Assembly: GCA_023247795.1 (NCBI GenBank) | Contig: JAHFFT010000002.1 | Coordinates: forward strand, 31,760 to 95,759 | Direction of reading: 5' to 3' | Source: Candidatus Omnitrophota bacterium | Lineage (GTDB): Bacteria; Omnitrophota; Gorgyraeia; Zapsychrales; JANLHA01 | Length of the DNA: 64,000 bases | Part shown: piece by piece, positions 1 to 64,000 of the stretch | Numbering within the stretch: position 1 is the first letter of the stretch | Layout: each line of letters begins with the position of its first letter | The notes under the pieces: generated by a model | Databases searched by the model: none | What the model saw: only the letters and a program-made list of their open reading frames with translations | Told to the model about the DNA's origin: nothing | Position numbers and translations under genes: made by a program

Positions 1-1
1 T

Positions 2-160
2 CTTGAACACCATGCCGCGGAGATGGAAAAGGAATTGGGCCTAAGCGATCATTTCAATTTTTCTAAACCGTTGCAAAAAATTTTGCGCGTTGATGAGAAT
101 AAAGAAATTTTGATGAATGAATTTGCAAAAATCTATCATGGGTTAACAAAACAAAGTTGC
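2..160 (+). CDS. 3' end of an upstream gene running off the window (C-terminal ~52 aa, unknown product)
   Basis: Open frame from the window edge (…LEHHAAEMEKELGLSDHFNFSKPLQKILRVDENKEILMNEFAKIYHGLTKQSC*) ending at TGA 158-160, immediately upstream of the next gene. Confidence 0.35.
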
Positions 161-166
161 TGAGCA

Positions 167-982
167 ATGGACGATTTTTTAAAAAATAAAGTTGTGGTCG
201 TCACGGGAGGAGCCAGGGGGATAGGAAAGAATGTTTCCCGGGCATTTTGTCAAAACGGCGCTGTTGTTGTGATTTGTGATATCCATGAGCCATCCGCTAA
301 GCAAACCTGTTTTGAATTGCAAAAGCAAGGCCTGAAAGCGGATTATTTAAAATTGGATTTGAGTCGGGTGGGCGCCCCGCAAAAGATGTTGAAGACGGTC
401 GTGAAAACAAAAGGGCGGCTGGATGTGTTGGTTAATAATGTTCGATTCAGCGCAAAGCGAATGGCCCTTTTCGCGGAAACTCAAAAATCGTGGGCAACGG
501 AAATGGAAGAGCTGAAGACCGCTTTTTTCGCGTCGCAAGAGGCCATCCGTCATATGACCAGAGTCGGTAAAGGAAGCATTGTGAACATCAGTTCGGTTGC
601 GGCTGTTCTCACGTGTCATCAGTCTCCGGCTTATCATGCCGCGAAAGCGGGGTTGCTGCAACTGACTCGCTATTTAGCGATGGAAGGAGGCCCTTCGGGA
701 GTGCGAGTGAACGCAGTCATGCCGGGATTTATTGTTAAAGATGAAGACCGGCAGCGGTTTGAATCGGCCAATAATAAATCTTATAAAGTGAAGGCTGAAC
801 TCTGTCATCCTTTAAGACGGGTGGGGTTTTCTGATGATGTTGCTCAAGCGGTATTATTTTTAAGTTCTGACCGTGCCGCGTTTATCACGGGGCACTTTTT
901 GACGGTGGATGGCGGATTATCGTTGCAGGAACAAAGTGGTTTGGTTTTCCGTTTGACCGAAAAAAAGAAAAGGAAAGCATAA
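167..982 (+). CDS. short-chain dehydrogenase/reductase (SDR) family oxidoreductase
   Basis: N-terminal Rossmann motif VVVTGGARGIGK. Catalytic Y-x3-K (YHAAKAG). ATG start; stop overlaps the next start. Confidence 0.8.
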   Translation: MDDFLKNKVVVVTGGARGIGKNVSRAFCQNGAVVVICDIHEPSAKQTCFELQKQGLKADYLKLDLSRVGAPQKMLKTVVKTKGRLDVLVNNVRFSAKRMALFAETQKSWATEMEELKTAFFASQEAIRHMTRVGKGSIVNISSVAAVLTCHQSPAYHAAKAGLLQLTRYLAMEGGPSGVRVNAVMPGFIVKDEDRQRFESANNKSYKVKAELCHPLRRVGFSDDVAQAVLFLSSDRAAFITGHFLTVDGGLSLQEQSGLVFRLTEKKKRKA

Positions 983-1785
983 TGGATTTGGGTTTAAAAG
1001 GACAAGTAGCGCTTGTGACCGGAGCCAGTAAGGGAATAGGCAAAAATATTGCCAAGGCCTTAGCCGCGGAAGGTGTCCGCCTTGTGATCTGTTCCCGACG
1101 ACAAGTTAACTTAAAGACCGTGCAAAAGGAGTTGCGAGTCATTGGGGCAAAAGTTGAGGCCATCACGTGTGACGTTACATCGATCTCGGATGTGCGAAAA
1201 GTCATGAAATTCATTGATAAAAAATTTGGCCGTTTGGATATCCTGGTTAATAACGCGGGGGGAGTTGATCAGTTTGGAAATTTTATGGAACTTAACGAAG
1301 ATGCCTGGCTGCAGTCGTTTCAAACCAATGTGATGAGCGTTGTCCATTGTGTTCGATATGCTTTGCCATTGATCAGGAAATCTTCGAGAGGAAAGATCCT
1401 TAACATCTCTTCAATCTCAGGCGTGGAGCCGGGTTACTATAATTCGCACTATACCGCGGCAAAGGCCGCGGTCATCAATTTGACGAAAAGTTTGGCGAAT
1501 CAATTGAGTCAGGAAAACATATTGGTCAATGTCATTTGTGCCGGACCGGTGTTGAGTGATTTGTGGGACCGCAACGTCAAAAATTTGGCGGACAAATTTA
1601 ATATTTCTTTTCAAGAAGCAAAAAAGCGATTTGATCAGGAAGAATGTGCCAAGATTCCTTTGGGGCGCGTTGGTGTAGGCGAAGATATTGCCGGCCTTGC
1701 TGTATTTTTGGTTTCTAAGCAGGCGTCTTGGGTGACTGGCTCGTGTTTTCATGTCAATGGCGGTAAGTTAAGGGCCATGTGTTAG
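982..1785 (+). CDS. SDR family oxidoreductase (second paralog)
   Basis: VTGASKGIGKNIAKALAAEG Rossmann motif, NNAG, YTAAKAA catalytic motif. Start overlaps the previous stop (TAATGG), suggesting translational coupling. Confidence 0.8.
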   Translation: MDLGLKGQVALVTGASKGIGKNIAKALAAEGVRLVICSRRQVNLKTVQKELRVIGAKVEAITCDVTSISDVRKVMKFIDKKFGRLDILVNNAGGVDQFGNFMELNEDAWLQSFQTNVMSVVHCVRYALPLIRKSSRGKILNISSISGVEPGYYNSHYTAAKAAVINLTKSLANQLSQENILVNVICAGPVLSDLWDRNVKNLADKFNISFQEAKKRFDQEECAKIPLGRVGVGEDIAGLAVFLVSKQASWVTGSCFHVNGGKLRAMC

Positions 1786-1810
1786 AGATTTTCTGGGAAA
1801 GAGAAGAACA

Positions 1811-2512
1811 TTGAATTTAAAAAAATCGATCACAGTGGTTGTGCCGGCTTTGAATGAAGAGGACAACATTCAAGCGGCTATCAAGAATGTCATTGAGGCT
1901 GTTTCCGGACATTGGGATGATTATGAAGTATTGGTGATGAACGACGGCAGCACCGACCGAACGGGCGTCTTGGCCGAAGAAATGGCAAAAAATAATCCTA
2001 AGATCCGAGTCGTTCATAATGAAAGGAACTTGGGATACGGCACCTCTTACCGAAAGGCGGTCGGGCTGGCCTCAAAAGAGTATATAAGCATTTTTGCAGG
2101 TGATAATGAAATTTCCGCGATGTTTTTGCGTGATTTTCTTCCCAATCTTGGCGATGTCGATTTTGTGACTTCTTATCCATCAACGACGCATAAGCGCGTT
2201 TGGCTCCGACGGTTCCTGTCCAAAACTTTTATCAATACCATGAATTTCATTTTTAGATTGAAGCTAAGATGCTATACGGGCGCCTTTGTTTATCGGGTTT
2301 CATTGGTTCGCTCCATTCCAATCAAATCAGATGGGCTGATGCTTTTGCCGGAATGTCTTGTGCGTCTGATCAAGGCTGGACACCGTTTCCGTCAGGTCCC
2401 TTTTGAGTACATCGGACGCAAAGGAGGAAAATCAACGGCCTTGAGTTCTAAGAATCTCTTGGGGGGAGTGAGGGTACTTTTAATTCTGATGAAGGATATT
2501 TATTTTCAATAA
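1811..2512 (+). CDS. GT2 family glycosyltransferase, DPM1/GtrB/ArnC-like polyprenyl-phosphate sugar synthase (soluble ~233 aa form)
   Basis: VVVPALNEE…YEVLVMNDGSTDRTG…DGD-like acidic motif typical of GT-A fold GT2. The same architecture recurs at 3776 and 9473. TTG start in the ORF track. Confidence 0.7.
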   Translation: MNLKKSITVVVPALNEEDNIQAAIKNVIEAVSGHWDDYEVLVMNDGSTDRTGVLAEEMAKNNPKIRVVHNERNLGYGTSYRKAVGLASKEYISIFAGDNEISAMFLRDFLPNLGDVDFVTSYPSTTHKRVWLRRFLSKTFINTMNFIFRLKLRCYTGAFVYRVSLVRSIPIKSDGLMLLPECLVRLIKAGHRFRQVPFEYIGRKGGKSTALSSKNLLGGVRVLLILMKDIYFQ

Positions 2513-2524
2513 CAACCGAATGAC

Positions 2525-3751
2525 ATGAAAATAGAACTCGATATAGCGAAATTTAAAAATATCAAGTATGAGCAACGTACTCGATGCGTGATTTGTGATA
2601 CAAAGATGGCGGCTCCGGTGATCCGTCTACCGGATTTTCCCATGACCGAGATTTATTCGAGTCGGCCGATTGCTAAAAAAGTTGGTTTCCTTGATCAAAG
2701 TTTCCATTTTTGCGCCAACTGTGGACATGGGCAATTGGCGCGCGTTATTGATGTCGAGTTGCAATATGGTCAGAATTTTTCATATTTTTTTCGAACATCA
2801 GAGAGTGCCACAGCAAGAGAATCCGGCGACTTTTTTCTTGAATTTTTTAAGGGAGCTGTCGGTGATCGCCATTTTGAACATATCCTGGAGTTGGGTTGCA
2901 ATGACCTGTATGTCTTAAAAACGCTGCAATCCCAAGCTCGTCAATTGACAGGGGTGGATCCTATTCTGAAAGATAAGGAAGTGGAATTTTCGAAGGGTAA
3001 GATCAAGGTCATCGGAGATTTCTTTGAAAATATTGATTTGGACATGTCCAAAGTCGACGGGATCATTTGCAAAGATACTTTAGAACACGTCAGCGATCCT
3101 AAAGGTTTCATCAAGAAATTGGTGGCCGCGGTATCCGATGGCACGCTCTTTTTTTTTCAATTCCCTTGTTTAGAAACTTTATTGGAAGGATGTCGTTTTG
3201 ATCAAATTTTTCATCAGCACCTGAATTATTTTACATTGAAATCAATTTTTCACATGCTTAAAGGATTGGATTGTCAATTATTGGATTGGCAGATCAATCA
3301 AAATCATTGGGGGGATATTCTCATTGCGTTTCAAAAAGGGAAATCCGGGAAAAAAGTGAAGACGATTTTTGGGGATATTAAGGTCGATGAGATCCTGAGG
3401 CGATACGAGCATTTCAAACATTCTATGCGACTGACTTCGGAACGTTTGGAAGATTGGAAGAAAGAGAACATCTATGGGTATGGAGCGGCCCTGATGCTGC
3501 CGGTCTTAAAATATCATTTGGGCGGCGCGTTTTTTTATTTGCAAGGAGTCATTGACGACGATAAACGAAAAGAGGGGTTACATTACCTGAATCTTCCTAT
3601 CCGAATCATGACGTGGGAACACGTAGAAGACGTTCGGAATTCCATCGTTATGATGACCGCCATCGCGTCCATAAATAACATTCGTAATATGCTGCCTAAA
3701 TTATTTCAATTGAACCCCAAACACATTATTTTGCCACTCAATATGATTTAG
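2525..3751 (+). CDS. zinc-ribbon-containing SAM-dependent C-methyltransferase (NDP-hexose C-methyltransferase, TylC3-like)
   Basis: N-terminal CVICDTK…CANCGHGQL zinc ribbon. Class I methyltransferase motif ILELGCNDLY. ~408 aa, the size of sugar 3-C-methyltransferases. Confidence 0.55.
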   Translation: MKIELDIAKFKNIKYEQRTRCVICDTKMAAPVIRLPDFPMTEIYSSRPIAKKVGFLDQSFHFCANCGHGQLARVIDVELQYGQNFSYFFRTSESATARESGDFFLEFFKGAVGDRHFEHILELGCNDLYVLKTLQSQARQLTGVDPILKDKEVEFSKGKIKVIGDFFENIDLDMSKVDGIICKDTLEHVSDPKGFIKKLVAAVSDGTLFFFQFPCLETLLEGCRFDQIFHQHLNYFTLKSIFHMLKGLDCQLLDWQINQNHWGDILIAFQKGKSGKKVKTIFGDIKVDEILRRYEHFKHSMRLTSERLEDWKKENIYGYGAALMLPVLKYHLGGAFFYLQGVIDDDKRKEGLHYLNLPIRIMTWEHVEDVRNSIVMMTAIASINNIRNMLPKLFQLNPKHIILPLNMI

Positions 3752-3775
3752 CGAACAAACAACAGTGAGGGTTTT

Positions 3776-4480
3776 ATGGATAAGTCGGTTAGCATGGTCA
3801 TGGCGGCATTGAATGAAGAAAAGAATGTGCGGGCGGCCGTTGAGTCAGCAATCCAGTTATTAGAAGAGCATTGCCCGGATTATGAATTGTTGGTTTTCAA
3901 TGACGGGAGCACGGACAGGACCGGAGCCATCATTGATCAGTTGGCGAAATCCAATCCTCGGATAAGGGTGACTCAATATTCCGTGAATCGAGGGCTGTCC
4001 GCGAGCACGAAGGACGCAATCAAGATAGCGACAAAGAATTATCTGACGTGGTTCCCAGGAGACCATTCCATTGATAAGGACTCTATGGTTCCTATTCTGA
4101 CAAAGATCGGGCAGGCGGACATCATCGTGTCTTATATGGGCAATCCGGAAAGTCGTCCGTTTTTACGGCAAATTGTTTCCGAGACGTTTGTATGGTTGAT
4201 GAATGCCATTTTTCATTTTCGTTTGAGGTACTATAATGGCCCGACGGTCTATCCTGTTCGATTGCTCAAATCATTAACCTTAAAATCGAATGGCTACGAG
4301 TTTTATTCTGAAATCTTGATCCGCGCCCTTAGGACAGGGGCAACTTATATCGAGGTGCCTTTTACCCATAAGCCTGATCCTCAGAGCAGATCGAAAGCAT
4401 TTACTTTAAAAAATTTTATCAGTGTCGTGAAAACGACGGGCGGTTTGATCAAAGATATTTATTTTTCAAATAAGAAATAA
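3776..4480 (+). CDS. GT2 family glycosyltransferase, DPM1/GtrB-like (paralog 2)
   Basis: SMVMAALNEEKN…YELLVFNDGSTDRTG. Same domain layout as 1811..2512. Confidence 0.7.
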   Translation: MDKSVSMVMAALNEEKNVRAAVESAIQLLEEHCPDYELLVFNDGSTDRTGAIIDQLAKSNPRIRVTQYSVNRGLSASTKDAIKIATKNYLTWFPGDHSIDKDSMVPILTKIGQADIIVSYMGNPESRPFLRQIVSETFVWLMNAIFHFRLRYYNGPTVYPVRLLKSLTLKSNGYEFYSEILIRALRTGATYIEVPFTHKPDPQSRSKAFTLKNFISVVKTTGGLIKDIYFSNKK

Positions 4481-4496
4481 GGACAAAGGATGAGTG

Positions 4497-5153
4497 ATGG
4501 GTGAAATTGATTTATTAAAGAATTACCCCCAAACGAAAAGGAATTTGGAGCAGCGCCAAGAACGCAAGACGGCAGAAGACCATCGGATTGGGCGCGAATT
4601 TGCTAAGGATTATTTCGACGGTGATCGCCGTTATGGTTACGGGGGATATAAGTATCATCCGCGCTTTTGGCAGCCGGTTGTGCCGGATTTTCAAGCGCGC
4701 TACGGACTTTCGAAAGAAAGCTCAATTTTGGATGTTGGTTGTGCCAAGGGGTTTATGTTGCATGATTTTTGTGAATTGATCCCAGGGATCAAGGTTCAAG
4801 GTATTGACATCTCAGAATACGCCATCGGAAACGCGATCGATGACATGAAACCATATTTGCGAGTCGGGAACGCGAAAGAACTCCCCTTTGCCGATAAGAG
4901 TTTTGATCTTGTGATCTCGATCAATACCATACACAATTTGGCCGTTGAGGAATGCCGGTTGGCCCTCAAAGAGATCCAACGGGTTTCAAAAAGGGCCGCG
5001 TTCATTACGGTTGATGCCTATCGAAACGCGGAAGAGAAAAAGCGAATGGATATGTGGAACCTGACGGCATTAACGTATTTTTCTGTTGAAGGTTGGAAGA
5101 AATCATTCAAAGAAACGGGATATCGCGGGGACTACTATTGGTTTATTCCTTAA
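4497..5153 (+). CDS. class I SAM-dependent methyltransferase
   Basis: Motif I ILDVGCAKGFMLHDF and post-I motif DLVISINTIHNL. GTG at 4494 or ATG at 4497 as start. Confidence 0.65.
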   Translation: MGEIDLLKNYPQTKRNLEQRQERKTAEDHRIGREFAKDYFDGDRRYGYGGYKYHPRFWQPVVPDFQARYGLSKESSILDVGCAKGFMLHDFCELIPGIKVQGIDISEYAIGNAIDDMKPYLRVGNAKELPFADKSFDLVISINTIHNLAVEECRLALKEIQRVSKRAAFITVDAYRNAEEKKRMDMWNLTALTYFSVEGWKKSFKETGYRGDYYWFIP

Positions 5154-5199
5154 AGAATCTAGATTTATGATTATTAAGTTTTTTTGATGAGGACGTGGG

Positions 5200-6234
5200 A
5201 TGTTGAAAACAAAAGCAGCCATCTTATATCAGTTAAACCGGCCACTTCGGGTTGAAGAAATCATTGTTCCGGATTTAAAGAATGGGCAGGTGTTGGTCAA
5301 GATGTTGGCCTGCGGACTTTGCCGTAGTCAATTGAATGAAATCAAGGGTTATAAGGGCGAAGATCCTTTTCTTCCGCACTTGCTGGGCCACGAAGGATCA
5401 GGGGAGGTGATCAAGACCGGAGGGGGAGTCACCAAAGTTAGAAAAGGGGATCGGGTTGTTCTATCGTGGATTAAAGGTCAAGGATGCGATATCCCATCAA
5501 CCATCTATCTTCAAGGGCAAAAAAGGATCAATTCGGGGGCCGTGGCTTGTTTGAGTGAGTATACGATCGCGTCAGAAAATCGTGTCGTTAAAGTATCAAA
5601 GAAAATACCGCCGATGGCGGCAGCACTTTTGGGTTGCGCGATCCCCACGGGGGCCGGGATGGTTTTAAACACATTGAAAGTGAAGAACGGCTCATCGCTG
5701 GCGGTCATTGGTGTCGGGGGAATAGGGGCGGCGGTGATCTTAGCAGCGAAGATGGCGGGTGTCCAACGGATCATCGGCATTGATATCTTGAAAAGAAAAT
5801 TGGATTTTGCAAAGTCTTTGGGGGCGACAAATGTTTTGAATGCCAGTGAGAAAACATTTTCAAGTCAACTCAATCGTTTGCGCGAAGAAGGTATTGATTA
5901 CGCGGTTGAATGCTCTGGGGCTGGACAAGCGATGGAACTTGCCTTTGCGGTGGTGAAAGATCGAGGACGGGTCGTGATCGCTGGAAACCTGAAAAAGGGA
6001 AGCAAGATTTCCATCGATCCCTTTGATTTGATCAAAGGAAAACGCATCACGGGAACTTGGGGTGGTGAAACGAATACAGATGTTGATATTCCAAAGTACG
6101 CGCGGGCTTATCTTTCCGGAAAACTTAAGCTGGATCAACTGATCACGCAGCAGTTCTGTTTGAGCGAAGTCAATCGCGCTTTTTCGGTACTTGAGAAAGG
6201 CGGGGTTGGAAGGGTCATGGTTCGTTTTGAATAA
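5200..6234 (+). CDS. zinc-dependent medium-chain alcohol dehydrogenase family oxidoreductase
   Basis: GHEGSGEV zinc-ligand motif, CGLCRSQ, NAD-binding GVGGIGAAVILAAKMAG. Confidence 0.7.
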   Translation: MLKTKAAILYQLNRPLRVEEIIVPDLKNGQVLVKMLACGLCRSQLNEIKGYKGEDPFLPHLLGHEGSGEVIKTGGGVTKVRKGDRVVLSWIKGQGCDIPSTIYLQGQKRINSGAVACLSEYTIASENRVVKVSKKIPPMAAALLGCAIPTGAGMVLNTLKVKNGSSLAVIGVGGIGAAVILAAKMAGVQRIIGIDILKRKLDFAKSLGATNVLNASEKTFSSQLNRLREEGIDYAVECSGAGQAMELAFAVVKDRGRVVIAGNLKKGSKISIDPFDLIKGKRITGTWGGETNTDVDIPKYARAYLSGKLKLDQLITQQFCLSEVNRAFSVLEKGGVGRVMVRFE

Positions 6235-6295
6235 TTGCTTTGTGATGGATGCGTTCAGACATTTTCTCGACTTATAAAAATTATTTTTTGTCACC

Positions 6296-8449
6296 ATGTT
6301 AATATCGAAATCAAAAGGTTTTTCACAAGAAGTTCGGAATATTATTTTGCTTTCCATTATCGTCATTATTGAGAGCATCCAGTTTATGATTGTTGTGGGT
6401 TGCGTATATTCCTATCTACCCAGCCCTACTCCAAAATACGATTTAGTTCTTCCTTACTATCATCAGCATCTTAGATTTGAAAGAAAAATTTTATTTTATC
6501 AGGTTTTTGTCACAGCGACTATTTTCCTGCAAGTTATCGTTCTGATTATTTTCCGAAATGCAATCTCAAGCGAACAGTTGGCTAGAAAATTGTCTAAATT
6601 TTTACTGTCTGAAATTTTTGTATTATTTTTAATTGCAATCATTTTGTTTAGAATGACAACTTTTGGACAATCGACAGTTCATACCTATTTATTTTATAGT
6701 ATCCTTATTTTTAGTGGACTCATGAAGTTTTTTTGGTCTTTCTTTTGGAAAATCATCAAATCGCTTTGGGAGAAGTCTGTATATGCTCGAATGAGGATTT
6801 GGGGCATACATTATTTTGATTTTGTTGTCCCACCAATTATTTTCTTGATGTTATATATTCCTAATACCGTTCAAGCGGCATCTGTTATTTTCCGTCAGGA
6901 GAAATTTCATCATATGGATGATTTTATGTACCCTGCATGGGCGTATCTTAAAGGCGGCCTGCCCAATATTGATGTGTATAGTGAATATGGAATGGGAGTT
7001 TCCATGGTGATAGCCGAATTTTCCAGGATGTTGGGAGGGTTGAATTATGAAAATTTTATTTCCGCGCTTGTTTGGTTGGCGTCTTTTTATTTTATCATTT
7101 ATTATTTTTTTCTGAGGGTGTGGTTTCGAGACGCGTTTTTAGCCACCTTAGGGGTGCTGTTAGCGTTTAAATGCGTTATGTTTGAAAAATTATCGGGAAC
7201 ATATGTTGGTGATGTTTTAATCTGGAGATATCCTTCATCGTCGGTCATTCGATATTTATTTGATGGAGCATTTTTTTTGTTGTTGTTACTTCATAATCGG
7301 TATCATAAGAGATGGCTTCTTATCTTTGCGCTTGTGATCAATGGTATGGCAATATTTTATTTTACAGATACCGGAATTTATCTTTTACTTGCAGCGTATT
7401 CATACATTTTTGTCATGGCATTGGCGTCTTTTCAGTGGGGATTAATAGCTAGAAATCTTGGTAAGACTTTGGTTTGGCTTTTTGGATGTTTATTGCTCCC
7501 TTGGGTCACTTTTATTTCCATATTATGGTTTTTTGTTAAGTCGCAGGTACTGATGAAGCCCTTTTGGTCGAATTTGGTGGAGAGAATAAGTTACATATCT
7601 TCTCTGGGGTTTTCGGAAACGCCCATTTATTATAGTTTAGAGCAAAGGTATTTTGCGGCTTTCTGGATTGCGTTGTTAATTCCATTGAGCTATGTGTTTT
7701 CATTGCTTATTATTGGAAGCTCGTATTTTACAAAAAATCTAAAATTAAAGGATGTTCTTATTATCCCCATCTGTATCTATGGTTTAGCTCTCTATACTCA
7801 TTATGTTAATAATCCCGCCCCTACTGTCTACTTTGGCACTTGTATCCCTTTTGTCTCTATTGTTTGTTATTGGCTTAACAAACTGTTGGCGCGAGAGAAG
7901 TATTGTCGAAGGAAAAAAATCCGTTTAGTTTTGGTTGTTTTGATAGTTGCTTCTTTAGTAACTAATCAAAGGTTTTGGATGTATCCTCATCTTTGGGGGT
8001 ATGCAAAAAGTTTATTTTTAGATGGGACCGTTGCTGCAAAATCGGATTATTCATTGGATGAAGAAGATATCAATCTTATTTCAAAATTGACAGATCCTAA
8101 AGAAAAAGTCTGCATCGTTAGTAGCCGCCCCCTGGCATTCCTTATACCAAGTAACCGAAGTCCGTTTTTTTATTATACATTGTTTTATCCGGATGATTTG
8201 AATGAACTGAATTATGGGGGGCCTAGAATTCTGACCATCAATCAACTTAAAATGACACTACAGCAATTGGAGAATTCAGGGCCCAAATATGTTTTTATTG
8301 AGAAAAGATACTTTATTTATTATTATGAGATGTATCTCAAGCATTATCAAACACCTGTTGAATTAATCGTTTTACTGAGTTATTTTCACAATCACTATAA
8401 AATTTATTCTCAAGGACAGTATTTATTGGCGTTGGAGCGAGTAAATTAA
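6296..8449 (+). CDS. large polytopic integral membrane protein (717 aa), candidate glycan polymerase/GT-C-like transferase
   Basis: More than 12 strongly hydrophobic segments rich in F/I/L/Y. C-terminal ~150 aa soluble domain. Embedded in the sugar-modification cluster. No recognisable catalytic motif. Confidence 0.4.
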   Translation: MLISKSKGFSQEVRNIILLSIIVIIESIQFMIVVGCVYSYLPSPTPKYDLVLPYYHQHLRFERKILFYQVFVTATIFLQVIVLIIFRNAISSEQLARKLSKFLLSEIFVLFLIAIILFRMTTFGQSTVHTYLFYSILIFSGLMKFFWSFFWKIIKSLWEKSVYARMRIWGIHYFDFVVPPIIFLMLYIPNTVQAASVIFRQEKFHHMDDFMYPAWAYLKGGLPNIDVYSEYGMGVSMVIAEFSRMLGGLNYENFISALVWLASFYFIIYYFFLRVWFRDAFLATLGVLLAFKCVMFEKLSGTYVGDVLIWRYPSSSVIRYLFDGAFFLLLLLHNRYHKRWLLIFALVINGMAIFYFTDTGIYLLLAAYSYIFVMALASFQWGLIARNLGKTLVWLFGCLLLPWVTFISILWFFVKSQVLMKPFWSNLVERISYISSLGFSETPIYYSLEQRYFAAFWIALLIPLSYVFSLLIIGSSYFTKNLKLKDVLIIPICIYGLALYTHYVNNPAPTVYFGTCIPFVSIVCYWLNKLLAREKYCRRKKIRLVLVVLIVASLVTNQRFWMYPHLWGYAKSLFLDGTVAAKSDYSLDEEDINLISKLTDPKEKVCIVSSRPLAFLIPSNRSPFFYYTLFYPDDLNELNYGGPRILTINQLKMTLQQLENSGPKYVFIEKRYFIYYYEMYLKHYQTPVELIVLLSYFHNHYKIYSQGQYLLALERVN

Positions 8450-8535
8450 TAAGTTACAGAAGAATTTAGGGTCAGATAGTTAAAATACTGCAAGCGGCTA
8501 ATTTCGAGTGTCAAAAAAGAAATGATGACAAGAAA

Positions 8536-9426
8536 ATGAGTGATGAACGGATCATAGTGATCGGAGCAGATAGTTTGATCGGAAATGCTTTAGCCGAAAC
8601 TTTAAAACGTTCGGGGAGGACGGTCTTAGAAACAACCCGGCGGCGGGAGTTGTTATCAGAAAACAGAATTTTTTTAGATCTTGAACAAGACATTTTTTCG
8701 GTGCGGTTTCCCAGCAACATTTCAGTTGCCTTTCTTTGTGCTGCTTGTGACTCACTGGAGTATTGTCATAAAGAACCTTTGAAGACAGCGAAAATAAACG
8801 TTGAGGCGATGGTTCGATTGGCAGAGAAATTGATTAAGGCAGGTGTGTTTGTGGTCTTTTTTTCTACTAATTTGGTTTATGATGGTGCTGTGCCTTGTGT
8901 TAAAGTTGATGCCCCGGTATCTGCGCAGACCGAACATGGACGTCAGAAGGCAGAAGCGGAAAGGCAAATGTTGCCTTTGGGAAATTTAATGGCAGTTCTT
9001 CGTCTCACAAAAATTTTTGGACCGGAAACACAGTTGTTGCAGGAATGGATTTTAGCGCTGAAAAGTAAAAAAAAGATCCAACCGTTTAGAGATAAAGTCA
9101 TTTCTCCGTTGTTATTATCGACAGCCGTTCAGGTTTCCTGTCTCATGATAGAAAAACGGTTATCGGGCATTGTTCAGATTTCCAGCGATCAAGACGTGAC
9201 TTATGCGCAAATCGCCTATCGTCTTGCTCATCGAATGAGGGTCCGTCAAGATTTGGTGCAACCCGTGTTGGCAAGTGAATCCGGATTGTTTATAGAACAT
9301 CTTCCGCGGAATACAACCTTTGATACAACGCGGTTGGTTAAGGAGCTGGGGATAAGGACCCCGAAGGTTTGGTCGGTCATTGACACGGTCATTGACCAGA
9401 ATTTGGATATTTTTAAAAGAAAATGA
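8536..9426 (+). CDS. NAD(P)-dependent sugar reductase/epimerase, RmlD (dTDP-4-dehydrorhamnose reductase)-like
   Basis: N-terminal IIVIGADSLIGNAL nucleotide-binding motif. ~296 aa, size and layout of the RmlD substrate-binding family. Confidence 0.5.
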   Translation: MSDERIIVIGADSLIGNALAETLKRSGRTVLETTRRRELLSENRIFLDLEQDIFSVRFPSNISVAFLCAACDSLEYCHKEPLKTAKINVEAMVRLAEKLIKAGVFVVFFSTNLVYDGAVPCVKVDAPVSAQTEHGRQKAEAERQMLPLGNLMAVLRLTKIFGPETQLLQEWILALKSKKKIQPFRDKVISPLLLSTAVQVSCLMIEKRLSGIVQISSDQDVTYAQIAYRLAHRMRVRQDLVQPVLASESGLFIEHLPRNTTFDTTRLVKELGIRTPKVWSVIDTVIDQNLDIFKRK

Positions 9427-9472
9427 TGCGCAGAGTTGTTGACGTCTTAGTTTTCAAATTGAGGAGAGATTT

Positions 9473-10237
9473 GTGAATGTATCGTTAGGGGAATTAGAGA
9501 AAAAAAGGCAAGACATTGAAAACCTGATTGACATCACGTTTTTTATTCCATGTCTTAATGAAGAGTATAGCATCATCGCGACCCTGGACAAGCTCGTAGC
9601 GGTCGCTGAGGAGTTGAAATTAACTTTCGAATTGTTGATTTATAATGATGGTTCTACGGACCATACCAAAATGTTGGTGGAGAATTATGCCAAGGAACAT
9701 CAGGGGCTGTTTTTGCGCCTCATCAATAATGAAAAACGCAAAGGATTAGGTTATAACTATATTGACGGTGCCTTTGTAGGATTCGGTAAATATTACATGA
9801 TGGTTTGTGGGGATAATTCAGAAACTGCCGATTCCCTGAGGGAAATCATCCAGCGAAGGGGAACCGCCGATATCGTGATCCCTTATTTTGGTGAGTTGGA
9901 CACGCGTAACGTTTTTCGGAGAAATTTGTCGAAGCTATTCACGTTCATTGTCAATTCCATTGGTGGACATCACATCAAATATTACAATGGCACTGTTTTG
10001 CACGAGCGATTCAATATCATGCGCTGGCATCCATCGAGCAGCGGATTTGCCTATCAAGCGGAGATGCTCGTGATCATGTTGGGTGAACGTAAGACCTATT
10101 GCGAAGTGCAAGTCGCTAACCGTGACCGCGAGAAGGGGATTTCGCGGGCGTTTCATTTGCAGAATATATTTTCAGTGACACATAGTCTATTTCAGATCCT
10201 CTGCCGTCGAATCCGACGGGAAATTTGGCCATTGTAA
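9473..10237 (+). CDS. GT2 family glycosyltransferase, DPM1/GtrB-like (paralog 3)
   Basis: FFIPCLNEE…FELLIYNDGSTDHT. GTG start preceded by a GAGGAGAG Shine-Dalgarno sequence. Confidence 0.65.
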   Translation: MNVSLGELEKKRQDIENLIDITFFIPCLNEEYSIIATLDKLVAVAEELKLTFELLIYNDGSTDHTKMLVENYAKEHQGLFLRLINNEKRKGLGYNYIDGAFVGFGKYYMMVCGDNSETADSLREIIQRRGTADIVIPYFGELDTRNVFRRNLSKLFTFIVNSIGGHHIKYYNGTVLHERFNIMRWHPSSSGFAYQAEMLVIMLGERKTYCEVQVANRDREKGISRAFHLQNIFSVTHSLFQILCRRIRREIWPL

Positions 10238-10243
10238 AATTTT

Positions 10244-10966
10244 ATGGATGCGATCTTAAAAAGTTCCGGGCTCGTTTTGCTCAATGCATCCCATTACAAC
10301 CATTGGCAGTATGAGCAATTCCGGCCTTACATCGGCGAAACGGTCTTGGAGATCGGGTGCGGAATTGGAAATTTGACTCAATATTTGCTGAAAGACGCTC
10401 AATTCCTTTTGTCTGTTGATACACGACCTGAGGCCATTGCTTTCATGCAAAAGCGATGTCTGCCGACCGCTAATTTTAAGGTGGAGTATCTTGATATCTT
10501 TCGTGAAGGGTTAAAAGAGTATTCCAAAAAATCATTTGATACGATTGTATTTTCAAATGTGCTTGAACATATTGAAGATGATGTCCAGGCGATGACAACG
10601 TGCCATGACATTTTGCGGCATACGGGGGGGAAACTTTTATTGCTCGTCCCGGCGCATAAACTTCTATACGGGACATTGGACGCTGAAGCCGGACATTTCC
10701 GTCGCTACTCTAAGCAAAGGATTATCAATCTGGCAAGGATAGCGCATTTTAAAATCCTAGATCTTTATGCTTTCAATATCAGTGGGGCGCTGGGATGGTT
10801 TCTAAATTATTGTGTTTTAAGACGGAAAGGCATCCATGATTCGTTGGACACCTTGCAGATGGATTTTTATGACCGTTATTTAGTTCCCCCCTGTCAATTC
10901 TTGGAAAAAAGAATAAGGCCGATAATAGGGATTTCTTATATTGCCATCTTAGAGGCAGAAAAATGA
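10244..10966 (+). CDS. class I SAM-dependent methyltransferase
   Basis: VLEIGCGIGNLTQYL motif I and DTIVFSNVLEHIED. Confidence 0.65.
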   Translation: MDAILKSSGLVLLNASHYNHWQYEQFRPYIGETVLEIGCGIGNLTQYLLKDAQFLLSVDTRPEAIAFMQKRCLPTANFKVEYLDIFREGLKEYSKKSFDTIVFSNVLEHIEDDVQAMTTCHDILRHTGGKLLLLVPAHKLLYGTLDAEAGHFRRYSKQRIINLARIAHFKILDLYAFNISGALGWFLNYCVLRRKGIHDSLDTLQMDFYDRYLVPPCQFLEKRIRPIIGISYIAILEAEK

Positions 10967-12327
10967 AAAAGATCATTATTGTTGGAGCCGGCTTGACGGG
11001 ATTGGCGTTTGCTTACGAGTGTTTATTGCGTAAATACGACGTTCTCATTGTGGAAAATTCAACGGAAGTGGGAGGGTTGGCCCGTTCGGTTAGCCACAAT
11101 GATTGTCGTCTGGATATTGGGGTCCATGTTCTATATTTGAAGGATAAGCAGGTTAGAGCGAAAGTTGCTGAAGTCATTCCTCAAGAAAAATGGCTGTCGG
11201 TACGCAGAAATGGAAAGCTGTACCTGAAAGGTCGGTATGTGGATTGGCCTCCGACATCACGTTCCTTGTTTCAACTCCCATTGGGGTTCAGTCTTCGGGT
11301 TTTTTTAGATCAGGTTTTAAAGAAAAAGAATGAGGAGAGTAGCCCAAATTTTGAAAGCGCGATTCTTGATCTCTATGGCCCAACGCTTTACCGTTCTTTT
11401 TTTCAGCCTTTGACGAGAAAGTTTTTTCAGACCGATCCAAAAAAATTACACGCGGATTGGGCGTTTTCCAGCTTACGTTCCGCGACTAAAATTGAGGATC
11501 AATCGTTCGCGCAGTCGAATCAATATTTGACCCAGACAACAGACGCCAAGTCCAAAAGGGATTTTAATATTTTTAAGTTTTTGTCGCAATCGCTTAAGAC
11601 CGACCGGGACAACGAGCCTTTTTATTATTTCAGCGATGGATTTGGCGCGTTGGTGGACGCGTACAAGGAGAAAATTTTACAGCTCGGTGGACGGATCATC
11701 TTGAACAAAAGTGTTACGGCGTTAAAAGTGGAGCAAAATAAGATAAAACAAGCCACCATTGATGGGCAGATTTATGAGATCGATGAGTTGGTATGGACTG
11801 GCAATCCTTTTGCTTTGTGCCGCCTTTTGAACATCGTTTGCCCACCGCTGGATTTTTTACATTCAAAATTTGTTTATGCTTTCTTGAAGAGGTGCCGTAA
11901 GGACCACCAAGTTTGCTATTATGCTGATTCTGACATTCCGTTTGTGCGCGCGACGATTCTCTCCAATCATTCCAAGGACATTATCCGCAACAAAAATGTC
12001 AGTGATGTGGTCTGTTTGGAGTACCCGTTTAAATCGCTGGAAGACCTGGCTGCAAATTCTACGGACATCAAACTTCAAGTCATTAAGGAATTGATCAAAT
12101 TAAAAATGATTGATCAAGATTTGGATGTGGAGAGTATTTTTGAAATTAAGGTGCCGTATTCTTATCCGATCTTGACGACGGATTATCGTGAGAAAACAGC
12201 TGAGCTGCAGCAGAGATTGAGTCAGTTTGACCATTTGATTGTGACGGGACGTCAGGCATCGTTCAATTATGAGAATTCCGATATCATCATCAAAAATGTT
12301 TTGCATCATCCCCTGTTTCGTTCATAA
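10963..12327 (+). CDS. FAD-dependent oxidoreductase (amine-oxidase/protoporphyrinogen-oxidase or UDP-galactopyranose-mutase-like fold)
   Basis: N-terminal dinucleotide-binding IIIVGAGLTGLAFAYE…VIVEN. Overlaps the previous gene by 4 nt (ATGA). Confidence 0.55.
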   Translation: MKKIIIVGAGLTGLAFAYECLLRKYDVLIVENSTEVGGLARSVSHNDCRLDIGVHVLYLKDKQVRAKVAEVIPQEKWLSVRRNGKLYLKGRYVDWPPTSRSLFQLPLGFSLRVFLDQVLKKKNEESSPNFESAILDLYGPTLYRSFFQPLTRKFFQTDPKKLHADWAFSSLRSATKIEDQSFAQSNQYLTQTTDAKSKRDFNIFKFLSQSLKTDRDNEPFYYFSDGFGALVDAYKEKILQLGGRIILNKSVTALKVEQNKIKQATIDGQIYEIDELVWTGNPFALCRLLNIVCPPLDFLHSKFVYAFLKRCRKDHQVCYYADSDIPFVRATILSNHSKDIIRNKNVSDVVCLEYPFKSLEDLAANSTDIKLQVIKELIKLKMIDQDLDVESIFEIKVPYSYPILTTDYREKTAELQQRLSQFDHLIVTGRQASFNYENSDIIIKNVLHHPLFRS

Positions 12328-12381
12328 CAATGGAATGCCAAGGTTTAGTTGCATGATTTAATCGGGGGAAGGGCAAGAAAG

Positions 12382-14016
12382 ATGTCAATCCAGGTGGAAA
12401 ATAAATTTAAAATCATTGGGATATTACTTTTTTTATTAGTTTTATTGATTAACCCTTTTGTTGTGCAGCAATTGACGGTGCAGTACTATATTTTTAGCTT
12501 GTTGTTTTTAGTTTTCGGTTTGGGTTGCTATTTTAATTTTTTTGGATTAGGTAAAAAAGTAATAGGTGTCTTTAAATATTTCGAGAGTCATAATGGTTGG
12601 TGGCTGCTGATGACGCAGGCCGCCATTTATATTTTTTATCTACTGTTGAATCAAGACCTCCTATCATATCAACTGCATGCTGGTTCTGGAGATGGGCTGA
12701 GTTACACTGGCTTTGATTTTTCTTCCTGGACTTCAGCCTTGGGTAGCATTCGTACGGTCGGGTTACCGGTGATCCTGAAGATTTATGGTTTAGTATTTCA
12801 AAATTTTCACTTTTGGCCGCATTTTCAGAGATTGTCTTACATTTTATCAGTATTTTTTCTTTATGGGTGTTTCTTGAGATTTGGGTTTAATAGGATATTT
12901 GCGTTGTTGGTTGTTTCTTTGTTACTTTGGGATAATGCGGACAACTACATATTCTGTGATGCTGGGACCGAAGTATTTGCCGCGGTTTTTTTACAATTAA
13001 CTATTGGTAGCATGCTTTTGGCTATTCGGAACTGGAACTGGAAAACCGCGGTATCGCTGGGAGTCAGTACATTTTTCCTTTATCAAATCCGTCCCAATTT
13101 CGCGTTCATACCAATCTTAGTTCCGTTATGGGCGGTTGGTATTTCAGTGATTAAAGAGACTTTTTTGTTGGCCCGGGCTCGCAATATTTTCTTTCGCTTT
13201 TCTCTGGTCACTATCTTGCCGCTCTTTTTGTTTTGTTTGCTTCGTCTTTTGGTTGTGGAGCAATTCGGTGTCGTATCCATGAGCGGTGGATGTCTCGCGG
13301 GGCACGCGGTTCATTATTTGAACGAAGAAAATATTCAGCATTTATCAGGGGACGTGAGAATGTTGGCCGATGAAATATTGGTCCGTAAACGCCAGCTAAC
13401 ACCGCCGAACAATCTTTCCCCATTTGAATGGATTACATTTGTTTCTGAGGAGGAGAAAGTTGAAATGGAGGCGAATGCCTTTGGTCCTAATTTGATGACT
13501 TCGTGGGATGTTGCTATAAGGCATCTTAGAGGAGTTGAACCATTTCCAGATCCAAAACAGAACATTGAACCGTGGAAACACACGTTGACATTATCGGGTT
13601 TTCACACTCAGTATTATAATTTTGAAACAGATCGTCTTTTGATGAGATTTTCAATAGCTGTTTTGACTCGCGAATGGAAAAGATATGTTCATTGGCTGGT
13701 GGGCGGCACTTTTTACGGCATGAGGGAGTATTGTAAATCACGATCATGGCTGCCTTGGTTAGGTTTTCTTGGGATTATTAAATTGACGTATTTTTTGTTG
13801 GCCAATGGTTGGGATGTCGTTCGGCTTAAGTGCTGGCATCGGGATATCGCGATTTTTTTGATGATTGCTGGAAGCATTTTCGTTTTTGGTTTTATTCCAA
13901 TAATCGTTTTTAATTATCCATTCGCGCGTCTTTTTGATTGGATCGGAATTTATTTGTTGCCGGCGGTTCTGTGTTTTACACTACCGCCTTTCTGGTTAAA
14001 GCGGGAAGCCGCGTAA
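12382..14016 (+). CDS. polytopic membrane protein, paralog 1 of a tandem pair (about 545-555 aa)
   Basis: Multiple TM segments. Central ~100 aa soluble loop (…LTPPNNLSPFEWITFVSE…). The ORF track starts at TTG 12349; ATG 12382 with an upstream GGGGAAGG is the likelier start. C-terminus LPPFWLKREAA is identical to the next gene. Confidence 0.5.
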   Translation: MSIQVENKFKIIGILLFLLVLLINPFVVQQLTVQYYIFSLLFLVFGLGCYFNFFGLGKKVIGVFKYFESHNGWWLLMTQAAIYIFYLLLNQDLLSYQLHAGSGDGLSYTGFDFSSWTSALGSIRTVGLPVILKIYGLVFQNFHFWPHFQRLSYILSVFFLYGCFLRFGFNRIFALLVVSLLLWDNADNYIFCDAGTEVFAAVFLQLTIGSMLLAIRNWNWKTAVSLGVSTFFLYQIRPNFAFIPILVPLWAVGISVIKETFLLARARNIFFRFSLVTILPLFLFCLLRLLVVEQFGVVSMSGGCLAGHAVHYLNEENIQHLSGDVRMLADEILVRKRQLTPPNNLSPFEWITFVSEEEKVEMEANAFGPNLMTSWDVAIRHLRGVEPFPDPKQNIEPWKHTLTLSGFHTQYYNFETDRLLMRFSIAVLTREWKRYVHWLVGGTFYGMREYCKSRSWLPWLGFLGIIKLTYFLLANGWDVVRLKCWHRDIAIFLMIAGSIFVFGFIPIIVFNYPFARLFDWIGIYLLPAVLCFTLPPFWLKREAA

Positions 14017-14023
14017 GCGTAAT

Positions 14024-15718
14024 TTGACGCCTTTCTTGTCGACAGACAATAGTTTTATTATACAGAAGGGTAGAGCAGTGGTAGAGCAAATTGAAAAAAG
14101 ATCTAGAATTATTGGGATTGCTTTTTTTTTATTAATTTTATTCATTAACCCTTTTGTTTTGCAACAATTGACACGGTATCCTTTTATTTATAGCCTGGTG
14201 TTTTCATTTTTAGGGATGTGTTATTATTTTCAAATTTTTTGGTTAGGCAAGAAAGTAACAGCCAGCTTCCAATATCTCAACAGCCAAAATTGTCTATGGT
14301 TGCTCGTCGTACAGTCAATCGTTTTTTTAGTCTTTCTCTCGATAAACAACTGTCTTAAGTGGGACCCAAATTATGCTTTTGGGGGAGATGCGCCAAGTTA
14401 TATCGAATTTGATTTTTCTTCTTGGGCTTCTATCTTGGGGAATCTTCGGACTTTCGGATTACCTTTAATTATTAAGAGTTACCAATTGGTATTTAAGGAT
14501 TTTCAACCTTGGCCGTATGTCCAGATGATTTCTTATGTTTTTTCTATTTTTTTTCTTTATTGGTGCCTTTTGAGTTTTGGTTTTAATAAAATATTTGCGT
14601 TGCTTATTGTTTCGTTTTTGCTTTGGGACAAAACGAATTTTCTTGCTTTTCGTTTTATCCGAACGGAATCTCTTTCTGCGACATTTCTACATCTCTCTGT
14701 TGGTAGCATGCTTTTGGCTATTCGGAACTGGAACTGGAAAACCGCGGTATCACTGGGAGTCAGCACATTTTTTCTCTATCAAATCCGTCCCAATCTTTCG
14801 TTCATAGCAATCTTAGTTCCGTTATGGGCGGTCGGCATTTCAGTGATTAAAGAGCATTTTCATTTGGCCCAGGCTCGCAACATTTTTTTTCGTTTTTCTC
14901 AAGTGACCATCTTGCCGCTCTTTTTGTTTTGCTTGCTGCGTCTTCTGGTTGTGGGGCAATTTGGTGTGGTGTCCATGAGTGGCTTATGTCTTGCTGGGCA
15001 TGCGGCACATTATTTAAATGAGAAGAGCATCCAATATTTATCAGGGGACGTGAGAACGTTGGCGGATGAAATATTGGTGCGTAAACGTCAGTTAACCCCT
15101 CCTAACAATCTTTCACCATTTGAATGGATTACATTTGTTTCGGAGGCGCAGAAGGTTGAAATGGAGGCCGACGCATTTGGCGCTGATTTGACGATCGCTT
15201 GGAACGTTGCAATTAAACAGATTAAGGGTGTTGAGCCATTTGATGATCCGAGACTGAAGATTGAAGCGTGGAAAACCAATTTGATGGAATTGGCGATTTT
15301 TCAATTTCATCAACATAATTTTAAAATAGATCGTCTTTTGATGAGATTTTCAATAGCAGTTTTGACTCGGGAATGGAAAAGATATGTTCATTGGCTGTTG
15401 GGTGGCAGTTTCTATGGTATGAGGATATATTTGGAATCGCGGTCGTTTTGGTTGATTTGTTTAGGATATTTAGTGATAGGGAAATTGATTTTTTTGCTGT
15501 TGTGCCAGAGATTGGATGGTGCTGAGCTTAAGCGTTGGAATCAGGATATCAAAATTTTCATGATGATGGCCGGCAGCCTTTACATTTTTGGTCTTATTCC
15601 TGTGGTGGTTTTTAATTATCCATTCCTGCGACTTCTTGATTTGATTGGTATTTATTTGTTGCCAGCGTTCTTGTGTTTTTCGTTGCCGCCTTTTTGGTTA
15701 AAGCGGGAAGCCGCGTAA
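14024..15718 (+). CDS. polytopic membrane protein, paralog 2 of the tandem pair (564 aa from the ORF track; true start uncertain)
   Basis: Collinear with 12382..14016. Stretches of nucleotide-level identity (e.g. LLAIRNWNWKTAVSLGVSTFFLYQIRPN) and the same C-terminus. Confidence 0.5.
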   Translation: MTPFLSTDNSFIIQKGRAVVEQIEKRSRIIGIAFFLLILFINPFVLQQLTRYPFIYSLVFSFLGMCYYFQIFWLGKKVTASFQYLNSQNCLWLLVVQSIVFLVFLSINNCLKWDPNYAFGGDAPSYIEFDFSSWASILGNLRTFGLPLIIKSYQLVFKDFQPWPYVQMISYVFSIFFLYWCLLSFGFNKIFALLIVSFLLWDKTNFLAFRFIRTESLSATFLHLSVGSMLLAIRNWNWKTAVSLGVSTFFLYQIRPNLSFIAILVPLWAVGISVIKEHFHLAQARNIFFRFSQVTILPLFLFCLLRLLVVGQFGVVSMSGLCLAGHAAHYLNEKSIQYLSGDVRTLADEILVRKRQLTPPNNLSPFEWITFVSEAQKVEMEADAFGADLTIAWNVAIKQIKGVEPFDDPRLKIEAWKTNLMELAIFQFHQHNFKIDRLLMRFSIAVLTREWKRYVHWLLGGSFYGMRIYLESRSFWLICLGYLVIGKLIFLLLCQRLDGAELKRWNQDIKIFMMMAGSLYIFGLIPVVVFNYPFLRLLDLIGIYLLPAFLCFSLPPFWLKREAA

Positions 15719-15748
15719 TTTGACGCATTTTCTGTCGGAGAGAAAAAA

Positions 15749-16267
15749 TTGATTTGTATTACGATCAGTTTAGCGTTTTTGATCCTATCAGTTTCATTTC
15801 ATTTGTTTTGGTGTAAATATTCAAAACGCCAGGGGCTGCATCTTACTTCCCTGATGGTCATTTATTTGTTGTTTTCTTCGTTGCTCGTAATCCTCACGGT
15901 GAGTAATATGGGAAAGGCCGTAGAGGAGCATCCATCCGATCTTTGGAACATGCCTTTGGGTTTGACAGCCATTCTTTTTTATCTTTTGCTTTTTTTTGTC
16001 TATTTTGTTTTGTTTACGACCACGGTCATTGATAGCCCATCCAATCACCTTACGGAGATGGTGAGAAATCAGGGGCCACTCACCTATCAACAGATATTGG
16101 ATAAAATGGGAGGGGACCATTTTATGATGTCAAGATTAAAAACTTTGGTGAGTGAGAAATATGTGGAAAATAACGGTTCGCGCTATCAGTTAACGGCAAG
16201 GGGTTGCTGGTTGGCAAGGATTTTGAACGCTTATCAACGGGTTTGCGGTCGGACTTGGGGAGGTTAA
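15749..16267 (+). CDS. small membrane protein with a C-terminal winged-helix-like soluble domain
   Basis: 3-4 TM segments followed by GPLTYQQILDKMG…LKTLVSEKYVENNGSRYQLTARG (helix-turn-wing pattern). TTG start in the track; an internal ATG is possible. Confidence 0.35.
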   Translation: MICITISLAFLILSVSFHLFWCKYSKRQGLHLTSLMVIYLLFSSLLVILTVSNMGKAVEEHPSDLWNMPLGLTAILFYLLLFFVYFVLFTTTVIDSPSNHLTEMVRNQGPLTYQQILDKMGGDHFMMSRLKTLVSEKYVENNGSRYQLTARGCWLARILNAYQRVCGRTWGG

Positions 16268-16272
16268 GGTTA

Positions 16273-16812
16273 ATGACGCTTTATGATAGTGTTGTGATTG
16301 TACCGGTCGGCGCTGCCTTTTTTATTTTTCTCGTGATTCATATTGGTTTTTTTCGATTTTTTCCAAGCCAGGACGTCTTACGAAATCTTATTCAGGTTTT
16401 CTTGATCGGTGGTGCGGCTCATATCGCCGCCTTCATTTATTATGGTGGACAGCAAGGGATCATCGGATCAATGGGTCTTTTGAGTCTGCTTTTTTTATTT
16501 GTCGTCTCATTTCTTTTGTATTCTTGCCTGGCGTACATTTATACGATTTGCGTGTTTGGTCCATACGAATCATCGATCCGCATACGCATTGTTCGTGAAT
16601 TGTATCGACAATATCCTAAGCTGATAAGCTGGAAGGAACTTTCGAATCATTACAATATTGACATGATATTGCGGCGACGGCTGGATCGTCTGGTTCGGTC
16701 CCGGGATTTCATTTTCGATGGCAAGTTTTATACAGCAGTTCGAAAAGTGAACATGTTCTCAATTCTTAAGATCGTTGGGAAGAAGTTGAGTGAATTAAGT
16801 AACAATCAATAA
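16273..16812 (+). CDS. small membrane protein with a C-terminal winged-helix-like soluble domain (second copy)
   Basis: ATG at 16273 (MTLYDSVVIV…). 4 TM segments, then IRIVRELYRQYPKLISWKELSNHY…RLDRLVRSRDFIFDGKFYTAV. Stop overlaps the start of the next gene. Confidence 0.4.
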   Translation: MTLYDSVVIVPVGAAFFIFLVIHIGFFRFFPSQDVLRNLIQVFLIGGAAHIAAFIYYGGQQGIIGSMGLLSLLFLFVVSFLLYSCLAYIYTICVFGPYESSIRIRIVRELYRQYPKLISWKELSNHYNIDMILRRRLDRLVRSRDFIFDGKFYTAVRKVNMFSILKIVGKKLSELSNNQ

Positions 16813-19800
16813 TGATCAAGCTGAACATGGCGTCATTTTTCCGTAACATCCTCTTTCTGATCGTTGGATTAAGCTGTGGATTGACGTTTTTATGGTTGAC
16901 GGTTAATGGACGCATCGGTGGTCATGACTTTTTGGCCATTGCGGTTGATCGATATTTTTTTCTTAATCAAACGATCTCTGGTCATGAATTCCCACAATGG
17001 ATCCCTTATGTAGTCCATGGTGCCCCAACGGCATATGCCAATGGGGCATATGGAGGACGTCTTCAAGATGTTCTGCTTTTGACCTCCTCTTTCCTTCCTA
17101 AAATCAACTTTCTGACCTATCTCAACTTAGGTTTTCTTATCGATGAGTTGCTATTAGCAGTGGGCATGTGGTTGTGGGCGTCAAGATTATTCAAACATAA
17201 GACCACAATGGCTTTTGTATCGGGTACAGTGCTCGCGTCTACGATATGGCTTTATGCGCCCGCTTTTAATCTGCAGATTTATTTTTCCATTCCCTTGGTT
17301 CTTTATTTTTTCCATCAATTTTTAGATCAAGGGAAATGGCGTTATTTTTTATTTGGGATGAATATGTTGGCCATTCAAACCATAGGGGGCGTTCCCTACT
17401 TTTTTCCAGCAACTAGTCTTGTTGTATTTTTATACGCGGTATTTTATTGTTTGTTCAATGTCAAGGACACATTGGTCAAACTGCGTCGAATCACGTTTTC
17501 CGTCCCCGCTGTCATAGTGTGCCTTTTGGTCATATTGTCATTCGTGATCGTTTTTAGCTTTTATCATTTTTCATTTGGCGAAATTTTTTTTAATAGAGGA
17601 GCTGGTCATGGGGAGATCGGACTTGATCAATTTTTGTCGTATGGGGGCTGTTTCGGATTCACGAAATGGACAGAGTTGATTCTGGGTTTTTCTTCGCATG
17701 TGGATACTGTTCTATATTCAGGAATTTCAACCGTCATTTTGGTGATGTTTTATGTATTTACAGGTGTTAAAAAGGAGAGTCTGCCTATTTTTGGCACTTT
17801 TATTTTTATTTTTTTCTTCAGTGCCGGTGGAATATTGGCAAAGATCTGTTATTATGCATGGCCGCTGATGTCATATTTCCGCCACGTTGCCTACATAGCC
17901 ATGATCGCTAAGGTTTTTTTAATTATGCTGGCGGGGTTCGGCTTGGACCGGTTGATCGATATGAAGCGCCAACCCAATGCCGGAACGAGCGCCAAGGCGC
18001 CTTTGACCTTGTGTATTGTCTTCACGATATTAATCGGCCTGTCCCTTTTCTATGCGAGTTCAAATTTTGATTTGATGGCAAAATCAACAGGTGTCATCGG
18101 CAAGTCAATATTAAAGCAATATTTATCATCAGCTAATTTCTATGATTTTGATGTTGATGGCCTGCGCGATGGGCAATTTGATGAAGGGGTGTCGTTTATC
18201 GTTTATCGGCTTATCTATACTTCGCTGATTGCCGTTATCATCGCTGGATTATTGGGCCTTTTATTCATGAAAGATGTCGCAAAGAGGAAAATATTTCTCA
18301 CGGTGTTTGTCCTTTTTCATTTTTATGATGTCTTTGGGTATAAGTATCTCGAGATGGGGTTAAGGACGGTGAAGCTGAAACAGGAAACCTTGGATCTTTT
18401 TAAATTTCAGGACATTCCGTTCAATCGCCAGCGGCGAATGGACTTGGATAAAAATAATCTAAGATTACAAGAGTTTTTTAATGTCCTTTTGACGGATCGA
18501 TTGATGTATGCCATGGATAACACCTTTCTTTTTGCCGACCAGGTAAATGGGGCATTTCGCACCGATTATTGGCCGAAGTCGTTCAATGATTATATCCGCG
18601 CGCATTGGCGGCTGCCTTTGGATGAGCATGATATCCCCAAGAAAAGTAACAATAGGCAAGGGAACGTGGTGTTCCCACTTCAGAAAGAATCGGCTAAGAA
18701 AATCTCCGGAATCACAAAGGAAAAAATACAGTTTTTTTCAAAGGCGTACGCGCTATCGAGTCGAGTGCAGACCGCTGAGGTGTTGGCGGACCCTCAATAT
18801 CAGGGGGACACGATTTTTCTTGATATGGATCAGGACGCTGAAAAGTCTTACCAAGGAGTTGTCGAGAGTTTCAATAAAGATGAATTGAACAGAAATGATC
18901 GGGTGACTTTGGGGTATGAGGTGCTGGAGTTTGACGCGAATAATTTGAAGTTATCGGTGAATAATAACAGCGGGCAAAAGGTGTGGCTGCATTACAGTGA
19001 CAGTTGGCATCCGTTTTGGAAGGTGACGATCAATGGGAAGAAGGGAGAGATCTACAAATCGAACTTGGCTTATAAGGCGGTGCTGTTGGAGCAGGGGGCG
19101 AATGTTGTATGGTTCCGGTTCCACTCATCGTGGATGGTATTTTTGCATTATGTGGTAGGGATCAATTCCTTATTGTGGATCATTGCGTTGTTTGGGTTTA
19201 TATTCTTGATTTTAAGACAAAAGGATGATGCATCTGAATTAAGAGGAAAGGAATGGGGATGTGTGATTTTGATTGTGGGGGCTTTAGTGGGTGCGCATCT
19301 TATGTTGGCAGGGCAGATACCGAAAGTGATGCACAAGGAGGACAAAGACGGGAAGAGCAATATGGATTATTTGGAACGGCTAGCGAAGAAAGAGGAAATG
19401 TTTGATGAAGGGAAGGTCAAAGGGGGAGTGAAAGTGCTGAACCGGTTAGCGCAGGTCAAAAATTATCGATCGATCGCGTTAGAGGATCTGGGATTTTGTT
19501 ATTACGCGAGCCATGATTGGGACAAGGCGTTGGAATATTACGCACGATCGATCAAAGAGGAGTCCTTTTTTTATGCGGCCCATTATGATGCCGCGTTGGT
19601 TTATTTACAACGCAAGGAGTATGGTGCTGCGATGGAACAATTGAAAGCGGGTGTGATGAAATTGCAAACATTTCGTTCCCTTGTGCAAAATCTGGTGGAT
19701 GGCGCGGCAAAGAATGGGGTAGGTGATTTTGTCAATAACGGGAGCGCACTTGTTGAAGAAATGAATCAGGATGAAGAGAAAATGTATTTATTGGTAAATG

Positions 19801-19913
19801 GGCAGCTGCCATCCGTTGAGGACTTGAATCCGCATTTTTTTGGAAAAGATCAACATGAATTCTATAAGCAACTGCTTGATCTTAATGATAAGTATCATTT
19901 TTGGCGATCTTAG
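16812..19913 (+). CDS. giant polytopic membrane protein, paralog A (1033 aa); candidate GT-C-fold glycosyltransferase with a C-terminal TPR-like domain
   Basis: ~13 N-terminal TM segments. First loop NGRIGGHDF…HEFPQW. ~270-aa soluble middle domain. Two further TM segments. C-terminal TPR-like repeats (YYARSIKEE…AAHYDAALVYLQRKEYGAAMEQL). Confidence 0.55.
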   Translation: MIKLNMASFFRNILFLIVGLSCGLTFLWLTVNGRIGGHDFLAIAVDRYFFLNQTISGHEFPQWIPYVVHGAPTAYANGAYGGRLQDVLLLTSSFLPKINFLTYLNLGFLIDELLLAVGMWLWASRLFKHKTTMAFVSGTVLASTIWLYAPAFNLQIYFSIPLVLYFFHQFLDQGKWRYFLFGMNMLAIQTIGGVPYFFPATSLVVFLYAVFYCLFNVKDTLVKLRRITFSVPAVIVCLLVILSFVIVFSFYHFSFGEIFFNRGAGHGEIGLDQFLSYGGCFGFTKWTELILGFSSHVDTVLYSGISTVILVMFYVFTGVKKESLPIFGTFIFIFFFSAGGILAKICYYAWPLMSYFRHVAYIAMIAKVFLIMLAGFGLDRLIDMKRQPNAGTSAKAPLTLCIVFTILIGLSLFYASSNFDLMAKSTGVIGKSILKQYLSSANFYDFDVDGLRDGQFDEGVSFIVYRLIYTSLIAVIIAGLLGLLFMKDVAKRKIFLTVFVLFHFYDVFGYKYLEMGLRTVKLKQETLDLFKFQDIPFNRQRRMDLDKNNLRLQEFFNVLLTDRLMYAMDNTFLFADQVNGAFRTDYWPKSFNDYIRAHWRLPLDEHDIPKKSNNRQGNVVFPLQKESAKKISGITKEKIQFFSKAYALSSRVQTAEVLADPQYQGDTIFLDMDQDAEKSYQGVVESFNKDELNRNDRVTLGYEVLEFDANNLKLSVNNNSGQKVWLHYSDSWHPFWKVTINGKKGEIYKSNLAYKAVLLEQGANVVWFRFHSSWMVFLHYVVGINSLLWIIALFGFIFLILRQKDDASELRGKEWGCVILIVGALVGAHLMLAGQIPKVMHKEDKDGKSNMDYLERLAKKEEMFDEGKVKGGVKVLNRLAQVKNYRSIALEDLGFCYYASHDWDKALEYYARSIKEESFFYAAHYDAALVYLQRKEYGAAMEQLKAGVMKLQTFRSLVQNLVDGAAKNGVGDFVNNGSALVEEMNQDEEKMYLLVNGQLPSVEDLNPHFFGKDQHEFYKQLLDLNDKYHFWRS

Positions 19914-20008
19914 TCCCTAGAAAGTAACAAGTCCGAGGCTACAAGTCTCAAGTTGCCAATTACTTGAGTCCTGAAACATGAGACCCTAGTTATGGGGTCG
20001 TCACCTTC
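19911..20008. repeat. ~98-nt conserved 3' repeat with nested hairpins (ctcaagt-N8-acttgag; gaccc-N7-gggtc). Copy 1, directly after paralog A.
   Basis: About 90% identical to 23179..23276. Contains a CAAGTCTCAAG-family palindrome. Confidence 0.6.
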
Positions 20009-20067
20009 ATTGGCGGTTTGGTTTTAAATAATTTAGGGAACAATGCGATAGATAGGCTTTCATAGAT

Positions 20068-23000
20068 ATGAAGAATAGCCGTTTAAGCAATTTCAAATCA
20101 TCATTTTTTCGCAATATCCTTTTTTTGGTCATTGGATTAAGCTGTGGATGCACGTTTTTATGGTTGACGGTAAATGGACGCATTGGTGGTCATGATTTTT
20201 TGGACGTTGCGATTCATCGATATTTTTTTCTTAATCAAGCGATTTCTGCTCATGAATTCCCACAATGGATCCCTTATGTAGTCCATGGTGCCCCAACGGC
20301 ATATTCCAATGCGACGTATGATGGGCGACTTCAAGATGTTTTGCTCTTGATCTCCTCTTTCCTTCCTAAAATCAACTTTTTGACCTATCTCAACTTAGGC
20401 TTTCTTATCGATGAGTTGCTATTAGCAGTGGGCATGTGGTTATGGGCATCACGGGTGTTTCAGCATAAATTAACAATGGCCTTTGTATCGGGGACAGTGC
20501 TTGCGTCTTCGGTATGGGTTTATGCGCCCGGCTTTGATCTGCAGATTTATTGCGCCATTCCTTTGGTTCTTTATTTTTTTCATCAATTTTTAGATCAAGG
20601 GAAATGGCGATATTTTTTATTTGGGATGAATCTGTTGGCCATCCAAGCCATAGGGGAGCCTCCCTATTTTTTCCCGGCAACCACACTAGCGGTATTTTTA
20701 TATTTGGTATTTTACTGTTTGTTCAATATCAAGGACACATTGGTCAAACTGCGTCGAATCACGTTTCCCGTCTCTGCGGTCATAGCGTGTCTTCTGGTTA
20801 TATTGTCATTCGTGGTCGTTTATGGTTTTTTTCATTTCTCATTTGATCAAATTACGATCAATCGAGGAAGCAACCCTGAAGGGAAGATTGGCATTGAGCA
20901 ATTTTTATCGTATGAGGTCTCTTTCGGATTCACTAAATGGACAGAGTTGATTCTGGGCTTTTCTTCGCAGGTGGATATTATGCTTTATTCAGGAATTTCA
21001 ACCGTCATTTTGGTTATGTTCTATGTATTCACAGGTATTAAAAAGGAGAGTCTGCCAGTTTTGGGCACTTTTATTTTCCTCTTTTTCTTAAGTACCGGCG
21101 GCGGAATATTGGCAAAGATCTGTTATTATGTGTGGCCGTTGATGTCATATTTTCGCCAACTTGCGTACATAGCCATGATCGCTAAGGTTTTTTTGATTAT
21201 GTTAGCGGGGTTTGGCTTGGACCGGTTGATCGATGTGAAGCGTCAACCCAATGCCGGAATAAAGGTTAAGGGACCTTTGACCTTGTGTATTGTCTTCACG
21301 ATATTAATCGGCCTGTTCCTTTTCTTTGCGAGTTCCAATTTTGATTTGATGGTGCAATCAATGCGGCTCATCGGCAGGGAAATGTTAAAACCATATCTAC
21401 TGTCGGTTAATTTTTATGATTCTATCGTTGCTAGTGCGCGAGACGGTCAGTTTGAAGAAGGGGTCCCGTTGATAGCTTATCGGTTTATCGGTACTTCGCT
21501 GATTGCCGTTATCATCGCTGGATTGATGTGCGCTTTATTCATAAAAGATGTCGCGAAAAGGAAATTTTTTCTGACGGTGTTTGTCCTTTTTCATTTTTAT
21601 GATGTCTTTGGGTACAAGTATCTCGAGATGGGGTCAAGGTCGGTGAAGCTGAGGCAGCAGACCTTGGATTTTTTTAAGTTTCAAGATATGCCGTTCAATC
21701 GTCAGCGGCGAATGGATTTTGATAAAGATAATCCCAGATTCAATAACCTTTTTCCATATCGAGTGATGTATGCCATGGTGACCACCTTTTTTTTTACCGA
21801 TCAGGTGAATGGGGTATTTCGTACTGATTACTGGCCGAAGCCGTTCAATGATTACATTCGCGCGCATTGGCGGCTGCCTTTGGATGAGCATGATATCCCG
21901 AAATATGGATATGTCGATGACGAACGGCTTATTGTCCAGTATCCGCTGGATAAGGAATCGGCCCAAAAGATCTCCGGAATCACGAAAGAGAAAATACAGT
22001 TTTTTTCAAAGGCGTACGCGTTATCAAGTCGAGATCAGACCGCTGAGGTGTTGGCGGACCCTCAATATCAGGGGGACACGATTTTTCTTGATATGAATCA
22101 GGGCGCTGAAAAGTCTTACCAAGGAGTTGTCGAGGGTTTCAATAAAGATGAATTGAGCAGGAATGATCGGGTGACTTTGGGGTATGAGGTGCTGGAGTTT
22201 GACGCGAATAATTTGAAGTTATCGGTGAATAATGACAGCGGGCATCAGGTCTGGCTGCATTACAGTGACAGTTGGCATCCGCTTTGGAAGGTGACGATCA
22301 ATGGGAAAAAGGGGGATATCTACAAGTCGAATTTAGCATATAAGGCGGTGCTGTTAGAGCAGGGAGCTAATGTCGTATGGTTTCGGTTCCACTCATCGTG
22401 GATGGTATTTTTGCATTATGTGGTAGGGATCAACTCGTTGTTGTGGATCATCGCGTTGTTTGTGTTTATCGTCATGATTTTAAAACAAAAGCAAAAGAAT
22501 AATGCTTTTGAGTTGACCGGGCGGGAATGGGGGAAGACTTTTCTTATAGTGAGTATTTTAGTGGTCACGCATCTTATGTTAGCTAGACCCATTTCCAGAA
22601 TGGTGTATCCTACAAAAGACGGTAAGAACAATATGGATTATTTGGAACGATTGGCGAAGAGCGAGGATGTGTATGATGAACGAAAGGTTAAAGGGGGCAT
22701 CAAGGCGTTGACCCAACTAGCGCATGTGAAACCCTATCGAACCATCGCGTGGGAGGACCTAGGATTTTGTTATTACGCGAGCCATGATTGGGACAAGGCG
22801 TTGGAATATTACGCGCGATCGATCAAAGAGGAGCCGTTTTTCTACGCGGCGCATTACGACGCCGCATTGGTTTATTTACAACGCAAGGAGTATGGTGCTG
22901 CGATGGAACAATTGAAAGCGAGTGTGATGAAATTACAAAAATTCCGTTCCTTTGTGCAGAATCTGGTGGATAACGCGGCAAAGAATGGGACGGGTGATTT

Positions 23001-23181
23001 TGTATCGAGCGGGACCTCCCTTGTTGAAGAGATGAATCGTGATGAAGAGAAAATGTATTTATTGGTCAAGGGACAGTTGCCATCTGAGGATTTGAAGCCG
23101 CACTTCTTTGGAAAAGATCGACATGAATACTATAAACTGCTGATCGATCTCAATGACAAGTTTCATTTTTGGCAATCTTAG
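20068..23181 (+). CDS. giant polytopic membrane protein, paralog B (1037 aa)
   Basis: Collinear with A. Long tracts of more than 90% nucleotide identity with A, interrupted by diverged blocks (aa ~395-470 and ~540-620). Confidence 0.55.
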   Translation: MKNSRLSNFKSSFFRNILFLVIGLSCGCTFLWLTVNGRIGGHDFLDVAIHRYFFLNQAISAHEFPQWIPYVVHGAPTAYSNATYDGRLQDVLLLISSFLPKINFLTYLNLGFLIDELLLAVGMWLWASRVFQHKLTMAFVSGTVLASSVWVYAPGFDLQIYCAIPLVLYFFHQFLDQGKWRYFLFGMNLLAIQAIGEPPYFFPATTLAVFLYLVFYCLFNIKDTLVKLRRITFPVSAVIACLLVILSFVVVYGFFHFSFDQITINRGSNPEGKIGIEQFLSYEVSFGFTKWTELILGFSSQVDIMLYSGISTVILVMFYVFTGIKKESLPVLGTFIFLFFLSTGGGILAKICYYVWPLMSYFRQLAYIAMIAKVFLIMLAGFGLDRLIDVKRQPNAGIKVKGPLTLCIVFTILIGLFLFFASSNFDLMVQSMRLIGREMLKPYLLSVNFYDSIVASARDGQFEEGVPLIAYRFIGTSLIAVIIAGLMCALFIKDVAKRKFFLTVFVLFHFYDVFGYKYLEMGSRSVKLRQQTLDFFKFQDMPFNRQRRMDFDKDNPRFNNLFPYRVMYAMVTTFFFTDQVNGVFRTDYWPKPFNDYIRAHWRLPLDEHDIPKYGYVDDERLIVQYPLDKESAQKISGITKEKIQFFSKAYALSSRDQTAEVLADPQYQGDTIFLDMNQGAEKSYQGVVEGFNKDELSRNDRVTLGYEVLEFDANNLKLSVNNDSGHQVWLHYSDSWHPLWKVTINGKKGDIYKSNLAYKAVLLEQGANVVWFRFHSSWMVFLHYVVGINSLLWIIALFVFIVMILKQKQKNNAFELTGREWGKTFLIVSILVVTHLMLARPISRMVYPTKDGKNNMDYLERLAKSEDVYDERKVKGGIKALTQLAHVKPYRTIAWEDLGFCYYASHDWDKALEYYARSIKEEPFFYAAHYDAALVYLQRKEYGAAMEQLKASVMKLQKFRSFVQNLVDNAAKNGTGDFVSSGTSLVEEMNRDEEKMYLLVKGQLPSEDLKPHFFGKDRHEYYKLLIDLNDKFHFWQS

Positions 23182-23276
23182 TCCCTGGAAAGTAACAAGT
23201 CCGAGGCTAGAAGTTTCAACTAGCAAATTACTTGAGACCTGAAACATGAGACCCTAGTTATGGGGTCGTCACCTTC
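23179..23276. repeat. ~98-nt conserved 3' repeat, copy 2, directly after paralog B
   Basis: tagtccctggaaagtaacaagtccgaggcta… matches 19911..20008 closely. Confidence 0.6.
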
Positions 23277-23332
23277 TTTTGTGGTTAGGTGTTCAATGAT
23301 TTATGAATATGTGATAGATTGAATTTATAGAT

Positions 23333-26300
23333 ATGAAGAATAAGCGTTTAGGCAATCCCCAACCAGCATTCCCTTACAATATTCTTTTTTTGCTCGTTGC
23401 ATTAAGTTGTGGATTGACGTTTTTATGGTTGACGCTTGATGGACGGATAGGGTGTCGTGATTTTTTGGACCTTGCGATTCATCGATATTTCTTCCTGAAT
23501 CAAGCGATCACGGGTCATGAATTCCCACAGTGGGTCCCTTATGTAGTTCATGGTGCCCCAACGGCATATTCCAATGGGGAATTTGGTGGCCGTCTTCAAG
23601 ATGTTTTGCTTTTGATCTCCTCTTTCCTTCCTAAAATCAACTTTCTGACTTATCTCAACCTAGGTTTTCTTATCGATGAGTTGTTATTAGCGGTGGGCAT
23701 GTGGTTGTGGGCGTCACGATTGTTTCAGCATAAATTAACAATGGCCTTTGTATCGGGGACAGTGCTTGCGTCTTCAGTATGGGTTTATGCGCCCGGTTTT
23801 AACCTGCAGATTTATTGCGCCATTCCTTTGGTTCTTTACTTTTTCCATCAATTTTTAGATCAAGGGAGATGGCGTTATTTTTTATTTGGGATGAATCTGT
23901 TGGCCATCCAAGCCATTGGGGGCGCCCCTTACTTTTTCCCGGTAAGTAGTCTTGTGGTATTTTTATACACGGTATTTTATTGTTTGTTTAATGCGCGGGA
24001 TACCCAGGTCAAACTCCGTCGAATCAAGTTTTCCGTCCCTGCTGTCATATCGTGCCTTTTGGTCATATTGTCATTCATGATTGTTTTTAGCTTTTATCAT
24101 TTTTCATTTGATCAAATTACGATCAATCGAGAAGCCGACCCTGAAGGGAAGATTGGCATTGTGCAATTTCTGTCTTATGGCGGAAGTGCTGGTTTTGCTA
24201 AATGGAGCGCTTTGTTATTAGGCTTTTCTTCGCATTTGGACATAATGCTTTATTCAGGAATCCTGACAGTGCTGTTAGTTATTTTTTATCTGCTGACAGG
24301 TTTGAAAAGAGAAGGTGTGCCCATTTTGGTGACATTTATTTTCCTACTTTTTTTCAGCGCTGGAGGAGTCTTAACAAAGATTTGTTATTATGTGTGGCCA
24401 CTCATGTCTTATTACCGACATGTTACCTATACAGCGATGATCGCGAAAGTTTTTATGATCATGTTAGCTGGGTTTGGTTTGGACCGCCTAATGCACTGGA
24501 AATTTCAAGTCTCTGAGGAAAAACACGGTAAGCGGTCTTTGGTTTTTATGATCGTCCTCGCGCTATTGATGGGGATTTCCTTCATTTATGTGTGTTCAAG
24601 TGGGCAGGCCGTTTATGATTTGATGGTAAAATTGAAGGCCATGACTGATGTATTTCTTCTTAGGCAATATCATCTTTCCAATGAGAGTTTTTATGATTTT
24701 ATCCTCAATGGCCTGGGGGAGGGAAGGGGGCAATTTGATGAAGGAATCTCGCTGATTGTTTGTCAACTCACTCGCGCGGCGATTGCGGCTTTAATGATTG
24801 GAGGTTTGCTTTGTGTTTTGTTAGTTAAGGATAAGATTAAAAAGGGTCTGTTGATCACCGTTTTGGTCCTTTTTCATTTCTCCGACGTGTTTGGTTATAA
24901 ATGTTTGGAAATGAATTTAAGAACGGTGAAATTAGATCGGCAAATGACCGATCTCTTTAATTTTCATGACATGTCATTTAATCGTCAGCGACGGACAGAT
25001 TTAGATTGGATGAATCCCAGAGTTTTTTCCTTTTTTAAAGATGAGGCCCTTTTAAAGGTTTTACTATCAAGTCGATGGCTGTATTCATCGGATAATACCT
25101 TGCTCTTCACCGACCAGGTGAATGGGGCATTTCGTACCGATTATTGGCCGAAGTCGTTCAATGATTACATTCGCGCGCATTGGCGGCTGCCTTTGGATGA
25201 GTATGCTATCCCCAAAGAAAAGAACAAGAGTCAAAGTCTCATAGTGTTTCCATTTGAGAAAGAATCGGCCAAGAAGATATCAGGAATCACGAAAGAGAAA
25301 ATCCAGTTTTTTTCAAAGGCGTACGCGCTATCGAGTCGAGATCAGACCGCCGAGGTGTTGGCGGACCCTCAATATCAGGGGGATGCGATCTTTCTTGATA
25401 TGGATCAGGATGCTGAAAAGTCTTACCAAGGAGTTGTTGAGGGTTTCAATAAGGATGAATTGAGCAGGAATGATCGGGTGATTTTGAGGTATGAGGTGCT
25501 GGAGTTTGACGCGAATAATTTGAAGTTATCGGTGAATAATGACAGCGGGCAAAAGGTCTGGCTGCATTACAGTGACAGTTGGCATCCGCTTGGGAAGGTG
25601 ACGATCAATGGGAAGAAGGGGGAGATCTACAAGTCGAATTTAGCTTATAAGGCGGTGCTGTTGGAACAGGGTGCTAATGTCGTATGGTTCCGGTTCCACT
25701 CATCGTGGATGGTGTTTTTGCATTATGTGGTAGGGATCAACTCGCTGTTGTGGATCATCGCGTTATTTGTGTTTATCGTCATGATTTTAAGAGAAAAGGA
25801 TACGACATCGGAATTGGGAGGGAAAGATTGGGGGTTTGTTTTTCTGCTAGCATCAATCTTGGTGATTGGGCATCTGATTTTAGCCAACACCATTCCCAGA
25901 GTGATGTACCGAACAGATAAGGACGGGAAGAGCAATATGGATTATTTGGAACGATTGGCGAAGCACGAGGAAGTCTATGATGAAGGGAAGGTCAAAGGGG
26001 GAGTGAGGGTGTTGAACCGGCTCGCACAGGTCAAATCCTATCGAGCCATCGCGTGGGAGGACCTAGGATTTTGTTATTACGCGAGCCATGATGGGGACAA
26101 GGCGTTGGAATATTACGCGCGATCGATCAAAGAGGAACCGTTTTTTTATGCGGCGCATTATGATGCCGCGTTGGTTTATTTACAACGCAAGGAGTATGGG
26201 GCTGCGATGGAACAATTGAAAGCGGGTGTGATCAAATTACAAACATTTCGCTCTCTTGTGCAGAATCTGGTGAATGACGCGGCAAAGAATGGGATGGGTG

Positions 26301-26485
26301 ATTTTGTCAATAACGGGATCGCGTTAGTTGAAGAGATGAATCAGGATGAAGAGAAAATGTATTTATTGGTAAAGGGACAGTTGTCATCGGAGGACTTGAA
26401 TCCGCATTTCTTTGGAAAAGAAAAACATGATTTTTATAAGACCCTTGTTGATTTCAACAATTGGAATCATTTTTGGAACAATTAA
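23333..26485 (+). CDS. giant polytopic membrane protein, paralog C (1050 aa)
   Basis: Same architecture. Loop-1 motif DGRIGCRDF. Most divergent middle segment of the three. No 3' repeat after it. Confidence 0.55.
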   Translation: MKNKRLGNPQPAFPYNILFLLVALSCGLTFLWLTLDGRIGCRDFLDLAIHRYFFLNQAITGHEFPQWVPYVVHGAPTAYSNGEFGGRLQDVLLLISSFLPKINFLTYLNLGFLIDELLLAVGMWLWASRLFQHKLTMAFVSGTVLASSVWVYAPGFNLQIYCAIPLVLYFFHQFLDQGRWRYFLFGMNLLAIQAIGGAPYFFPVSSLVVFLYTVFYCLFNARDTQVKLRRIKFSVPAVISCLLVILSFMIVFSFYHFSFDQITINREADPEGKIGIVQFLSYGGSAGFAKWSALLLGFSSHLDIMLYSGILTVLLVIFYLLTGLKREGVPILVTFIFLLFFSAGGVLTKICYYVWPLMSYYRHVTYTAMIAKVFMIMLAGFGLDRLMHWKFQVSEEKHGKRSLVFMIVLALLMGISFIYVCSSGQAVYDLMVKLKAMTDVFLLRQYHLSNESFYDFILNGLGEGRGQFDEGISLIVCQLTRAAIAALMIGGLLCVLLVKDKIKKGLLITVLVLFHFSDVFGYKCLEMNLRTVKLDRQMTDLFNFHDMSFNRQRRTDLDWMNPRVFSFFKDEALLKVLLSSRWLYSSDNTLLFTDQVNGAFRTDYWPKSFNDYIRAHWRLPLDEYAIPKEKNKSQSLIVFPFEKESAKKISGITKEKIQFFSKAYALSSRDQTAEVLADPQYQGDAIFLDMDQDAEKSYQGVVEGFNKDELSRNDRVILRYEVLEFDANNLKLSVNNDSGQKVWLHYSDSWHPLGKVTINGKKGEIYKSNLAYKAVLLEQGANVVWFRFHSSWMVFLHYVVGINSLLWIIALFVFIVMILREKDTTSELGGKDWGFVFLLASILVIGHLILANTIPRVMYRTDKDGKSNMDYLERLAKHEEVYDEGKVKGGVRVLNRLAQVKSYRAIAWEDLGFCYYASHDGDKALEYYARSIKEEPFFYAAHYDAALVYLQRKEYGAAMEQLKAGVIKLQTFRSLVQNLVNDAAKNGMGDFVNNGIALVEEMNQDEEKMYLLVKGQLSSEDLNPHFFGKEKHDFYKTLVDFNNWNHFWNN

Positions 26486-26582
26486 ATTGTGAATCGGTGG
26501 ATTGAGAGGTGTGGGATGGGAAGAAAAATCTTTACAAAGCGAATTTTCAGTATTAAGATAACCCGCTTATAGGTCAAATTTT

Positions 26583-26659
26583 GGGCCCGTGGTGTAGTTT
26601 GGTTAACATATCTGATTGTCGATCAGAAGATCGCGAGTTCAAATCTCGTCGGGCCCGCC
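26583..26659 (+). tRNA. tRNA-Asp (anticodon GTC)
   Basis: GGGCCCG…CGGGCCC acceptor stem. Anticodon loop TTGTCGA. T-arm GAGTTCAAATCTC. Encoded CCA. Confidence 0.8.
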
Positions 26660-26744
26660 ATCTCAACGACCCTTCAAGTGAAGTTTTTTTTATTTGCTGA
26701 GAACCATCCGATTGGGGCCCGATTTTTAAGAGCCTTGCTATTTC

Positions 26745-26771
26745 AAGAGCCGGAACATGGCTCTTTTTTTG
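26745..26771 (+). terminator. rho-independent terminator downstream of tRNA-Asp
   Basis: Stem aagagcc / ggctctt with loop ggaacat, followed by TTTTTTT. Confidence 0.55.
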
Positions 26772-26784
26772 TGCTTATGCTACA

Positions 26785-28071
26785 ATGCACACTATGTTTC
26801 CCGCAGAATATTCACAAGGGAGCGTCCCTCAGCAGGCGTTGGATTTGTTGGAAAAGACCGAGGAACACCTCTTCGTGACTGGCAAGGCCGGGACCGGTAA
26901 GACTACCCTTCTACGCTATCTTAAAGAAAAAAGCAAAAAAAATATCGTGATCGTTGCCCCGACGGGCGTCTCCGCCATTCATATCAAAGGACAGACGATC
27001 CATTCTTTTTTTCGTTTCCCACCGAAATTCATCCGTAAAGAAAACCTTCATCGCCTGAACAATAGTCCTCTCATGCGCAAGATGGACACGCTTATGATTG
27101 ATGAGGTGTCGATGCTCAGAGCAGATCTACTTGACGGGATTGATTATTCGCTGCGTCTCAACCGGGATGAGATGAAGAAGCCTTTCGGCGGGGTGCAGGT
27201 GTTTTTTTTTGGTGATCTTTATCAACTGCCGCCGGTGGTCGACCGGGAGATGAAAGAAGTCTTTGATTTGGATTATCAGAGCCCGTATTTTTTTAGCGCC
27301 AGAGTTTTTCAGGAATTGAAGTTGAAAAAACTCGAATTGACAGAAGTCCATCGGCAGAAAGACGATGAGTTCCTTTCGCTGCTTGAGAAAATCCGGACCA
27401 AGACCATGACGAAAATGGACTTAAGCCAGATCAATCGCCTGACGGAAAACGAATTCGATGAAGAATCTTCGGTGATCTTAACGACGACCAATCAAAGGGC
27501 CGGGGCCATCAATAAAACGAGGTTGGCCAGACTCACCGGCCAAGAATTTGTTTACAAGGCTAGCGTGAGCGGCCAATTTGAAGACGGGAGCTTCCCGACG
27601 GACGATCATTTGTCTTTGAAAAAGGGGGCGCAGATCATGCTCATCCGCAATGATGACCAGAAACGCTGGGTCAATGGTACCTTGGCAAAGATCCATGATT
27701 TGGACCAGGATTTCATTCGCGTTGAAATCAACGGCTGCGTTCATGACGTCACTCCTTTCATTTGGGAGAAGATCAGTTACACCTACAATGATGTTGAAGA
27801 CAAGATTGATGAAAAGGTCATGGGTCGATTCGAACAATATCCGATCAAGTTGGCCTGGGCAGTCACCATCCATAAAAGTCAGGGCCAGACGTTTGATAAA
27901 ATTGTCGTCGACTTTGACGCCGGGGCCTTTTCGCACGGGCAAGTCTATGTGGCTTTAAGCCGGTGCACGTCAATGGCAGGGATCACGCTAAGGCGGCCGT
28001 TATTGCACAGCGACGTGATTTTGGATGAACGGATCCATCGTTTTAAGGAAGACTGCTTGAGCATTGGTTAG
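26785..28071 (+). CDS. PIF1/RecD-like superfamily-1 DNA helicase (AAA_30 + UvrD_C_2-type)
   Basis: Walker A GKAGTGKTTLL. Walker B LMIDEVSML. C-terminal AWAVTIHKSQGQTFD motif. Possible extended -10 (tgctacaat) overlapping the annotated start; an alternative ATG lies at 26794. Confidence 0.7.
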   Translation: MHTMFPAEYSQGSVPQQALDLLEKTEEHLFVTGKAGTGKTTLLRYLKEKSKKNIVIVAPTGVSAIHIKGQTIHSFFRFPPKFIRKENLHRLNNSPLMRKMDTLMIDEVSMLRADLLDGIDYSLRLNRDEMKKPFGGVQVFFFGDLYQLPPVVDREMKEVFDLDYQSPYFFSARVFQELKLKKLELTEVHRQKDDEFLSLLEKIRTKTMTKMDLSQINRLTENEFDEESSVILTTTNQRAGAINKTRLARLTGQEFVYKASVSGQFEDGSFPTDDHLSLKKGAQIMLIRNDDQKRWVNGTLAKIHDLDQDFIRVEINGCVHDVTPFIWEKISYTYNDVEDKIDEKVMGRFEQYPIKLAWAVTIHKSQGQTFDKIVVDFDAGAFSHGQVYVALSRCTSMAGITLRRPLLHSDVILDERIHRFKEDCLSIG

Positions 28072-28105
28072 GCCGCAACCGTTAACGAGAAGGAGAATTC
28101 AATCG

Positions 28106-28456
28106 ATGAAAAAATGTCCCTTTTGCGCGAAAGAGTTGGAAGCTGGCGCGACCAAATGTTTGAGTTGTGGAGGGTCTTTAGATCAGGGGCTGACCCCGGC
28201 AGCAGCGCAAGCATCGGAAGAGAAATTAAAATGGTATTTTCGCACGCACACGTTGGTGATTATTTTTTTGTCCATCGGTCCATTGGTTTTGCCGCTCATT
28301 TGGCTGCGGCCGGCCTGGAGTATCAAGACAAAAATCATTTGGACGCTGATCATTGGTATTTTAAGCTGGTGGATGGGGATGGCGACGGTCAAAGCGTTTA
28401 AGGCGATCTGGGATTATTATCAGGTCATCTTTGGCAATATACCAGCGGGTCTTTAA
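28106..28456 (+). CDS. zinc-ribbon membrane protein (hypothetical)
   Basis: MKKCPFCAKELEAGATKCLSCGG (C-x2-C…C-x2-C), then two TM segments. AGGAGA Shine-Dalgarno sequence upstream of ATG 28106. Confidence 0.45.
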   Translation: MKKCPFCAKELEAGATKCLSCGGSLDQGLTPAAAQASEEKLKWYFRTHTLVIIFLSIGPLVLPLIWLRPAWSIKTKIIWTLIIGILSWWMGMATVKAFKAIWDYYQVIFGNIPAGL

Positions 28457-28484
28457 AAAATAATTATTTTTGAAAGGATTTTTT

Positions 28485-28706
28485 ATGCCAAAAATCAATG
28501 AGCTGATCGAATGGGATTATTTAGGCGCGCATTACAGCCTTTACGTTAAGCGTTTTGTCGACGAGGACGGTCGTAGGGGGATGACGATGATTTTTGAAGA
28601 CGTCACGCACGAAAAAGTCACGGAAATGGTGATCCCTTCCCGGAAAATGCCTTCCTTCTTACGGGTCGTGAATGACGGGGCCCCGCGCTACGGCGGGATC
28701 ATTTGA
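28485..28706 (+). CDS. small hypothetical protein (73 aa)
   Basis: Fills a tightly packed gap between flanking genes. GAAAGGA Shine-Dalgarno sequence. No recognisable motif. Confidence 0.3.
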   Translation: MPKINELIEWDYLGAHYSLYVKRFVDEDGRRGMTMIFEDVTHEKVTEMVIPSRKMPSFLRVVNDGAPRYGGII

Positions 28707-28727
28707 GATTTGCTGAGGGTTGTTTGT

Positions 28728-28991
28728 ATGTGGCACGTTTATATTTTACAGACCCAATCCGGCCCTTTGTACACGGGGATCACCAATGATCTTGTGCGCC
28801 GGATGAAAGAACATCAAGAAGGGAAGGGGTCACATTTTACGAGGGCGTTCAAATTTTCAAAATTGCTCTACCAAAGAGCTTGCCGTACGCGGTCCACGGC
28901 GCTTAAACGCGAAGCCGCCATCAAAAATTTGACGAGGGAAGAGAAACTCAAACTCATTTCTACTTACCATAACAAGGAGTCAGTCCTATGA
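28728..28991 (+). CDS. GIY-YIG nuclease family protein (small stand-alone form)
   Basis: HVYILQTQSGPLYTGITNDLVRRMKEH…G is the canonical GIY-(x10)-YIG…R…E signature. Confidence 0.7.
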   Translation: MWHVYILQTQSGPLYTGITNDLVRRMKEHQEGKGSHFTRAFKFSKLLYQRACRTRSTALKREAAIKNLTREEKLKLISTYHNKESVL

Positions 28992-29308
28992 TCAGCATCA
29001 ATCAATTCAAGGAACTCGAAATCATCGTCGCTCAAATCAAGGAAGTTAAAGTGCACCCGAACGCCGACAAACTGTATGTGATTAAAGTTGATACGGGAAC
29101 CGCTGAAAAGCAGCTCATCGCCGGGATTCGGCCGGTTTACACCAAAGAGGAGCTCATTGGCAGACAGGTCATCATGATCAATAATCTCGAACCGGCGGTG
29201 ATCCGCGGAGAGGAATCGCAAGGGATGATCTTAGCCGCTGGTGGTCCAGAAAATATCACCTTGTTAAAGCCGGAAAAAGATGTCGCGTTGGGTAGCCGCG
29301 TTAAGTAA
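28988..29308 (+). CDS. tRNA-binding domain protein (CsaA/Trbp111/EMAP-II-like OB fold)
   Basis: VAQIKEVKVHPNADKLYVIKVDTG…IRGEESQGMILAA. Overlaps the previous gene (ATGA). Confidence 0.65.
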   Translation: MISINQFKELEIIVAQIKEVKVHPNADKLYVIKVDTGTAEKQLIAGIRPVYTKEELIGRQVIMINNLEPAVIRGEESQGMILAAGGPENITLLKPEKDVALGSRVK

Positions 29309-29372
29309 ACAAATCTCGTGAAGACCTCTTTTAGGGCTGCCCCCTTAAGGGGCAGCCCCCACCATCAAATTC

Positions 29373-31610
29373 ATGCGCAAAGAATTCTTAATTTTGGAAT
29401 CCCTTAAATTCAAGGGCGATTGTTTTAAGCTGTTTCGACGCTTGCGGCATCATCCCCACGCTTTTCTTTTAGAAAGCAGTTTGCGCCATAAAGATTACGG
29501 CCGCTATTCTTTCATGGGGTGCGATCCTTTTTTTGTCTTCAAGGGCGATGGCCGTAGTCTCCTTCCCAATCTTCGTAAACATTTTGAACCGTTTCATTTT
29601 CAGAAATTGAAATGCCCAACACCGTTTCCCGCCGGGATCTTGGGATATTTGAGTTATGATTATGGTTTAAGCCTTGAACACGTCGGGTCTGTCCGACGTG
29701 CTAAAGGGATCTTCGACGGATGGTTTGGTTTTTATGATACGGTTATCACGATTGATCATCAGCAGAGCAAGATTTTTATCTGCTCGTCTGGCTGGCCGGA
29801 AAGGAAATTAGCGGCGCGAAAAATAAGGGCGCAGAAACGCCTTCAGGAGATCATATCTTGCTTAGAGAAAGAAGAGTTGCCCGAGATTTCCATTCCTCTT
29901 CGCCCAAGCGTTTTTCGTTTGCAAAGCAATTTCAGTAAGGGGCAGTATGTGCAGGCCGTTCAGAAGGCCAAAGAGTATATCCGTGCCGGTGACATTTATC
30001 AGGTGAACTTGTCACAAAGATTTCATTGCGATCTGCCGTCGTCTCAAGGTAAGGAAGATTCATTAAAACTTTACGAGGTGTTGAAATCCCTTTCCCCGGC
30101 GGCCTTTTCTTCTTATCTTGACGTCGGAGGATTTCAGATCATCAGCAGTTCGCCGGAACGGTTTTTGAGTTTGCGAGAGAACTTGATCCAGACCCGCCCT
30201 ATGAAAGGGACTCGACCCCGAGGAGAAAATCAAAGGGATGATTGGGAGCAAAGAGAGAGTTTGCTGCATAGCAGCAAGGAAAAGGCTGAATTGCTGATGA
30301 TCACCGATCTTGAACGCAACGATTTGGGACGGGTGTGCGATTTTGGATCCGTTCAGGTGGAACGCCTGCGGACTTTGGAGCGATACAAAACTGTTCATCA
30401 GGCCACGTCAACCATTTCCGGCCGGTTAAGAAAAGATAAGGATTGTTTTGATTTGCTGGGTGCGGCTTTTCCCGGTGGATCCATCACCGGCTGTCCTAAA
30501 ATTCGCGCGATGCAGATCATTCAAGAATTGGAAAAGACGCCCCGCGGGATTTACACCGGTTGTTTGGGCTATGTTTCATTTGACCGGAATATGGATTTTA
30601 ATATTTTGATCCGTACTTTGCTCCGTCAGGATTCGCAAGTGGCTTTTCAGGTCGGCAGTGGGATTGTGGCGGATTCAAAGCCCAATGCCGAGTATCAGGA
30701 GACGTTGGATAAAGCCAAGGCCTTGAAAGAGTGCTTGTTAAAAATGACTGACCAAACTTCTGACCTGCGGGGTCAGAATGGTGAAAAGAGGGGAGTGTGG
30801 ATTTATTGGGACGGAGAAATGCGGGAGGTCCCAGAGGCGTTTTGTGATTCTTTAACACCCGGCAGATTTTCGGTCGATGGAGTTTTTGAAACCATGCTGT
30901 TTCATCAGGGGAATGTTGTTTTGTTGGAACGGCATCTCAAACGGTTTGTTAAAGGCGCGGTCACGGTCGGAATTCAGAAAATTCCAACTGTTCAGCGGTT
31001 GAAGTGGATTATCAAAGACGTCATCAGAAAAAATGGTTTTCAGTTGGCGCGCGTACGGTTGATGGCTTGGCAACAGTCGAGTAAAGGTGTTTTCTGCGCG
31101 ATGGTTTTGCCGCATCAGCTTTACCCGAAAGCAAAATACGAAAAGGGGTTCCATGTGCAGATGGCTCATCGGAAGATTTGTTCCGACGCAAAACCAAGTC
31201 ATGTGAAGTCGTTGGATTATGGAAACTTTTATCAGGCGTATGTGAAGACGAAAGCGCTGGGGTATGATGAGGTGGTATTTTTAAATGAGCGCGGGGAAGT
31301 GGCGGAGGCCAGCCGCAGCAACATTTTTTTGGTGAAAGATGGGCAGTTGTTAACTCCGCATTTGAAATCCGGAGCTCTCGATGGAATCACCCGTTGGCAA
31401 GTGATCCAAGTGGCAAGAAAATTCAACCTGCGCGTTCAAGAAACATTTTTAACAAAAGTTGACTTATCAGCCGCTGATGAAATGTTTTTAACCAACTCGC
31501 TGTTGGGCGTCATGCCGGTCACACGGCTGAGCGGACAGTCGGTGGCCGACGGTCGGCCCGGCCCGATCACGGAACAGCTTAAAAAAAAATATGACCGGCG
31601 TTTAAATTAA
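29373..31610 (+). CDS. fused aminodeoxychorismate synthase component I (PabB) / class IV aminotransferase-fold aminodeoxychorismate lyase (PabC)
   Basis: Chorismate-binding motifs SSPERFL, PMKGTRPRG, LMITDLERNDLGRV, GGSITGCPKIRAMQII. C-terminal ~270 aa is a branched-chain/ADC-lyase-type fold. Confidence 0.75.
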   Translation: MRKEFLILESLKFKGDCFKLFRRLRHHPHAFLLESSLRHKDYGRYSFMGCDPFFVFKGDGRSLLPNLRKHFEPFHFQKLKCPTPFPAGILGYLSYDYGLSLEHVGSVRRAKGIFDGWFGFYDTVITIDHQQSKIFICSSGWPERKLAARKIRAQKRLQEIISCLEKEELPEISIPLRPSVFRLQSNFSKGQYVQAVQKAKEYIRAGDIYQVNLSQRFHCDLPSSQGKEDSLKLYEVLKSLSPAAFSSYLDVGGFQIISSSPERFLSLRENLIQTRPMKGTRPRGENQRDDWEQRESLLHSSKEKAELLMITDLERNDLGRVCDFGSVQVERLRTLERYKTVHQATSTISGRLRKDKDCFDLLGAAFPGGSITGCPKIRAMQIIQELEKTPRGIYTGCLGYVSFDRNMDFNILIRTLLRQDSQVAFQVGSGIVADSKPNAEYQETLDKAKALKECLLKMTDQTSDLRGQNGEKRGVWIYWDGEMREVPEAFCDSLTPGRFSVDGVFETMLFHQGNVVLLERHLKRFVKGAVTVGIQKIPTVQRLKWIIKDVIRKNGFQLARVRLMAWQQSSKGVFCAMVLPHQLYPKAKYEKGFHVQMAHRKICSDAKPSHVKSLDYGNFYQAYVKTKALGYDEVVFLNERGEVAEASRSNIFLVKDGQLLTPHLKSGALDGITRWQVIQVARKFNLRVQETFLTKVDLSAADEMFLTNSLLGVMPVTRLSGQSVADGRPGPITEQLKKKYDRRLN

Positions 31611-31655
31611 TTATTTCATTTTGGAATTACCTTGGGAATTGGCTAGGAAAACTGT

Positions 31656-33026
31656 GTGAAGAAAATATTTATTTCAAGTTTGATTGTTTCTTTGCTAACA
31701 CTTGTTTCTGCTGATGTATTTGCCGTTAGCAACATAGGTATTAACCAAGAGAGCGTGTTAACTAACGAAGAAAGAGATCGACTGTTAGCCTCCACCAGTG
31801 GGGCAATAGCTTGTTTGACTGTTCAAGAGCAAGGTAGCGATAAGGAGATATTTGCTGGAACAGGTTTTTTTATCCATGAAGCAGGACTTTTATTAACAAA
31901 TTACCATGTCATTTGTAGGACTGAGAAAGTTTTCGCCCAAGCCGGTGGCAGGCATGCCAAAGCTCAGCTGCTTAAAGTCATATTTTGTGATCAGAAGAGA
32001 GATTATTGTGTGCTTCAATTTCCCGTAGAAGTTGCGCAGCCGTTATCTGTGAGAAGCGACTCATTGCCACAGACCGGAGAAAAAGTATACACTTTAGGTT
32101 TTGTGGGTGGGTGTGATAACCTTTTGATTTCCTCTGGAAATTTTATTGGAAGAGATGAAATATTCAAACAAGATTTTCTCACGGCAACAACAGTTACAGT
32201 TATAGGTAATAGTGGTGGTCCGATTGTGGATCATGACGGCCATGCAATCGGTATTGTTGCTGGCTCCTTACCGGATCGTGATCCCGTAGAAACATACGCG
32301 ATACCGCTCATTGACACGCTAAATGTTGATCTTACCCAAGAAATTCCGTTGAGCGAGTTAACAGAGCGATCTCCCATGCTAAGTTTTTCTTTAGGCCTGC
32401 GGCGCTATGAACAAGGAAAATACATCGAAGCGGTTAATGCTTTAACAGAAGCTTTAGAAGCGGGGCCAGATTCTGATATTTATTTTCAACGAGGTCTGGC
32501 TTTTTACAAGTTAGGTCGTTTAAACGAATCATTGTCTGATATGAATGACGCGATAGATATCGTCGTTAGTGATCGAGACCGTTCTAGGATATTAACGCTC
32601 CGTGGGCTTGTTTATAAAGATAAAAAGGTTTTTACTAAGGCGTTGGAAGATTTTAATCGAGCAATTGAATTGGAACCTCAAAATGCTACGGCATATCATG
32701 ACCGCGGCTTATTGTATGATTTGAAAGGTGATCATATAAAAGCTATTGCTGATTATTCTGAAGCAGTGGTTATTAGTCCCCAATTGGCAAACGCTTATTA
32801 TGACCGCGGGTTGACTTATCAGGTAGAAGAAGGAGATATTGATAAAGCAATTACGGATTATTCCAAGGTGATCGAACTAGACCCGAATCACAAGAGTGCT
32901 TATTGGAATAGGGCCGTCGCGTATTATCAAAAGGGCGATATTTCTAGAAGCCGATCAGATGCAATGAGGGCGAAGGAATTGGGTGCAACAGTTGATGAAG
33001 GGTTAATTGAGAAACTTGGTTTGTAA
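31656..33026 (+). CDS. secreted trypsin-like (S1) serine protease fused to C-terminal TPR repeats
   Basis: Signal peptide. Catalytic His (LTNYHV) and Asp, with Ser in GNSGGPIV. About 6 TPR units (AYHDRGLLYDLKGD…). GTG start. Confidence 0.65.
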   Translation: MKKIFISSLIVSLLTLVSADVFAVSNIGINQESVLTNEERDRLLASTSGAIACLTVQEQGSDKEIFAGTGFFIHEAGLLLTNYHVICRTEKVFAQAGGRHAKAQLLKVIFCDQKRDYCVLQFPVEVAQPLSVRSDSLPQTGEKVYTLGFVGGCDNLLISSGNFIGRDEIFKQDFLTATTVTVIGNSGGPIVDHDGHAIGIVAGSLPDRDPVETYAIPLIDTLNVDLTQEIPLSELTERSPMLSFSLGLRRYEQGKYIEAVNALTEALEAGPDSDIYFQRGLAFYKLGRLNESLSDMNDAIDIVVSDRDRSRILTLRGLVYKDKKVFTKALEDFNRAIELEPQNATAYHDRGLLYDLKGDHIKAIADYSEAVVISPQLANAYYDRGLTYQVEEGDIDKAITDYSKVIELDPNHKSAYWNRAVAYYQKGDISRSRSDAMRAKELGATVDEGLIEKLGL

Positions 33027-33106
33027 ATTTGTCTGGAAATATTCGTCTTAAACGTAACCGAGTTTCTTAATTTTTCTATTTGCCCGGAGTCTTAGGAAAA
33101 AGTATA

Positions 33107-34141
33107 ATGTTGTCGATGAGAAAAATTATCGAGAAATTTCTACCAGCAGGCCTTTTATTCTCACTCGTCTTTCTTTCGGTCCATTCCTACGGACAGGAGG
33201 GACTCGTCACGCAAGATCCTCCGCAACAACAACCGGAACAACAATGGGAAATGTCGCTTGAACAGCTTAAATCAAAAGCCCAGTTTTTGTTGCAGGAAAA
33301 TCAAAAATTGCAGTCTGAGTATCAGACTCTTTCAGAAAAAATTAATACGGCGCAAGGATCCATTGAGCAGTTGGATAAGGATATCGACGAGCAAGGGAAG
33401 GTCAACGCTAAGTTGAAGACGATGTATGATGAAAAGATTAAAAGTACGGAGCCAGAAAACAGCGAAGTGACGCGTTTGAAAGCCGAGGTTGCGGACATTG
33501 AAAAGGCCAATGCCAAGCTGAGACAGGATTTGGCAATGGCGGAAAGTGCTGCGGCCGGTTCGGAAAAAGAAATGCAAGCTCTGGAAGCGCAGAAACAAAC
33601 GTTATCGTCGGAAATCCAGCAGAGACAAGAACTGTATCAGGATTTTTTGAACCAAGGGACCGCGGCCTTTAAAGATAAAAAGGGGCAGCTGACGGAATTC
33701 CAGAAAAAAGAAGAGGAATTGCAAGCTGGTATCGAGGGTTTGGAAAAAAAGGCGGCGCTGCTGCCGGGAAAAGTGGATGAGATGGCTAAGCAGAACCATC
33801 AGCTAGAGGATGAAGCGTCCGCGCTCAAGCGGCAAAAGAGCGAGCAGGAGCGTAAAAATGAAGTCCTTCGTCGGGAGAATCAAAAATTGCAGCAGACCGG
33901 CCAGATCGTTTCTTCTCAAATCGTACGAGAGCGATGGCAGTTGGAAAGAGAAGTGAAGCTGCTCACCCAAGAACTGGATTCCGCAAGGAATTCTGTCCAG
34001 CAATCATCGAATATCATTGCTATGAAGCGCGAACTGATGGATAAAATTATGGTTTTGGACGCGGAAAATCAAAAATTGCGCGACCAGGTTTCTCAGTTGA
34101 TGGAAGAAGTCAAATCCAAAAAGCAGGATATGAATCTCTAG
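33107..34141 (+). CDS. exported coiled-coil protein (Q/E/K-rich)
   Basis: Signal-like LLFSLVFLSVHSYG, then ~300 aa of heptad-like charged sequence. ATG 33107 preferred over the TTG at 33080 in the track. Confidence 0.45.
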   Translation: MLSMRKIIEKFLPAGLLFSLVFLSVHSYGQEGLVTQDPPQQQPEQQWEMSLEQLKSKAQFLLQENQKLQSEYQTLSEKINTAQGSIEQLDKDIDEQGKVNAKLKTMYDEKIKSTEPENSEVTRLKAEVADIEKANAKLRQDLAMAESAAAGSEKEMQALEAQKQTLSSEIQQRQELYQDFLNQGTAAFKDKKGQLTEFQKKEEELQAGIEGLEKKAALLPGKVDEMAKQNHQLEDEASALKRQKSEQERKNEVLRRENQKLQQTGQIVSSQIVRERWQLEREVKLLTQELDSARNSVQQSSNIIAMKRELMDKIMVLDAENQKLRDQVSQLMEEVKSKKQDMNL

Positions 34142-34292
34142 TTGGTTCCCTTCTGATCGTCCTTCCCATCCCAATTTCCCTCTAAAAGTGTGGATTTTTT
34201 CATTAGGTTCAAAACTGCTCTTCATGTATAATGGCCATTAATCTCACAACATTTCTTTTTTTGTATCAATATTTATCACGAAAGGAATCGTT

Positions 34293-34778
34293 ATGGACGA
34301 GATCTTAGAAGTCTTGGTGGGTAACGGCCGCGCTACTCCGGAAGAGATCGCCAAATTGACCGGAAAAAATGTGGCGCAAGTTAAAAAGCTGATTAACAAA
34401 TACGAAACCGACGGCACGATCGTCAAATACAAAGCGATCCTGAATACCGAATTGATTCCCGAACGTCGATCCTTGGTCACGGCGTTGATTGAGGTGTGTA
34501 TCGATCCGCAGGAGGATGCCGGGTTTGATCGTGTTGCGGAAAGGATCTACAATTTTCCGGAGGTCACGAGCTGTTATCTGGTTTCCGGGGATCATGATTT
34601 GCTCGTCGTGGTTGAAGGGGACAGCCTGAACACCGTTGCCGATTTTATCGCTTCCAAATTGGCCCCGATGGCCCATGTGCGCAGCACCCGCACGCATTTC
34701 CTTCTGAAGAAGTACAAAGAGGATGGTCAGATCCTCAAGAAGGGTGCTGGGAAAAAACGTCTTAACATTTCTTATTGA
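34293..34778 (+). CDS. Lrp/AsnC family transcriptional regulator
   Basis: N-terminal HTH (MDEILEVLVGNGRATPEEIAKLTG…) plus a C-terminal RAM-like domain. 161 aa. Confidence 0.7.
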   Translation: MDEILEVLVGNGRATPEEIAKLTGKNVAQVKKLINKYETDGTIVKYKAILNTELIPERRSLVTALIEVCIDPQEDAGFDRVAERIYNFPEVTSCYLVSGDHDLLVVVEGDSLNTVADFIASKLAPMAHVRSTRTHFLLKKYKEDGQILKKGAGKKRLNISY

Positions 34779-34786
34779 AAGTTTCT

Positions 34787-35962
34787 ATGACTCCGGTGAC
34801 TCAGGAAAGAATTTCAAAAATAGTAGAAAAATTAGCCCCCTCTGGGATCCGGGCCTTTTTTGATTTGGTCTTGAACATGAAGGACGTCATTTCGCTTGGT
34901 GTCGGTGAACCGGACTTTGTCACTCCCTGGCACATCCGCGAGAAGGCCATCCATTCTTTAGAAAAGGGGTTTACGTCTTACACCTCCAATAAAGGGATGC
35001 CGGAACTTCGCAAAGAAATCGCGCAATTCCTTCAGAAGCGTTATGGATTGAGTTATGATTTCTCGGAAGAGATCTTGATCACCGTCGGGGTCAGTGAAGG
35101 GTTGGATTTAGCGATGCGGGCCCTTCTTAATCCCGGAGATAAAGTTTTGGTTCCGGAGCCAGCGTATGTTTCTTACGGGCCGGTCGTTGAATTGGCCGGC
35201 GGTGAGCCGATTTATTTACAGACCAACATCAAAAATGAGTTCAAATTGACGGCACAGCAGATCGATCAAGCCGCGGTCAAAGGGACCAAGGCCTTGATGA
35301 TCAATTATCCGTCCAATCCAACAGGCACGTCTTATACCAAAGCGGAACTGCTCGCGATCGCCCAGGTGGTGAAAAAGCATGATCTTTTGATCGTCAGCGA
35401 CGAGGTTTATGATGAACTGACTTACGACTTTGATCATACGCCGCTTTCATCCCTCCCGGGGATGAAAGACCGGGTGATTTATCTCAACGGTTTTTCAAAG
35501 GCCTATGCCATGACCGGATTTCGCATTGGTTATGCCTGCGGCCCGCGTGAGATCGTCGCGGCCATGACCAAGATCCATCAATATACGATGTTATGCGCGT
35601 CCATTACCGGGCAGATTGCCGCTCAAGACGCGTTGAAATACGGCCAGCGGGATGTGGCGGAAATGCGTAAAGAATACAATCGTCGTCGTCGATATATGGT
35701 CAGCAGCCTCAATGAATTGGGCCTGGATTGCCATACCCCGCAAGGAGCATTTTATGTCTTCCCATCAATCCAAAAGACTGGAATGAAGTCATTGGATTTC
35801 GCTAAAGATCTTTTAGAGAAAGAAAAAGTCGCCTTGGTTCCGGGGGTGGCCTTTGGCCCGTCGTGTGAAGGGTATATCCGAATTTCCTACGCTTCCAGTT
35901 ACGAGAACTTGCAGGAAGCTGTCAAACGGATAAAAAGATATCTTCAAAAAAGTAAAGAGTGA
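34787..35962 (+). CDS. class I/II PLP-dependent aminotransferase (aspartate/aromatic aminotransferase-like)
   Basis: PLP lysine motif NGFSKAYAMTGFRIGY and NPTG. ATG 34787 (the track TTG at 34775 overlaps the asnC-like stop). Confidence 0.75.
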   Translation: MTPVTQERISKIVEKLAPSGIRAFFDLVLNMKDVISLGVGEPDFVTPWHIREKAIHSLEKGFTSYTSNKGMPELRKEIAQFLQKRYGLSYDFSEEILITVGVSEGLDLAMRALLNPGDKVLVPEPAYVSYGPVVELAGGEPIYLQTNIKNEFKLTAQQIDQAAVKGTKALMINYPSNPTGTSYTKAELLAIAQVVKKHDLLIVSDEVYDELTYDFDHTPLSSLPGMKDRVIYLNGFSKAYAMTGFRIGYACGPREIVAAMTKIHQYTMLCASITGQIAAQDALKYGQRDVAEMRKEYNRRRRYMVSSLNELGLDCHTPQGAFYVFPSIQKTGMKSLDFAKDLLEKEKVALVPGVAFGPSCEGYIRISYASSYENLQEAVKRIKRYLQKSKE

Positions 35963-35973
35963 AAAGTGAAGAG

Positions 35974-36375
35974 ATGAAAGAAACCAACCTCAAATTCGAA
36001 ATTCGTTTTTATGAAGGGATTTTAGAACACAAGCCGGATTTCATCCAGGCCTTGATGGCCTTGGCGGATTGTTACACCAGGGACGGTCAACATGAAAAAG
36101 GTCTGGTCCTTGATAAGCAACTCTCCCAATTACGGCCGGAAGATCCTTACATCCTTTACAATTTGTCGTGCAGTTATTCTTTACTCAACCAGGTCGATAA
36201 GGCCTTTGAGACAATGAAATTGGCGATCGATGGCGGCTATGATGATTTCCGTTTTTTAGCCAAGGACCAGGACTTGGAAAATCTTCGCAACGACCAACGG
36301 TTCCAGGAATATTTGCTGCAGTTCAAAAACAAGCGCGTTTTTGATCAAAACCCTGATTTAAAAACACATCCTTGA
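35974..36375 (+). CDS. small TPR-like protein
   Basis: ALMALADCYTRDGQHEKG…YNLSCSYSLLNQVDKAFETMKLAIDGGY are helical-repeat hallmarks. Confidence 0.4.
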   Translation: MKETNLKFEIRFYEGILEHKPDFIQALMALADCYTRDGQHEKGLVLDKQLSQLRPEDPYILYNLSCSYSLLNQVDKAFETMKLAIDGGYDDFRFLAKDQDLENLRNDQRFQEYLLQFKNKRVFDQNPDLKTHP

Positions 36376-39203
36376 TTGTGAATAAAACTTGGCCGCTCAT
36401 CCTTGTCGCGTGTCTGCTCGGGGGGGTGGCCCCGTCTTTTGTCTTTGCCGCTCAGCCGCCGAGATATGAAATGCAAGTCCGTGTTGACACGGATAAGAAA
36501 TTTTTGACCGCCAACCAAACAACCATGTTCACCAATCCTACCGCGCAGCCGTTGAAAGAAATTTATTTCCATATCTATCCTAACCGTCGATATACCGCGA
36601 AAGAAATTGGTTTTCTATGTCGTTTTGGTGGCTATTTCAAGGTCAATTTTTTTCCGGAAGGGTATCAGCGGACCCGTATGCAGATTGGATCAGTGAGAAC
36701 GGGAGAGCAAAATTTGTCCTATCAAATCGAAGGCGACGACGAGACCCTTTTAAAGATCGCGTTGCCACAACCTTTAGCGCCAGGAGAGACGGTTGCGCTG
36801 ACCATCGATTTCAAGATCGGATTGCCGCATCAGTATGGACGATTTGGCTGGCATAAAAACATCATCCAGCTTTCCCGTTGGTATCCGATCCTAGCGGTGG
36901 TCGATGAGAAGGGATGGAACAAGGCGCCATTCTATCCTTACCAGCGCCCGTTTTACAGCGAGGCCTCCTTTTATGATGTGTCCTTAACGGTCCCAGAGAA
37001 TCAAATTGTCATTCATTCCGGAATCGAAGACGCGAGCAAGCCCATCGCTGAAGGACAGAAGACCGTGCATATCAAAACCGAAAATCCAATAAGGGATTTC
37101 AGCATGGCGATGAGCAAAGACTATTTGCTGTTGAGCCAAAAAGCGCAGGACATCACGTTCAAGGCCTTTTACTTTCCTGGTAACGAACAGCATGCCCGGC
37201 AGGCGCTTGATAGCGCCCAGCAAATGATGGCCGCGTATTCACAGAAGTTTGGGCCGTATCCGTATTCGGAATTCAGCATTGCCCCGGTTTATTTGGGGTA
37301 CGGCGGGGAGCAGATGGCGAACATGATTTTTGTAGATACCCGAGTTTTTGAGATGCCGCAAGTTTTGAATCGGCATTTTGATTTTTTAATTTCGCATGAA
37401 ACCGGGCACCAGTGGTTTTACAATCTGGTCGGTGTTGATGAATACTGCCAGATGTGGCTGGAGGAAGGGGTCCATTCTTTTTTTCTTTCGGAATATTTCC
37501 GGCAAAAATACGGCGCGGACGCGTCCATTTTGGATTTTCCGAAATGGTGCAAGAGTTGGAACTGGGTCTTACCGAAGTTGACTTTTGAGCGGGCGAGTAC
37601 GGTCCGATATCAGATGATGGTTCGCATGGGATATGACCGGCCGATCGTCGATGATCTATCTAGTTTCGCGGAACCGAGCAGCATTTTCGCGTTGACCTAC
37701 GGCAAGGGAGCACAGATTGTAAAGATGTTGCAAACCTTGTTGGGTCGAGAACGGATGGATAAGATTTTTCAAAGGATCTTTCGAGAATACCAATTTAAAA
37801 ATTGGTCGATCGTGGACTTTAAAAAAATTTGTGAACAGGAAAGCGGTTTGTCTTTGGATTGGTTTTTCCAAGAGTGGCTGCATTCGGTAAAAAAGCTCGA
37901 TGTTACCGTTCGCAAGGTACAAGGGAATCGGTTAGTCTTACAAAATCGCGGCAACGCCGTGATGCCGGTCAAGGTGCGGATACGGTTTCGGGATGGGGGA
38001 GAGGAAACTTTTGATTGGCAGCCACGGGGTGCCGGCGAGATCGCGACTTTTGAAAAGAGTCGCAGGATCAAATCGGTGCAAGTTGATCCGGAAAGAACTT
38101 TGCTCGATGTTGATCGCACCAATAATCTCTGGCCACGGGTCGTTGAAATCCATCCGGTGCCAATTTATCTGGGGCTTTACGATCTGCCGGTCCTTTTGCC
38201 AGACGACCGCGTCAATGTCGTGATTGGTCCGGAGACCGCCAATTCCGGTTTAGGCCTCAAGGTTTCGGTCCAAAAGCCGTATGATCAGATTTTTTATGCC
38301 GGTACTGATTATGAATTTCATGAAAGACATCACCATGCTCGTCTGGGCTATCAGTTAAAAAATGTTTTGCAATCACAAACAACGTTAGGGGTGGAGATTG
38401 CCAATCGCAATGATACCAAAGGGGACGAGGAGGATTTGGCCAGCGGGAAAGTGTATCTGCGCAAAGAATTGTCACCGAGCCAATATGGATTGGCTGAGAT
38501 CAATGATCACGCCACGTTGTATGTGATGCGTAACCAGAGTTTGAATGACACGGTTGATTTTATCTCTGGACGGGAAGATGTTCGGAACTTGAATTATTCC
38601 CGGATCGACGAAGCGATTGTGGGGACAACAATGCATCTGGACCGTTCTGGTCCTTATCCGGATCCGGTCAAAGGATACCGTTTGGATACGAGTCTGGAAA
38701 GCGCCGGACATTTTCTGGACGCGACCCAGTTCTTTTACCGTTCGCAGATCGATTTGAGCCTGTATCATCCCGTGACGCCAAAATCGACCTTGGCCTTGCG
38801 CAACAAGTACGATTGGGGATATCCAGATGACAAGGATTTGTTTCATATCGGCGGGATGGACGGCCTGCGGGGTTTTGAACGCAAAACGATCCGCGGGGCC
38901 AACGCTTTTTTAAGCAGTGTGGAGTATCGTTTTCCCATCAAAGAAGACTTGAAAATCCATGCCTTGGATAACATCTTTGGTTTGGAAAAGGTGAGTGGAG
39001 TGATTTTTTTTGATGCTGGCCAGGCCTGGTTTTCTGATTTTTCTGAATCGCGTTTGCGCAAAGACGCGGGATTGGGCCTGCGTTTTCACGTCGATGTTGG
39101 TTCGTTTTTAGAAAAGGTTGTTGTCCGTATGGATGTGGCCAAGGCCATCAACGAACCCGACGATGATGTCGAGTTTTGGTTTGGGGTCAATCATGCTTTT
39201 TAA
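36372..39203 (+). CDS. M1-family zinc metallopeptidase fused to a C-terminal Omp85/bacterial-surface-antigen beta-barrel
   Basis: Signal peptide. Gluzincin HETGHQWFYNLVGVDEY…WLEEG (HExxH-x18-E). C-terminal GGMDGLRGFERKTIRGANAFLSSVEYRFPI and terminal …FWFGVNHAF (a beta-barrel signature with terminal Phe). Confidence 0.6.
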   Translation: MIVNKTWPLILVACLLGGVAPSFVFAAQPPRYEMQVRVDTDKKFLTANQTTMFTNPTAQPLKEIYFHIYPNRRYTAKEIGFLCRFGGYFKVNFFPEGYQRTRMQIGSVRTGEQNLSYQIEGDDETLLKIALPQPLAPGETVALTIDFKIGLPHQYGRFGWHKNIIQLSRWYPILAVVDEKGWNKAPFYPYQRPFYSEASFYDVSLTVPENQIVIHSGIEDASKPIAEGQKTVHIKTENPIRDFSMAMSKDYLLLSQKAQDITFKAFYFPGNEQHARQALDSAQQMMAAYSQKFGPYPYSEFSIAPVYLGYGGEQMANMIFVDTRVFEMPQVLNRHFDFLISHETGHQWFYNLVGVDEYCQMWLEEGVHSFFLSEYFRQKYGADASILDFPKWCKSWNWVLPKLTFERASTVRYQMMVRMGYDRPIVDDLSSFAEPSSIFALTYGKGAQIVKMLQTLLGRERMDKIFQRIFREYQFKNWSIVDFKKICEQESGLSLDWFFQEWLHSVKKLDVTVRKVQGNRLVLQNRGNAVMPVKVRIRFRDGGEETFDWQPRGAGEIATFEKSRRIKSVQVDPERTLLDVDRTNNLWPRVVEIHPVPIYLGLYDLPVLLPDDRVNVVIGPETANSGLGLKVSVQKPYDQIFYAGTDYEFHERHHHARLGYQLKNVLQSQTTLGVEIANRNDTKGDEEDLASGKVYLRKELSPSQYGLAEINDHATLYVMRNQSLNDTVDFISGREDVRNLNYSRIDEAIVGTTMHLDRSGPYPDPVKGYRLDTSLESAGHFLDATQFFYRSQIDLSLYHPVTPKSTLALRNKYDWGYPDDKDLFHIGGMDGLRGFERKTIRGANAFLSSVEYRFPIKEDLKIHALDNIFGLEKVSGVIFFDAGQAWFSDFSESRLRKDAGLGLRFHVDVGSFLEKVVVRMDVAKAINEPDDDVEFWFGVNHAF

Positions 39204-40701
39204 ACATTCTAAACATTCTGCGGAAGTCAAAGCGAGCGGGAAGACGGGGATCCATATCCTGATCCTCATTGTTCTTGGGTTCGCGGTTTATTCAAACGTT
39301 CTCAGCAATGGGTTCATTGGGGATGATCATGTTAAGGTTGAAAAAAATTTGTTTTATCGGAGTTTGGTAAATCTTCCGCACTTGTTTGATAGCTCGTATC
39401 TTGCTTATCAAAATGACTATTTTTATAAGGACCCACCGTATTTTTCTTCGGGAGAGGTTTCTTACCGACCGATGATTTCATTGTTTTACTTCATGGATTA
39501 CCAAATTTGGCATGAGAATCCGTTTGGCTGGCACCTGGACAGTATTTTGCTTCATATCCTCAACGTGGTTTTGGTCTATATCTTTGTCTCGATGATTTTG
39601 CGCAGTGAAAAAATTGGCCTTTTATCGGCGGTGTTGTTTTGCGTTCACCCGATCCAAGCCGAGGTGGTGAACGCGATCAGTTATCGCCACGCTATGTTAG
39701 ACGCCTTTTTTGTCTTATGGGCCTTCATTTTTTATATCAAGGGAAAAGAGGTGTCCCCAAAATGGGGTCGTGCTTTGTATGTGCTGTCAGTCGTTTGCTA
39801 TTTTTTGGGGGTGTTCTCTAGAGAATCTGCGGTTGTTTTTCCCGTCATGCTTTTTTTATACGACTATTTTATCCTGGGGAAAAAAGATGTTTTGCTGCCA
39901 AGGGAATTCTTTCGACGCTACATTTGGTTTTACGTTGTCACGGTATTTTTTTTATTCATTTATTTTTTTGTGTTCCCGAACACGGCCTTGCCGGACAATC
40001 AGCTGTTGGGGGGATCGCTTGGATGGCATGTGTTGTCGATCGCGTTGAATTTTTTTCGTTATCTCTTTTGGCTGATCTTTCCGATGTTTGTCAACGTGAT
40101 CCCGCCTTTGTATGCTCCTGACATCAGTCATACGCCTTTTAAAGAAACCATCATTTGTTGTTTGTCCTTTTTAGCGTTTGTCGTGTTAGCCGTTCAATGT
40201 TTCAGAATCGAGAAGAAAGTACTCCTTTTTTTGTTGTGGTTTATTGTGTTTTTTATTCCGGTATCAAACGTGATCCCCTTAGCTAATCCTGTGGCCCATC
40301 GCTTTATGTATTTGCCATCCATTGGGGTCTGTGTTCTCGGCGGTATTTTTTTTGAAAAAATCCTTTGTGAGTTTAGGAGGTTGGGTTATGTTCTGATCGT
40401 CGCGATGGTCTTAATGAGCTGCAGCATGACGTTCTCGATCAATATGCTGTGGAAGAACGAGTTGAGACTGTTCTTAGCATTGGTCAGGTTGTATCCCGAA
40501 AATAAAAAATCGCACGAGGTTTTGGGCATGGCCTATTTCAATTTGGGTTTGTATCAAGAGGCCAAGACGTATCTGCGTAAGGCCTTGGAAATGGGGTCGA
40601 CTGACCCTCGGATGCAAAAGGAATTGAAGATGATTGCTGATAAGGAAACGGAATCGAAAAATCCCAGTGGTTCTTTGGAACAAGGAGGAGTGGGGCAATG
40701 A
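39193..40701 (+). CDS. TMTC/PMT-like GT-C membrane glycosyltransferase (DUF1736-type) with a short C-terminal TPR
   Basis: [15 protein letters not shown] loop-1 acidic motif. ~11 TM segments. C-terminal [37 protein letters not shown] 39193 overlaps the upstream stop by 11 nt. Confidence 0.6.
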
Positions 40702-41117
40702 AACATCATCGAGAAGAACTTTGGTTCAATACTCAGACCCGCCGGGCTTATATCAATATCAGCGAACAAGTCCAGGACATCGTCGAAAAAAGCGGAATCA
40801 AAGAGGGGTTATGTTTGGTGAATGCCATGCACATCAGCGCCAGTGTTTATATCAACGATGATGAAAGTGGGCTTCTCAAGGACTATGATGTCTGGTTGGA
40901 AAAGTTGGCCCCGCACGATCCGGTCGCCCAGTACCGACATAATGATACCGGTGAGGACAACGCCGATGCTCATTTGAAACGCCAAGTGATGGGGCGGGAG
41001 GTTGTTGTCGCGGTCACAAGGGGGAAGTTGGATTTCGGTCCGTGGGAGCAGATTTTTTACGGTGAGTTCGACGGCCGACGCAAGAAGCGGGTGTTGGTAA
41101 AGATCATTGGGGAATAG
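40698..41117 (+). CDS. yjbQ: YjbQ/UPF0047 family protein (secondary thiamine-phosphate synthase-like)
   Basis: …[26 protein letters not shown]…[16 protein letters not shown] is the family signature. ATGA overlap with the upstream gene. Confidence 0.6.
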
Positions 41118-41205
41118 TTTTCAAGTTTCAGGTCGCAGGTCTCAAGTCACAAGAAAAAAACACTTGGCAACTTGAGACGTGCGATTTACCAATAACCTGC
41201 GAGGT
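41118..41205. repeat. CAAGTCTCAAG-family palindromic intergenic repeat (imperfect long hairpin)
   Basis: caggtctcaagtcacaag-A7-cacttggcaacttgagac, with an outer tcgcaggt / acctgcga pairing. Confidence 0.5.
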
Positions 41206-41238
41206 CAGAACATCAGAAAGGCCTGTTTTTTGTTTATG

Positions 41239-42654
41239 AAGAAATGGGGTCAGATTGTCTTGCTGATTTTGATGGGAGGGGCGGTCTATTATAATTCGCT
41301 CTTTAATGGTTTTGTATCGGATGATCATATCGTCATCGAGAAGAACCTGTTTTATAAAAGCTGGAATAATCTGCCGCGCTTGTTTGATAATTCTTATCTC
41401 GCTCATCAGAACGATTATTTTATTAAAGAGCCGCCTTATGATTCTTCCGGTGCGGTTTCTTATCGTCCGATGATTTCATTATTCTATTTTTTGGATTACC
41501 ATTTTTGGCAAGAAAATCCTTTCGGCTGGCACTTAGACAGCGTTGTCCTTCATCTGATCAACACGCTTTTACTTTATTACCTCGTTTTACTGATGTTAAA
41601 GAATGAGACGACGGCATTTTTGACCGCGGTCTTCTTTTGTGTGCATCCTGTCCAGTCTGAGGCTGTGAACGTGATTAGCTACCGTCACGCTATGTTAGAC
41701 ACCTTTTTTGTTTTGTTGGGTCTCATTTTTTATGTCAAGGCCTCAGCGGCAGCGCAAAAGCGGAATATGGGATGCTATGTGCTTTCGCTCCTTTGCTATT
41801 TTTTTGCTGTATTTTCTCGAGAATCTGCGGTTGTTTTTCCGTTCATCGTGTTTTTATATGATTTTTTTGTTTTGCAGCAAAAGGAGGCGATAAACCCGCG
41901 GCAATTCATACGACGCTATACTCTTTTTTACGTGGTTACATTATTTTTCTTATACATCTACTTCTTCGTTTTTCCTAACACGGCTTTGCCGGAGAATCAT
42001 TTGTTAGGCGGGGCTCTGGGCGTACATGCATTATCGATCGTGATGAATTTCTTTCGTTATCTTTTCTGGTTGCTTTTCCCGATGTTCGTCAACGTGGTCG
42101 CTCCTATGTACGCGCCCGTCGTCAATCAGGAAACGTTGGGGCAAGTCATTGTCAACTGTTTGGCGTTTTTGACATTCATCATGTTGTCGATCAAGTGTGT
42201 GCGAGGAGAAAAGAAGGCATTGTTCTTTTCACTATGGTTTGTCGTGTTTTTTCTTCCGATCTCGAATGTGATTCCTTTGGCCAATCCGGTGGCGCAACGT
42301 TTTATGTATTTGCCTTCCATTGGAATCTGTGCCCTGGCGGCCATTTTTTCCCAACAGTTGCTTTCTGAATTTAAAAGACTGGGGACGGGACTGATCTCCT
42401 TTTTGATTTTGTTGTTGTGCGGGATGACCATCTCGCTCAATATGTTGTGGGCAAATGATCTGAGATTATTCCTGACTTTGACCCGACTATACCCGGAGAA
42501 TCTCAGGTCTCAGGAGTTTTTGGGGATGGTTTATTTTAACATGGGATTGGATAAGGAAGCCGAAGAGCATTTGCAGAAGGCCTTGGAATTGGGATCGCAG
42601 GACCCAAGAATGGAAACAATTTTTAAAATTATGAAGGAAAGGAAAGGGCTGTAA
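41239..42654 (+). CDS. TMTC/PMT-like GT-C membrane glycosyltransferase, second paralog
   Basis: YYNSLFNGFVSDDHI, collinear with 39193..40701. C-terminal QEFLGMVYFNMGLDKEAEEHLQKALELGSQDP TPR. The track's GTG at 41179 lies inside the repeat hairpin and is unlikely. Confidence 0.6.
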   Translation, partial: KKWGQIVLLILMGGAVYYNSLFNGFVSDDHIVIEKNLFYKSWNNLPRLFDNSYLAHQNDYFIKEPPYDSSGAVSYRPMISLFYFLDYHFWQENPFGWHLDSVVLHLINTLLLYYLVLLMLKNETTAFLTAVFFCVHPVQSEAVNVISYRHAMLDTFFVLLGLIFYVKASAAAQKRNMGCYVLSLLCYFFAVFSRESAVVFPFIVFLYDFFVLQQKEAINPRQFIRRYTLFYVVTLFFLYIYFFVFPNTALPENHLLGGALGVHALSIVMNFFRYLFWLLFPMFVNVVAPMYAPVVNQETLGQVIVNCLAFLTFIMLSIKCVRGEKKALFFSLWFVVFFLPISNVIPLANPVAQRFMYLPSIGICALAAIFSQQLLSEFKRLGTGLISFLILLLCGMTISLNMLWANDLRLFLTLTRLYPENLRSQEFLGMVYFNMGLDKEAEEHLQKALELGSQDPRMETIFKIMKERKGL

Positions 42655-42655
42655 T

Positions 42656-43561
42656 ATGAGCTTATTAGTCATCGGAACGGTGGCTTTGGATAACGTCAAA
42701 ACCCACGTTGGAGTTGAGCGGGATCTCTTGGGTGGATCAGCCGCGCATTTCGCGATGAGCGCACGGCTCTTTCAAAAGGTCCATCTCGTTGCCATTGTGG
42801 GGCAGGATTTTCCACAACAGCATATCCATTTACTAAAACAGAAAGGGATTGATTTGACCTCGCTCAAAGTCGGGGATGGGAAATCCTTTCGTTGGGAGGG
42901 CGAATACAAAAAGGAAGATTTGAACAGCGCCTTGACCTTAGCGACGGAACTTGGTGTTCTCATCGGATTTATTCCGGAAGTCGCACTTCATCAAAAAAAA
43001 ATCCCGAATGTGTTTCTGGCCAATATCGATCCCGATATCCAGATGGGGTTGTTGAAGATGATGCACAAACCAAAACTCGTCGGCTTAGATAGCATGAATC
43101 TTTGGATCAACCATAAAAGCAAAGAATTGAAAAAGTTGATGACGCAGGTCAATCTTTTCGTCGCCAACGACGGTGAGGCCCGGAGTTTGACCGGAGAATA
43201 CAATCTGGTTAAGGCCGCGAAGGCGTTGCGGCGGATGGGCCCGGAATTGATTGTGGTTAAAAAAGGTGAACACGGTGTGTTGTTTTTTTGTGATTCTTTC
43301 ACGTTTTCTTTTCCGGCTTATCCGGTTGAAGAGGTGGTTGATCCGACGGGCGCGGGTGATACTTTTGCCGGAGGGTTGATGGGATATTTGAGCCGGGCCG
43401 GGAAAATCAATAAGACCGTTTTAAAAAAGGCGGTTCTTTACGGGACCACCTTGGCTTCTTTCAATGTCGAAGGTTTTGGGATGAGCAAGACCTCTCCCTT
43501 GACTTTGACAAAGGCCAACCAACGCCTGAAAGAATTGTTGGTTCATATTTCATTTTCATGA
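42656..43561 (+). CDS. PfkB family carbohydrate kinase
   Basis: PfkB signature-2 DPTGAGDTFAGGLMGYL. N-terminal GG (LLGGSA) motif. Confidence 0.7.
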   Translation: MSLLVIGTVALDNVKTHVGVERDLLGGSAAHFAMSARLFQKVHLVAIVGQDFPQQHIHLLKQKGIDLTSLKVGDGKSFRWEGEYKKEDLNSALTLATELGVLIGFIPEVALHQKKIPNVFLANIDPDIQMGLLKMMHKPKLVGLDSMNLWINHKSKELKKLMTQVNLFVANDGEARSLTGEYNLVKAAKALRRMGPELIVVKKGEHGVLFFCDSFTFSFPAYPVEEVVDPTGAGDTFAGGLMGYLSRAGKINKTVLKKAVLYGTTLASFNVEGFGMSKTSPLTLTKANQRLKELLVHISFS

Positions 43562-43571
43562 AGGCGGGGAC

Positions 43572-44498
43572 ATGACGAAAACTAAACAAGACAAGAAAAT
43601 ACGCTGCGGCACGGTCGCGATCGTTGGCCGTCCGAATGTTGGCAAATCAACCTTGCTCAATGCCATTGTTAAAGAGAAAGTGGCAATTGTTTCAAAGATT
43701 CCGCAAACCACCCGTCAGCAAATCCGCGGGATTTATAATGATGAGCGAGGTCAGATCATTTTTGTGGATACACCAGGGCTGCACGCCGGGCGGGACAAAC
43801 TAGACCGTTTCATGAGAAAGAGTGCTTATGGCGTGACCCAGCAGGCCGAGTGCATTATCCATTTGGTCGACTCTTCTAGAAGTGTCGGCAGAGAAGAAGA
43901 GCAGATTGTTGAAAATTTAGGCGCGTTGAAGGTCCCTATCGTGCTGGGCCTTAACAAAATTGATTTGAAGGGAGAAAGGGTTGCCCAGTATTTGGAACTG
44001 TGGGAACGTTTGAAGGGAGTGCCTGTTCAAAAAATCAAGAATTTTACCCTCATTGCCCTTTCCGGACTGCAAGGCAAGAATATCGACGAGCTTTTGGATG
44101 TCCTTTTTGGTGTGTTGCCGGAAGGCCCGCGCCTTTATCCTGAAGACGCGTTAACGGATACTCCGCAGCGAATGGCCATTGCCGATATCATTCGAGAGAA
44201 ACTGCTAGGGGTCCTTCGGCAAGAGGTGCCGCATTCCGTTGCCGTCGTGATTGAAAACACCCAACCTCGTCGGAAAAAGACCATTTACATCCAGGCCCTG
44301 ATTTTAGTCGAGCGCGATTCGCAGAAAACCATCGTCATTGGGAAGAACGCCAAACTTTTGAAAGAGATTGGACAGCAGGCCCGGCTGGAACTGGAGAACT
44401 TGTTGGAGAGTAAGGTTTTTCTGGAGCTTCGTGTTAAGACCAAAAAAGATTGGCGTGACAACGATGAACTTTTACTGGAGATGGGTTATCATCAGTGA
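43572..44498 (+). CDS. era: GTPase Era
   Basis: G1 GRPNVGKSTLLN, G3 DTPG, NKID. C-terminal KH domain. ~308 aa. Confidence 0.85.
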   Translation: MTKTKQDKKIRCGTVAIVGRPNVGKSTLLNAIVKEKVAIVSKIPQTTRQQIRGIYNDERGQIIFVDTPGLHAGRDKLDRFMRKSAYGVTQQAECIIHLVDSSRSVGREEEQIVENLGALKVPIVLGLNKIDLKGERVAQYLELWERLKGVPVQKIKNFTLIALSGLQGKNIDELLDVLFGVLPEGPRLYPEDALTDTPQRMAIADIIREKLLGVLRQEVPHSVAVVIENTQPRRKKTIYIQALILVERDSQKTIVIGKNAKLLKEIGQQARLELENLLESKVFLELRVKTKKDWRDNDELLLEMGYHQ

Positions 44499-44511
44499 TG
44501 GCTTTGGCGTT

Positions 44512-44582
44512 TTGAAATCGCAAGTCTCAGGTTTCAAGTCCCAAGTAGTTTTTACTTGAGACATGAGACTTGTATCTTGAAA
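44512..44582. repeat. CAAGTCTCAAG-family palindromic repeat
   Basis: caagtctcaggtttcaag…cttgagacatgagacttg imperfect inverted repeat, right after the era stop. Confidence 0.5.
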
Positions 44583-44601
44583 TTTGGGAGAGGAGACAAG
44601 C

Positions 44602-44997
44602 ATGAAAATCCTGGCTATTTTTTTTAAAATCATCGCGGTGATCACGGGTCTCTTGTTGCTATCGGTGAGTTTGTTTTTTTATTTCAATCCTCAACAGGTG
44701 TTGAATACGCCGCTGGGTGCTTACTTAACGGTCGCAAAGATTCGGATGATGTGCTCGGTGTATATGGCATACGCGCTCTTATTTCTTATTCCCAATGCCG
44801 TTCTTTTGCGCGTCCGCATCGCTTCGATTTCCTACATGATCATTACCTTTCTTGTCGCGGTGTATTTGTCTTTCCAGCTTCTTACCGCCTCCTGGGGGCA
44901 TTTGAAAGGCTATCATCTTCCCTATATTTTCTGTCTTTTATCTGCGGGCCTGTCACACCTATGCATGTATGTCCATGTCGGAAAAAGTGATGAGTGA
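44602..44997 (+). CDS. small membrane protein (4 TM segments, hypothetical)
   Basis: GGAGAGGAG Shine-Dalgarno sequence, then ATG. Hydrophobic throughout. Confidence 0.4.
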   Translation: MKILAIFFKIIAVITGLLLLSVSLFFYFNPQQVLNTPLGAYLTVAKIRMMCSVYMAYALLFLIPNAVLLRVRIASISYMIITFLVAVYLSFQLLTASWGHLKGYHLPYIFCLLSAGLSHLCMYVHVGKSDE

Positions 44998-45230
44998 GAT
45001 GAAAACCGCTAGGAAAAAACTGCATTTTTCGCGTACCTTCTTTCAAACCACATCGCTCCTACCTTAAATAATACAAGTTTTTTTTTGGTTAAAAGATATC
45101 AAGTTTCCTAGAAAGCGCTTTCTTTTGCGAAGCTGAAAGCCTTTTTTCTTAGCGGGCCAGGTGTTACAGTTGATTGGGAGCTAAGATTTTTCCGGTTGCT
45201 GTTAAAAATGAACAGGAAAGGAGTTTTACC

Positions 45231-46370
45231 ATGAAAGCCGAACAAAAAATTTGGTCTTTAGCCGCGGGTTGGCAAACAGAATCTGATCATCAATTGGGAG
45301 AAAAGGCGCAGCTGGTTCTGATATTTGGGGGAGCCGATTACCTCAAAGACCGCAAACGTATTGAAGAAATCAAACATTTTTATCCAAAAGCCCATTTGGT
45401 TGGATGTTCCACCGCTGGAGAAATCTGCGGGACCCATGTCGCCGATGATACGATTGTTTTGACCGCTGTTCAGTTCGAGCACACCACGATCAAGGTGACT
45501 AATATTAAGCTTAAAAGTATTGAAAACAGTTTCATGGCCGGTGAACGATTGATTGCGGCCATGGGTAAGCAGGGGTTGGCGCATGTCATTGTCCTTTCGG
45601 AAGGGATCCACGTCAACGGCAGTGAACTTGTCAAAGGGATGGCAAGCCAGCTTTCGCAAAAGGTGTCTGTCACCGGCGGTCTTTCCGCGGACGGAGATCG
45701 TTTCAAAAAGACTTTTGTTATTTGTGATCAAGAAGCCGAAGAAGACACGATCGCGGCGATTGGTCTTTATGGCGACCACATCAAAGTTAATTTCAGCGCC
45801 ATGGGAGGGTGGGAACCGTTTGGTCCGGAAAGGATGGTCACTCGCTCCGAGAGCAATGTTCTCTATGAACTGGATGGTCAATCGGCGCTTGCTTTGTATA
45901 AAGAATATTTAGGCGAACATGCCCAAAAGCTGCCGTCGGCGGCCTTGTTATTTCCTTTGAGCTTGCAGACTGCTGACCGCAAAGGTTGGGTGGTGCGCAC
46001 GATTTTAGGAATCAATGAAGAGGATCAAAGTATGACCTTTGCCGGGGACATTGCGGAAGGGTCTTTTGTCCGTTTGATGAGCGCGAATTATGACAATTTG
46101 ATCGACGGGGCCATTGGTGCCGCAAAGGCAAGTTATAAAAGCAATGGAAAGCCTGGTCCGGATTTGGCCATCTTGATGAGTTGTGTTGGCCGCAAATTAT
46201 TATTGAAGCAAAGGGTTGAGGAAGAAATCGAAGGCGTTCGTGATGTTTTTGGCGATCAAACGGTTCTAACTGGTTTTTACACCTACGGAGAGATCGCGCC
46301 ATTTCGAGCGAATACCCCTTGTGTCTTGCACAATCAAACAATGACGATCACGACTTTAAGTGAATATTGA
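45231..46370 (+). CDS. FIST domain sensor protein
   Basis: FIST_N-like LVLIFGGADYL…HLVGCSTAGEI and a FIST_C-like second half. AAAGGAG Shine-Dalgarno sequence before ATG 45231. Confidence 0.55.
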   Translation: MKAEQKIWSLAAGWQTESDHQLGEKAQLVLIFGGADYLKDRKRIEEIKHFYPKAHLVGCSTAGEICGTHVADDTIVLTAVQFEHTTIKVTNIKLKSIENSFMAGERLIAAMGKQGLAHVIVLSEGIHVNGSELVKGMASQLSQKVSVTGGLSADGDRFKKTFVICDQEAEEDTIAAIGLYGDHIKVNFSAMGGWEPFGPERMVTRSESNVLYELDGQSALALYKEYLGEHAQKLPSAALLFPLSLQTADRKGWVVRTILGINEEDQSMTFAGDIAEGSFVRLMSANYDNLIDGAIGAAKASYKSNGKPGPDLAILMSCVGRKLLLKQRVEEEIEGVRDVFGDQTVLTGFYTYGEIAPFRANTPCVLHNQTMTITTLSEY

Positions 46371-46372
46371 AG

Positions 46373-46401
46373 ATCCACGGACGTCGGTCCGTGGATTTTT
46401 T
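46373..46401 (+). terminator. rho-independent terminator after the FIST gene
   Basis: atccacggac-gtcg-gtccgtggat followed by TTTTTT. A second perfect 11-bp hairpin lies at 46406..46431. Confidence 0.6.
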
Positions 46402-46448
46402 AATTGGGACTTTCGCTTTAGCGAAAGTCCCGCGAAACGGGAATAACC

Positions 46449-48686
46449 ATGGCCAAGATCTTACATCCGTTATTTAAGAGGCAGTTTCAAAAATATTTAG
46501 GCTCTTCACGGAGTCTTTATCGGCAGTTTCATGATTATTTTTTGGCCGTGAACAGCTGTTACTGGCAGAGCGACGATGATCGCAAGCGGGTAGAAAGAAC
46601 ATTGGTCATCAGTTCTAAGGAATTGTTTGAAAGGAACTCGGAGATCCGCGCGGTGTTTGAGGCCTTTCCAGACTTATTTTTACGCATTGATGATCAGGGA
46701 CGGATTTTATCTTCACAATCGCCGAAAACAAATGATTTTCATTGGCTTCCTAAGGGGTTGATAGGGAAAAGCATTATGCAGCTTTTTGGAGAAGGGGCGG
46801 GGCGGGAATTTGTTCGTGCCATGGAAGCTGTTAAGGAGTCAAAGACCTTGGTCAGCATCGAATTTGAGCAAAAGGTCGATGGGCAAACTTATCATTACGA
46901 ATCGCGATTTTTGCCGCTCATGGATCAGCAGTATATCATCACGATCAGGAATATCACCGAACGTAAAATCGTGACCAAAGCCTTACGCGAAAGCGAGGAG
47001 CGGTATTCCTTGGCCGTCACCGGTGCCAATGACGGGATGTGGGATTGGGATCTGCAAACGAATCAGATCTTTTTTTCCGAGCGCTGGAAAACCATGCTGG
47101 GATTCGCGAATCATGAACTTATGGATACCCCGGATGAATGGCTGAAGCGCGTGCACCCGGATGATATTCAAAGACTCAGATTAAAAATCAACGCGCAGCT
47201 TAAGAATGTCGAGCCGCATTTCGAATTGGAATACCGTATTTTTAATAAAGATCAGCAGGTTTGCTGGGTTCTGACCCGGGGAGTGGCGGTTCGCGATCAA
47301 CTGGGCAAAATCACGCGCATGGTTGGTTCGCAGACCGATATCACAAAAAGAAAACTCGCGGAAGATCAGCTCCGCCACGACGCGCTGCACGATAAATTGA
47401 CCTCGCTGCCCAATCGAGCGCTTTTCATTGACCGTCTGGAGAATTTGATCGAACGCAATAAGCGCAATCCGCAGATTTATTTTGCCGTGCTTTTTATCGA
47501 TTTGGACCGTTTTAAAATGATCAACGACAGTTATGGTCATACGTTGGGGGATCAGCTGCTTATCAAAATCAGCAAACGTTTGAAGGCTTGTATGCGTTCG
47601 GGTGATACGGTCGCCCGACTCGGAGGAGATGAATTCACGATTTTGCTGGAAGATATCCAACATATTCAGGAGGCGACCAGTTTTGCCGAACGCATTCAAG
47701 ATGAGCTCTCTCATCCTTTTGATTTGAACGGGCAGATGATTACGGTAACGGCAAGCATAGGAATTTTGATGAATTCACACGAGCATCAAGGGGCCGAGGA
47801 TTATTTGCGGGACGCCGATAACGCGATGTACAGTGCCAAGATGCGCGGTAAGGCCTGCCACGAGGTTTTTGATAAATCCATGCATCAGGTGATCATGGAC
47901 CGCTTGAATCTGGAAGTGGATTTGCGACGGGCTTTGGAGAAAAAAGAATTTATCATGTATTATCAGCCCGTTGTTTCCTTGATGGATGGAAAGATCAAAC
48001 GGTTCGAGACCTTGATCCGTTGGCGTCATCCCCAGCGCGGCTTATTGGAGCCAAGCGAATTCATAACAATTGCCGAGGAGACCGGTCTCATCGTTGGCCT
48101 TGGACAGTGGATTTTGGAAAACGTTTGCCAGAAATATCAGTTGATTTTAAATGCCGGCTATTCCGACGTGGGAATCGCGGTCAACTTCTCAACCAGGCAG
48201 TTTCAACACCAGCGTTTGTTGGACATGATCCGGACCGTCATGCAAAACACAAAGATGGATTCCCGATTCATTGAAATTGAGATCACCGAATCCATGGCTA
48301 TGCGGGATGTCAATTTTACCGTCAATGTTTTGAATCAGCTAAAAGCCATGGGCTTTACGATCGCGATTGATGATTTCGGAGTCGGGTATTCGTCATTGAG
48401 TTCGCTCAAAATGCTGCCGCTGGATTGTTTGAAGGTCGATCAAAGTTTTATCCGTGACATTGCGGAGAACATCGACAATCAAGCGATCACCCAGGCGATC
48501 GTTGCTATGGCGCATACCTTAGGGATTCGGGTGGTGGCAGAGGGTGTTGAAAAAGAATCGCAGTTGCGGCTTTTACAGAAAAACGGTTGTGATGAAGCTC
48601 AGGGATATTTGTTCAGCCGTCCGGTTCCTTTCCATCAGGCCTTAACACAATTGAAGCAAGACGCCTTTGCCGTAATTCGGCATTGA
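46449..48686 (+). CDS. PAS/PAS-GGDEF-EAL c-di-GMP turnover protein
   Basis: Diguanylate cyclase RLGGDEFTILL. EAL domain with ETLIRW (an EAL variant), IAIDDFGVGYSSL, and Q-rich motifs. Two PAS-like N-terminal modules. Confidence 0.8.
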   Translation: MAKILHPLFKRQFQKYLGSSRSLYRQFHDYFLAVNSCYWQSDDDRKRVERTLVISSKELFERNSEIRAVFEAFPDLFLRIDDQGRILSSQSPKTNDFHWLPKGLIGKSIMQLFGEGAGREFVRAMEAVKESKTLVSIEFEQKVDGQTYHYESRFLPLMDQQYIITIRNITERKIVTKALRESEERYSLAVTGANDGMWDWDLQTNQIFFSERWKTMLGFANHELMDTPDEWLKRVHPDDIQRLRLKINAQLKNVEPHFELEYRIFNKDQQVCWVLTRGVAVRDQLGKITRMVGSQTDITKRKLAEDQLRHDALHDKLTSLPNRALFIDRLENLIERNKRNPQIYFAVLFIDLDRFKMINDSYGHTLGDQLLIKISKRLKACMRSGDTVARLGGDEFTILLEDIQHIQEATSFAERIQDELSHPFDLNGQMITVTASIGILMNSHEHQGAEDYLRDADNAMYSAKMRGKACHEVFDKSMHQVIMDRLNLEVDLRRALEKKEFIMYYQPVVSLMDGKIKRFETLIRWRHPQRGLLEPSEFITIAEETGLIVGLGQWILENVCQKYQLILNAGYSDVGIAVNFSTRQFQHQRLLDMIRTVMQNTKMDSRFIEIEITESMAMRDVNFTVNVLNQLKAMGFTIAIDDFGVGYSSLSSLKMLPLDCLKVDQSFIRDIAENIDNQAITQAIVAMAHTLGIRVVAEGVEKESQLRLLQKNGCDEAQGYLFSRPVPFHQALTQLKQDAFAVIRH

Positions 48687-48784
48687 TTTTCCCGCCGTTT
48701 TCTTTTCCTTACCATTTCGACTTTTCTTTTGATCGGTTTTCACTTATACTATGAAACCGTTGTGACGAGGATTCAGGGAGGCGG

Positions 48785-49450
48785 ATGAAAACGGTTTCGG
48801 TAAAACAAATTCAAAGCTGGGAGCGAAAGGCCATTGAAAAATATGGCGTTCCGTCATTGTTGTTAATGGAAAATGCCGGACGATCGGTAGCACGGGAGGT
48901 CATCTCGTGCCTGAAAGGAAAAAAAAGACCGAGGATTTGCATTTTCTGCGGGGGAGGAAATAATGCCGGGGATGGATTTGTCGTCGGTCGCCATCTGTCG
49001 AACGCCGAGACCAAAGTCGAAATTTTTCTTATTGGAGATCCAAAACGTTTGAAGACAGACGCGTTGAGCAATTATCAGATCTTAGGCCGGTTAAAATTCC
49101 CGATTCATTTAGTCAAGACGATAACACCAAAGATCAAGGCCCAACTGCGTTCCAGCCAGGTGATTGTGGACGCGCTCTTCGGTGTTGGTTTGAATCGGGA
49201 GATCAAAGGGGTTTATAAAGAGGTCATTGATTTGATCAACGCGGCCAAGAAAAAAGTTGTTGCCGTTGATGTCCCGTCGGGGTTGGATGGGACCACCGGC
49301 GATATTTATGGTGTTTGTGTCAAGGCCGATGTCACGGTCACGTTCAGTTTCGCCAAAAAAGGTTTTTTTCTTAAAAAGGGGCCGCGGCAAGTCGGAAGGA
49401 TTATTGTTGCGGACATTGGGATTCCCAGCGGATTGATCCATGGTCGATAA
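48785..49450 (+). CDS. nnrE: NAD(P)H-hydrate epimerase (YjeF N-terminal domain only)
   Basis: CGGGNNAGDGFVVGRHL and VVAVDVPSGLD motifs. 221 aa without the NnrD kinase-like half. Confidence 0.7.
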   Translation: MKTVSVKQIQSWERKAIEKYGVPSLLLMENAGRSVAREVISCLKGKKRPRICIFCGGGNNAGDGFVVGRHLSNAETKVEIFLIGDPKRLKTDALSNYQILGRLKFPIHLVKTITPKIKAQLRSSQVIVDALFGVGLNREIKGVYKEVIDLINAAKKKVVAVDVPSGLDGTTGDIYGVCVKADVTVTFSFAKKGFFLKKGPRQVGRIIVADIGIPSGLIHGR

Positions 49451-50099
49451 CGCCAACATTGATCAAGTCATCGAACGGTTGCGCAAGGCGTTGAAAGGCC
49501 TGCCGGATCCTTCGGTCACCTTGGTTGGTAAACGCTGGCAGAGTCCTTTTTTGGTCTTGATCTCTTGCATCATGAGTTTGCGCACGAAAGATGAAACAAC
49601 ACTACCGGCGGCCGAACGTTTGTTCGCGGTGGCTGATACGCCGGCCGCGATGCTAAAGATATCGACGGAGAAATTGGAAAGATTGATTTATCCAGTGGGT
49701 TTTTATAAAACCAAGGCCAGGACGATCAAAGGGATTTGTCGCGACGTTTTAGAAAAATTTGACGGAAAAATTCCGAATGACTTGGATACTTTGCTTTTGA
49801 TGAAAGGGGTCGGGCGCAAGACCGCGAATTTGGTTTTGACCGAAGGTTTTTGGATTCCGGCGATGTGTGTCGACACGCACGTTCATCGGATCTCTAATCG
49901 TTTTGGTTATGTTAAAACTAAAAATCCGGAAGAAACAGAATTTGCTTTGCGAAATCAGTTGCCTAAAAAATATTGGATGCGGTATAACGCGCAGCTTGTC
50001 ACGTGGGGACAGAATATCTGCCGGCCGATTTCGCCGTTTTGTTCACGCTGCCCCATCACGCGTTTTTGCGGCCGGGTCGGGGTCATGGCGACCCGATAA
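49440..50099 (+). CDS. nth: endonuclease III (base-excision DNA glycosylase/lyase)
   Basis: HhH-GPD LLLMKGVGRKTANLVL…D. C-terminal 4Fe-4S C-x6-C-x2-C-x5-C (CRPISPFCSRCPITRFC). Overlaps nnrE by 11 nt. Confidence 0.85.
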   Translation: MVDNANIDQVIERLRKALKGLPDPSVTLVGKRWQSPFLVLISCIMSLRTKDETTLPAAERLFAVADTPAAMLKISTEKLERLIYPVGFYKTKARTIKGICRDVLEKFDGKIPNDLDTLLLMKGVGRKTANLVLTEGFWIPAMCVDTHVHRISNRFGYVKTKNPEETEFALRNQLPKKYWMRYNAQLVTWGQNICRPISPFCSRCPITRFCGRVGVMATR

Positions 50100-50212
50100 C
50101 AGGAAGTCTTTCATCCATTACTTTTTGAGAGGATGAGCATTTTTTACATTATTTATGATTGTTTTTTTATTTAAATGTGGATAGAATGATCAACAAGGAG
50201 TCAACTTAAGCA

Positions 50213-51244
50213 ATGAAAATCGGATTTACTTATAACAGCAAAACGGACTGGGTGCTTTCTGCAAACGATCCGCTTGACGCTAACGCCGAACTTGATAAGC
50301 CAAAGACCATTGAGTCAATCATCAAGGCCTTTGAATGGGGCGGCCATCAGGTGAAGCGCATCGGCAACGTCGATAATTTATTAGCACAGCTTGATGATCT
50401 TGATGTGGACATTGTTTTCAATATTTGCGAAGGTTTCCGCGGTCGTAATCGTGAGTCGCAAGTCCCGATCCTTTTAGAGATGCGCGGGATCCCTTTTGTT
50501 GGTTCCGATGCCTTGACCTTGGGCATTACTTTGGACAAGGCCGTCGCTAAAAAATGTTTTATCGCCGATGGTTTGCCCACACCCTCCTTTGCCCTGATGC
50601 ATAAACTGAGCGATTGCGACGCGATCGGTCATTTGCGTTTCCCGTTGATTGTTAAAACTTGTCATGAGGGAACATCCAAGGGATTGACCGACCAATCGCG
50701 GGTGGAAACCGCGGAACGGTTGAGGCAGCAAGTTGAATACATCATTCGAACGTATCGTCAACCGGCCTTGGTGGAAGAATTCATTTCAGGGACGGAATTT
50801 ACTGTTCCGGTTTTAGGCAATGATCAGCCGCAGGCCATGCCAGTGGCCCAGGTGTGCATGGATGGTAGCACGGATTTGGGAGATAAATTTTATACCTTCG
50901 CGCGCGTCTGTTCGCCCAATTTGCGATACGTGTGCCCGGCGAAACTTTCGCGAGAAGCGGCCAAAGAAATTCAGAATCTGGCGGTGCGGGCTTACCAGTC
51001 CGTCGGTTGCCGGGATTTTGGCCGGATCGATTTTCGAGTTGACCGTCAGGGCCAACCGTACATTTTAGAAATCAATCCCTTGCCCTCGTTGGATGGCGAG
51101 GATGTTTTTAATATTTTCCCAAAGCTCTTGGGTTCATCATATAACGCAGTGCTTAATCAAATCATCGATTTTGCTTGCCAACGTTATGGTTTAAAATCGT
51201 CAGAAAAAGCAACGGCGATATCCCATCCGCAGGAAAGGAGATAA
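50213..51244 (+). CDS. D-alanine--D-alanine ligase family ATP-grasp enzyme (substrate unknown)
   Basis: Ddl-like N-domain VFNICEG…GIPFVGSDALTLGITLDKAVAKK. ATP-grasp core EEFISGTEFTV…LEINPLPSL. Stop 1 nt before the KamA-like start. Confidence 0.6.
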   Translation: MKIGFTYNSKTDWVLSANDPLDANAELDKPKTIESIIKAFEWGGHQVKRIGNVDNLLAQLDDLDVDIVFNICEGFRGRNRESQVPILLEMRGIPFVGSDALTLGITLDKAVAKKCFIADGLPTPSFALMHKLSDCDAIGHLRFPLIVKTCHEGTSKGLTDQSRVETAERLRQQVEYIIRTYRQPALVEEFISGTEFTVPVLGNDQPQAMPVAQVCMDGSTDLGDKFYTFARVCSPNLRYVCPAKLSREAAKEIQNLAVRAYQSVGCRDFGRIDFRVDRQGQPYILEINPLPSLDGEDVFNIFPKLLGSSYNAVLNQIIDFACQRYGLKSSEKATAISHPQERR

Positions 51245-52435
51245 ATGAATCCCGTCGATACGTTAAGTTTGCCTTTAACTGAGCACAAGATCGTTAAGGC
51301 GAAGCCAAAGATCAAACTTACTCCGTCGGAAAAACGCGTTTTAAAGTATTTTCCTGATGCCACGGAAATCGATTGGGAAGACTGGCGCTGGCAGCTGCGG
51401 CATCGGATTAAGACCAAAGATGTGATCGCGCAGATGATGTCATTGACTCCTCAGGAAGAACGCGGCATCGGCGGAGCAGGCGGGAAACTCACGATGTCCA
51501 TTCCACCGTATTTCGCCAGCCTCATCGATCCTGAGGATCCGCAATGTGTCATTCGTTTGCAATCCGTGCCCCTGGACAATGAGTTGGAAGTGGCTCCCGA
51601 GGAGATGAAAGATCCGTGCGGCGAGGATAAGAACTCACCGGTCCACGGATTGGTTCATCGTTATCCTGACCGGGTATTGTTTCTGGTCAACGAAATGTGT
51701 GCGATGTATTGCCGGTATTGCACACGTTCGCGGATGGTGGGCGATGGGAAGCGAACATTGAGCACCACCACGTATGAAGCGGCTTTTGATTATATCCGTT
51801 CGCATCGGGAAATCCGTGATGTCTTGATTTCGGGCGGCGATCCTTTGACGCTTGCTGACAGTCTTTTGGAATACATCATTAAAAATTTGAAGGCCATCAA
51901 ACATGTCGAGTTTGTTCGGATTGGTTCGCGCATTCCGGTCACGCTCCCGCAGCGGGTCACTTCGGAGTTGGTGGCGATGCTCAAAAAATATTCGCCGATC
52001 TGGATGAGCATCCATTTCAATCATGCCAAAGAAATCACCGAACGGGTGAAATACGCCTGCAATCTCATCGCCGACCACGGCATCCCGATGGGCAGCCAGA
52101 CCGTGCTTTTAAAAGGGATCAATGATGATCCAGCGACGATGAAGCAGCTCATGCACGAACTTTTGAAAATCCGCGTTCGGCCCTATTACATTTATCAGTG
52201 CGATCCGATCCTTGGATCAAGGCATTTTCGCACCCCCATCAGCGTCGGGATTAACATCATGAAAAATTTGCGCGGTTTCACCACTGGTTACGCGGTCCCG
52301 ACGTTTGTGATCGACGCCCCGGGAGGCGGAGGCAAGGTCCCTTTGAGTCCCAATTACATTGTTTCGCAGGATGACGACAAAGTCGTTTTGAAGAATTTCG
52401 CCGGGGACGAGTATACGTATTACAATCCAGACTGA
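51245..52435 (+). CDS. lysine 2,3-aminomutase family radical SAM enzyme (KamA/EpmB-like)
   Basis: Radical SAM CAMYCRYCTRS (C-x3-C-x2-C). SGGDPL and PLP-lysine-region conservation typical of KamA. 396 aa. Confidence 0.75.
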   Translation: MNPVDTLSLPLTEHKIVKAKPKIKLTPSEKRVLKYFPDATEIDWEDWRWQLRHRIKTKDVIAQMMSLTPQEERGIGGAGGKLTMSIPPYFASLIDPEDPQCVIRLQSVPLDNELEVAPEEMKDPCGEDKNSPVHGLVHRYPDRVLFLVNEMCAMYCRYCTRSRMVGDGKRTLSTTTYEAAFDYIRSHREIRDVLISGGDPLTLADSLLEYIIKNLKAIKHVEFVRIGSRIPVTLPQRVTSELVAMLKKYSPIWMSIHFNHAKEITERVKYACNLIADHGIPMGSQTVLLKGINDDPATMKQLMHELLKIRVRPYYIYQCDPILGSRHFRTPISVGINIMKNLRGFTTGYAVPTFVIDAPGGGGKVPLSPNYIVSQDDDKVVLKNFAGDEYTYYNPD

Positions 52436-52487
52436 ATTCCCTTTGATCAGCCCATTTCCGAACGGAATGTGACCGAAATATAGAGTT

Positions 52488-52790
52488 ATGAAGAAGATTG
52501 AAGCCATTGTCCGTAAAGAAAAGTTTGAGGAAGTTTGCCAGGCTTTGGAAAATTCGGGAATTGGCGGCGTGACGGTGACCGAAGCCAAGGGTTTCGGCAA
52601 CCATCGCAACGGGCTCAAACCGAAGATGAAGATCGAGATTTACGTTGATGAATTTCAGATCGAGCGGATTGTCGATGTGATCCGTCGGACCGCGAAGACC
52701 GGGACCACTGGCGATGGAAAGATTGCGGTTTTAGATTTAGAAAAACTTTATAAAATCCGCACGGGGGAAGAAGGGGCCGCGGCGATCTGA
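52488..52790 (+). CDS. PII (GlnB)-like signal transduction protein with a shortened T-loop
   Basis: MKKIEAIVRKEKFEEVCQALE…GVTVTEAKGFG…KIEIYV…TGTTGDGKIAVLDLEKLYKIRTGEEGAAAI. The T-loop is ~12 aa shorter than canonical GlnB. Confidence 0.55.
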   Translation: MKKIEAIVRKEKFEEVCQALENSGIGGVTVTEAKGFGNHRNGLKPKMKIEIYVDEFQIERIVDVIRRTAKTGTTGDGKIAVLDLEKLYKIRTGEEGAAAI

Positions 52791-52853
52791 AATGCGGGTC
52801 GCCTCTTCTCAAACCATTTGGGCCGTGGTTGTCCAAGCGATGCTTTCTCATGC

Positions 52854-52882
52854 TTGACTTACAATGGCGAAGAGCGTAATAT
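52854..52882 (+). promoter_or_regulatory. sigma70-like promoter upstream of rpsU
   Basis: TTGACT - 17 nt - TAATAT, about 50 nt upstream of rpsU ATG 52933. AAGGAAGG Shine-Dalgarno sequence before the ATG. Confidence 0.45.
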
Positions 52883-52932
52883 AGGTTCTCTTAAGCCCCA
52901 TTCAATTTAAGGAAGGTTGGTGAGATCATTCT

Positions 52933-53094
52933 ATGGTAGAAGTCAAAATTACTGATAAACATGGTTTTGAAAAGGCCATGCGCATTTTTAAAAAGCAGTG
53001 TCAGAAAGAGGGCTTTTTAGTTGAATTGAAAGAACGACGTTACTATTCAAAGCCATCCGAGCGCAAACGACGCACCGGCAGCAAAAGAAGCTGA
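52933..53094 (+). CDS. rpsU: 30S ribosomal protein S21
   Basis: MVEVKITDKHGFEKAMRIFKKQCQKEGFLVELKERRYYSKPSERKRRTGSKRS, 53 aa. Not in the ORF track because it is under 60 aa. Confidence 0.85.
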   Translation: MVEVKITDKHGFEKAMRIFKKQCQKEGFLVELKERRYYSKPSERKRRTGSKRS

Positions 53095-53155
53095 TCGTCG
53101 TTTCCAGATTTTCAAATAACACCCTGTTGGATTCCACAAGAACCTAGTATCTTTG

Positions 53156-53680
53156 ATGGAAAAACCTCGTCGAAAGATTGCCATCCTTGTTGAAGACCTT
53201 TATCAGGTCTTGGAGGTGTGGTATCCGCTTTTGCGTCTGCAAGAGGCCGGGATCGAGGTTACGACCATCGGCACCGGCAATAAGAGCACGTATGGCAGCA
53301 AAGAAGGTTACCCCATCACCGTCGATACCTCTATTCAAAAAGCGAAGGTAACGGATTTTGATGGTGTCATCATCCCCGGAGGCTACGCCCCAGATATTTT
53401 GCGGCGCTACGACGAGGTGGTGGCTTTTGTCAAACGACTTTATCTTGACGGACGGGTCGTCGCCGCGATTTGTCACGGCGGCTGGCTTTTGGTTTCCGCC
53501 GGTATCATCAAGGACCAGCAAGTGACTTGCTTTTATGCCATCAAAGATGATTTGATCGCCGCTGGCGGTCATTATGTTGACCGCGAAGTCGTTGTTGATC
53601 AGAACCTCATCACGTCCCGTAAACCTGAGGATTTGCCGCGGTTCGTTCAAGAGATCATCAAACTCATCGAGAGAAGCTGA
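53156..53680 (+). CDS. DJ-1/PfpI family protein (class I glutamine-amidotransferase-like fold)
   Basis: Nucleophile-elbow AAICHGGWLL. KIAILVEDLYQ…PGGYAP is the typical DJ-1/PfpI layout. Confidence 0.7.
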   Translation: MEKPRRKIAILVEDLYQVLEVWYPLLRLQEAGIEVTTIGTGNKSTYGSKEGYPITVDTSIQKAKVTDFDGVIIPGGYAPDILRRYDEVVAFVKRLYLDGRVVAAICHGGWLLVSAGIIKDQQVTCFYAIKDDLIAAGGHYVDREVVVDQNLITSRKPEDLPRFVQEIIKLIERS

Positions 53681-53695
53681 TCAAGATAGGTCTTT

Positions 53696-55255
53696 ATGAT
53701 TAAAGTCAAACGAGCGCTTTTGAGTGTTTCGGACAAAACCGGTTTGGCCGATTTTGCCAAAGGCCTTCATGCCTTAGGGATCGAGATGCTTTCGACCGGA
53801 GGAACCGCCCAGAGTTTGAGGGCGGCCGGACTTTCCGTCAAAGACGTTTCTGAATATACTGGATCGGCCGAAATCCTCGACGGCCGTGTGAAAACTCTGC
53901 ACCCGAAGATTTATGCTGGCCTGTTGGCTCGACGAGATGATGCTGGACATCTTCAGCAATTGGAAGAAGGGAATATCCTGTTGATCGACTTAGTCGTCGT
54001 GAACCTTTATCCGTTCGCGAAGGTGATCCAGAAAAAAAATGTGAGCTTGGATGAGGCGGTGGAGAATATTGACATTGGTGGGCCGTCGCTGCTGCGGGCG
54101 GCCGCGAAGAATTACCGCAGTGTCGCCGCGGTCTGCAATCCGCAAAAATACGCGGACATCCTTAAAGAATTGGAACATAACAGCGGGCTGTTATCCGACG
54201 CGGTGTTATTGAATTTGGCAATGGAGGCCTTTGAACACACGGCACAGTATGATCAAATGATTTTCAGTTATTTCCAATCGTTGATGACTGGGAGCGATGG
54301 GTTTTCTTCTTTGCCAAAGGAGCTATTTCTCAAATACCAAAAAGTCCAAGATTTGCGTTATGGTGAAAATCCCCATCAGGCCGGGGCTTTTTATCGCAAC
54401 CAGGGCCGTGATGGGGGATTGCCGCTGATTCAGCAACGGCATGGAAAAGAGTTGTCTTTCAATAATTTGTTGGATTTGAATGCCGCTTTAGCGGTCGTCA
54501 ATGATTTTGCGCAGCCGGCAGCGGTCGTGATCAAACATAGTAACCCGACGGGTGTCGCGGTGGGGGACACACTCAAATCGGCCTTCAAGGACGCGTTGAG
54601 CTGTGATAAAATTTCCGCCTTTGGCGGGATCATTGGTCTCAATCAAACGGTCGATCGGGAAACGGCGGAAGCGATTTCGGCCAGTGGTTTTATGGAAAGT
54701 GTCGTGGCCCCGGGGTATCAAGAAACCGCCTTCAAAATTTTAGCCAAAAAGAAAAACTTGCGCATTATGCAGATCAAGCTGGACGCGTTTTCTGTCAATA
54801 AGTTTGACTTCAAACTCGTCGAGGGTGGGTTGCTTCTTCAAGAAGCGGACCGAAATCTTTTAAACATGAATGATGTGAAGATTGTCACCTCGCGCAAGCT
54901 AACAAAAATACAGGAAGAAAGCATTCAGTTCGGATGGAAGGTTGTCAGGCATGTCCGGTCCAACGCGGTCATTCTGGTGAAGGGTCGAAAGACCGTTGGG
55001 ATTGGCTGCGGACAGACGAGTCGCATCGAAAGCACACAAGCCGCCCTGCAAAAGGCCGGAAAGCGGGCTGCTGGTGCCCTCATGATTTCCGACGCTTTTT
55101 TGCCCAAGGTCGATAATGTCACTGTCGCGGCAAAGGCTGGGGTCAAAATCATTGTCCAGACCGGCGGGTCGATCGTCGACGAGAAAGTCATCCGCGCTGC
55201 CGAGAAAGCCAAGATCGTCATGATGATGACCGGTGTTCGACATTTCAAGCATTGA
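53696..55255 (+). CDS. purH: bifunctional AICAR transformylase / IMP cyclohydrolase
   Basis: MGS-like N-domain MIKVKRALLSVSDKTGL…LSTGGTA. AICARFT domain downstream. 519 aa. Confidence 0.9.
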   Translation: MIKVKRALLSVSDKTGLADFAKGLHALGIEMLSTGGTAQSLRAAGLSVKDVSEYTGSAEILDGRVKTLHPKIYAGLLARRDDAGHLQQLEEGNILLIDLVVVNLYPFAKVIQKKNVSLDEAVENIDIGGPSLLRAAAKNYRSVAAVCNPQKYADILKELEHNSGLLSDAVLLNLAMEAFEHTAQYDQMIFSYFQSLMTGSDGFSSLPKELFLKYQKVQDLRYGENPHQAGAFYRNQGRDGGLPLIQQRHGKELSFNNLLDLNAALAVVNDFAQPAAVVIKHSNPTGVAVGDTLKSAFKDALSCDKISAFGGIIGLNQTVDRETAEAISASGFMESVVAPGYQETAFKILAKKKNLRIMQIKLDAFSVNKFDFKLVEGGLLLQEADRNLLNMNDVKIVTSRKLTKIQEESIQFGWKVVRHVRSNAVILVKGRKTVGIGCGQTSRIESTQAALQKAGKRAAGALMISDAFLPKVDNVTVAAKAGVKIIVQTGGSIVDEKVIRAAEKAKIVMMMTGVRHFKH

Positions 55256-55263
55256 TTCCGCCG

Positions 55264-56664
55264 ATGTTGTACACTCAAGCCCAATCCTACCTCAATTCTT
55301 TTATCAATTACGAGCGCAATCTTGCTGAGTTAAAGCAGGCGAATATTAAGCTCGACCGGATGCAGCGGCTGATGGAGCAGTTGTCCGATCCTCAGCGAAA
55401 ACTCCGTTGTCTGCACGTGGCTGGCACTAAGGGCAAGGGCTCAACCTGTCACTTCATAGCTTTTCTTTTAAGGGCGGCGGGGTTTCGGGTAGGGCTTTAT
55501 ACCTCTCCGCATTTGCATGATGTCCGAGAACGGATACGGATCCTACAACCGAACAGCAGTCCCGCGGATCCGCATACGGTGGAAGGATGCATTTCATCGG
55601 AGGCGTTTGATCAGTGTCTGCGTCAGGAACTTTATCCTCATTTGGAAAATTGGCGTGAGACCGAATTGGGAACACTGAGTTATTTTGAAGTGTTAACCGC
55701 ATTGGCTTTTTATTATTTTTATCAGCAGCGGGTCGATTTTGCGGTTTTTGAGACGGGGTTGGGTGGACGACTTGACGCGACAAACGTGGTCCACGCCGAG
55801 GTTTGTGGTATTACGCCCATTGGTTTAGAGCACACCGAGCAGCTGGGCGACACCTTGGGCGCGATTGCTCAAGAAAAAGCAGCGATCATCAAGGACTCAA
55901 CACAAAGGGTCGTGATCGCCCCACAAGCTCAAGAAGCGTTGAGTGTCATTCAGGGCCAATGTGATCAAGTGGGGGCAAAATATTGTACTGTGGGAGAAGA
56001 CATTCGGTTTTTGATCAACCCTTCGGCGAAATCAGAAAATTCTTTTTCTTTTTTTCAGGGGGAACAACAATATTTTGATTTGACCATTCCGCTCGCCGGT
56101 GAACATCAGGTCTTGAACGCCGTGACGGCGCTGGGGATGATTCAGGCCTTGAATTTGAATGATCAAGGTCTTCGTTCCGAGAGTATTCAAGAAGGTCTTC
56201 GGCAGACGTTCATTGCCGGACGGTTCGAACAGCTTTTTATCGACGGGCAAGAGGTGGTCCTTGATTGCGCCCACACCCCGGAATCGATACAGATGCTATT
56301 AAAAACTTTTGAAAGTCTTTACGGTCGAACCCCGGGAATTTTTTTGTTAGGGTTTTCCAAAGATAAAAGGATCGAGGCGATGTGTCGGTTGATTGCCCCA
56401 TTTGCAAAAAGGGTCATTTGGACAAAAGCGGCTCATCCCCGCGCCGCGCATTTACCGATGGAACAGCTTAAAAGTTTTTTTCAAGGGAGCATTGTTCAGC
56501 TCGCCGAAAATTCAGAACAGGCCCTTGCCCAGGCTTTTTCAAATTGCGGCAGGGATGATCGGATCGTTGTTACCGGATCCATGTATTTGGTCGGAGAGGT
56601 TCGAGAGAAAATTCTTACAAGTTGCAAGTCTCAAGTCTCAAGTCTCAAGAAAAAAAATGCTTGA
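55264..56664 (+). CDS. folC: folylpolyglutamate synthase / dihydrofolate synthase
   Basis: Mur-ligase P-loop LHVAGTKGKGST. Last ~17 codons (…TSCKSQVSSLKKKNA) are encoded by the CAAGTCTCAAG repeat. ATG 55264 preferred over the track's TTG at 55252. Confidence 0.8.
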   Translation: MLYTQAQSYLNSFINYERNLAELKQANIKLDRMQRLMEQLSDPQRKLRCLHVAGTKGKGSTCHFIAFLLRAAGFRVGLYTSPHLHDVRERIRILQPNSSPADPHTVEGCISSEAFDQCLRQELYPHLENWRETELGTLSYFEVLTALAFYYFYQQRVDFAVFETGLGGRLDATNVVHAEVCGITPIGLEHTEQLGDTLGAIAQEKAAIIKDSTQRVVIAPQAQEALSVIQGQCDQVGAKYCTVGEDIRFLINPSAKSENSFSFFQGEQQYFDLTIPLAGEHQVLNAVTALGMIQALNLNDQGLRSESIQEGLRQTFIAGRFEQLFIDGQEVVLDCAHTPESIQMLLKTFESLYGRTPGIFLLGFSKDKRIEAMCRLIAPFAKRVIWTKAAHPRAAHLPMEQLKSFFQGSIVQLAENSEQALAQAFSNCGRDDRIVVTGSMYLVGEVREKILTSCKSQVSSLKKKNA

Positions 56665-56712
56665 GACTTGCAGCTTGTAACACTTGTGACTTGCAACTTG
56701 AGACTTGCGACT
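56618..56712. repeat. CAAGTCTCAAG-family palindromic repeat with a 3x tandem TCTCAAG core
   Basis: gttgcaagtctcaagtctcaagtctcaag-A8TG-cttgagacttgcag…gacttgcaacttgagacttgcg; nested inverted repeats. Overlaps the 3' end of folC and lies upstream of mnmE. Confidence 0.55.
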
Positions 56713-56716
56713 TACT

Positions 56717-58132
56717 ATGTATCAATACCAAGGAATGGAAGATACAATTGCCGCCATTGCGACGGCCACGGGGCCCAGTGGTATCGGGATCGTGCGGATG
56801 AGCGGGAACAAAGCGCTCGCTATTGCCGACGCGGTTTTTAAACCGGCCCGGGACGCTGCTCCCAAACCCTCGGTCTGCAAAACGCATACTGTCCACTACG
56901 GAAACATTGTTGAGCGGCAGAAGACACGTGTTGGAGAGATCATCGATGAGGTTTTATTGACCGTGCTGCGCGCGCCACGGACCTACACCGGCGAGGATAT
57001 CATCGAAATCAATTGTCACGGCGGACGGGTTGTTTTACAAAATGTTTTGGCACTTCTGTTAAGAAAAGGAGCTCGTCTCGCGGAGCCGGGAGAATTTACC
57101 AAACGCGCGTTTTTAAACGGCCGCATGGATTTGACTCAGGCCGAGGCGGTTTTAGACATGATCCACGCGAAGACGAGTGCTTTGTTGAGAGTGACGGCAC
57201 AGCAATTGAAAGGAGCGTTGGCCTTGGAGTTGGAAAGCATCCGTGAAGATTTGATGAATGTCTATATTGAGTTGGAGGCCGTGGTTAATTTTCCGGAAGA
57301 TGATGTGGACAGTCAAACGCAGAAAAAATTTTTCAAATCAATCAAAGGGGCTTTGGAGCGGGTTAACCATTTGCTGAAATCTAGTCGCAAAGGCCGCCTA
57401 TTAAGGGAAGGGATCCGCATTGTGTTGTGCGGAAAACCCAACGTTGGAAAATCCTCGCTTTTGAATGCCTTGCTCAAACAACCGCGAGCCATTGTCAGTG
57501 ACGTGGCTGGAACGACCCGCGATACCATTGAGGAAACAGCGCAGATCCAAGGGATCCCGATCCAATTGGTCGACACCGCCGGGATCCTCACCCCTCGGGA
57601 TTTCATTGAAGAAGAAGCTGTCAAACGGAGTCGTTTGAGCATGAAGTCGGCGGATTTGGTTTTGTTGATATTGGACAACAGCCAGGAGCTGTCCACGGAA
57701 GATTTTCAGATCATGGAGAACATCAAAGACCAGGCGTTGTTTGTTGTTTTGAATAAATCGGATCTTAAGAAACGGCTGGCCGGGGCAGAATTGAAAAAGC
57801 GGTTGCCGGACAAAAAGTGTTTGAAGGTCTCCGTTTTAAAAGCAAAAGGGATCCAAGAATTGGAAGACGCGATATGTCAGCATGCCCTTCAAGGGGAGGC
57901 CTTTGAGCATGGGGAAGGGTTGCTGCTCACAAATTTGCGGCATATCCAGACCTTAGAGCAGTGCCGGGAAAAATTGCAAAGGGCGTGCGGGCATTTGCAG
58001 AAAAAATTGTCGATTGAGTTTGTTTCCGACGACGTTAAACTGGCTGTGAATGATTTGGACAGTGTCACCGGTCGCAATATCGACCAAGATCTGTTAGACC
58101 GTATTTTTTCTCATTTTTGCATCGGTAAATAG
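56717..58132 (+). CDS. mnmE: tRNA uridine-5-carboxymethylaminomethyl modification GTPase MnmE
   Basis: N-terminal DTIAAIATA…GIGIVR. G-domain CGKPNVGKSSLLN. C-terminal CIGK tetrapeptide. Confidence 0.85.
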   Translation: MYQYQGMEDTIAAIATATGPSGIGIVRMSGNKALAIADAVFKPARDAAPKPSVCKTHTVHYGNIVERQKTRVGEIIDEVLLTVLRAPRTYTGEDIIEINCHGGRVVLQNVLALLLRKGARLAEPGEFTKRAFLNGRMDLTQAEAVLDMIHAKTSALLRVTAQQLKGALALELESIREDLMNVYIELEAVVNFPEDDVDSQTQKKFFKSIKGALERVNHLLKSSRKGRLLREGIRIVLCGKPNVGKSSLLNALLKQPRAIVSDVAGTTRDTIEETAQIQGIPIQLVDTAGILTPRDFIEEEAVKRSRLSMKSADLVLLILDNSQELSTEDFQIMENIKDQALFVVLNKSDLKKRLAGAELKKRLPDKKCLKVSVLKAKGIQELEDAICQHALQGEAFEHGEGLLLTNLRHIQTLEQCREKLQRACGHLQKKLSIEFVSDDVKLAVNDLDSVTGRNIDQDLLDRIFSHFCIGK

Positions 58133-58866
58133 GATGGAGTATGGGGGGAAGAGAATGGATACGGCAATGCCTTTTTTCCCATTTCGGAAACCTCATCAAA
58201 GAAATTTTTGTCGTTCACGAGGTCGATGAGTTTGGGATTGTTGACCAATTCAGAGAGGTCATGACTTTTCAACTGTTGTTGGATTTCGGGATCTTCAAGC
58301 AAGGATTGTAATTTCTTATTAGCAAGAAGAGACTGAAAGCGATTATCTTCAGAATGATCTTCTGATGCTGAAAAGTCTTTGAGGCTGGCTATGTGGTCGA
58401 GGAGATTTTGCGTCAAAGGAAGATGGTTCAAAAGATCATTGTTCATATAAAAAAATGTTTTCGATGCTTTGACGTCTTCCTGCAGGTCCCCAAGACCCAG
58501 CCGTTGCATCGGCAGAAGGGCCATGCACAAGAGGATCAATATCAAGACGCTGCCTTTCCAGGCCAGGCTTATCATGGTTCCCAAAATTCGGCTTCCTATA
58601 AAAAGAAAATTCCGATAATTTTTTTCTACGGAAAATCTTCCCCACAACCAAAGCAGGCGAAGGAGAATGTTGGCAAGCAAGAGAGTTGTTAGACCCAGCG
58701 AGATGCTTTGCAGCAATTTATTTGTTAAATCAAAGGATATTGCTCCGACGAGGATCGCAGCAGCGAGCGAGAATGGGCTAATGAATGAGCGAAAAAATCC
58801 TTTGCGCCAACCGCTTCTCACGAAGATGAGAAGCAACACGCAAACGATGATGTCGGTCGTGCTCAT
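58111..58866 (-). CDS. CvpA-family membrane protein with a C-terminal extension
   Basis: MSTTDIIVCVLLLIFVRSGWRKGFFRSFISPFSLAAAILVGAI resembles the CvpA N-terminus. 4 TM segments. Convergent with mnmE. Confidence 0.45.
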   Translation of the reverse strand: MSTTDIIVCVLLLIFVRSGWRKGFFRSFISPFSLAAAILVGAISFDLTNKLLQSISLGLTTLLLANILLRLLWLWGRFSVEKNYRNFLFIGSRILGTMISLAWKGSVLILILLCMALLPMQRLGLGDLQEDVKASKTFFYMNNDLLNHLPLTQNLLDHIASLKDFSASEDHSEDNRFQSLLANKKLQSLLEDPEIQQQLKSHDLSELVNNPKLIDLVNDKNFFDEVSEMGKKALPYPFSSPHTPSYLPMQK

Positions 58867-59189
58867 TTATTTAGTTTGTCATTAGGAGCTATTTGATCTG
58901 TTTTAGTTTGCACTTGTTGGTTTTTTTTATTGGGTTTAATCGGATGAGCAATTGTTTGGAAGTAGATAAAAGGGATAAAAAATATCCCGAAACAAAAAAT
59001 GATGAGAAACGGTGTCCCCAGGACAAATTGAATATAGGAAGGGAGCTTGAGTTTGAATTTTTTGGCGTTCTTTTTTTGGAGGGCCGTGTATTCGGCGTAA
59101 GATAATTTTTGAAAGCCGCGGTCCTTGTATTTATTTTGAATGCTTTGTTGTTCTTGCGATTGTTGCGGTGGAGTGTTTTCGGTTGTCAT
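58863..59189 (-). CDS. hypothetical membrane protein with a Q-rich N-terminus
   Basis: Precedes the cvpA-like gene on the minus strand, overlapping it by 4 nt. One or two TM segments. Start uncertain (59189 or 59228). Confidence 0.3.
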   Translation of the reverse strand: MTTENTPPQQSQEQQSIQNKYKDRGFQKLSYAEYTALQKKNAKKFKLKLPSYIQFVLGTPFLIIFCFGIFFIPFIYFQTIAHPIKPNKKNQQVQTKTDQIAPNDKLNK

Positions 59190-59379
59190 TGTGTTGGCCC
59201 CTTTACTTTCATTTTTATGAAGATGCATTGTTTCAAAAAAATATTATGCTATTTTCTGGATAAAATCAATTTTTTTTAAAAAAAAGATTTCCAAGATGGA
59301 TTATTGCTAAAATTCATGTTAGAATTGATACAGATCAGGAAATAGTTGTTTTCTATAACCCATTTTTAATAAAAGAGTT

Positions 59380-59703
59380 ATGAAAATTCGACGAGAACAT
59401 CGTAAAAATTCCCGAAAGCCCTGCCAGGTGCCGATTGATGCCAAACGGCAGTCTATTTTTGATCAGTTTTGCAGTGTGGATATCAGCAAAGGTGGAGTTG
59501 GGTTCATTTCTAAAAAGCCGATCGCGTTATCCGCGAAGATTGCCATCGAGTTAGAAGTTGACCCCAATCAAGGTTCGGCCTTGATGATGGGGAAGGTGGT
59601 GTGGGTTAAGCCGGACCAGAAAAGACATCACTACCGAGTTGGTATCAAATTTACAAAAGTCCTGTTCCCAAGTTCCAAATCCCGCTTGAACGTTTTTCAC
59701 TGA
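59380..59703 (+). CDS. PilZ domain protein (c-di-GMP receptor)
   Basis: RREHRK (RxxxR) and DISKGGVGF (D/NxSxxG) motifs. Confidence 0.6.
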   Translation: MKIRREHRKNSRKPCQVPIDAKRQSIFDQFCSVDISKGGVGFISKKPIALSAKIAIELEVDPNQGSALMMGKVVWVKPDQKRHHYRVGIKFTKVLFPSSKSRLNVFH

Positions 59704-59854
59704 ATCAAAGGCCGCGGATTTTGGCTTAAGGGACCACATCGGCAGCAATCGCAATTAGCGGTTTCTTTTAAACTCAAGGTTTGCTATACTATAACGTCAA
59801 TAAAAGCGGCAGGACGTCCCGACCATTTTAGCAGCACTTGCTTAAGGAATTGTC

Positions 59855-60223
59855 ATGGCAGAATACAAAGAACAAGAAAAGCGTAGGACCTTTGAACGGT
59901 TTGTTGCCCGTTTCCCAGTCAAATTCCAACACGGCCGTGGCGATTACGGACAGGATGTTTTTTTGATTGATGCCTCTGCTCAGGGGGTCAAATTCACGAC
60001 GAAGAAACAGATGTATTTGCACGACAGCATCTCTTTGGAAGTCGAACTCCCAGACGGCAAAAAACCATTGGAGTTGAATGGCAAGGTTGTTTGGACCAAA
60101 AAGCGAGCCCCGGATTTATGGGACGTTGGGCTCGAATTTCATAAAATCCAACTGATGCAGATGCAGCGGATGTTTAAGCAGGTTGAACCCACTGATTATC
60201 CGCTCCCAGAGAATTACGAATAA
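59855..60223 (+). CDS. PilZ domain protein (second copy)
   Basis: EKRRTFERF (RxxxR) and DASAQGVKF (DxSxxG) motifs. Possible extended -10 (tgctatact) at 59782-59790. Confidence 0.6.
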   Translation: MAEYKEQEKRRTFERFVARFPVKFQHGRGDYGQDVFLIDASAQGVKFTTKKQMYLHDSISLEVELPDGKKPLELNGKVVWTKKRAPDLWDVGLEFHKIQLMQMQRMFKQVEPTDYPLPENYE

Positions 60224-60409
60224 GACCTGCTAGAGAAGAGTGAATAGAAAAATCCTGCACCAATAATCCGCCATAGATTTCCCAATATTTCCCGCAAAAG
60301 ACCTTGACCGTTTTCTGGGCCTGTGATAAACTCGCTACTTATTGTAAAATTGTAGTAGAAGTTAATCTTTAACGCGGGCAAGCATTTAAATAAAGAGGTT
60401 GCTTTTGTC

Positions 60410-62881
60410 ATGAAGTATGGTTCCTTTTCCGCGGATGGTTCTGAATATATCATAACCACTCCCAATACCCCGCGTCCTTGGATCAATTATCTAACCAACG
60501 AACATTACTGCTCGATCATTTCTCAGTGCGCTGGTGGTTACAGTTTTTACCGGGACTGCCGCACGAACCGGGTCACCCGCTGGGCGCCGGAGAATTGGCA
60601 TTTTGACCGTCCGGGAAAATACCTTTTCGTCCGCGATGGGAAAAAAGCCTGGTCGCTGACGTATCAACCTTTGCGGGTTGAGCCTACCTTTTATCAGTGC
60701 CGTCATGGACTCGGCTACACCACCATCGAATCGATCAATAACGGTGTCCATTCCCAAGTGACCTATTTTGTTCCGGAAAATGAGACCTGCGAAGTCTGGC
60801 TGGTGGAATTGACCAATCGAACGAAGAAAGATAAAGAATTGGAAGTGTATCCGTATGTCGAGTTTCTCATCGGTGATTATCAAGAAGAGCTTCGTTATCG
60901 TAATATCATGAACCTCTACAGTCGGGTTTGGTATGATCAGGATGAACAAGCGATTTTCGCCAAAAAGACCGCCATGTGGCAGGGGATGAATATCCAGCCC
61001 TTTGATACGCTGCTATTCTTTTGGTCTTCGCTTGATGTTAAGGGGGCCTGCACGCAAAAGGATGCTTTTGTCGGACGCTATAATACCGAGGAAAAGCCAG
61101 ACGCGATCTTGAAAGGGGATTTCAAACATTTTCCATTGTGTTCGGGTGAGGACGCGATTGGTTCGTTCAAACATGTGGTCAAGCTCAAGGCCGGACAAAG
61201 CAAAAAATTTACAGTTGTTTTAGGACAGATGCCTGGCCTTTCGGAAATCAAGCAGTTGTTGAAAAAATACCGCAATGTCAAAATCGCAGAGCAGGAGCTG
61301 GAAAACACCAAGTCGTTTTGGCGCAAACGGATTGTGGACAATATCAAGATTGAGACCCCGGATGAGGATTTTAATGTTCTCTATAACATTTGGGTAAAAT
61401 ATCAGGTGATGATTTGTAATCTCTGGTCGCGCTCCCCTAGCTATTATCATGAAGGTTCTGGCGGGCGGGGTTACCGCGATTCTTGCCAAGATTCCGAGGC
61501 GATTGTTTCGATCAATTCTGCGCTCGCCCGTCAGAAGATTTTAAAAATCGCGTCATTGATCCGTCGTGACGGGACATCGGCACCGGGATGGTCAGACACC
61601 ATGGGTCCGTACAAATTCCGTCCGAACAAAGATCATCCGATTTGGTTGACCACGACGGTCGCGGCGTATGTCAAAGAAACTGGAGATAAAGAGTTTCTGC
61701 AGGAATATGTTCCTTATCTGAAAGACCGTTGGATCAAAGGCTGGGACACCGACCCCAATTATCAAGAAGGATCGCAGACCGATGGAGAAGGGACGCTTTT
61801 GGAACATTTGGAGAAAAATTTGGAGTTTTGTTTCAATGATGTGGGCGAAAAAGGTTTTCCCCGCATCGGTCATGCTGACTGGAACGACGCGATCGACGCC
61901 GCTGGGATCAAACATCGCGGTGAAAGCGTTTGGTTGGCGCAGGGGCTGGTGCGTTCTTTAAAGATTTTGGCGGATTTGTGCGAATCTACGGGACAGTTGG
62001 AGAAAAAAGCAACGTATTTGCAAATGGCCAAGACCATGGATGAACGGATCAACACGGTCGGTTGGGACGGATCCTGGTACGCCCGCGGGTTCGATGATCA
62101 GGGGGTCGTCTATGGCAGTCAGCAGGACAAAGAGGGAAAGATATTTTTGAATACCCAGGCCTGGGCGGTGTTATCTGGTGTGGCCCGGGGGGAACGTTTG
62201 CAGAAGATTTTGGCGGCCGTGGATAAGCATCTTAACGGTGAGCATGGTTTGGCACTTTTTCATCCGGCCTATTCTTCCTGGGTCAAGCGGCTGGGCCGGA
62301 TCAGCATGTTTTCCGAGGGGACGAAAGAAAACGCGGCGGTGTTTTGCCATGCCGCAACTTTTATGGCGGTCGGTTATGCCATGAGCGGTTGCGGAGACAA
62401 GGCTTATGAGGCCGCGCGCAAAATTATGCCCAACGCCCAGAAGGATATGGATCTTTATAAGACCGAACCCTACGTCTTTGCCGAGTATTTGGTCGGTCCG
62501 GAAAACCCTTATCGCTACGGTGAAGGGGCGTTCACTTGGATCACTGGCTCTTCAGGGTGGAATTTCTTGCTGGCGACCGAATGGATCCTTGGCGCTCGAC
62601 GGGATTTTGATGGATTAAGGATTGATCCGTGTATCCCGAAGAAATGGAAGAAATGTTCCATCCGCCGGCCGTTTCGCGGGGATATTTATGAGATTGAGAT
62701 CAAGAACCCAGAAGGGGTTGAACAGGGTGTCCGGCGGATTTCAGTGGATGGCCGGGAGATTGAGGGTACCTTGATCATTCCGTTTGGCGATGGCCGGTCA
62801 CATAAAGTGGAAGTGACCATGGGGAGGTCGGCGCAGTCACCTGTACGCCCCCGAATTCTGACCTCGCAGGTTAGAAAATAA
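60410..62881 (+). CDS. GH94-family glycoside phosphorylase (cellobiose/cellodextrin/chitobiose phosphorylase-like)
   Basis: The N-terminus MKYGSFSADGSEYIITTPNTPRPWINYLTN…QCAGGYSFYRDCRTNRVTRW closely matches the conserved cellobiose-phosphorylase N-terminus. ~820 aa. GHADWNDA-type catalytic region. Confidence 0.7.
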   Translation: MKYGSFSADGSEYIITTPNTPRPWINYLTNEHYCSIISQCAGGYSFYRDCRTNRVTRWAPENWHFDRPGKYLFVRDGKKAWSLTYQPLRVEPTFYQCRHGLGYTTIESINNGVHSQVTYFVPENETCEVWLVELTNRTKKDKELEVYPYVEFLIGDYQEELRYRNIMNLYSRVWYDQDEQAIFAKKTAMWQGMNIQPFDTLLFFWSSLDVKGACTQKDAFVGRYNTEEKPDAILKGDFKHFPLCSGEDAIGSFKHVVKLKAGQSKKFTVVLGQMPGLSEIKQLLKKYRNVKIAEQELENTKSFWRKRIVDNIKIETPDEDFNVLYNIWVKYQVMICNLWSRSPSYYHEGSGGRGYRDSCQDSEAIVSINSALARQKILKIASLIRRDGTSAPGWSDTMGPYKFRPNKDHPIWLTTTVAAYVKETGDKEFLQEYVPYLKDRWIKGWDTDPNYQEGSQTDGEGTLLEHLEKNLEFCFNDVGEKGFPRIGHADWNDAIDAAGIKHRGESVWLAQGLVRSLKILADLCESTGQLEKKATYLQMAKTMDERINTVGWDGSWYARGFDDQGVVYGSQQDKEGKIFLNTQAWAVLSGVARGERLQKILAAVDKHLNGEHGLALFHPAYSSWVKRLGRISMFSEGTKENAAVFCHAATFMAVGYAMSGCGDKAYEAARKIMPNAQKDMDLYKTEPYVFAEYLVGPENPYRYGEGAFTWITGSSGWNFLLATEWILGARRDFDGLRIDPCIPKKWKKCSIRRPFRGDIYEIEIKNPEGVEQGVRRISVDGREIEGTLIIPFGDGRSHKVEVTMGRSAQSPVRPRILTSQVRK

Positions 62882-62966
62882 TGAAGGAGTCTTTTTGACA
62901 ACAAAAACAAGTCGTGTTAAACTAAAACTTGTTTGGGGACAAAAAGCAAAGCTTAATTTAAAGACC

Positions 62967-63012
62967 AGAGACTGTGGCTAGGCAATGGGCACTAGTCTCT
63001 TTTTTATTTTTT
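62967..63012 (+). terminator. rho-independent terminator after the GH94 gene
   Basis: agagact…agtctct stem enclosing an inner hairpin, followed by TTTTTATTTTTT. Confidence 0.5.
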
Positions 63013-63042
63013 GGAAAATCAGTCAGCGAGAAAACGAAAATT

Positions 63043-63999
63043 ATGGAAAATAGAAAAATGAAGAAATGTTGTTTAGCCTTGTTGGGTTGTTTGCTTTTTG
63101 TTTGGCTGGGATGCGCAGGAGGCGGTCCGAAATCAGACACCCTGGTGATTTGGCATTGGATGACCGACCGGCATAAAGTTTTTGAGCAGCTCGCGAAGAA
63201 GTACAAGGATGAAACCGGCCAAGAGGTGATATTCGAACTTTACGCCCCGTCAGATGTTTATTCTCAAAAAATCATTGCCTCGGCGCAGGCCCGTATCCTT
63301 CCCGATATTTTCGGTATCCTTGATAAAAAATCCGTGGTCGCTTCTTTCATCGAGAGCGGTTTTGTCGCGGACTTAACATCGGAGTTTGAAAAAGATAATG
63401 AGGCCTGGAAAAAAGACCTGTTCCCCAAGGCCCTGGCAGTCAATCAATTCGAAGAAGGCAATCCTTACAAGATCAAGCCCGGAATTTACGGGGTCCCGTT
63501 GGATGTCACGAATATTCAGATGTTGTACAATAAAAAATTATTGCAGAAGGCCGGTGTGGACCGGGTCCCGCAGACTTTTGCCGAGTTCGTCGACGCCACG
63601 CAGAAATTGAAACGGATTGGTGTCGCGGGTTTGGTTTCCGGTTGGGGAGAAATGTGGATGGTTGATTGTTTCGCTTCCAATTACGCCTTTAACATTTTGG
63701 GTGAAGAAAAGATCATGCAGACCTTTCAAGGAAAGGTCGCTTATACCGATCCCGATTGGGTCGCGGTTTTTCAGATGTTCGCGAAGCTGCGGGATTCCGG
63801 CGTGCTCGTTGAAGGGGTCGTGACGAAGGCCAATAAGTACGCCGAGCAGGATTTCGCGTTGGAGCGGGCGGCCTTCGCGTTCAATGGATCTTGGTGCGTC
63901 AATGTTTATCAAGATATGAATCCAGATTTGGACTATGGGGTCATGTTACCGCCCAAGATGTCGGATCGAAATCCGATGAAAATTTGGGGAGGAGCAGGG
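63043..63999 (+). CDS. ABC transporter sugar-binding lipoprotein (solute-binding family 1), 5' partial (runs off the window)
   Basis: MENRKMKKCCLALLGCLLFVWLGCAGG signal/lipobox. DTLVIWHW…ELYAP…GIYGVPLDVTNIQMLYNKKLL is typical of carbohydrate SBPs. No stop before the window end. Confidence 0.65.
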   Translation, partial: MENRKMKKCCLALLGCLLFVWLGCAGGGPKSDTLVIWHWMTDRHKVFEQLAKKYKDETGQEVIFELYAPSDVYSQKIIASAQARILPDIFGILDKKSVVASFIESGFVADLTSEFEKDNEAWKKDLFPKALAVNQFEEGNPYKIKPGIYGVPLDVTNIQMLYNKKLLQKAGVDRVPQTFAEFVDATQKLKRIGVAGLVSGWGEMWMVDCFASNYAFNILGEEKIMQTFQGKVAYTDPDWVAVFQMFAKLRDSGVLVEGVVTKANKYAEQDFALERAAFAFNGSWCVNVYQDMNPDLDYGVMLPPKMSDRNPMKIWGGAG

Positions 64000-64000
64000 T

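Follow-up and report, generated by a model that had tools for sequence, protein, structure and literature searches.

Two adjacent genes of an Omnitrophota genome probably encode a two-enzyme module that makes beta-lysine and then ligates it, in an ATP-dependent manner, into a small peptide or conjugate. In the proposed pathway, a KamA-type radical SAM aminomutase would turn L-lysine into beta-lysine, and a Ddl-like ATP-grasp ligase encoded by the coupled upstream gene would spend ATP on the formation of an acyl phosphate, with the ensuing amide bond placing beta-lysine in the product. Beta-lysine may be either the acyl donor or the amine acceptor in the ligase reaction, and the product could conceivably serve as a compatible solute (osmolyte) or an organic cation. 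To our knowledge, the fates of beta-lysine are few: it can be acetylated to an osmolyte, attached to EF-P, fermented or built into NRPS antibiotics. A ligase-based route, if it exists, would be a new fate; it appears to be shared by an entire uncultivated phylum, and many archaea encode it as single fused proteins. We found no curated family for the ligase-aminomutase pair, and our search of the full-text literature returned no description of such a pair, the only precedent for the adjacency being pboF/pboG, which is considered below.

The genes lie in a 64-kb stretch of DNA that was analyzed as a whole (hereafter, the window) and are followed by a gene for a PII protein with a short T-loop (Table 1). 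The source organism is a groundwater bacterium of the phylum Omnitrophota. Given the long ORFs and very strong family matches, all three window genes are far beyond chance. A first-pass annotation of the window had the coordinates and families of the three genes right, but the junction between the ligase and aminomutase genes is even tighter than the 1 nt that it gave, as the TAA stop codon of the former (51242-51244) abuts the ATG of the latter (51245-51247) with zero spacer. A Shine-Dalgarno sequence, AGGAG, is present at 51236-51240 within the end of the ligase gene. The abutting stop and start codons, together with the internal Shine-Dalgarno sequence, indicate that translation of the ligase and aminomutase is likely coupled. 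A promoter and terminator scan of positions 49900-53300 gave counts at the level of shuffled sequence, and no operon boundaries could be called from it.

Table 1. Features of the ligase-aminomutase region, in window coordinates.
Feature	Coordinates	Strand	Remarks
Ddl-like ATP-grasp ligase, 343 aa	50213..51244	+	intact ORF; proposed beta-lysine amide ligase
Putative translational-coupling junction	51236..51247	+	AGGAG, TAA, ATG
KamA-type radical SAM lysine 2,3-aminomutase, 396 aa	51245..52435	+	intact ORF
PII (GlnB/GlnK-like) protein, 100 aa, 12-residue T-loop deletion	52488..52790	+	intact ORF

The ligase has the hallmarks of the ATP-grasp superfamily. It matches the Pfam domain Dala_Dala_lig_C (E = 4e-34), and its top relatives among solved structures are all Ddl (E = 1e-29), the sole solved L-amino-acid ligase to match being 3VOT, which does so weakly (E = 3.6e-6). 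An AlphaFold model of the protein (pLDDT 86.7) has the three-domain fold and superposes over its full length on Ddl structures, with TM scores of 0.76-0.83. In the alignment, the ATP/Mg and catalytic residues K109, K148, E188, E195, R271, D273, E286 and N288 are invariant. Compared with the DdlA/DdlB/VanA family, Ddl K97, K144, E180, E187, R255, D257, E270 and N272 are kept, as is E15 (E26 in the ligase), and the ligase differs in having an extra N-terminal insert of ~11 residues.

The substrate pocket, on the other hand, departs from that of Ddl. Our reference for the D-Ala site was E. coli DdlB, the sequence of which was checked as identical to 2DLN and whose site we take to be formed by E15, H63, S150, K215/Y216, S281 and L282. 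Read from the alignment alone and not from a ligand-bound structure, Ddl H63 is replaced by E73, E68-D69-G70 by R78-N79-R80, V152 by K156 and S281 by D297, and the GEDG motif becomes R-N-R-E-S. Throughout the ligase clade H63 is replaced by E, Y216 is lost, S281 is replaced by D or E, and K215 is replaced by V or I with an adjoining R; at the other positions of the site, E15 is kept, S150 is T or S, and L282 is variable. The curated HMMs agree, with the ligase scoring at best 166 bits against the cut-off of 243 for NF002378, the most permissive Ddl model, and falling under the cut-off of each of 25 Ddl/Van models, the best-scoring of 47 matches. The HMM cut-offs and altered pocket residues rule out a genuine Ddl, and the ligase is predicted to be a Ddl-family enzyme other than a D-Ala-D-Ala ligase. 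No mur or fts context was seen at any locus examined, the Mur_ligase-domain matches being to the FolC homologue of a PurH-FolC-MnmE block, and neither a canonical Ddl nor a second ligase paralogue was found elsewhere within the 64-kb window. The ligase family has 977 clusters at E < 1e-30. If our reading is correct, it would give a function to a large branch that is mis-annotated as 'D-alanine-D-alanine ligases'.

For the aminomutase, residues 33-395 match the Clostridium subterminale lysine 2,3-aminomutase (2A5H) with 469 bits, and a score of 347.8 bits against TIGR00238 (cut-off 199.2) places the protein among the KamA-family radical SAM 2,3-aminomutases. The 4Fe-4S cluster motif is C152-x3-C156-x2-C159, and the PLP lysine is K364 (K337 in 2A5H). 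D320 (YQCD) and D357 (VIDAPGGGGK) align with the C. subterminale residues D293 and D330, which we take to bind the epsilon-amino group of lysine; both lysine-binding Asp residues are thus kept. Glutamate or arginine 2,3-aminomutase identity was ruled out by the retention of these residues and by the lower scores of the corresponding models. The top NCBIfam model is AblA (TIGR03820), and the score of 508 bits is just below its equivalog cut-off of 525.4, with only positions 2-362 of the 417-position model covered and ~55 C-terminal positions absent. The protein ends at the equivalent of 2A5H residue 369, ~20 residues short of the C terminus of that enzyme. The C-terminal region of 2A5H presumably holds Zn-site cysteines, and 2A5H C268 is D295 in the aminomutase. 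Among the aminomutases of Omnitrophota loci, 62/67 have 390-403 residues, and these proteins stop at the same point as the aminomutase domains of the fusion proteins described below, so the truncation marks one clade. Taken together, the aminomutase appears to be of the KamA/AblA type and not EpmB, and lysine-specific as judged from its residues.

The argument for a common function comes from the company that the two genes keep. A survey of GTDB species-representative genomes recovered the ligase gene in at least 582 of them, and the best 80 loci, all of the Omnitrophota type, were examined. An aminomutase gene lies downstream of the ligase gene in 28/28 and 37/37 loci, which is 65/65 of the GTDB Omnitrophota species loci with enough sequence, and the pair always occupies the same place in the chromosome, surrounded by core genes. 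Flanking genes in the Omnitrophota include those for MgtE, Nramp, Nth, PII, S21 and DJ-1. Synteny is strong throughout the housekeeping block that holds these loci (Era ... PurH-FolC-MnmE), which makes adjacency in the Omnitrophota by itself a weak argument, and the case for coupling depends instead on neighborhoods in other phyla and on fusions. Outside the Omnitrophota the housekeeping neighbors are entirely different, and the ligase and aminomutase genes still adjoin one another in an Elusimicrobiota contig and at two further loci (L090 and L091). Fusions of the two enzymes are found in both orders, ATP-grasp::aminomutase (P0183) and KamA::ATP-grasp (P0255), and make up more than 100 clusters at 90% identity, with cluster names that include Thermoplasmatota, Methanocellales, Woesearchaeota, Nanoarchaeota, Spirochaetales and Deltaproteobacteria. 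The unvarying adjacency and the fusions across Bacteria and Archaea strongly support functional coupling of the predicted ligase and aminomutase, in keeping with the suggestion of the first-pass annotation that they work together. P0255 and P0325 are archaeal fusions; P0325 takes its name from a Methanocellales MAG, and P0328, another carrier of the system, from a Spirochaetales MAG. Both lysine-binding Asp residues are present in the inspected fusions of the P0255 type. P0183 has Q at the D293 position and scores slightly better against the glutamate 2,3-aminomutase model, so the common theme may be a ligase paired with some beta-amino acid, which need not be beta-lysine in every case. Two relatives of the ligase (L088 and L089) have no aminomutase gene within 8 kb, and the wider ligase family is therefore not tied exclusively to beta-lysine.

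The window has a minimal version of the system with one ligase. Of the best 80 Omnitrophota loci, 47 have a second ligase paralogue, and the number of ligase domains per system ranges from one to three, with a GNAT sometimes added in other lineages. Arrangements seen elsewhere are KamA::ligase with ligase::GNAT, KamA with a double ligase and a GNAT, and KamA::ligase with two more ligases. The GNATs of these loci matched no NCBIfam model at E <= 1e-8, AblB included. Tandem double ATP-grasp fusions are numerous in the ligase family, and in a rough neighbor-joining tree of ligase domains, without support values, the paralogues fall into distinct clades. The added ligase domains and GNATs suggest a peptide product of two to four residues, perhaps N-acylated. 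Some neighbors hint at an ionic or osmotic role, which is suggestive only: a Woesearchaeota locus is adjoined by MscL, a Na+/H+ exchanger, a Na+/Ca2+ exchanger and CorA, another locus (L093) by Na+/H+ exchangers, and in ~24 Omnitrophota loci MgtE, with or without Nramp, is directly upstream. The window pair has no such transporter neighbor. Most source samples were groundwater or freshwater, so a need for an osmolyte is not obvious. An M20 peptidase is encoded near 20 two-ligase (type B) loci and an S58 peptidase at L088, neither being consistently linked to the system.

It is possible, and we advance this more tentatively than the two-enzyme module itself, that these systems represent an unrecognized pathway of Bacteria and Archaea in which a truncated KamA-type aminomutase feeds one to three Ddl-derived ligase domains, and sometimes a GNAT, to yield an undescribed beta-lysine peptide metabolite, for instance a compatible solute or organic cation of a new class. 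Such a pathway would be a phylum-wide core trait of the Omnitrophota, shared with DPANN archaea of small genome size, and in some Omnitrophota it would be adjoined by a natural 'T-loop-less' PII protein with a mode of signaling unlike that of the textbooks.

The closest known system is AblA/AblB, which synthesizes N-epsilon-acetyl-beta-lysine in methanogens and has a counterpart in Bacillus, KamA/YodP. Both systems combine a KamA/AblA-type aminomutase that has the two lysine-binding Asp residues with a second enzyme that derivatizes beta-lysine at an amine or carboxylate (here proposed), and a compatible-solute product is plausible for both. They differ in the partner, which is an ATP-dependent Ddl-like ligase here and a GNAT acetyltransferase in AblA/AblB, and in that the aminomutase here lacks the C-terminal segment and scores below the AblA equivalog cut-off. 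The first-pass annotation had set the pair apart from AblA/AblB and from EpmA/EpmB, and both distinctions hold: among the scanned window ORFs, all of 150 aa or longer, there was no GNAT, LysRS paralogue or tRNA-synthetase-like ORF. In the EpmB/EpmA (YjeK/PoxA) system, an aminomutase likewise supplies beta-lysine to an ATP-using, amide-forming enzyme, as we propose here, but that enzyme is a class II aminoacyl-tRNA synthetase paralogue that proceeds through an adenylate, whereas an ATP-grasp partner would use an acyl phosphate. The aminomutase scores 238 bits against the EpmB model (TIGR03821; cut-off 369), and the system described here is frequent in archaea. The proposed chemistry, in which a carboxylate is converted to an acyl phosphate and free amino acids are ligated, resembles that of the L-amino-acid ligases and carnosine synthase, although these belong to different ATP-grasp subfamilies from the ligase. 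Carnosine synthase, which makes beta-alanyl-histidine, exemplifies ATP-grasp ligation with a beta-amino acid.

Several other explanations have to be weighed against a beta-lysine peptide or conjugate. In one of them the ligase, by itself or together with its paralogues, would work in repeated cycles and yield, in place of a defined dipeptide, a polycation of the oligo- or poly-beta-lysine type, comparable to cyanophycin or the streptothricin side chain. The varying number of ligase domains and the many double fusions would accommodate such a scheme, the acidic substitutions E73 and D297 would fit a cationic partner, and the double ligase at L088 adjoins a gene for a Peptidase_S58 protein of the DmpA family, which includes beta-aminopeptidases. 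We nevertheless consider iteration unlikely, as the primer-binding or Mur-ligase-like module of cyanophycin synthetase is absent, the L088 locus lacks an aminomutase, and the distinct paralogue clades better fit successive, different ligations. The pair might instead modify a macromolecule, the ligase either taking the place of EpmA in the beta-lysylation of EF-P or another translation factor or decorating a cell-envelope precursor as D-aspartate ligase does. ATP-grasp modifiers of proteins and peptidoglycan precursors exist, RimK and the D-aspartate ligase of Enterococcus among them, and in the Omnitrophota the pair is conserved phylum-wide in the company of housekeeping genes related to translation (Era, S21 and MnmE). 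These neighbors are wholly different outside the phylum, though, and the aminomutase is of the KamA/AblA type by 508 bits to the 238 for EpmB, which also answers the concern, raised in advance by the first-pass annotation, that it might cluster with EpmB. The fusion form is common in Thermoplasmatota, Woesearchaeota and Nanoarchaeota, and archaea, as far as we know, have neither EF-P nor murein. With the extra ligase domains and GNATs better fitting assembly of a small molecule, macromolecule modification is quite improbable, and the earlier idea of a cell-wall component as the product, one of several then put forward, is weakened by the occurrence of the system in archaea.

Streptothricins and tuberactinomycins contain beta-lysine, and the pair might take part in secondary metabolism, in the making of an antibiotic or toxin. 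Aminomutase and ATP-grasp genes do adjoin in the Pbo cluster of Pseudomonas syringae pv. phaseolicola, a secondary-metabolite island in which pboF (KamA-like radical SAM) is next to pboG, as tabulated in PMC8473136. PboG belongs to a different ATP-grasp subfamily, being of the L-amino-acid-ligase type and not Ddl-like, and pboF/pboG does not form part of a conserved core. Genes for NRPS, PKS, tailoring or export are absent from the surroundings of the pair described here, and its fixed core-gene position in the best 80 loci, along with the breadth of genomes in the survey, makes this explanation very unlikely. We give the least credence to the view that the two genes are unrelated neighbors, with the ligase a real Ddl and the aminomutase serving lysine fermentation or acetyl-beta-lysine synthesis. 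Ddl does account for all the top matches of the ligase in sequence and fold, and synteny within the phylum is strong, but the sub-threshold scores, the changes at H63, Y216 and S281, and the replaced GEDG motif speak against a real Ddl, as does the position of the gene outside cell-division and cell-wall clusters at the examined loci. A ligase with every D-Ala-binding residue in place and a murF/ftsZ context was what the first-pass annotation said would overturn its reading, and neither was found. Fusions in both orders, archaeal ones included, and the abutting stop and start codons also count against unrelated neighbors, and the scanned window ORFs included none resembling kamDE/kdd/kce/kal or AblB.

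The first-pass annotation had further suggested that the pair may be under PII-type control, which the distribution of the short PII does not bear out. The gene is present in 10/25 comparable Omnitrophota loci and in 0/35 loci of the other arrangement, and it was absent from every version of the pair seen outside the Omnitrophota. At two loci (L095 and L100) it lies ahead of the downstream housekeeping genes, S21/DJ-1/PurH, and neither a ligase nor an aminomutase gene is upstream of it. The short PII has only a positional link to the pair, seen in some Omnitrophota, and is not demonstrably part of the module.

The protein itself has the P-II domain (PF00543, 78.5 bits against a cut-off of 25, E = 5e-22) and 45-50% identity to canonical PII proteins. 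It keeps the B-loop (T-G-x-x-G-D-G-K-I; here TGTTGDGKI), the C-terminal R-x-R-T-G-E motif (here IRTGEEG) and the K58 equivalent of GlnB/GlnK. A DarA/PstA-type c-di-AMP receptor was ruled out, as the protein matches canonical GlnB/GlnK chains and has a normal B-loop. It scores well below the NCBIfam GlnB/GlnK equivalog cut-offs (81.5 against 202 and 74.7 against 181) and does not have the full T-loop of ~19 residues. Compared with canonical 112-residue chains such as 1PIL and 2EG1, HMMER placed a gap of 12 residues (two blocks of 6) in the T-loop, which matches the shortening originally noted and removes the Tyr51 and Ser49 modification positions. This deletion is common to all homologues of the short-PII clade, whose named members are from the Omnitrophota only, and the clade is, from its sequences, a genuine one. 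It offers a natural experiment on PII function without the main interaction loop.

Both enzymes of the pair, a Ddl-like ATP-grasp ligase and a KamA-type radical SAM aminomutase, are intact. Gene position and gene fusion link the two across many lineages, which bears out the coupling proposed in the first-pass annotation. The three ORFs of the site, the third encoding a short-T-loop PII protein, lie on the + strand exactly where that annotation had placed them. The ATG of the aminomutase abuts the ligase stop codon (TAA, 51242-51244) with no spacer, and an AGGAG lies inside the ligase gene 4 nt 5' of this ATG, an arrangement classical for translational coupling. A spacer of 52 nt separates the aminomutase and PII genes, and PII is followed by S21, a DJ-1/PfpI protein, PurH, FolC and MnmE. 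Every family-matched ORF of the window (ORFs of at least 150 aa were scanned) is on the + strand and GC skew is above 0 in every 2-kb bin, as would be expected if the window lay in one replichore with its genes biased to the leading strand. The window belongs to an Omnitrophota genome. A contig from a New Zealand groundwater MAG (JAHFFS010000042.1, GTDB) encodes proteins 93-100% identical to those of the window stretch, with 99-100% identity for the ligase, aminomutase and PII.

Features of the window, and loci outside Omnitrophota that carry the ligase with the aminomutase (:: denotes a single polypeptide)
Feature or locus	Coordinates	Strand	Description
Glycan-type biosynthesis cluster	167-12327		Two SDRs, three GT2 glycosyltransferases, four methyltransferase-domain proteins, Zn-dependent dehydrogenase, RmlD-like reductase, FAD amine oxidase-like protein
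Two ORFs	12349-15718		555 and 564 aa
Three tandem ORFs	16812-26485		1033, 1037 and 1050 aa
PabB-PabC fusion	29373-31610		Chorismate-binding (PabB-like) domain fused to class IV aminotransferase (PabC-like) domain
Peptidase_M1/Omp85 ORF	36372-39203		Peptidase_M1 domain and C-terminal Omp85 outer-membrane domain
Insertion between Era and YjeF_N	44584-48686		Small membrane protein, FIST-domain protein, PAS/GGDEF/EAL protein
Ddl-like ATP-grasp ligase	50213-51244	+	343 aa ORF
KamA-type aminomutase	51245-52435	+	396 aa ORF
Short-T-loop PII protein	52488-52790	+	100 aa ORF
Ribosomal protein S21	52933-53094	+	Next gene after PII
Elusimicrobiota locus			Ligase and aminomutase 4 kb apart
L090 (unassigned contig)			Ligase and aminomutase adjacent
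L091			Aminomutase, fused double ligase, GNAT
L093			Aminomutase::ligase, then ligase::GNAT
L174 (Woesearchaeota)			Aminomutase::ligase and ligase
L175 (Deltaproteobacteria)			Aminomutase::ligase and two ligases

A ligase scan with one genome per GTDB species gave at least 582 relatives, the best 80 of which were examined as loci; these came from records titled Omnitrophota or Omnitrophica, third-party 'uncultured Planctomycetales' assemblies and one record with a Margulisiibacteriota label. About half of them share the flanking genes of the window. In some, the ligase gene is followed by a second paralogue (39% identity to the first), and only then comes the aminomutase. Wherever enough downstream sequence was available among these 80 loci, the aminomutase lies downstream, both with a single ligase (28/28) and with two (37/37). 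The second paralogue is found in 47 of the best 80 species loci (e.g., L053:6982-7983, 333 aa) and groups in a rough tree with the archaeal aminomutase-fused ligase domain. Since gene order around the locus is strongly conserved in this phylum, adjacency within Omnitrophota would be insufficient by itself to show that the two are functionally linked.

The decisive evidence for a functional unit comes from outside the phylum, where the two enzymes are neighbors or parts of one polypeptide. Fusions occur in both domain orders (proteins P0183 and P0255), and with P0255 as query >100 clusters (90% identity) of fused proteins were retrieved, with source names in the Thermoplasmatota, Methanocellales, Woesearchaeota, Nanoarchaeota, Spirochaetales and Deltaproteobacteria. 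Both lysine-binding aspartates are kept in the inspected aminomutase::ligase fusions. There are exceptions. P0183, an ATP-grasp::aminomutase protein (L092:6001-8088), has Q in place of D293 and may use a different beta-amino acid; it scores slightly better on the glutamate 2,3-aminomutase model. Locus L089 has a single ligase with no aminomutase nearby. In L088 (L088:8001-11432), a Peptidase_S58 (DmpA family) gene comes after a fused double ligase (724 aa) without an aminomutase nearby, and the two may be a synthesis/degradation pair for another beta-peptide.

The window aminomutase gives an ungapped alignment with 2A5H, the Clostridium subterminale lysine 2,3-aminomutase (residues 6-368; 469 bits), and keeps the radical SAM cysteines (C152, C156 and C159) and the PLP lysine (K364). 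Its D320 and D357 align to 2A5H D293 and D330, the aspartates that bind the epsilon-amino group of lysine. The best NCBIfam model is lysine 2,3-aminomutase AblA at 508 bits, just under the equivalog cut-off of 525.4, followed by glutamate 2,3-aminomutase (452 bits), arginine 2,3-aminomutase (422 bits) and EpmB (238 bits). The protein stops near position 362 of the 417-position AblA model, and the missing C-terminal segment is the one that bears the zinc-site cysteines in 2A5H; 2A5H C268 is D295 here. This truncation is not a local accident: of the 67 Omnitrophota loci with a readable gene end, 62 encode an aminomutase of 390-403 residues with the same terminal Y-x-Y-x-(D)P motif, and in the fusion proteins the aminomutase domain ends at the same place.

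Sequence and structure prediction group the ligase with the Ddl-type ATP-grasp enzymes: it matches Pfam Dala_Dala_lig_C (4e-34), its PDB matches are all Ddl, and its confident model (pLDDT 86.7, pTM 0.87) resembles DdlB and DdlA along its entire length (TM 0.76-0.83). It falls far under all the curated Ddl/Van models listed, the 25 best-scoring of 47 matches (best 166 bits vs a cut-off of 243), and a search of NCBIfam found no model covering its clade. We aligned E. coli DdlB (reference sequence checked to be identical to 2DLN/1IOV) with the window ligase, 17 orthologues, the second paralogue and halves taken from fused relatives. The DdlB ATP, Mg and transition-state residues are all conserved (K97, K144, E180, E187, R255, D257, E270 and N272), as is E15, the Ddl contact for the acyl donor's amino group. 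The D-alanine-site residues are altered across the family: at H63 there is an invariant Glu (E73), R-N-R-E-S takes the place of the G-E-D-G turn, V152 is an invariant Lys and Y216 is lost. S281, which in Ddl anchors the second D-alanine by its carboxylate, is Asp or Glu in the window ligase's own clade (D297 in the window). Judged from the alignment, the two added acidic pocket residues would suit a substrate that bears further amino groups, for example beta-lysine. With 977 clusters at 50% identity (E < 1e-30), the ligase family is a large one, and probably not every branch of it is dedicated to beta-lysine.

What might the pair make? From the established chemistry of their families, the aminomutase would convert L-lysine to beta-lysine, and the ligase would form an acyl phosphate first and an amide second. 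We infer that the ligase uses beta-lysine as one of its two substrates, either acyl donor or amine acceptor, and the product would therefore be a dipeptide or conjugate containing beta-lysine. Lineages with two to three ligase domains and a GNAT domain may make a longer peptide, possibly N-acylated. As to its role, we tentatively favor a small cytoplasmic solute, i.e., a compatible solute or organic cation, because the precedent for this type of aminomutase outside fermentation is the osmolyte N-epsilon-acetyl-beta-lysine, because carriers include organisms both with and without murein or EF-P, and because cation-handling genes recur beside the pair in unrelated lineages. The neighbors include MscL, a Na+/H+ exchanger, a Na+/Ca2+ exchanger and CorA in L174 and Na+/H+ exchangers in L093, and MgtE, often accompanied by Nramp, immediately precedes the ligase in about 24 loci of the Omnitrophota (including L001, L003, L005, L009 and L010). 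Support for the solute role is weak, and the window itself has no such cation-handling neighbors; MgtE is absent there, and Nth is immediately 5' of the ligase.

The pair resembles AblA/AblB and EpmB/EpmA in that the aminomutase supplies a beta-lysine-derivatising enzyme, and ATP-grasp L-amino-acid ligases and carnosine synthase in the ligation step. It belongs to none of these systems: the partner enzyme is of a different class, the window aminomutase is under both the EpmB and AblA equivalog thresholds, and the window ligase misses the Ddl thresholds and site residues. We found no description of the ligase-aminomutase pair in the open-access literature searched, within which it constitutes an undescribed variant of beta-lysine derivatisation; the nearest published case is pboF, which adjoins pboG in a Pseudomonas toxin-related cluster (PMC8473136). 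The module is widespread, is present in both prokaryotic domains, is misleadingly annotated at present, and could be tested by simple biochemistry.

The PII protein is a genuine GlnB/GlnK relative, with intact nucleotide-binding B-loop and C-terminal motifs. Its T-loop is 12 residues short, the missing stretch including the positions uridylylated or phosphorylated in canonical PII. The best solved match, the 99-residue PII chain 5OVO_B, aligns end to end and is presumably a T-loop-shortened construct. The short form is a stable natural clade, because there are >120 clusters (at 90% identity) of 100-residue homologues, 71-84% identical to it, and those with named sources are all Omnitrophota. 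The consensus loop is GFGHHRNGLKEK, and the carriers are the window and loci L008, L009, L012, L022, L025, L027, L029, L044, L060, L083 and L094-L101. A metagenome scan with PII gave 503 confirmed relatives; 8 of the best 80 loci have the short form, and the others a canonical 112-residue PII at 42-50% identity. Among Omnitrophota, short PII is present in 10 of the 25 one-ligase loci and 0 of the 35 two-ligase loci, and it was not found in any version of the pair seen outside the phylum. In L095 PII is followed by the housekeeping genes DJ-1 and PurH, and in L100 by PurH; the genes 5' of it are unrelated in both loci. The link of PII to the pair is positional and partial, and the PII-type control entertained in the first-pass annotation is thus not supported.

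Elsewhere in the window, the three tandem ORFs and the two ORFs 5' of them match no Pfam family except for one weak TPR match. The PabB-like and PabC-like functions, fused in the window, are separate genes just 3' of the aminomutase in L090. The insertion between Era and YjeF_N is missing from most other Omnitrophota loci, and the Peptidase_M1/Omp85 architecture (946 aa) recurs in the Omnitrophota loci L001 and L003.
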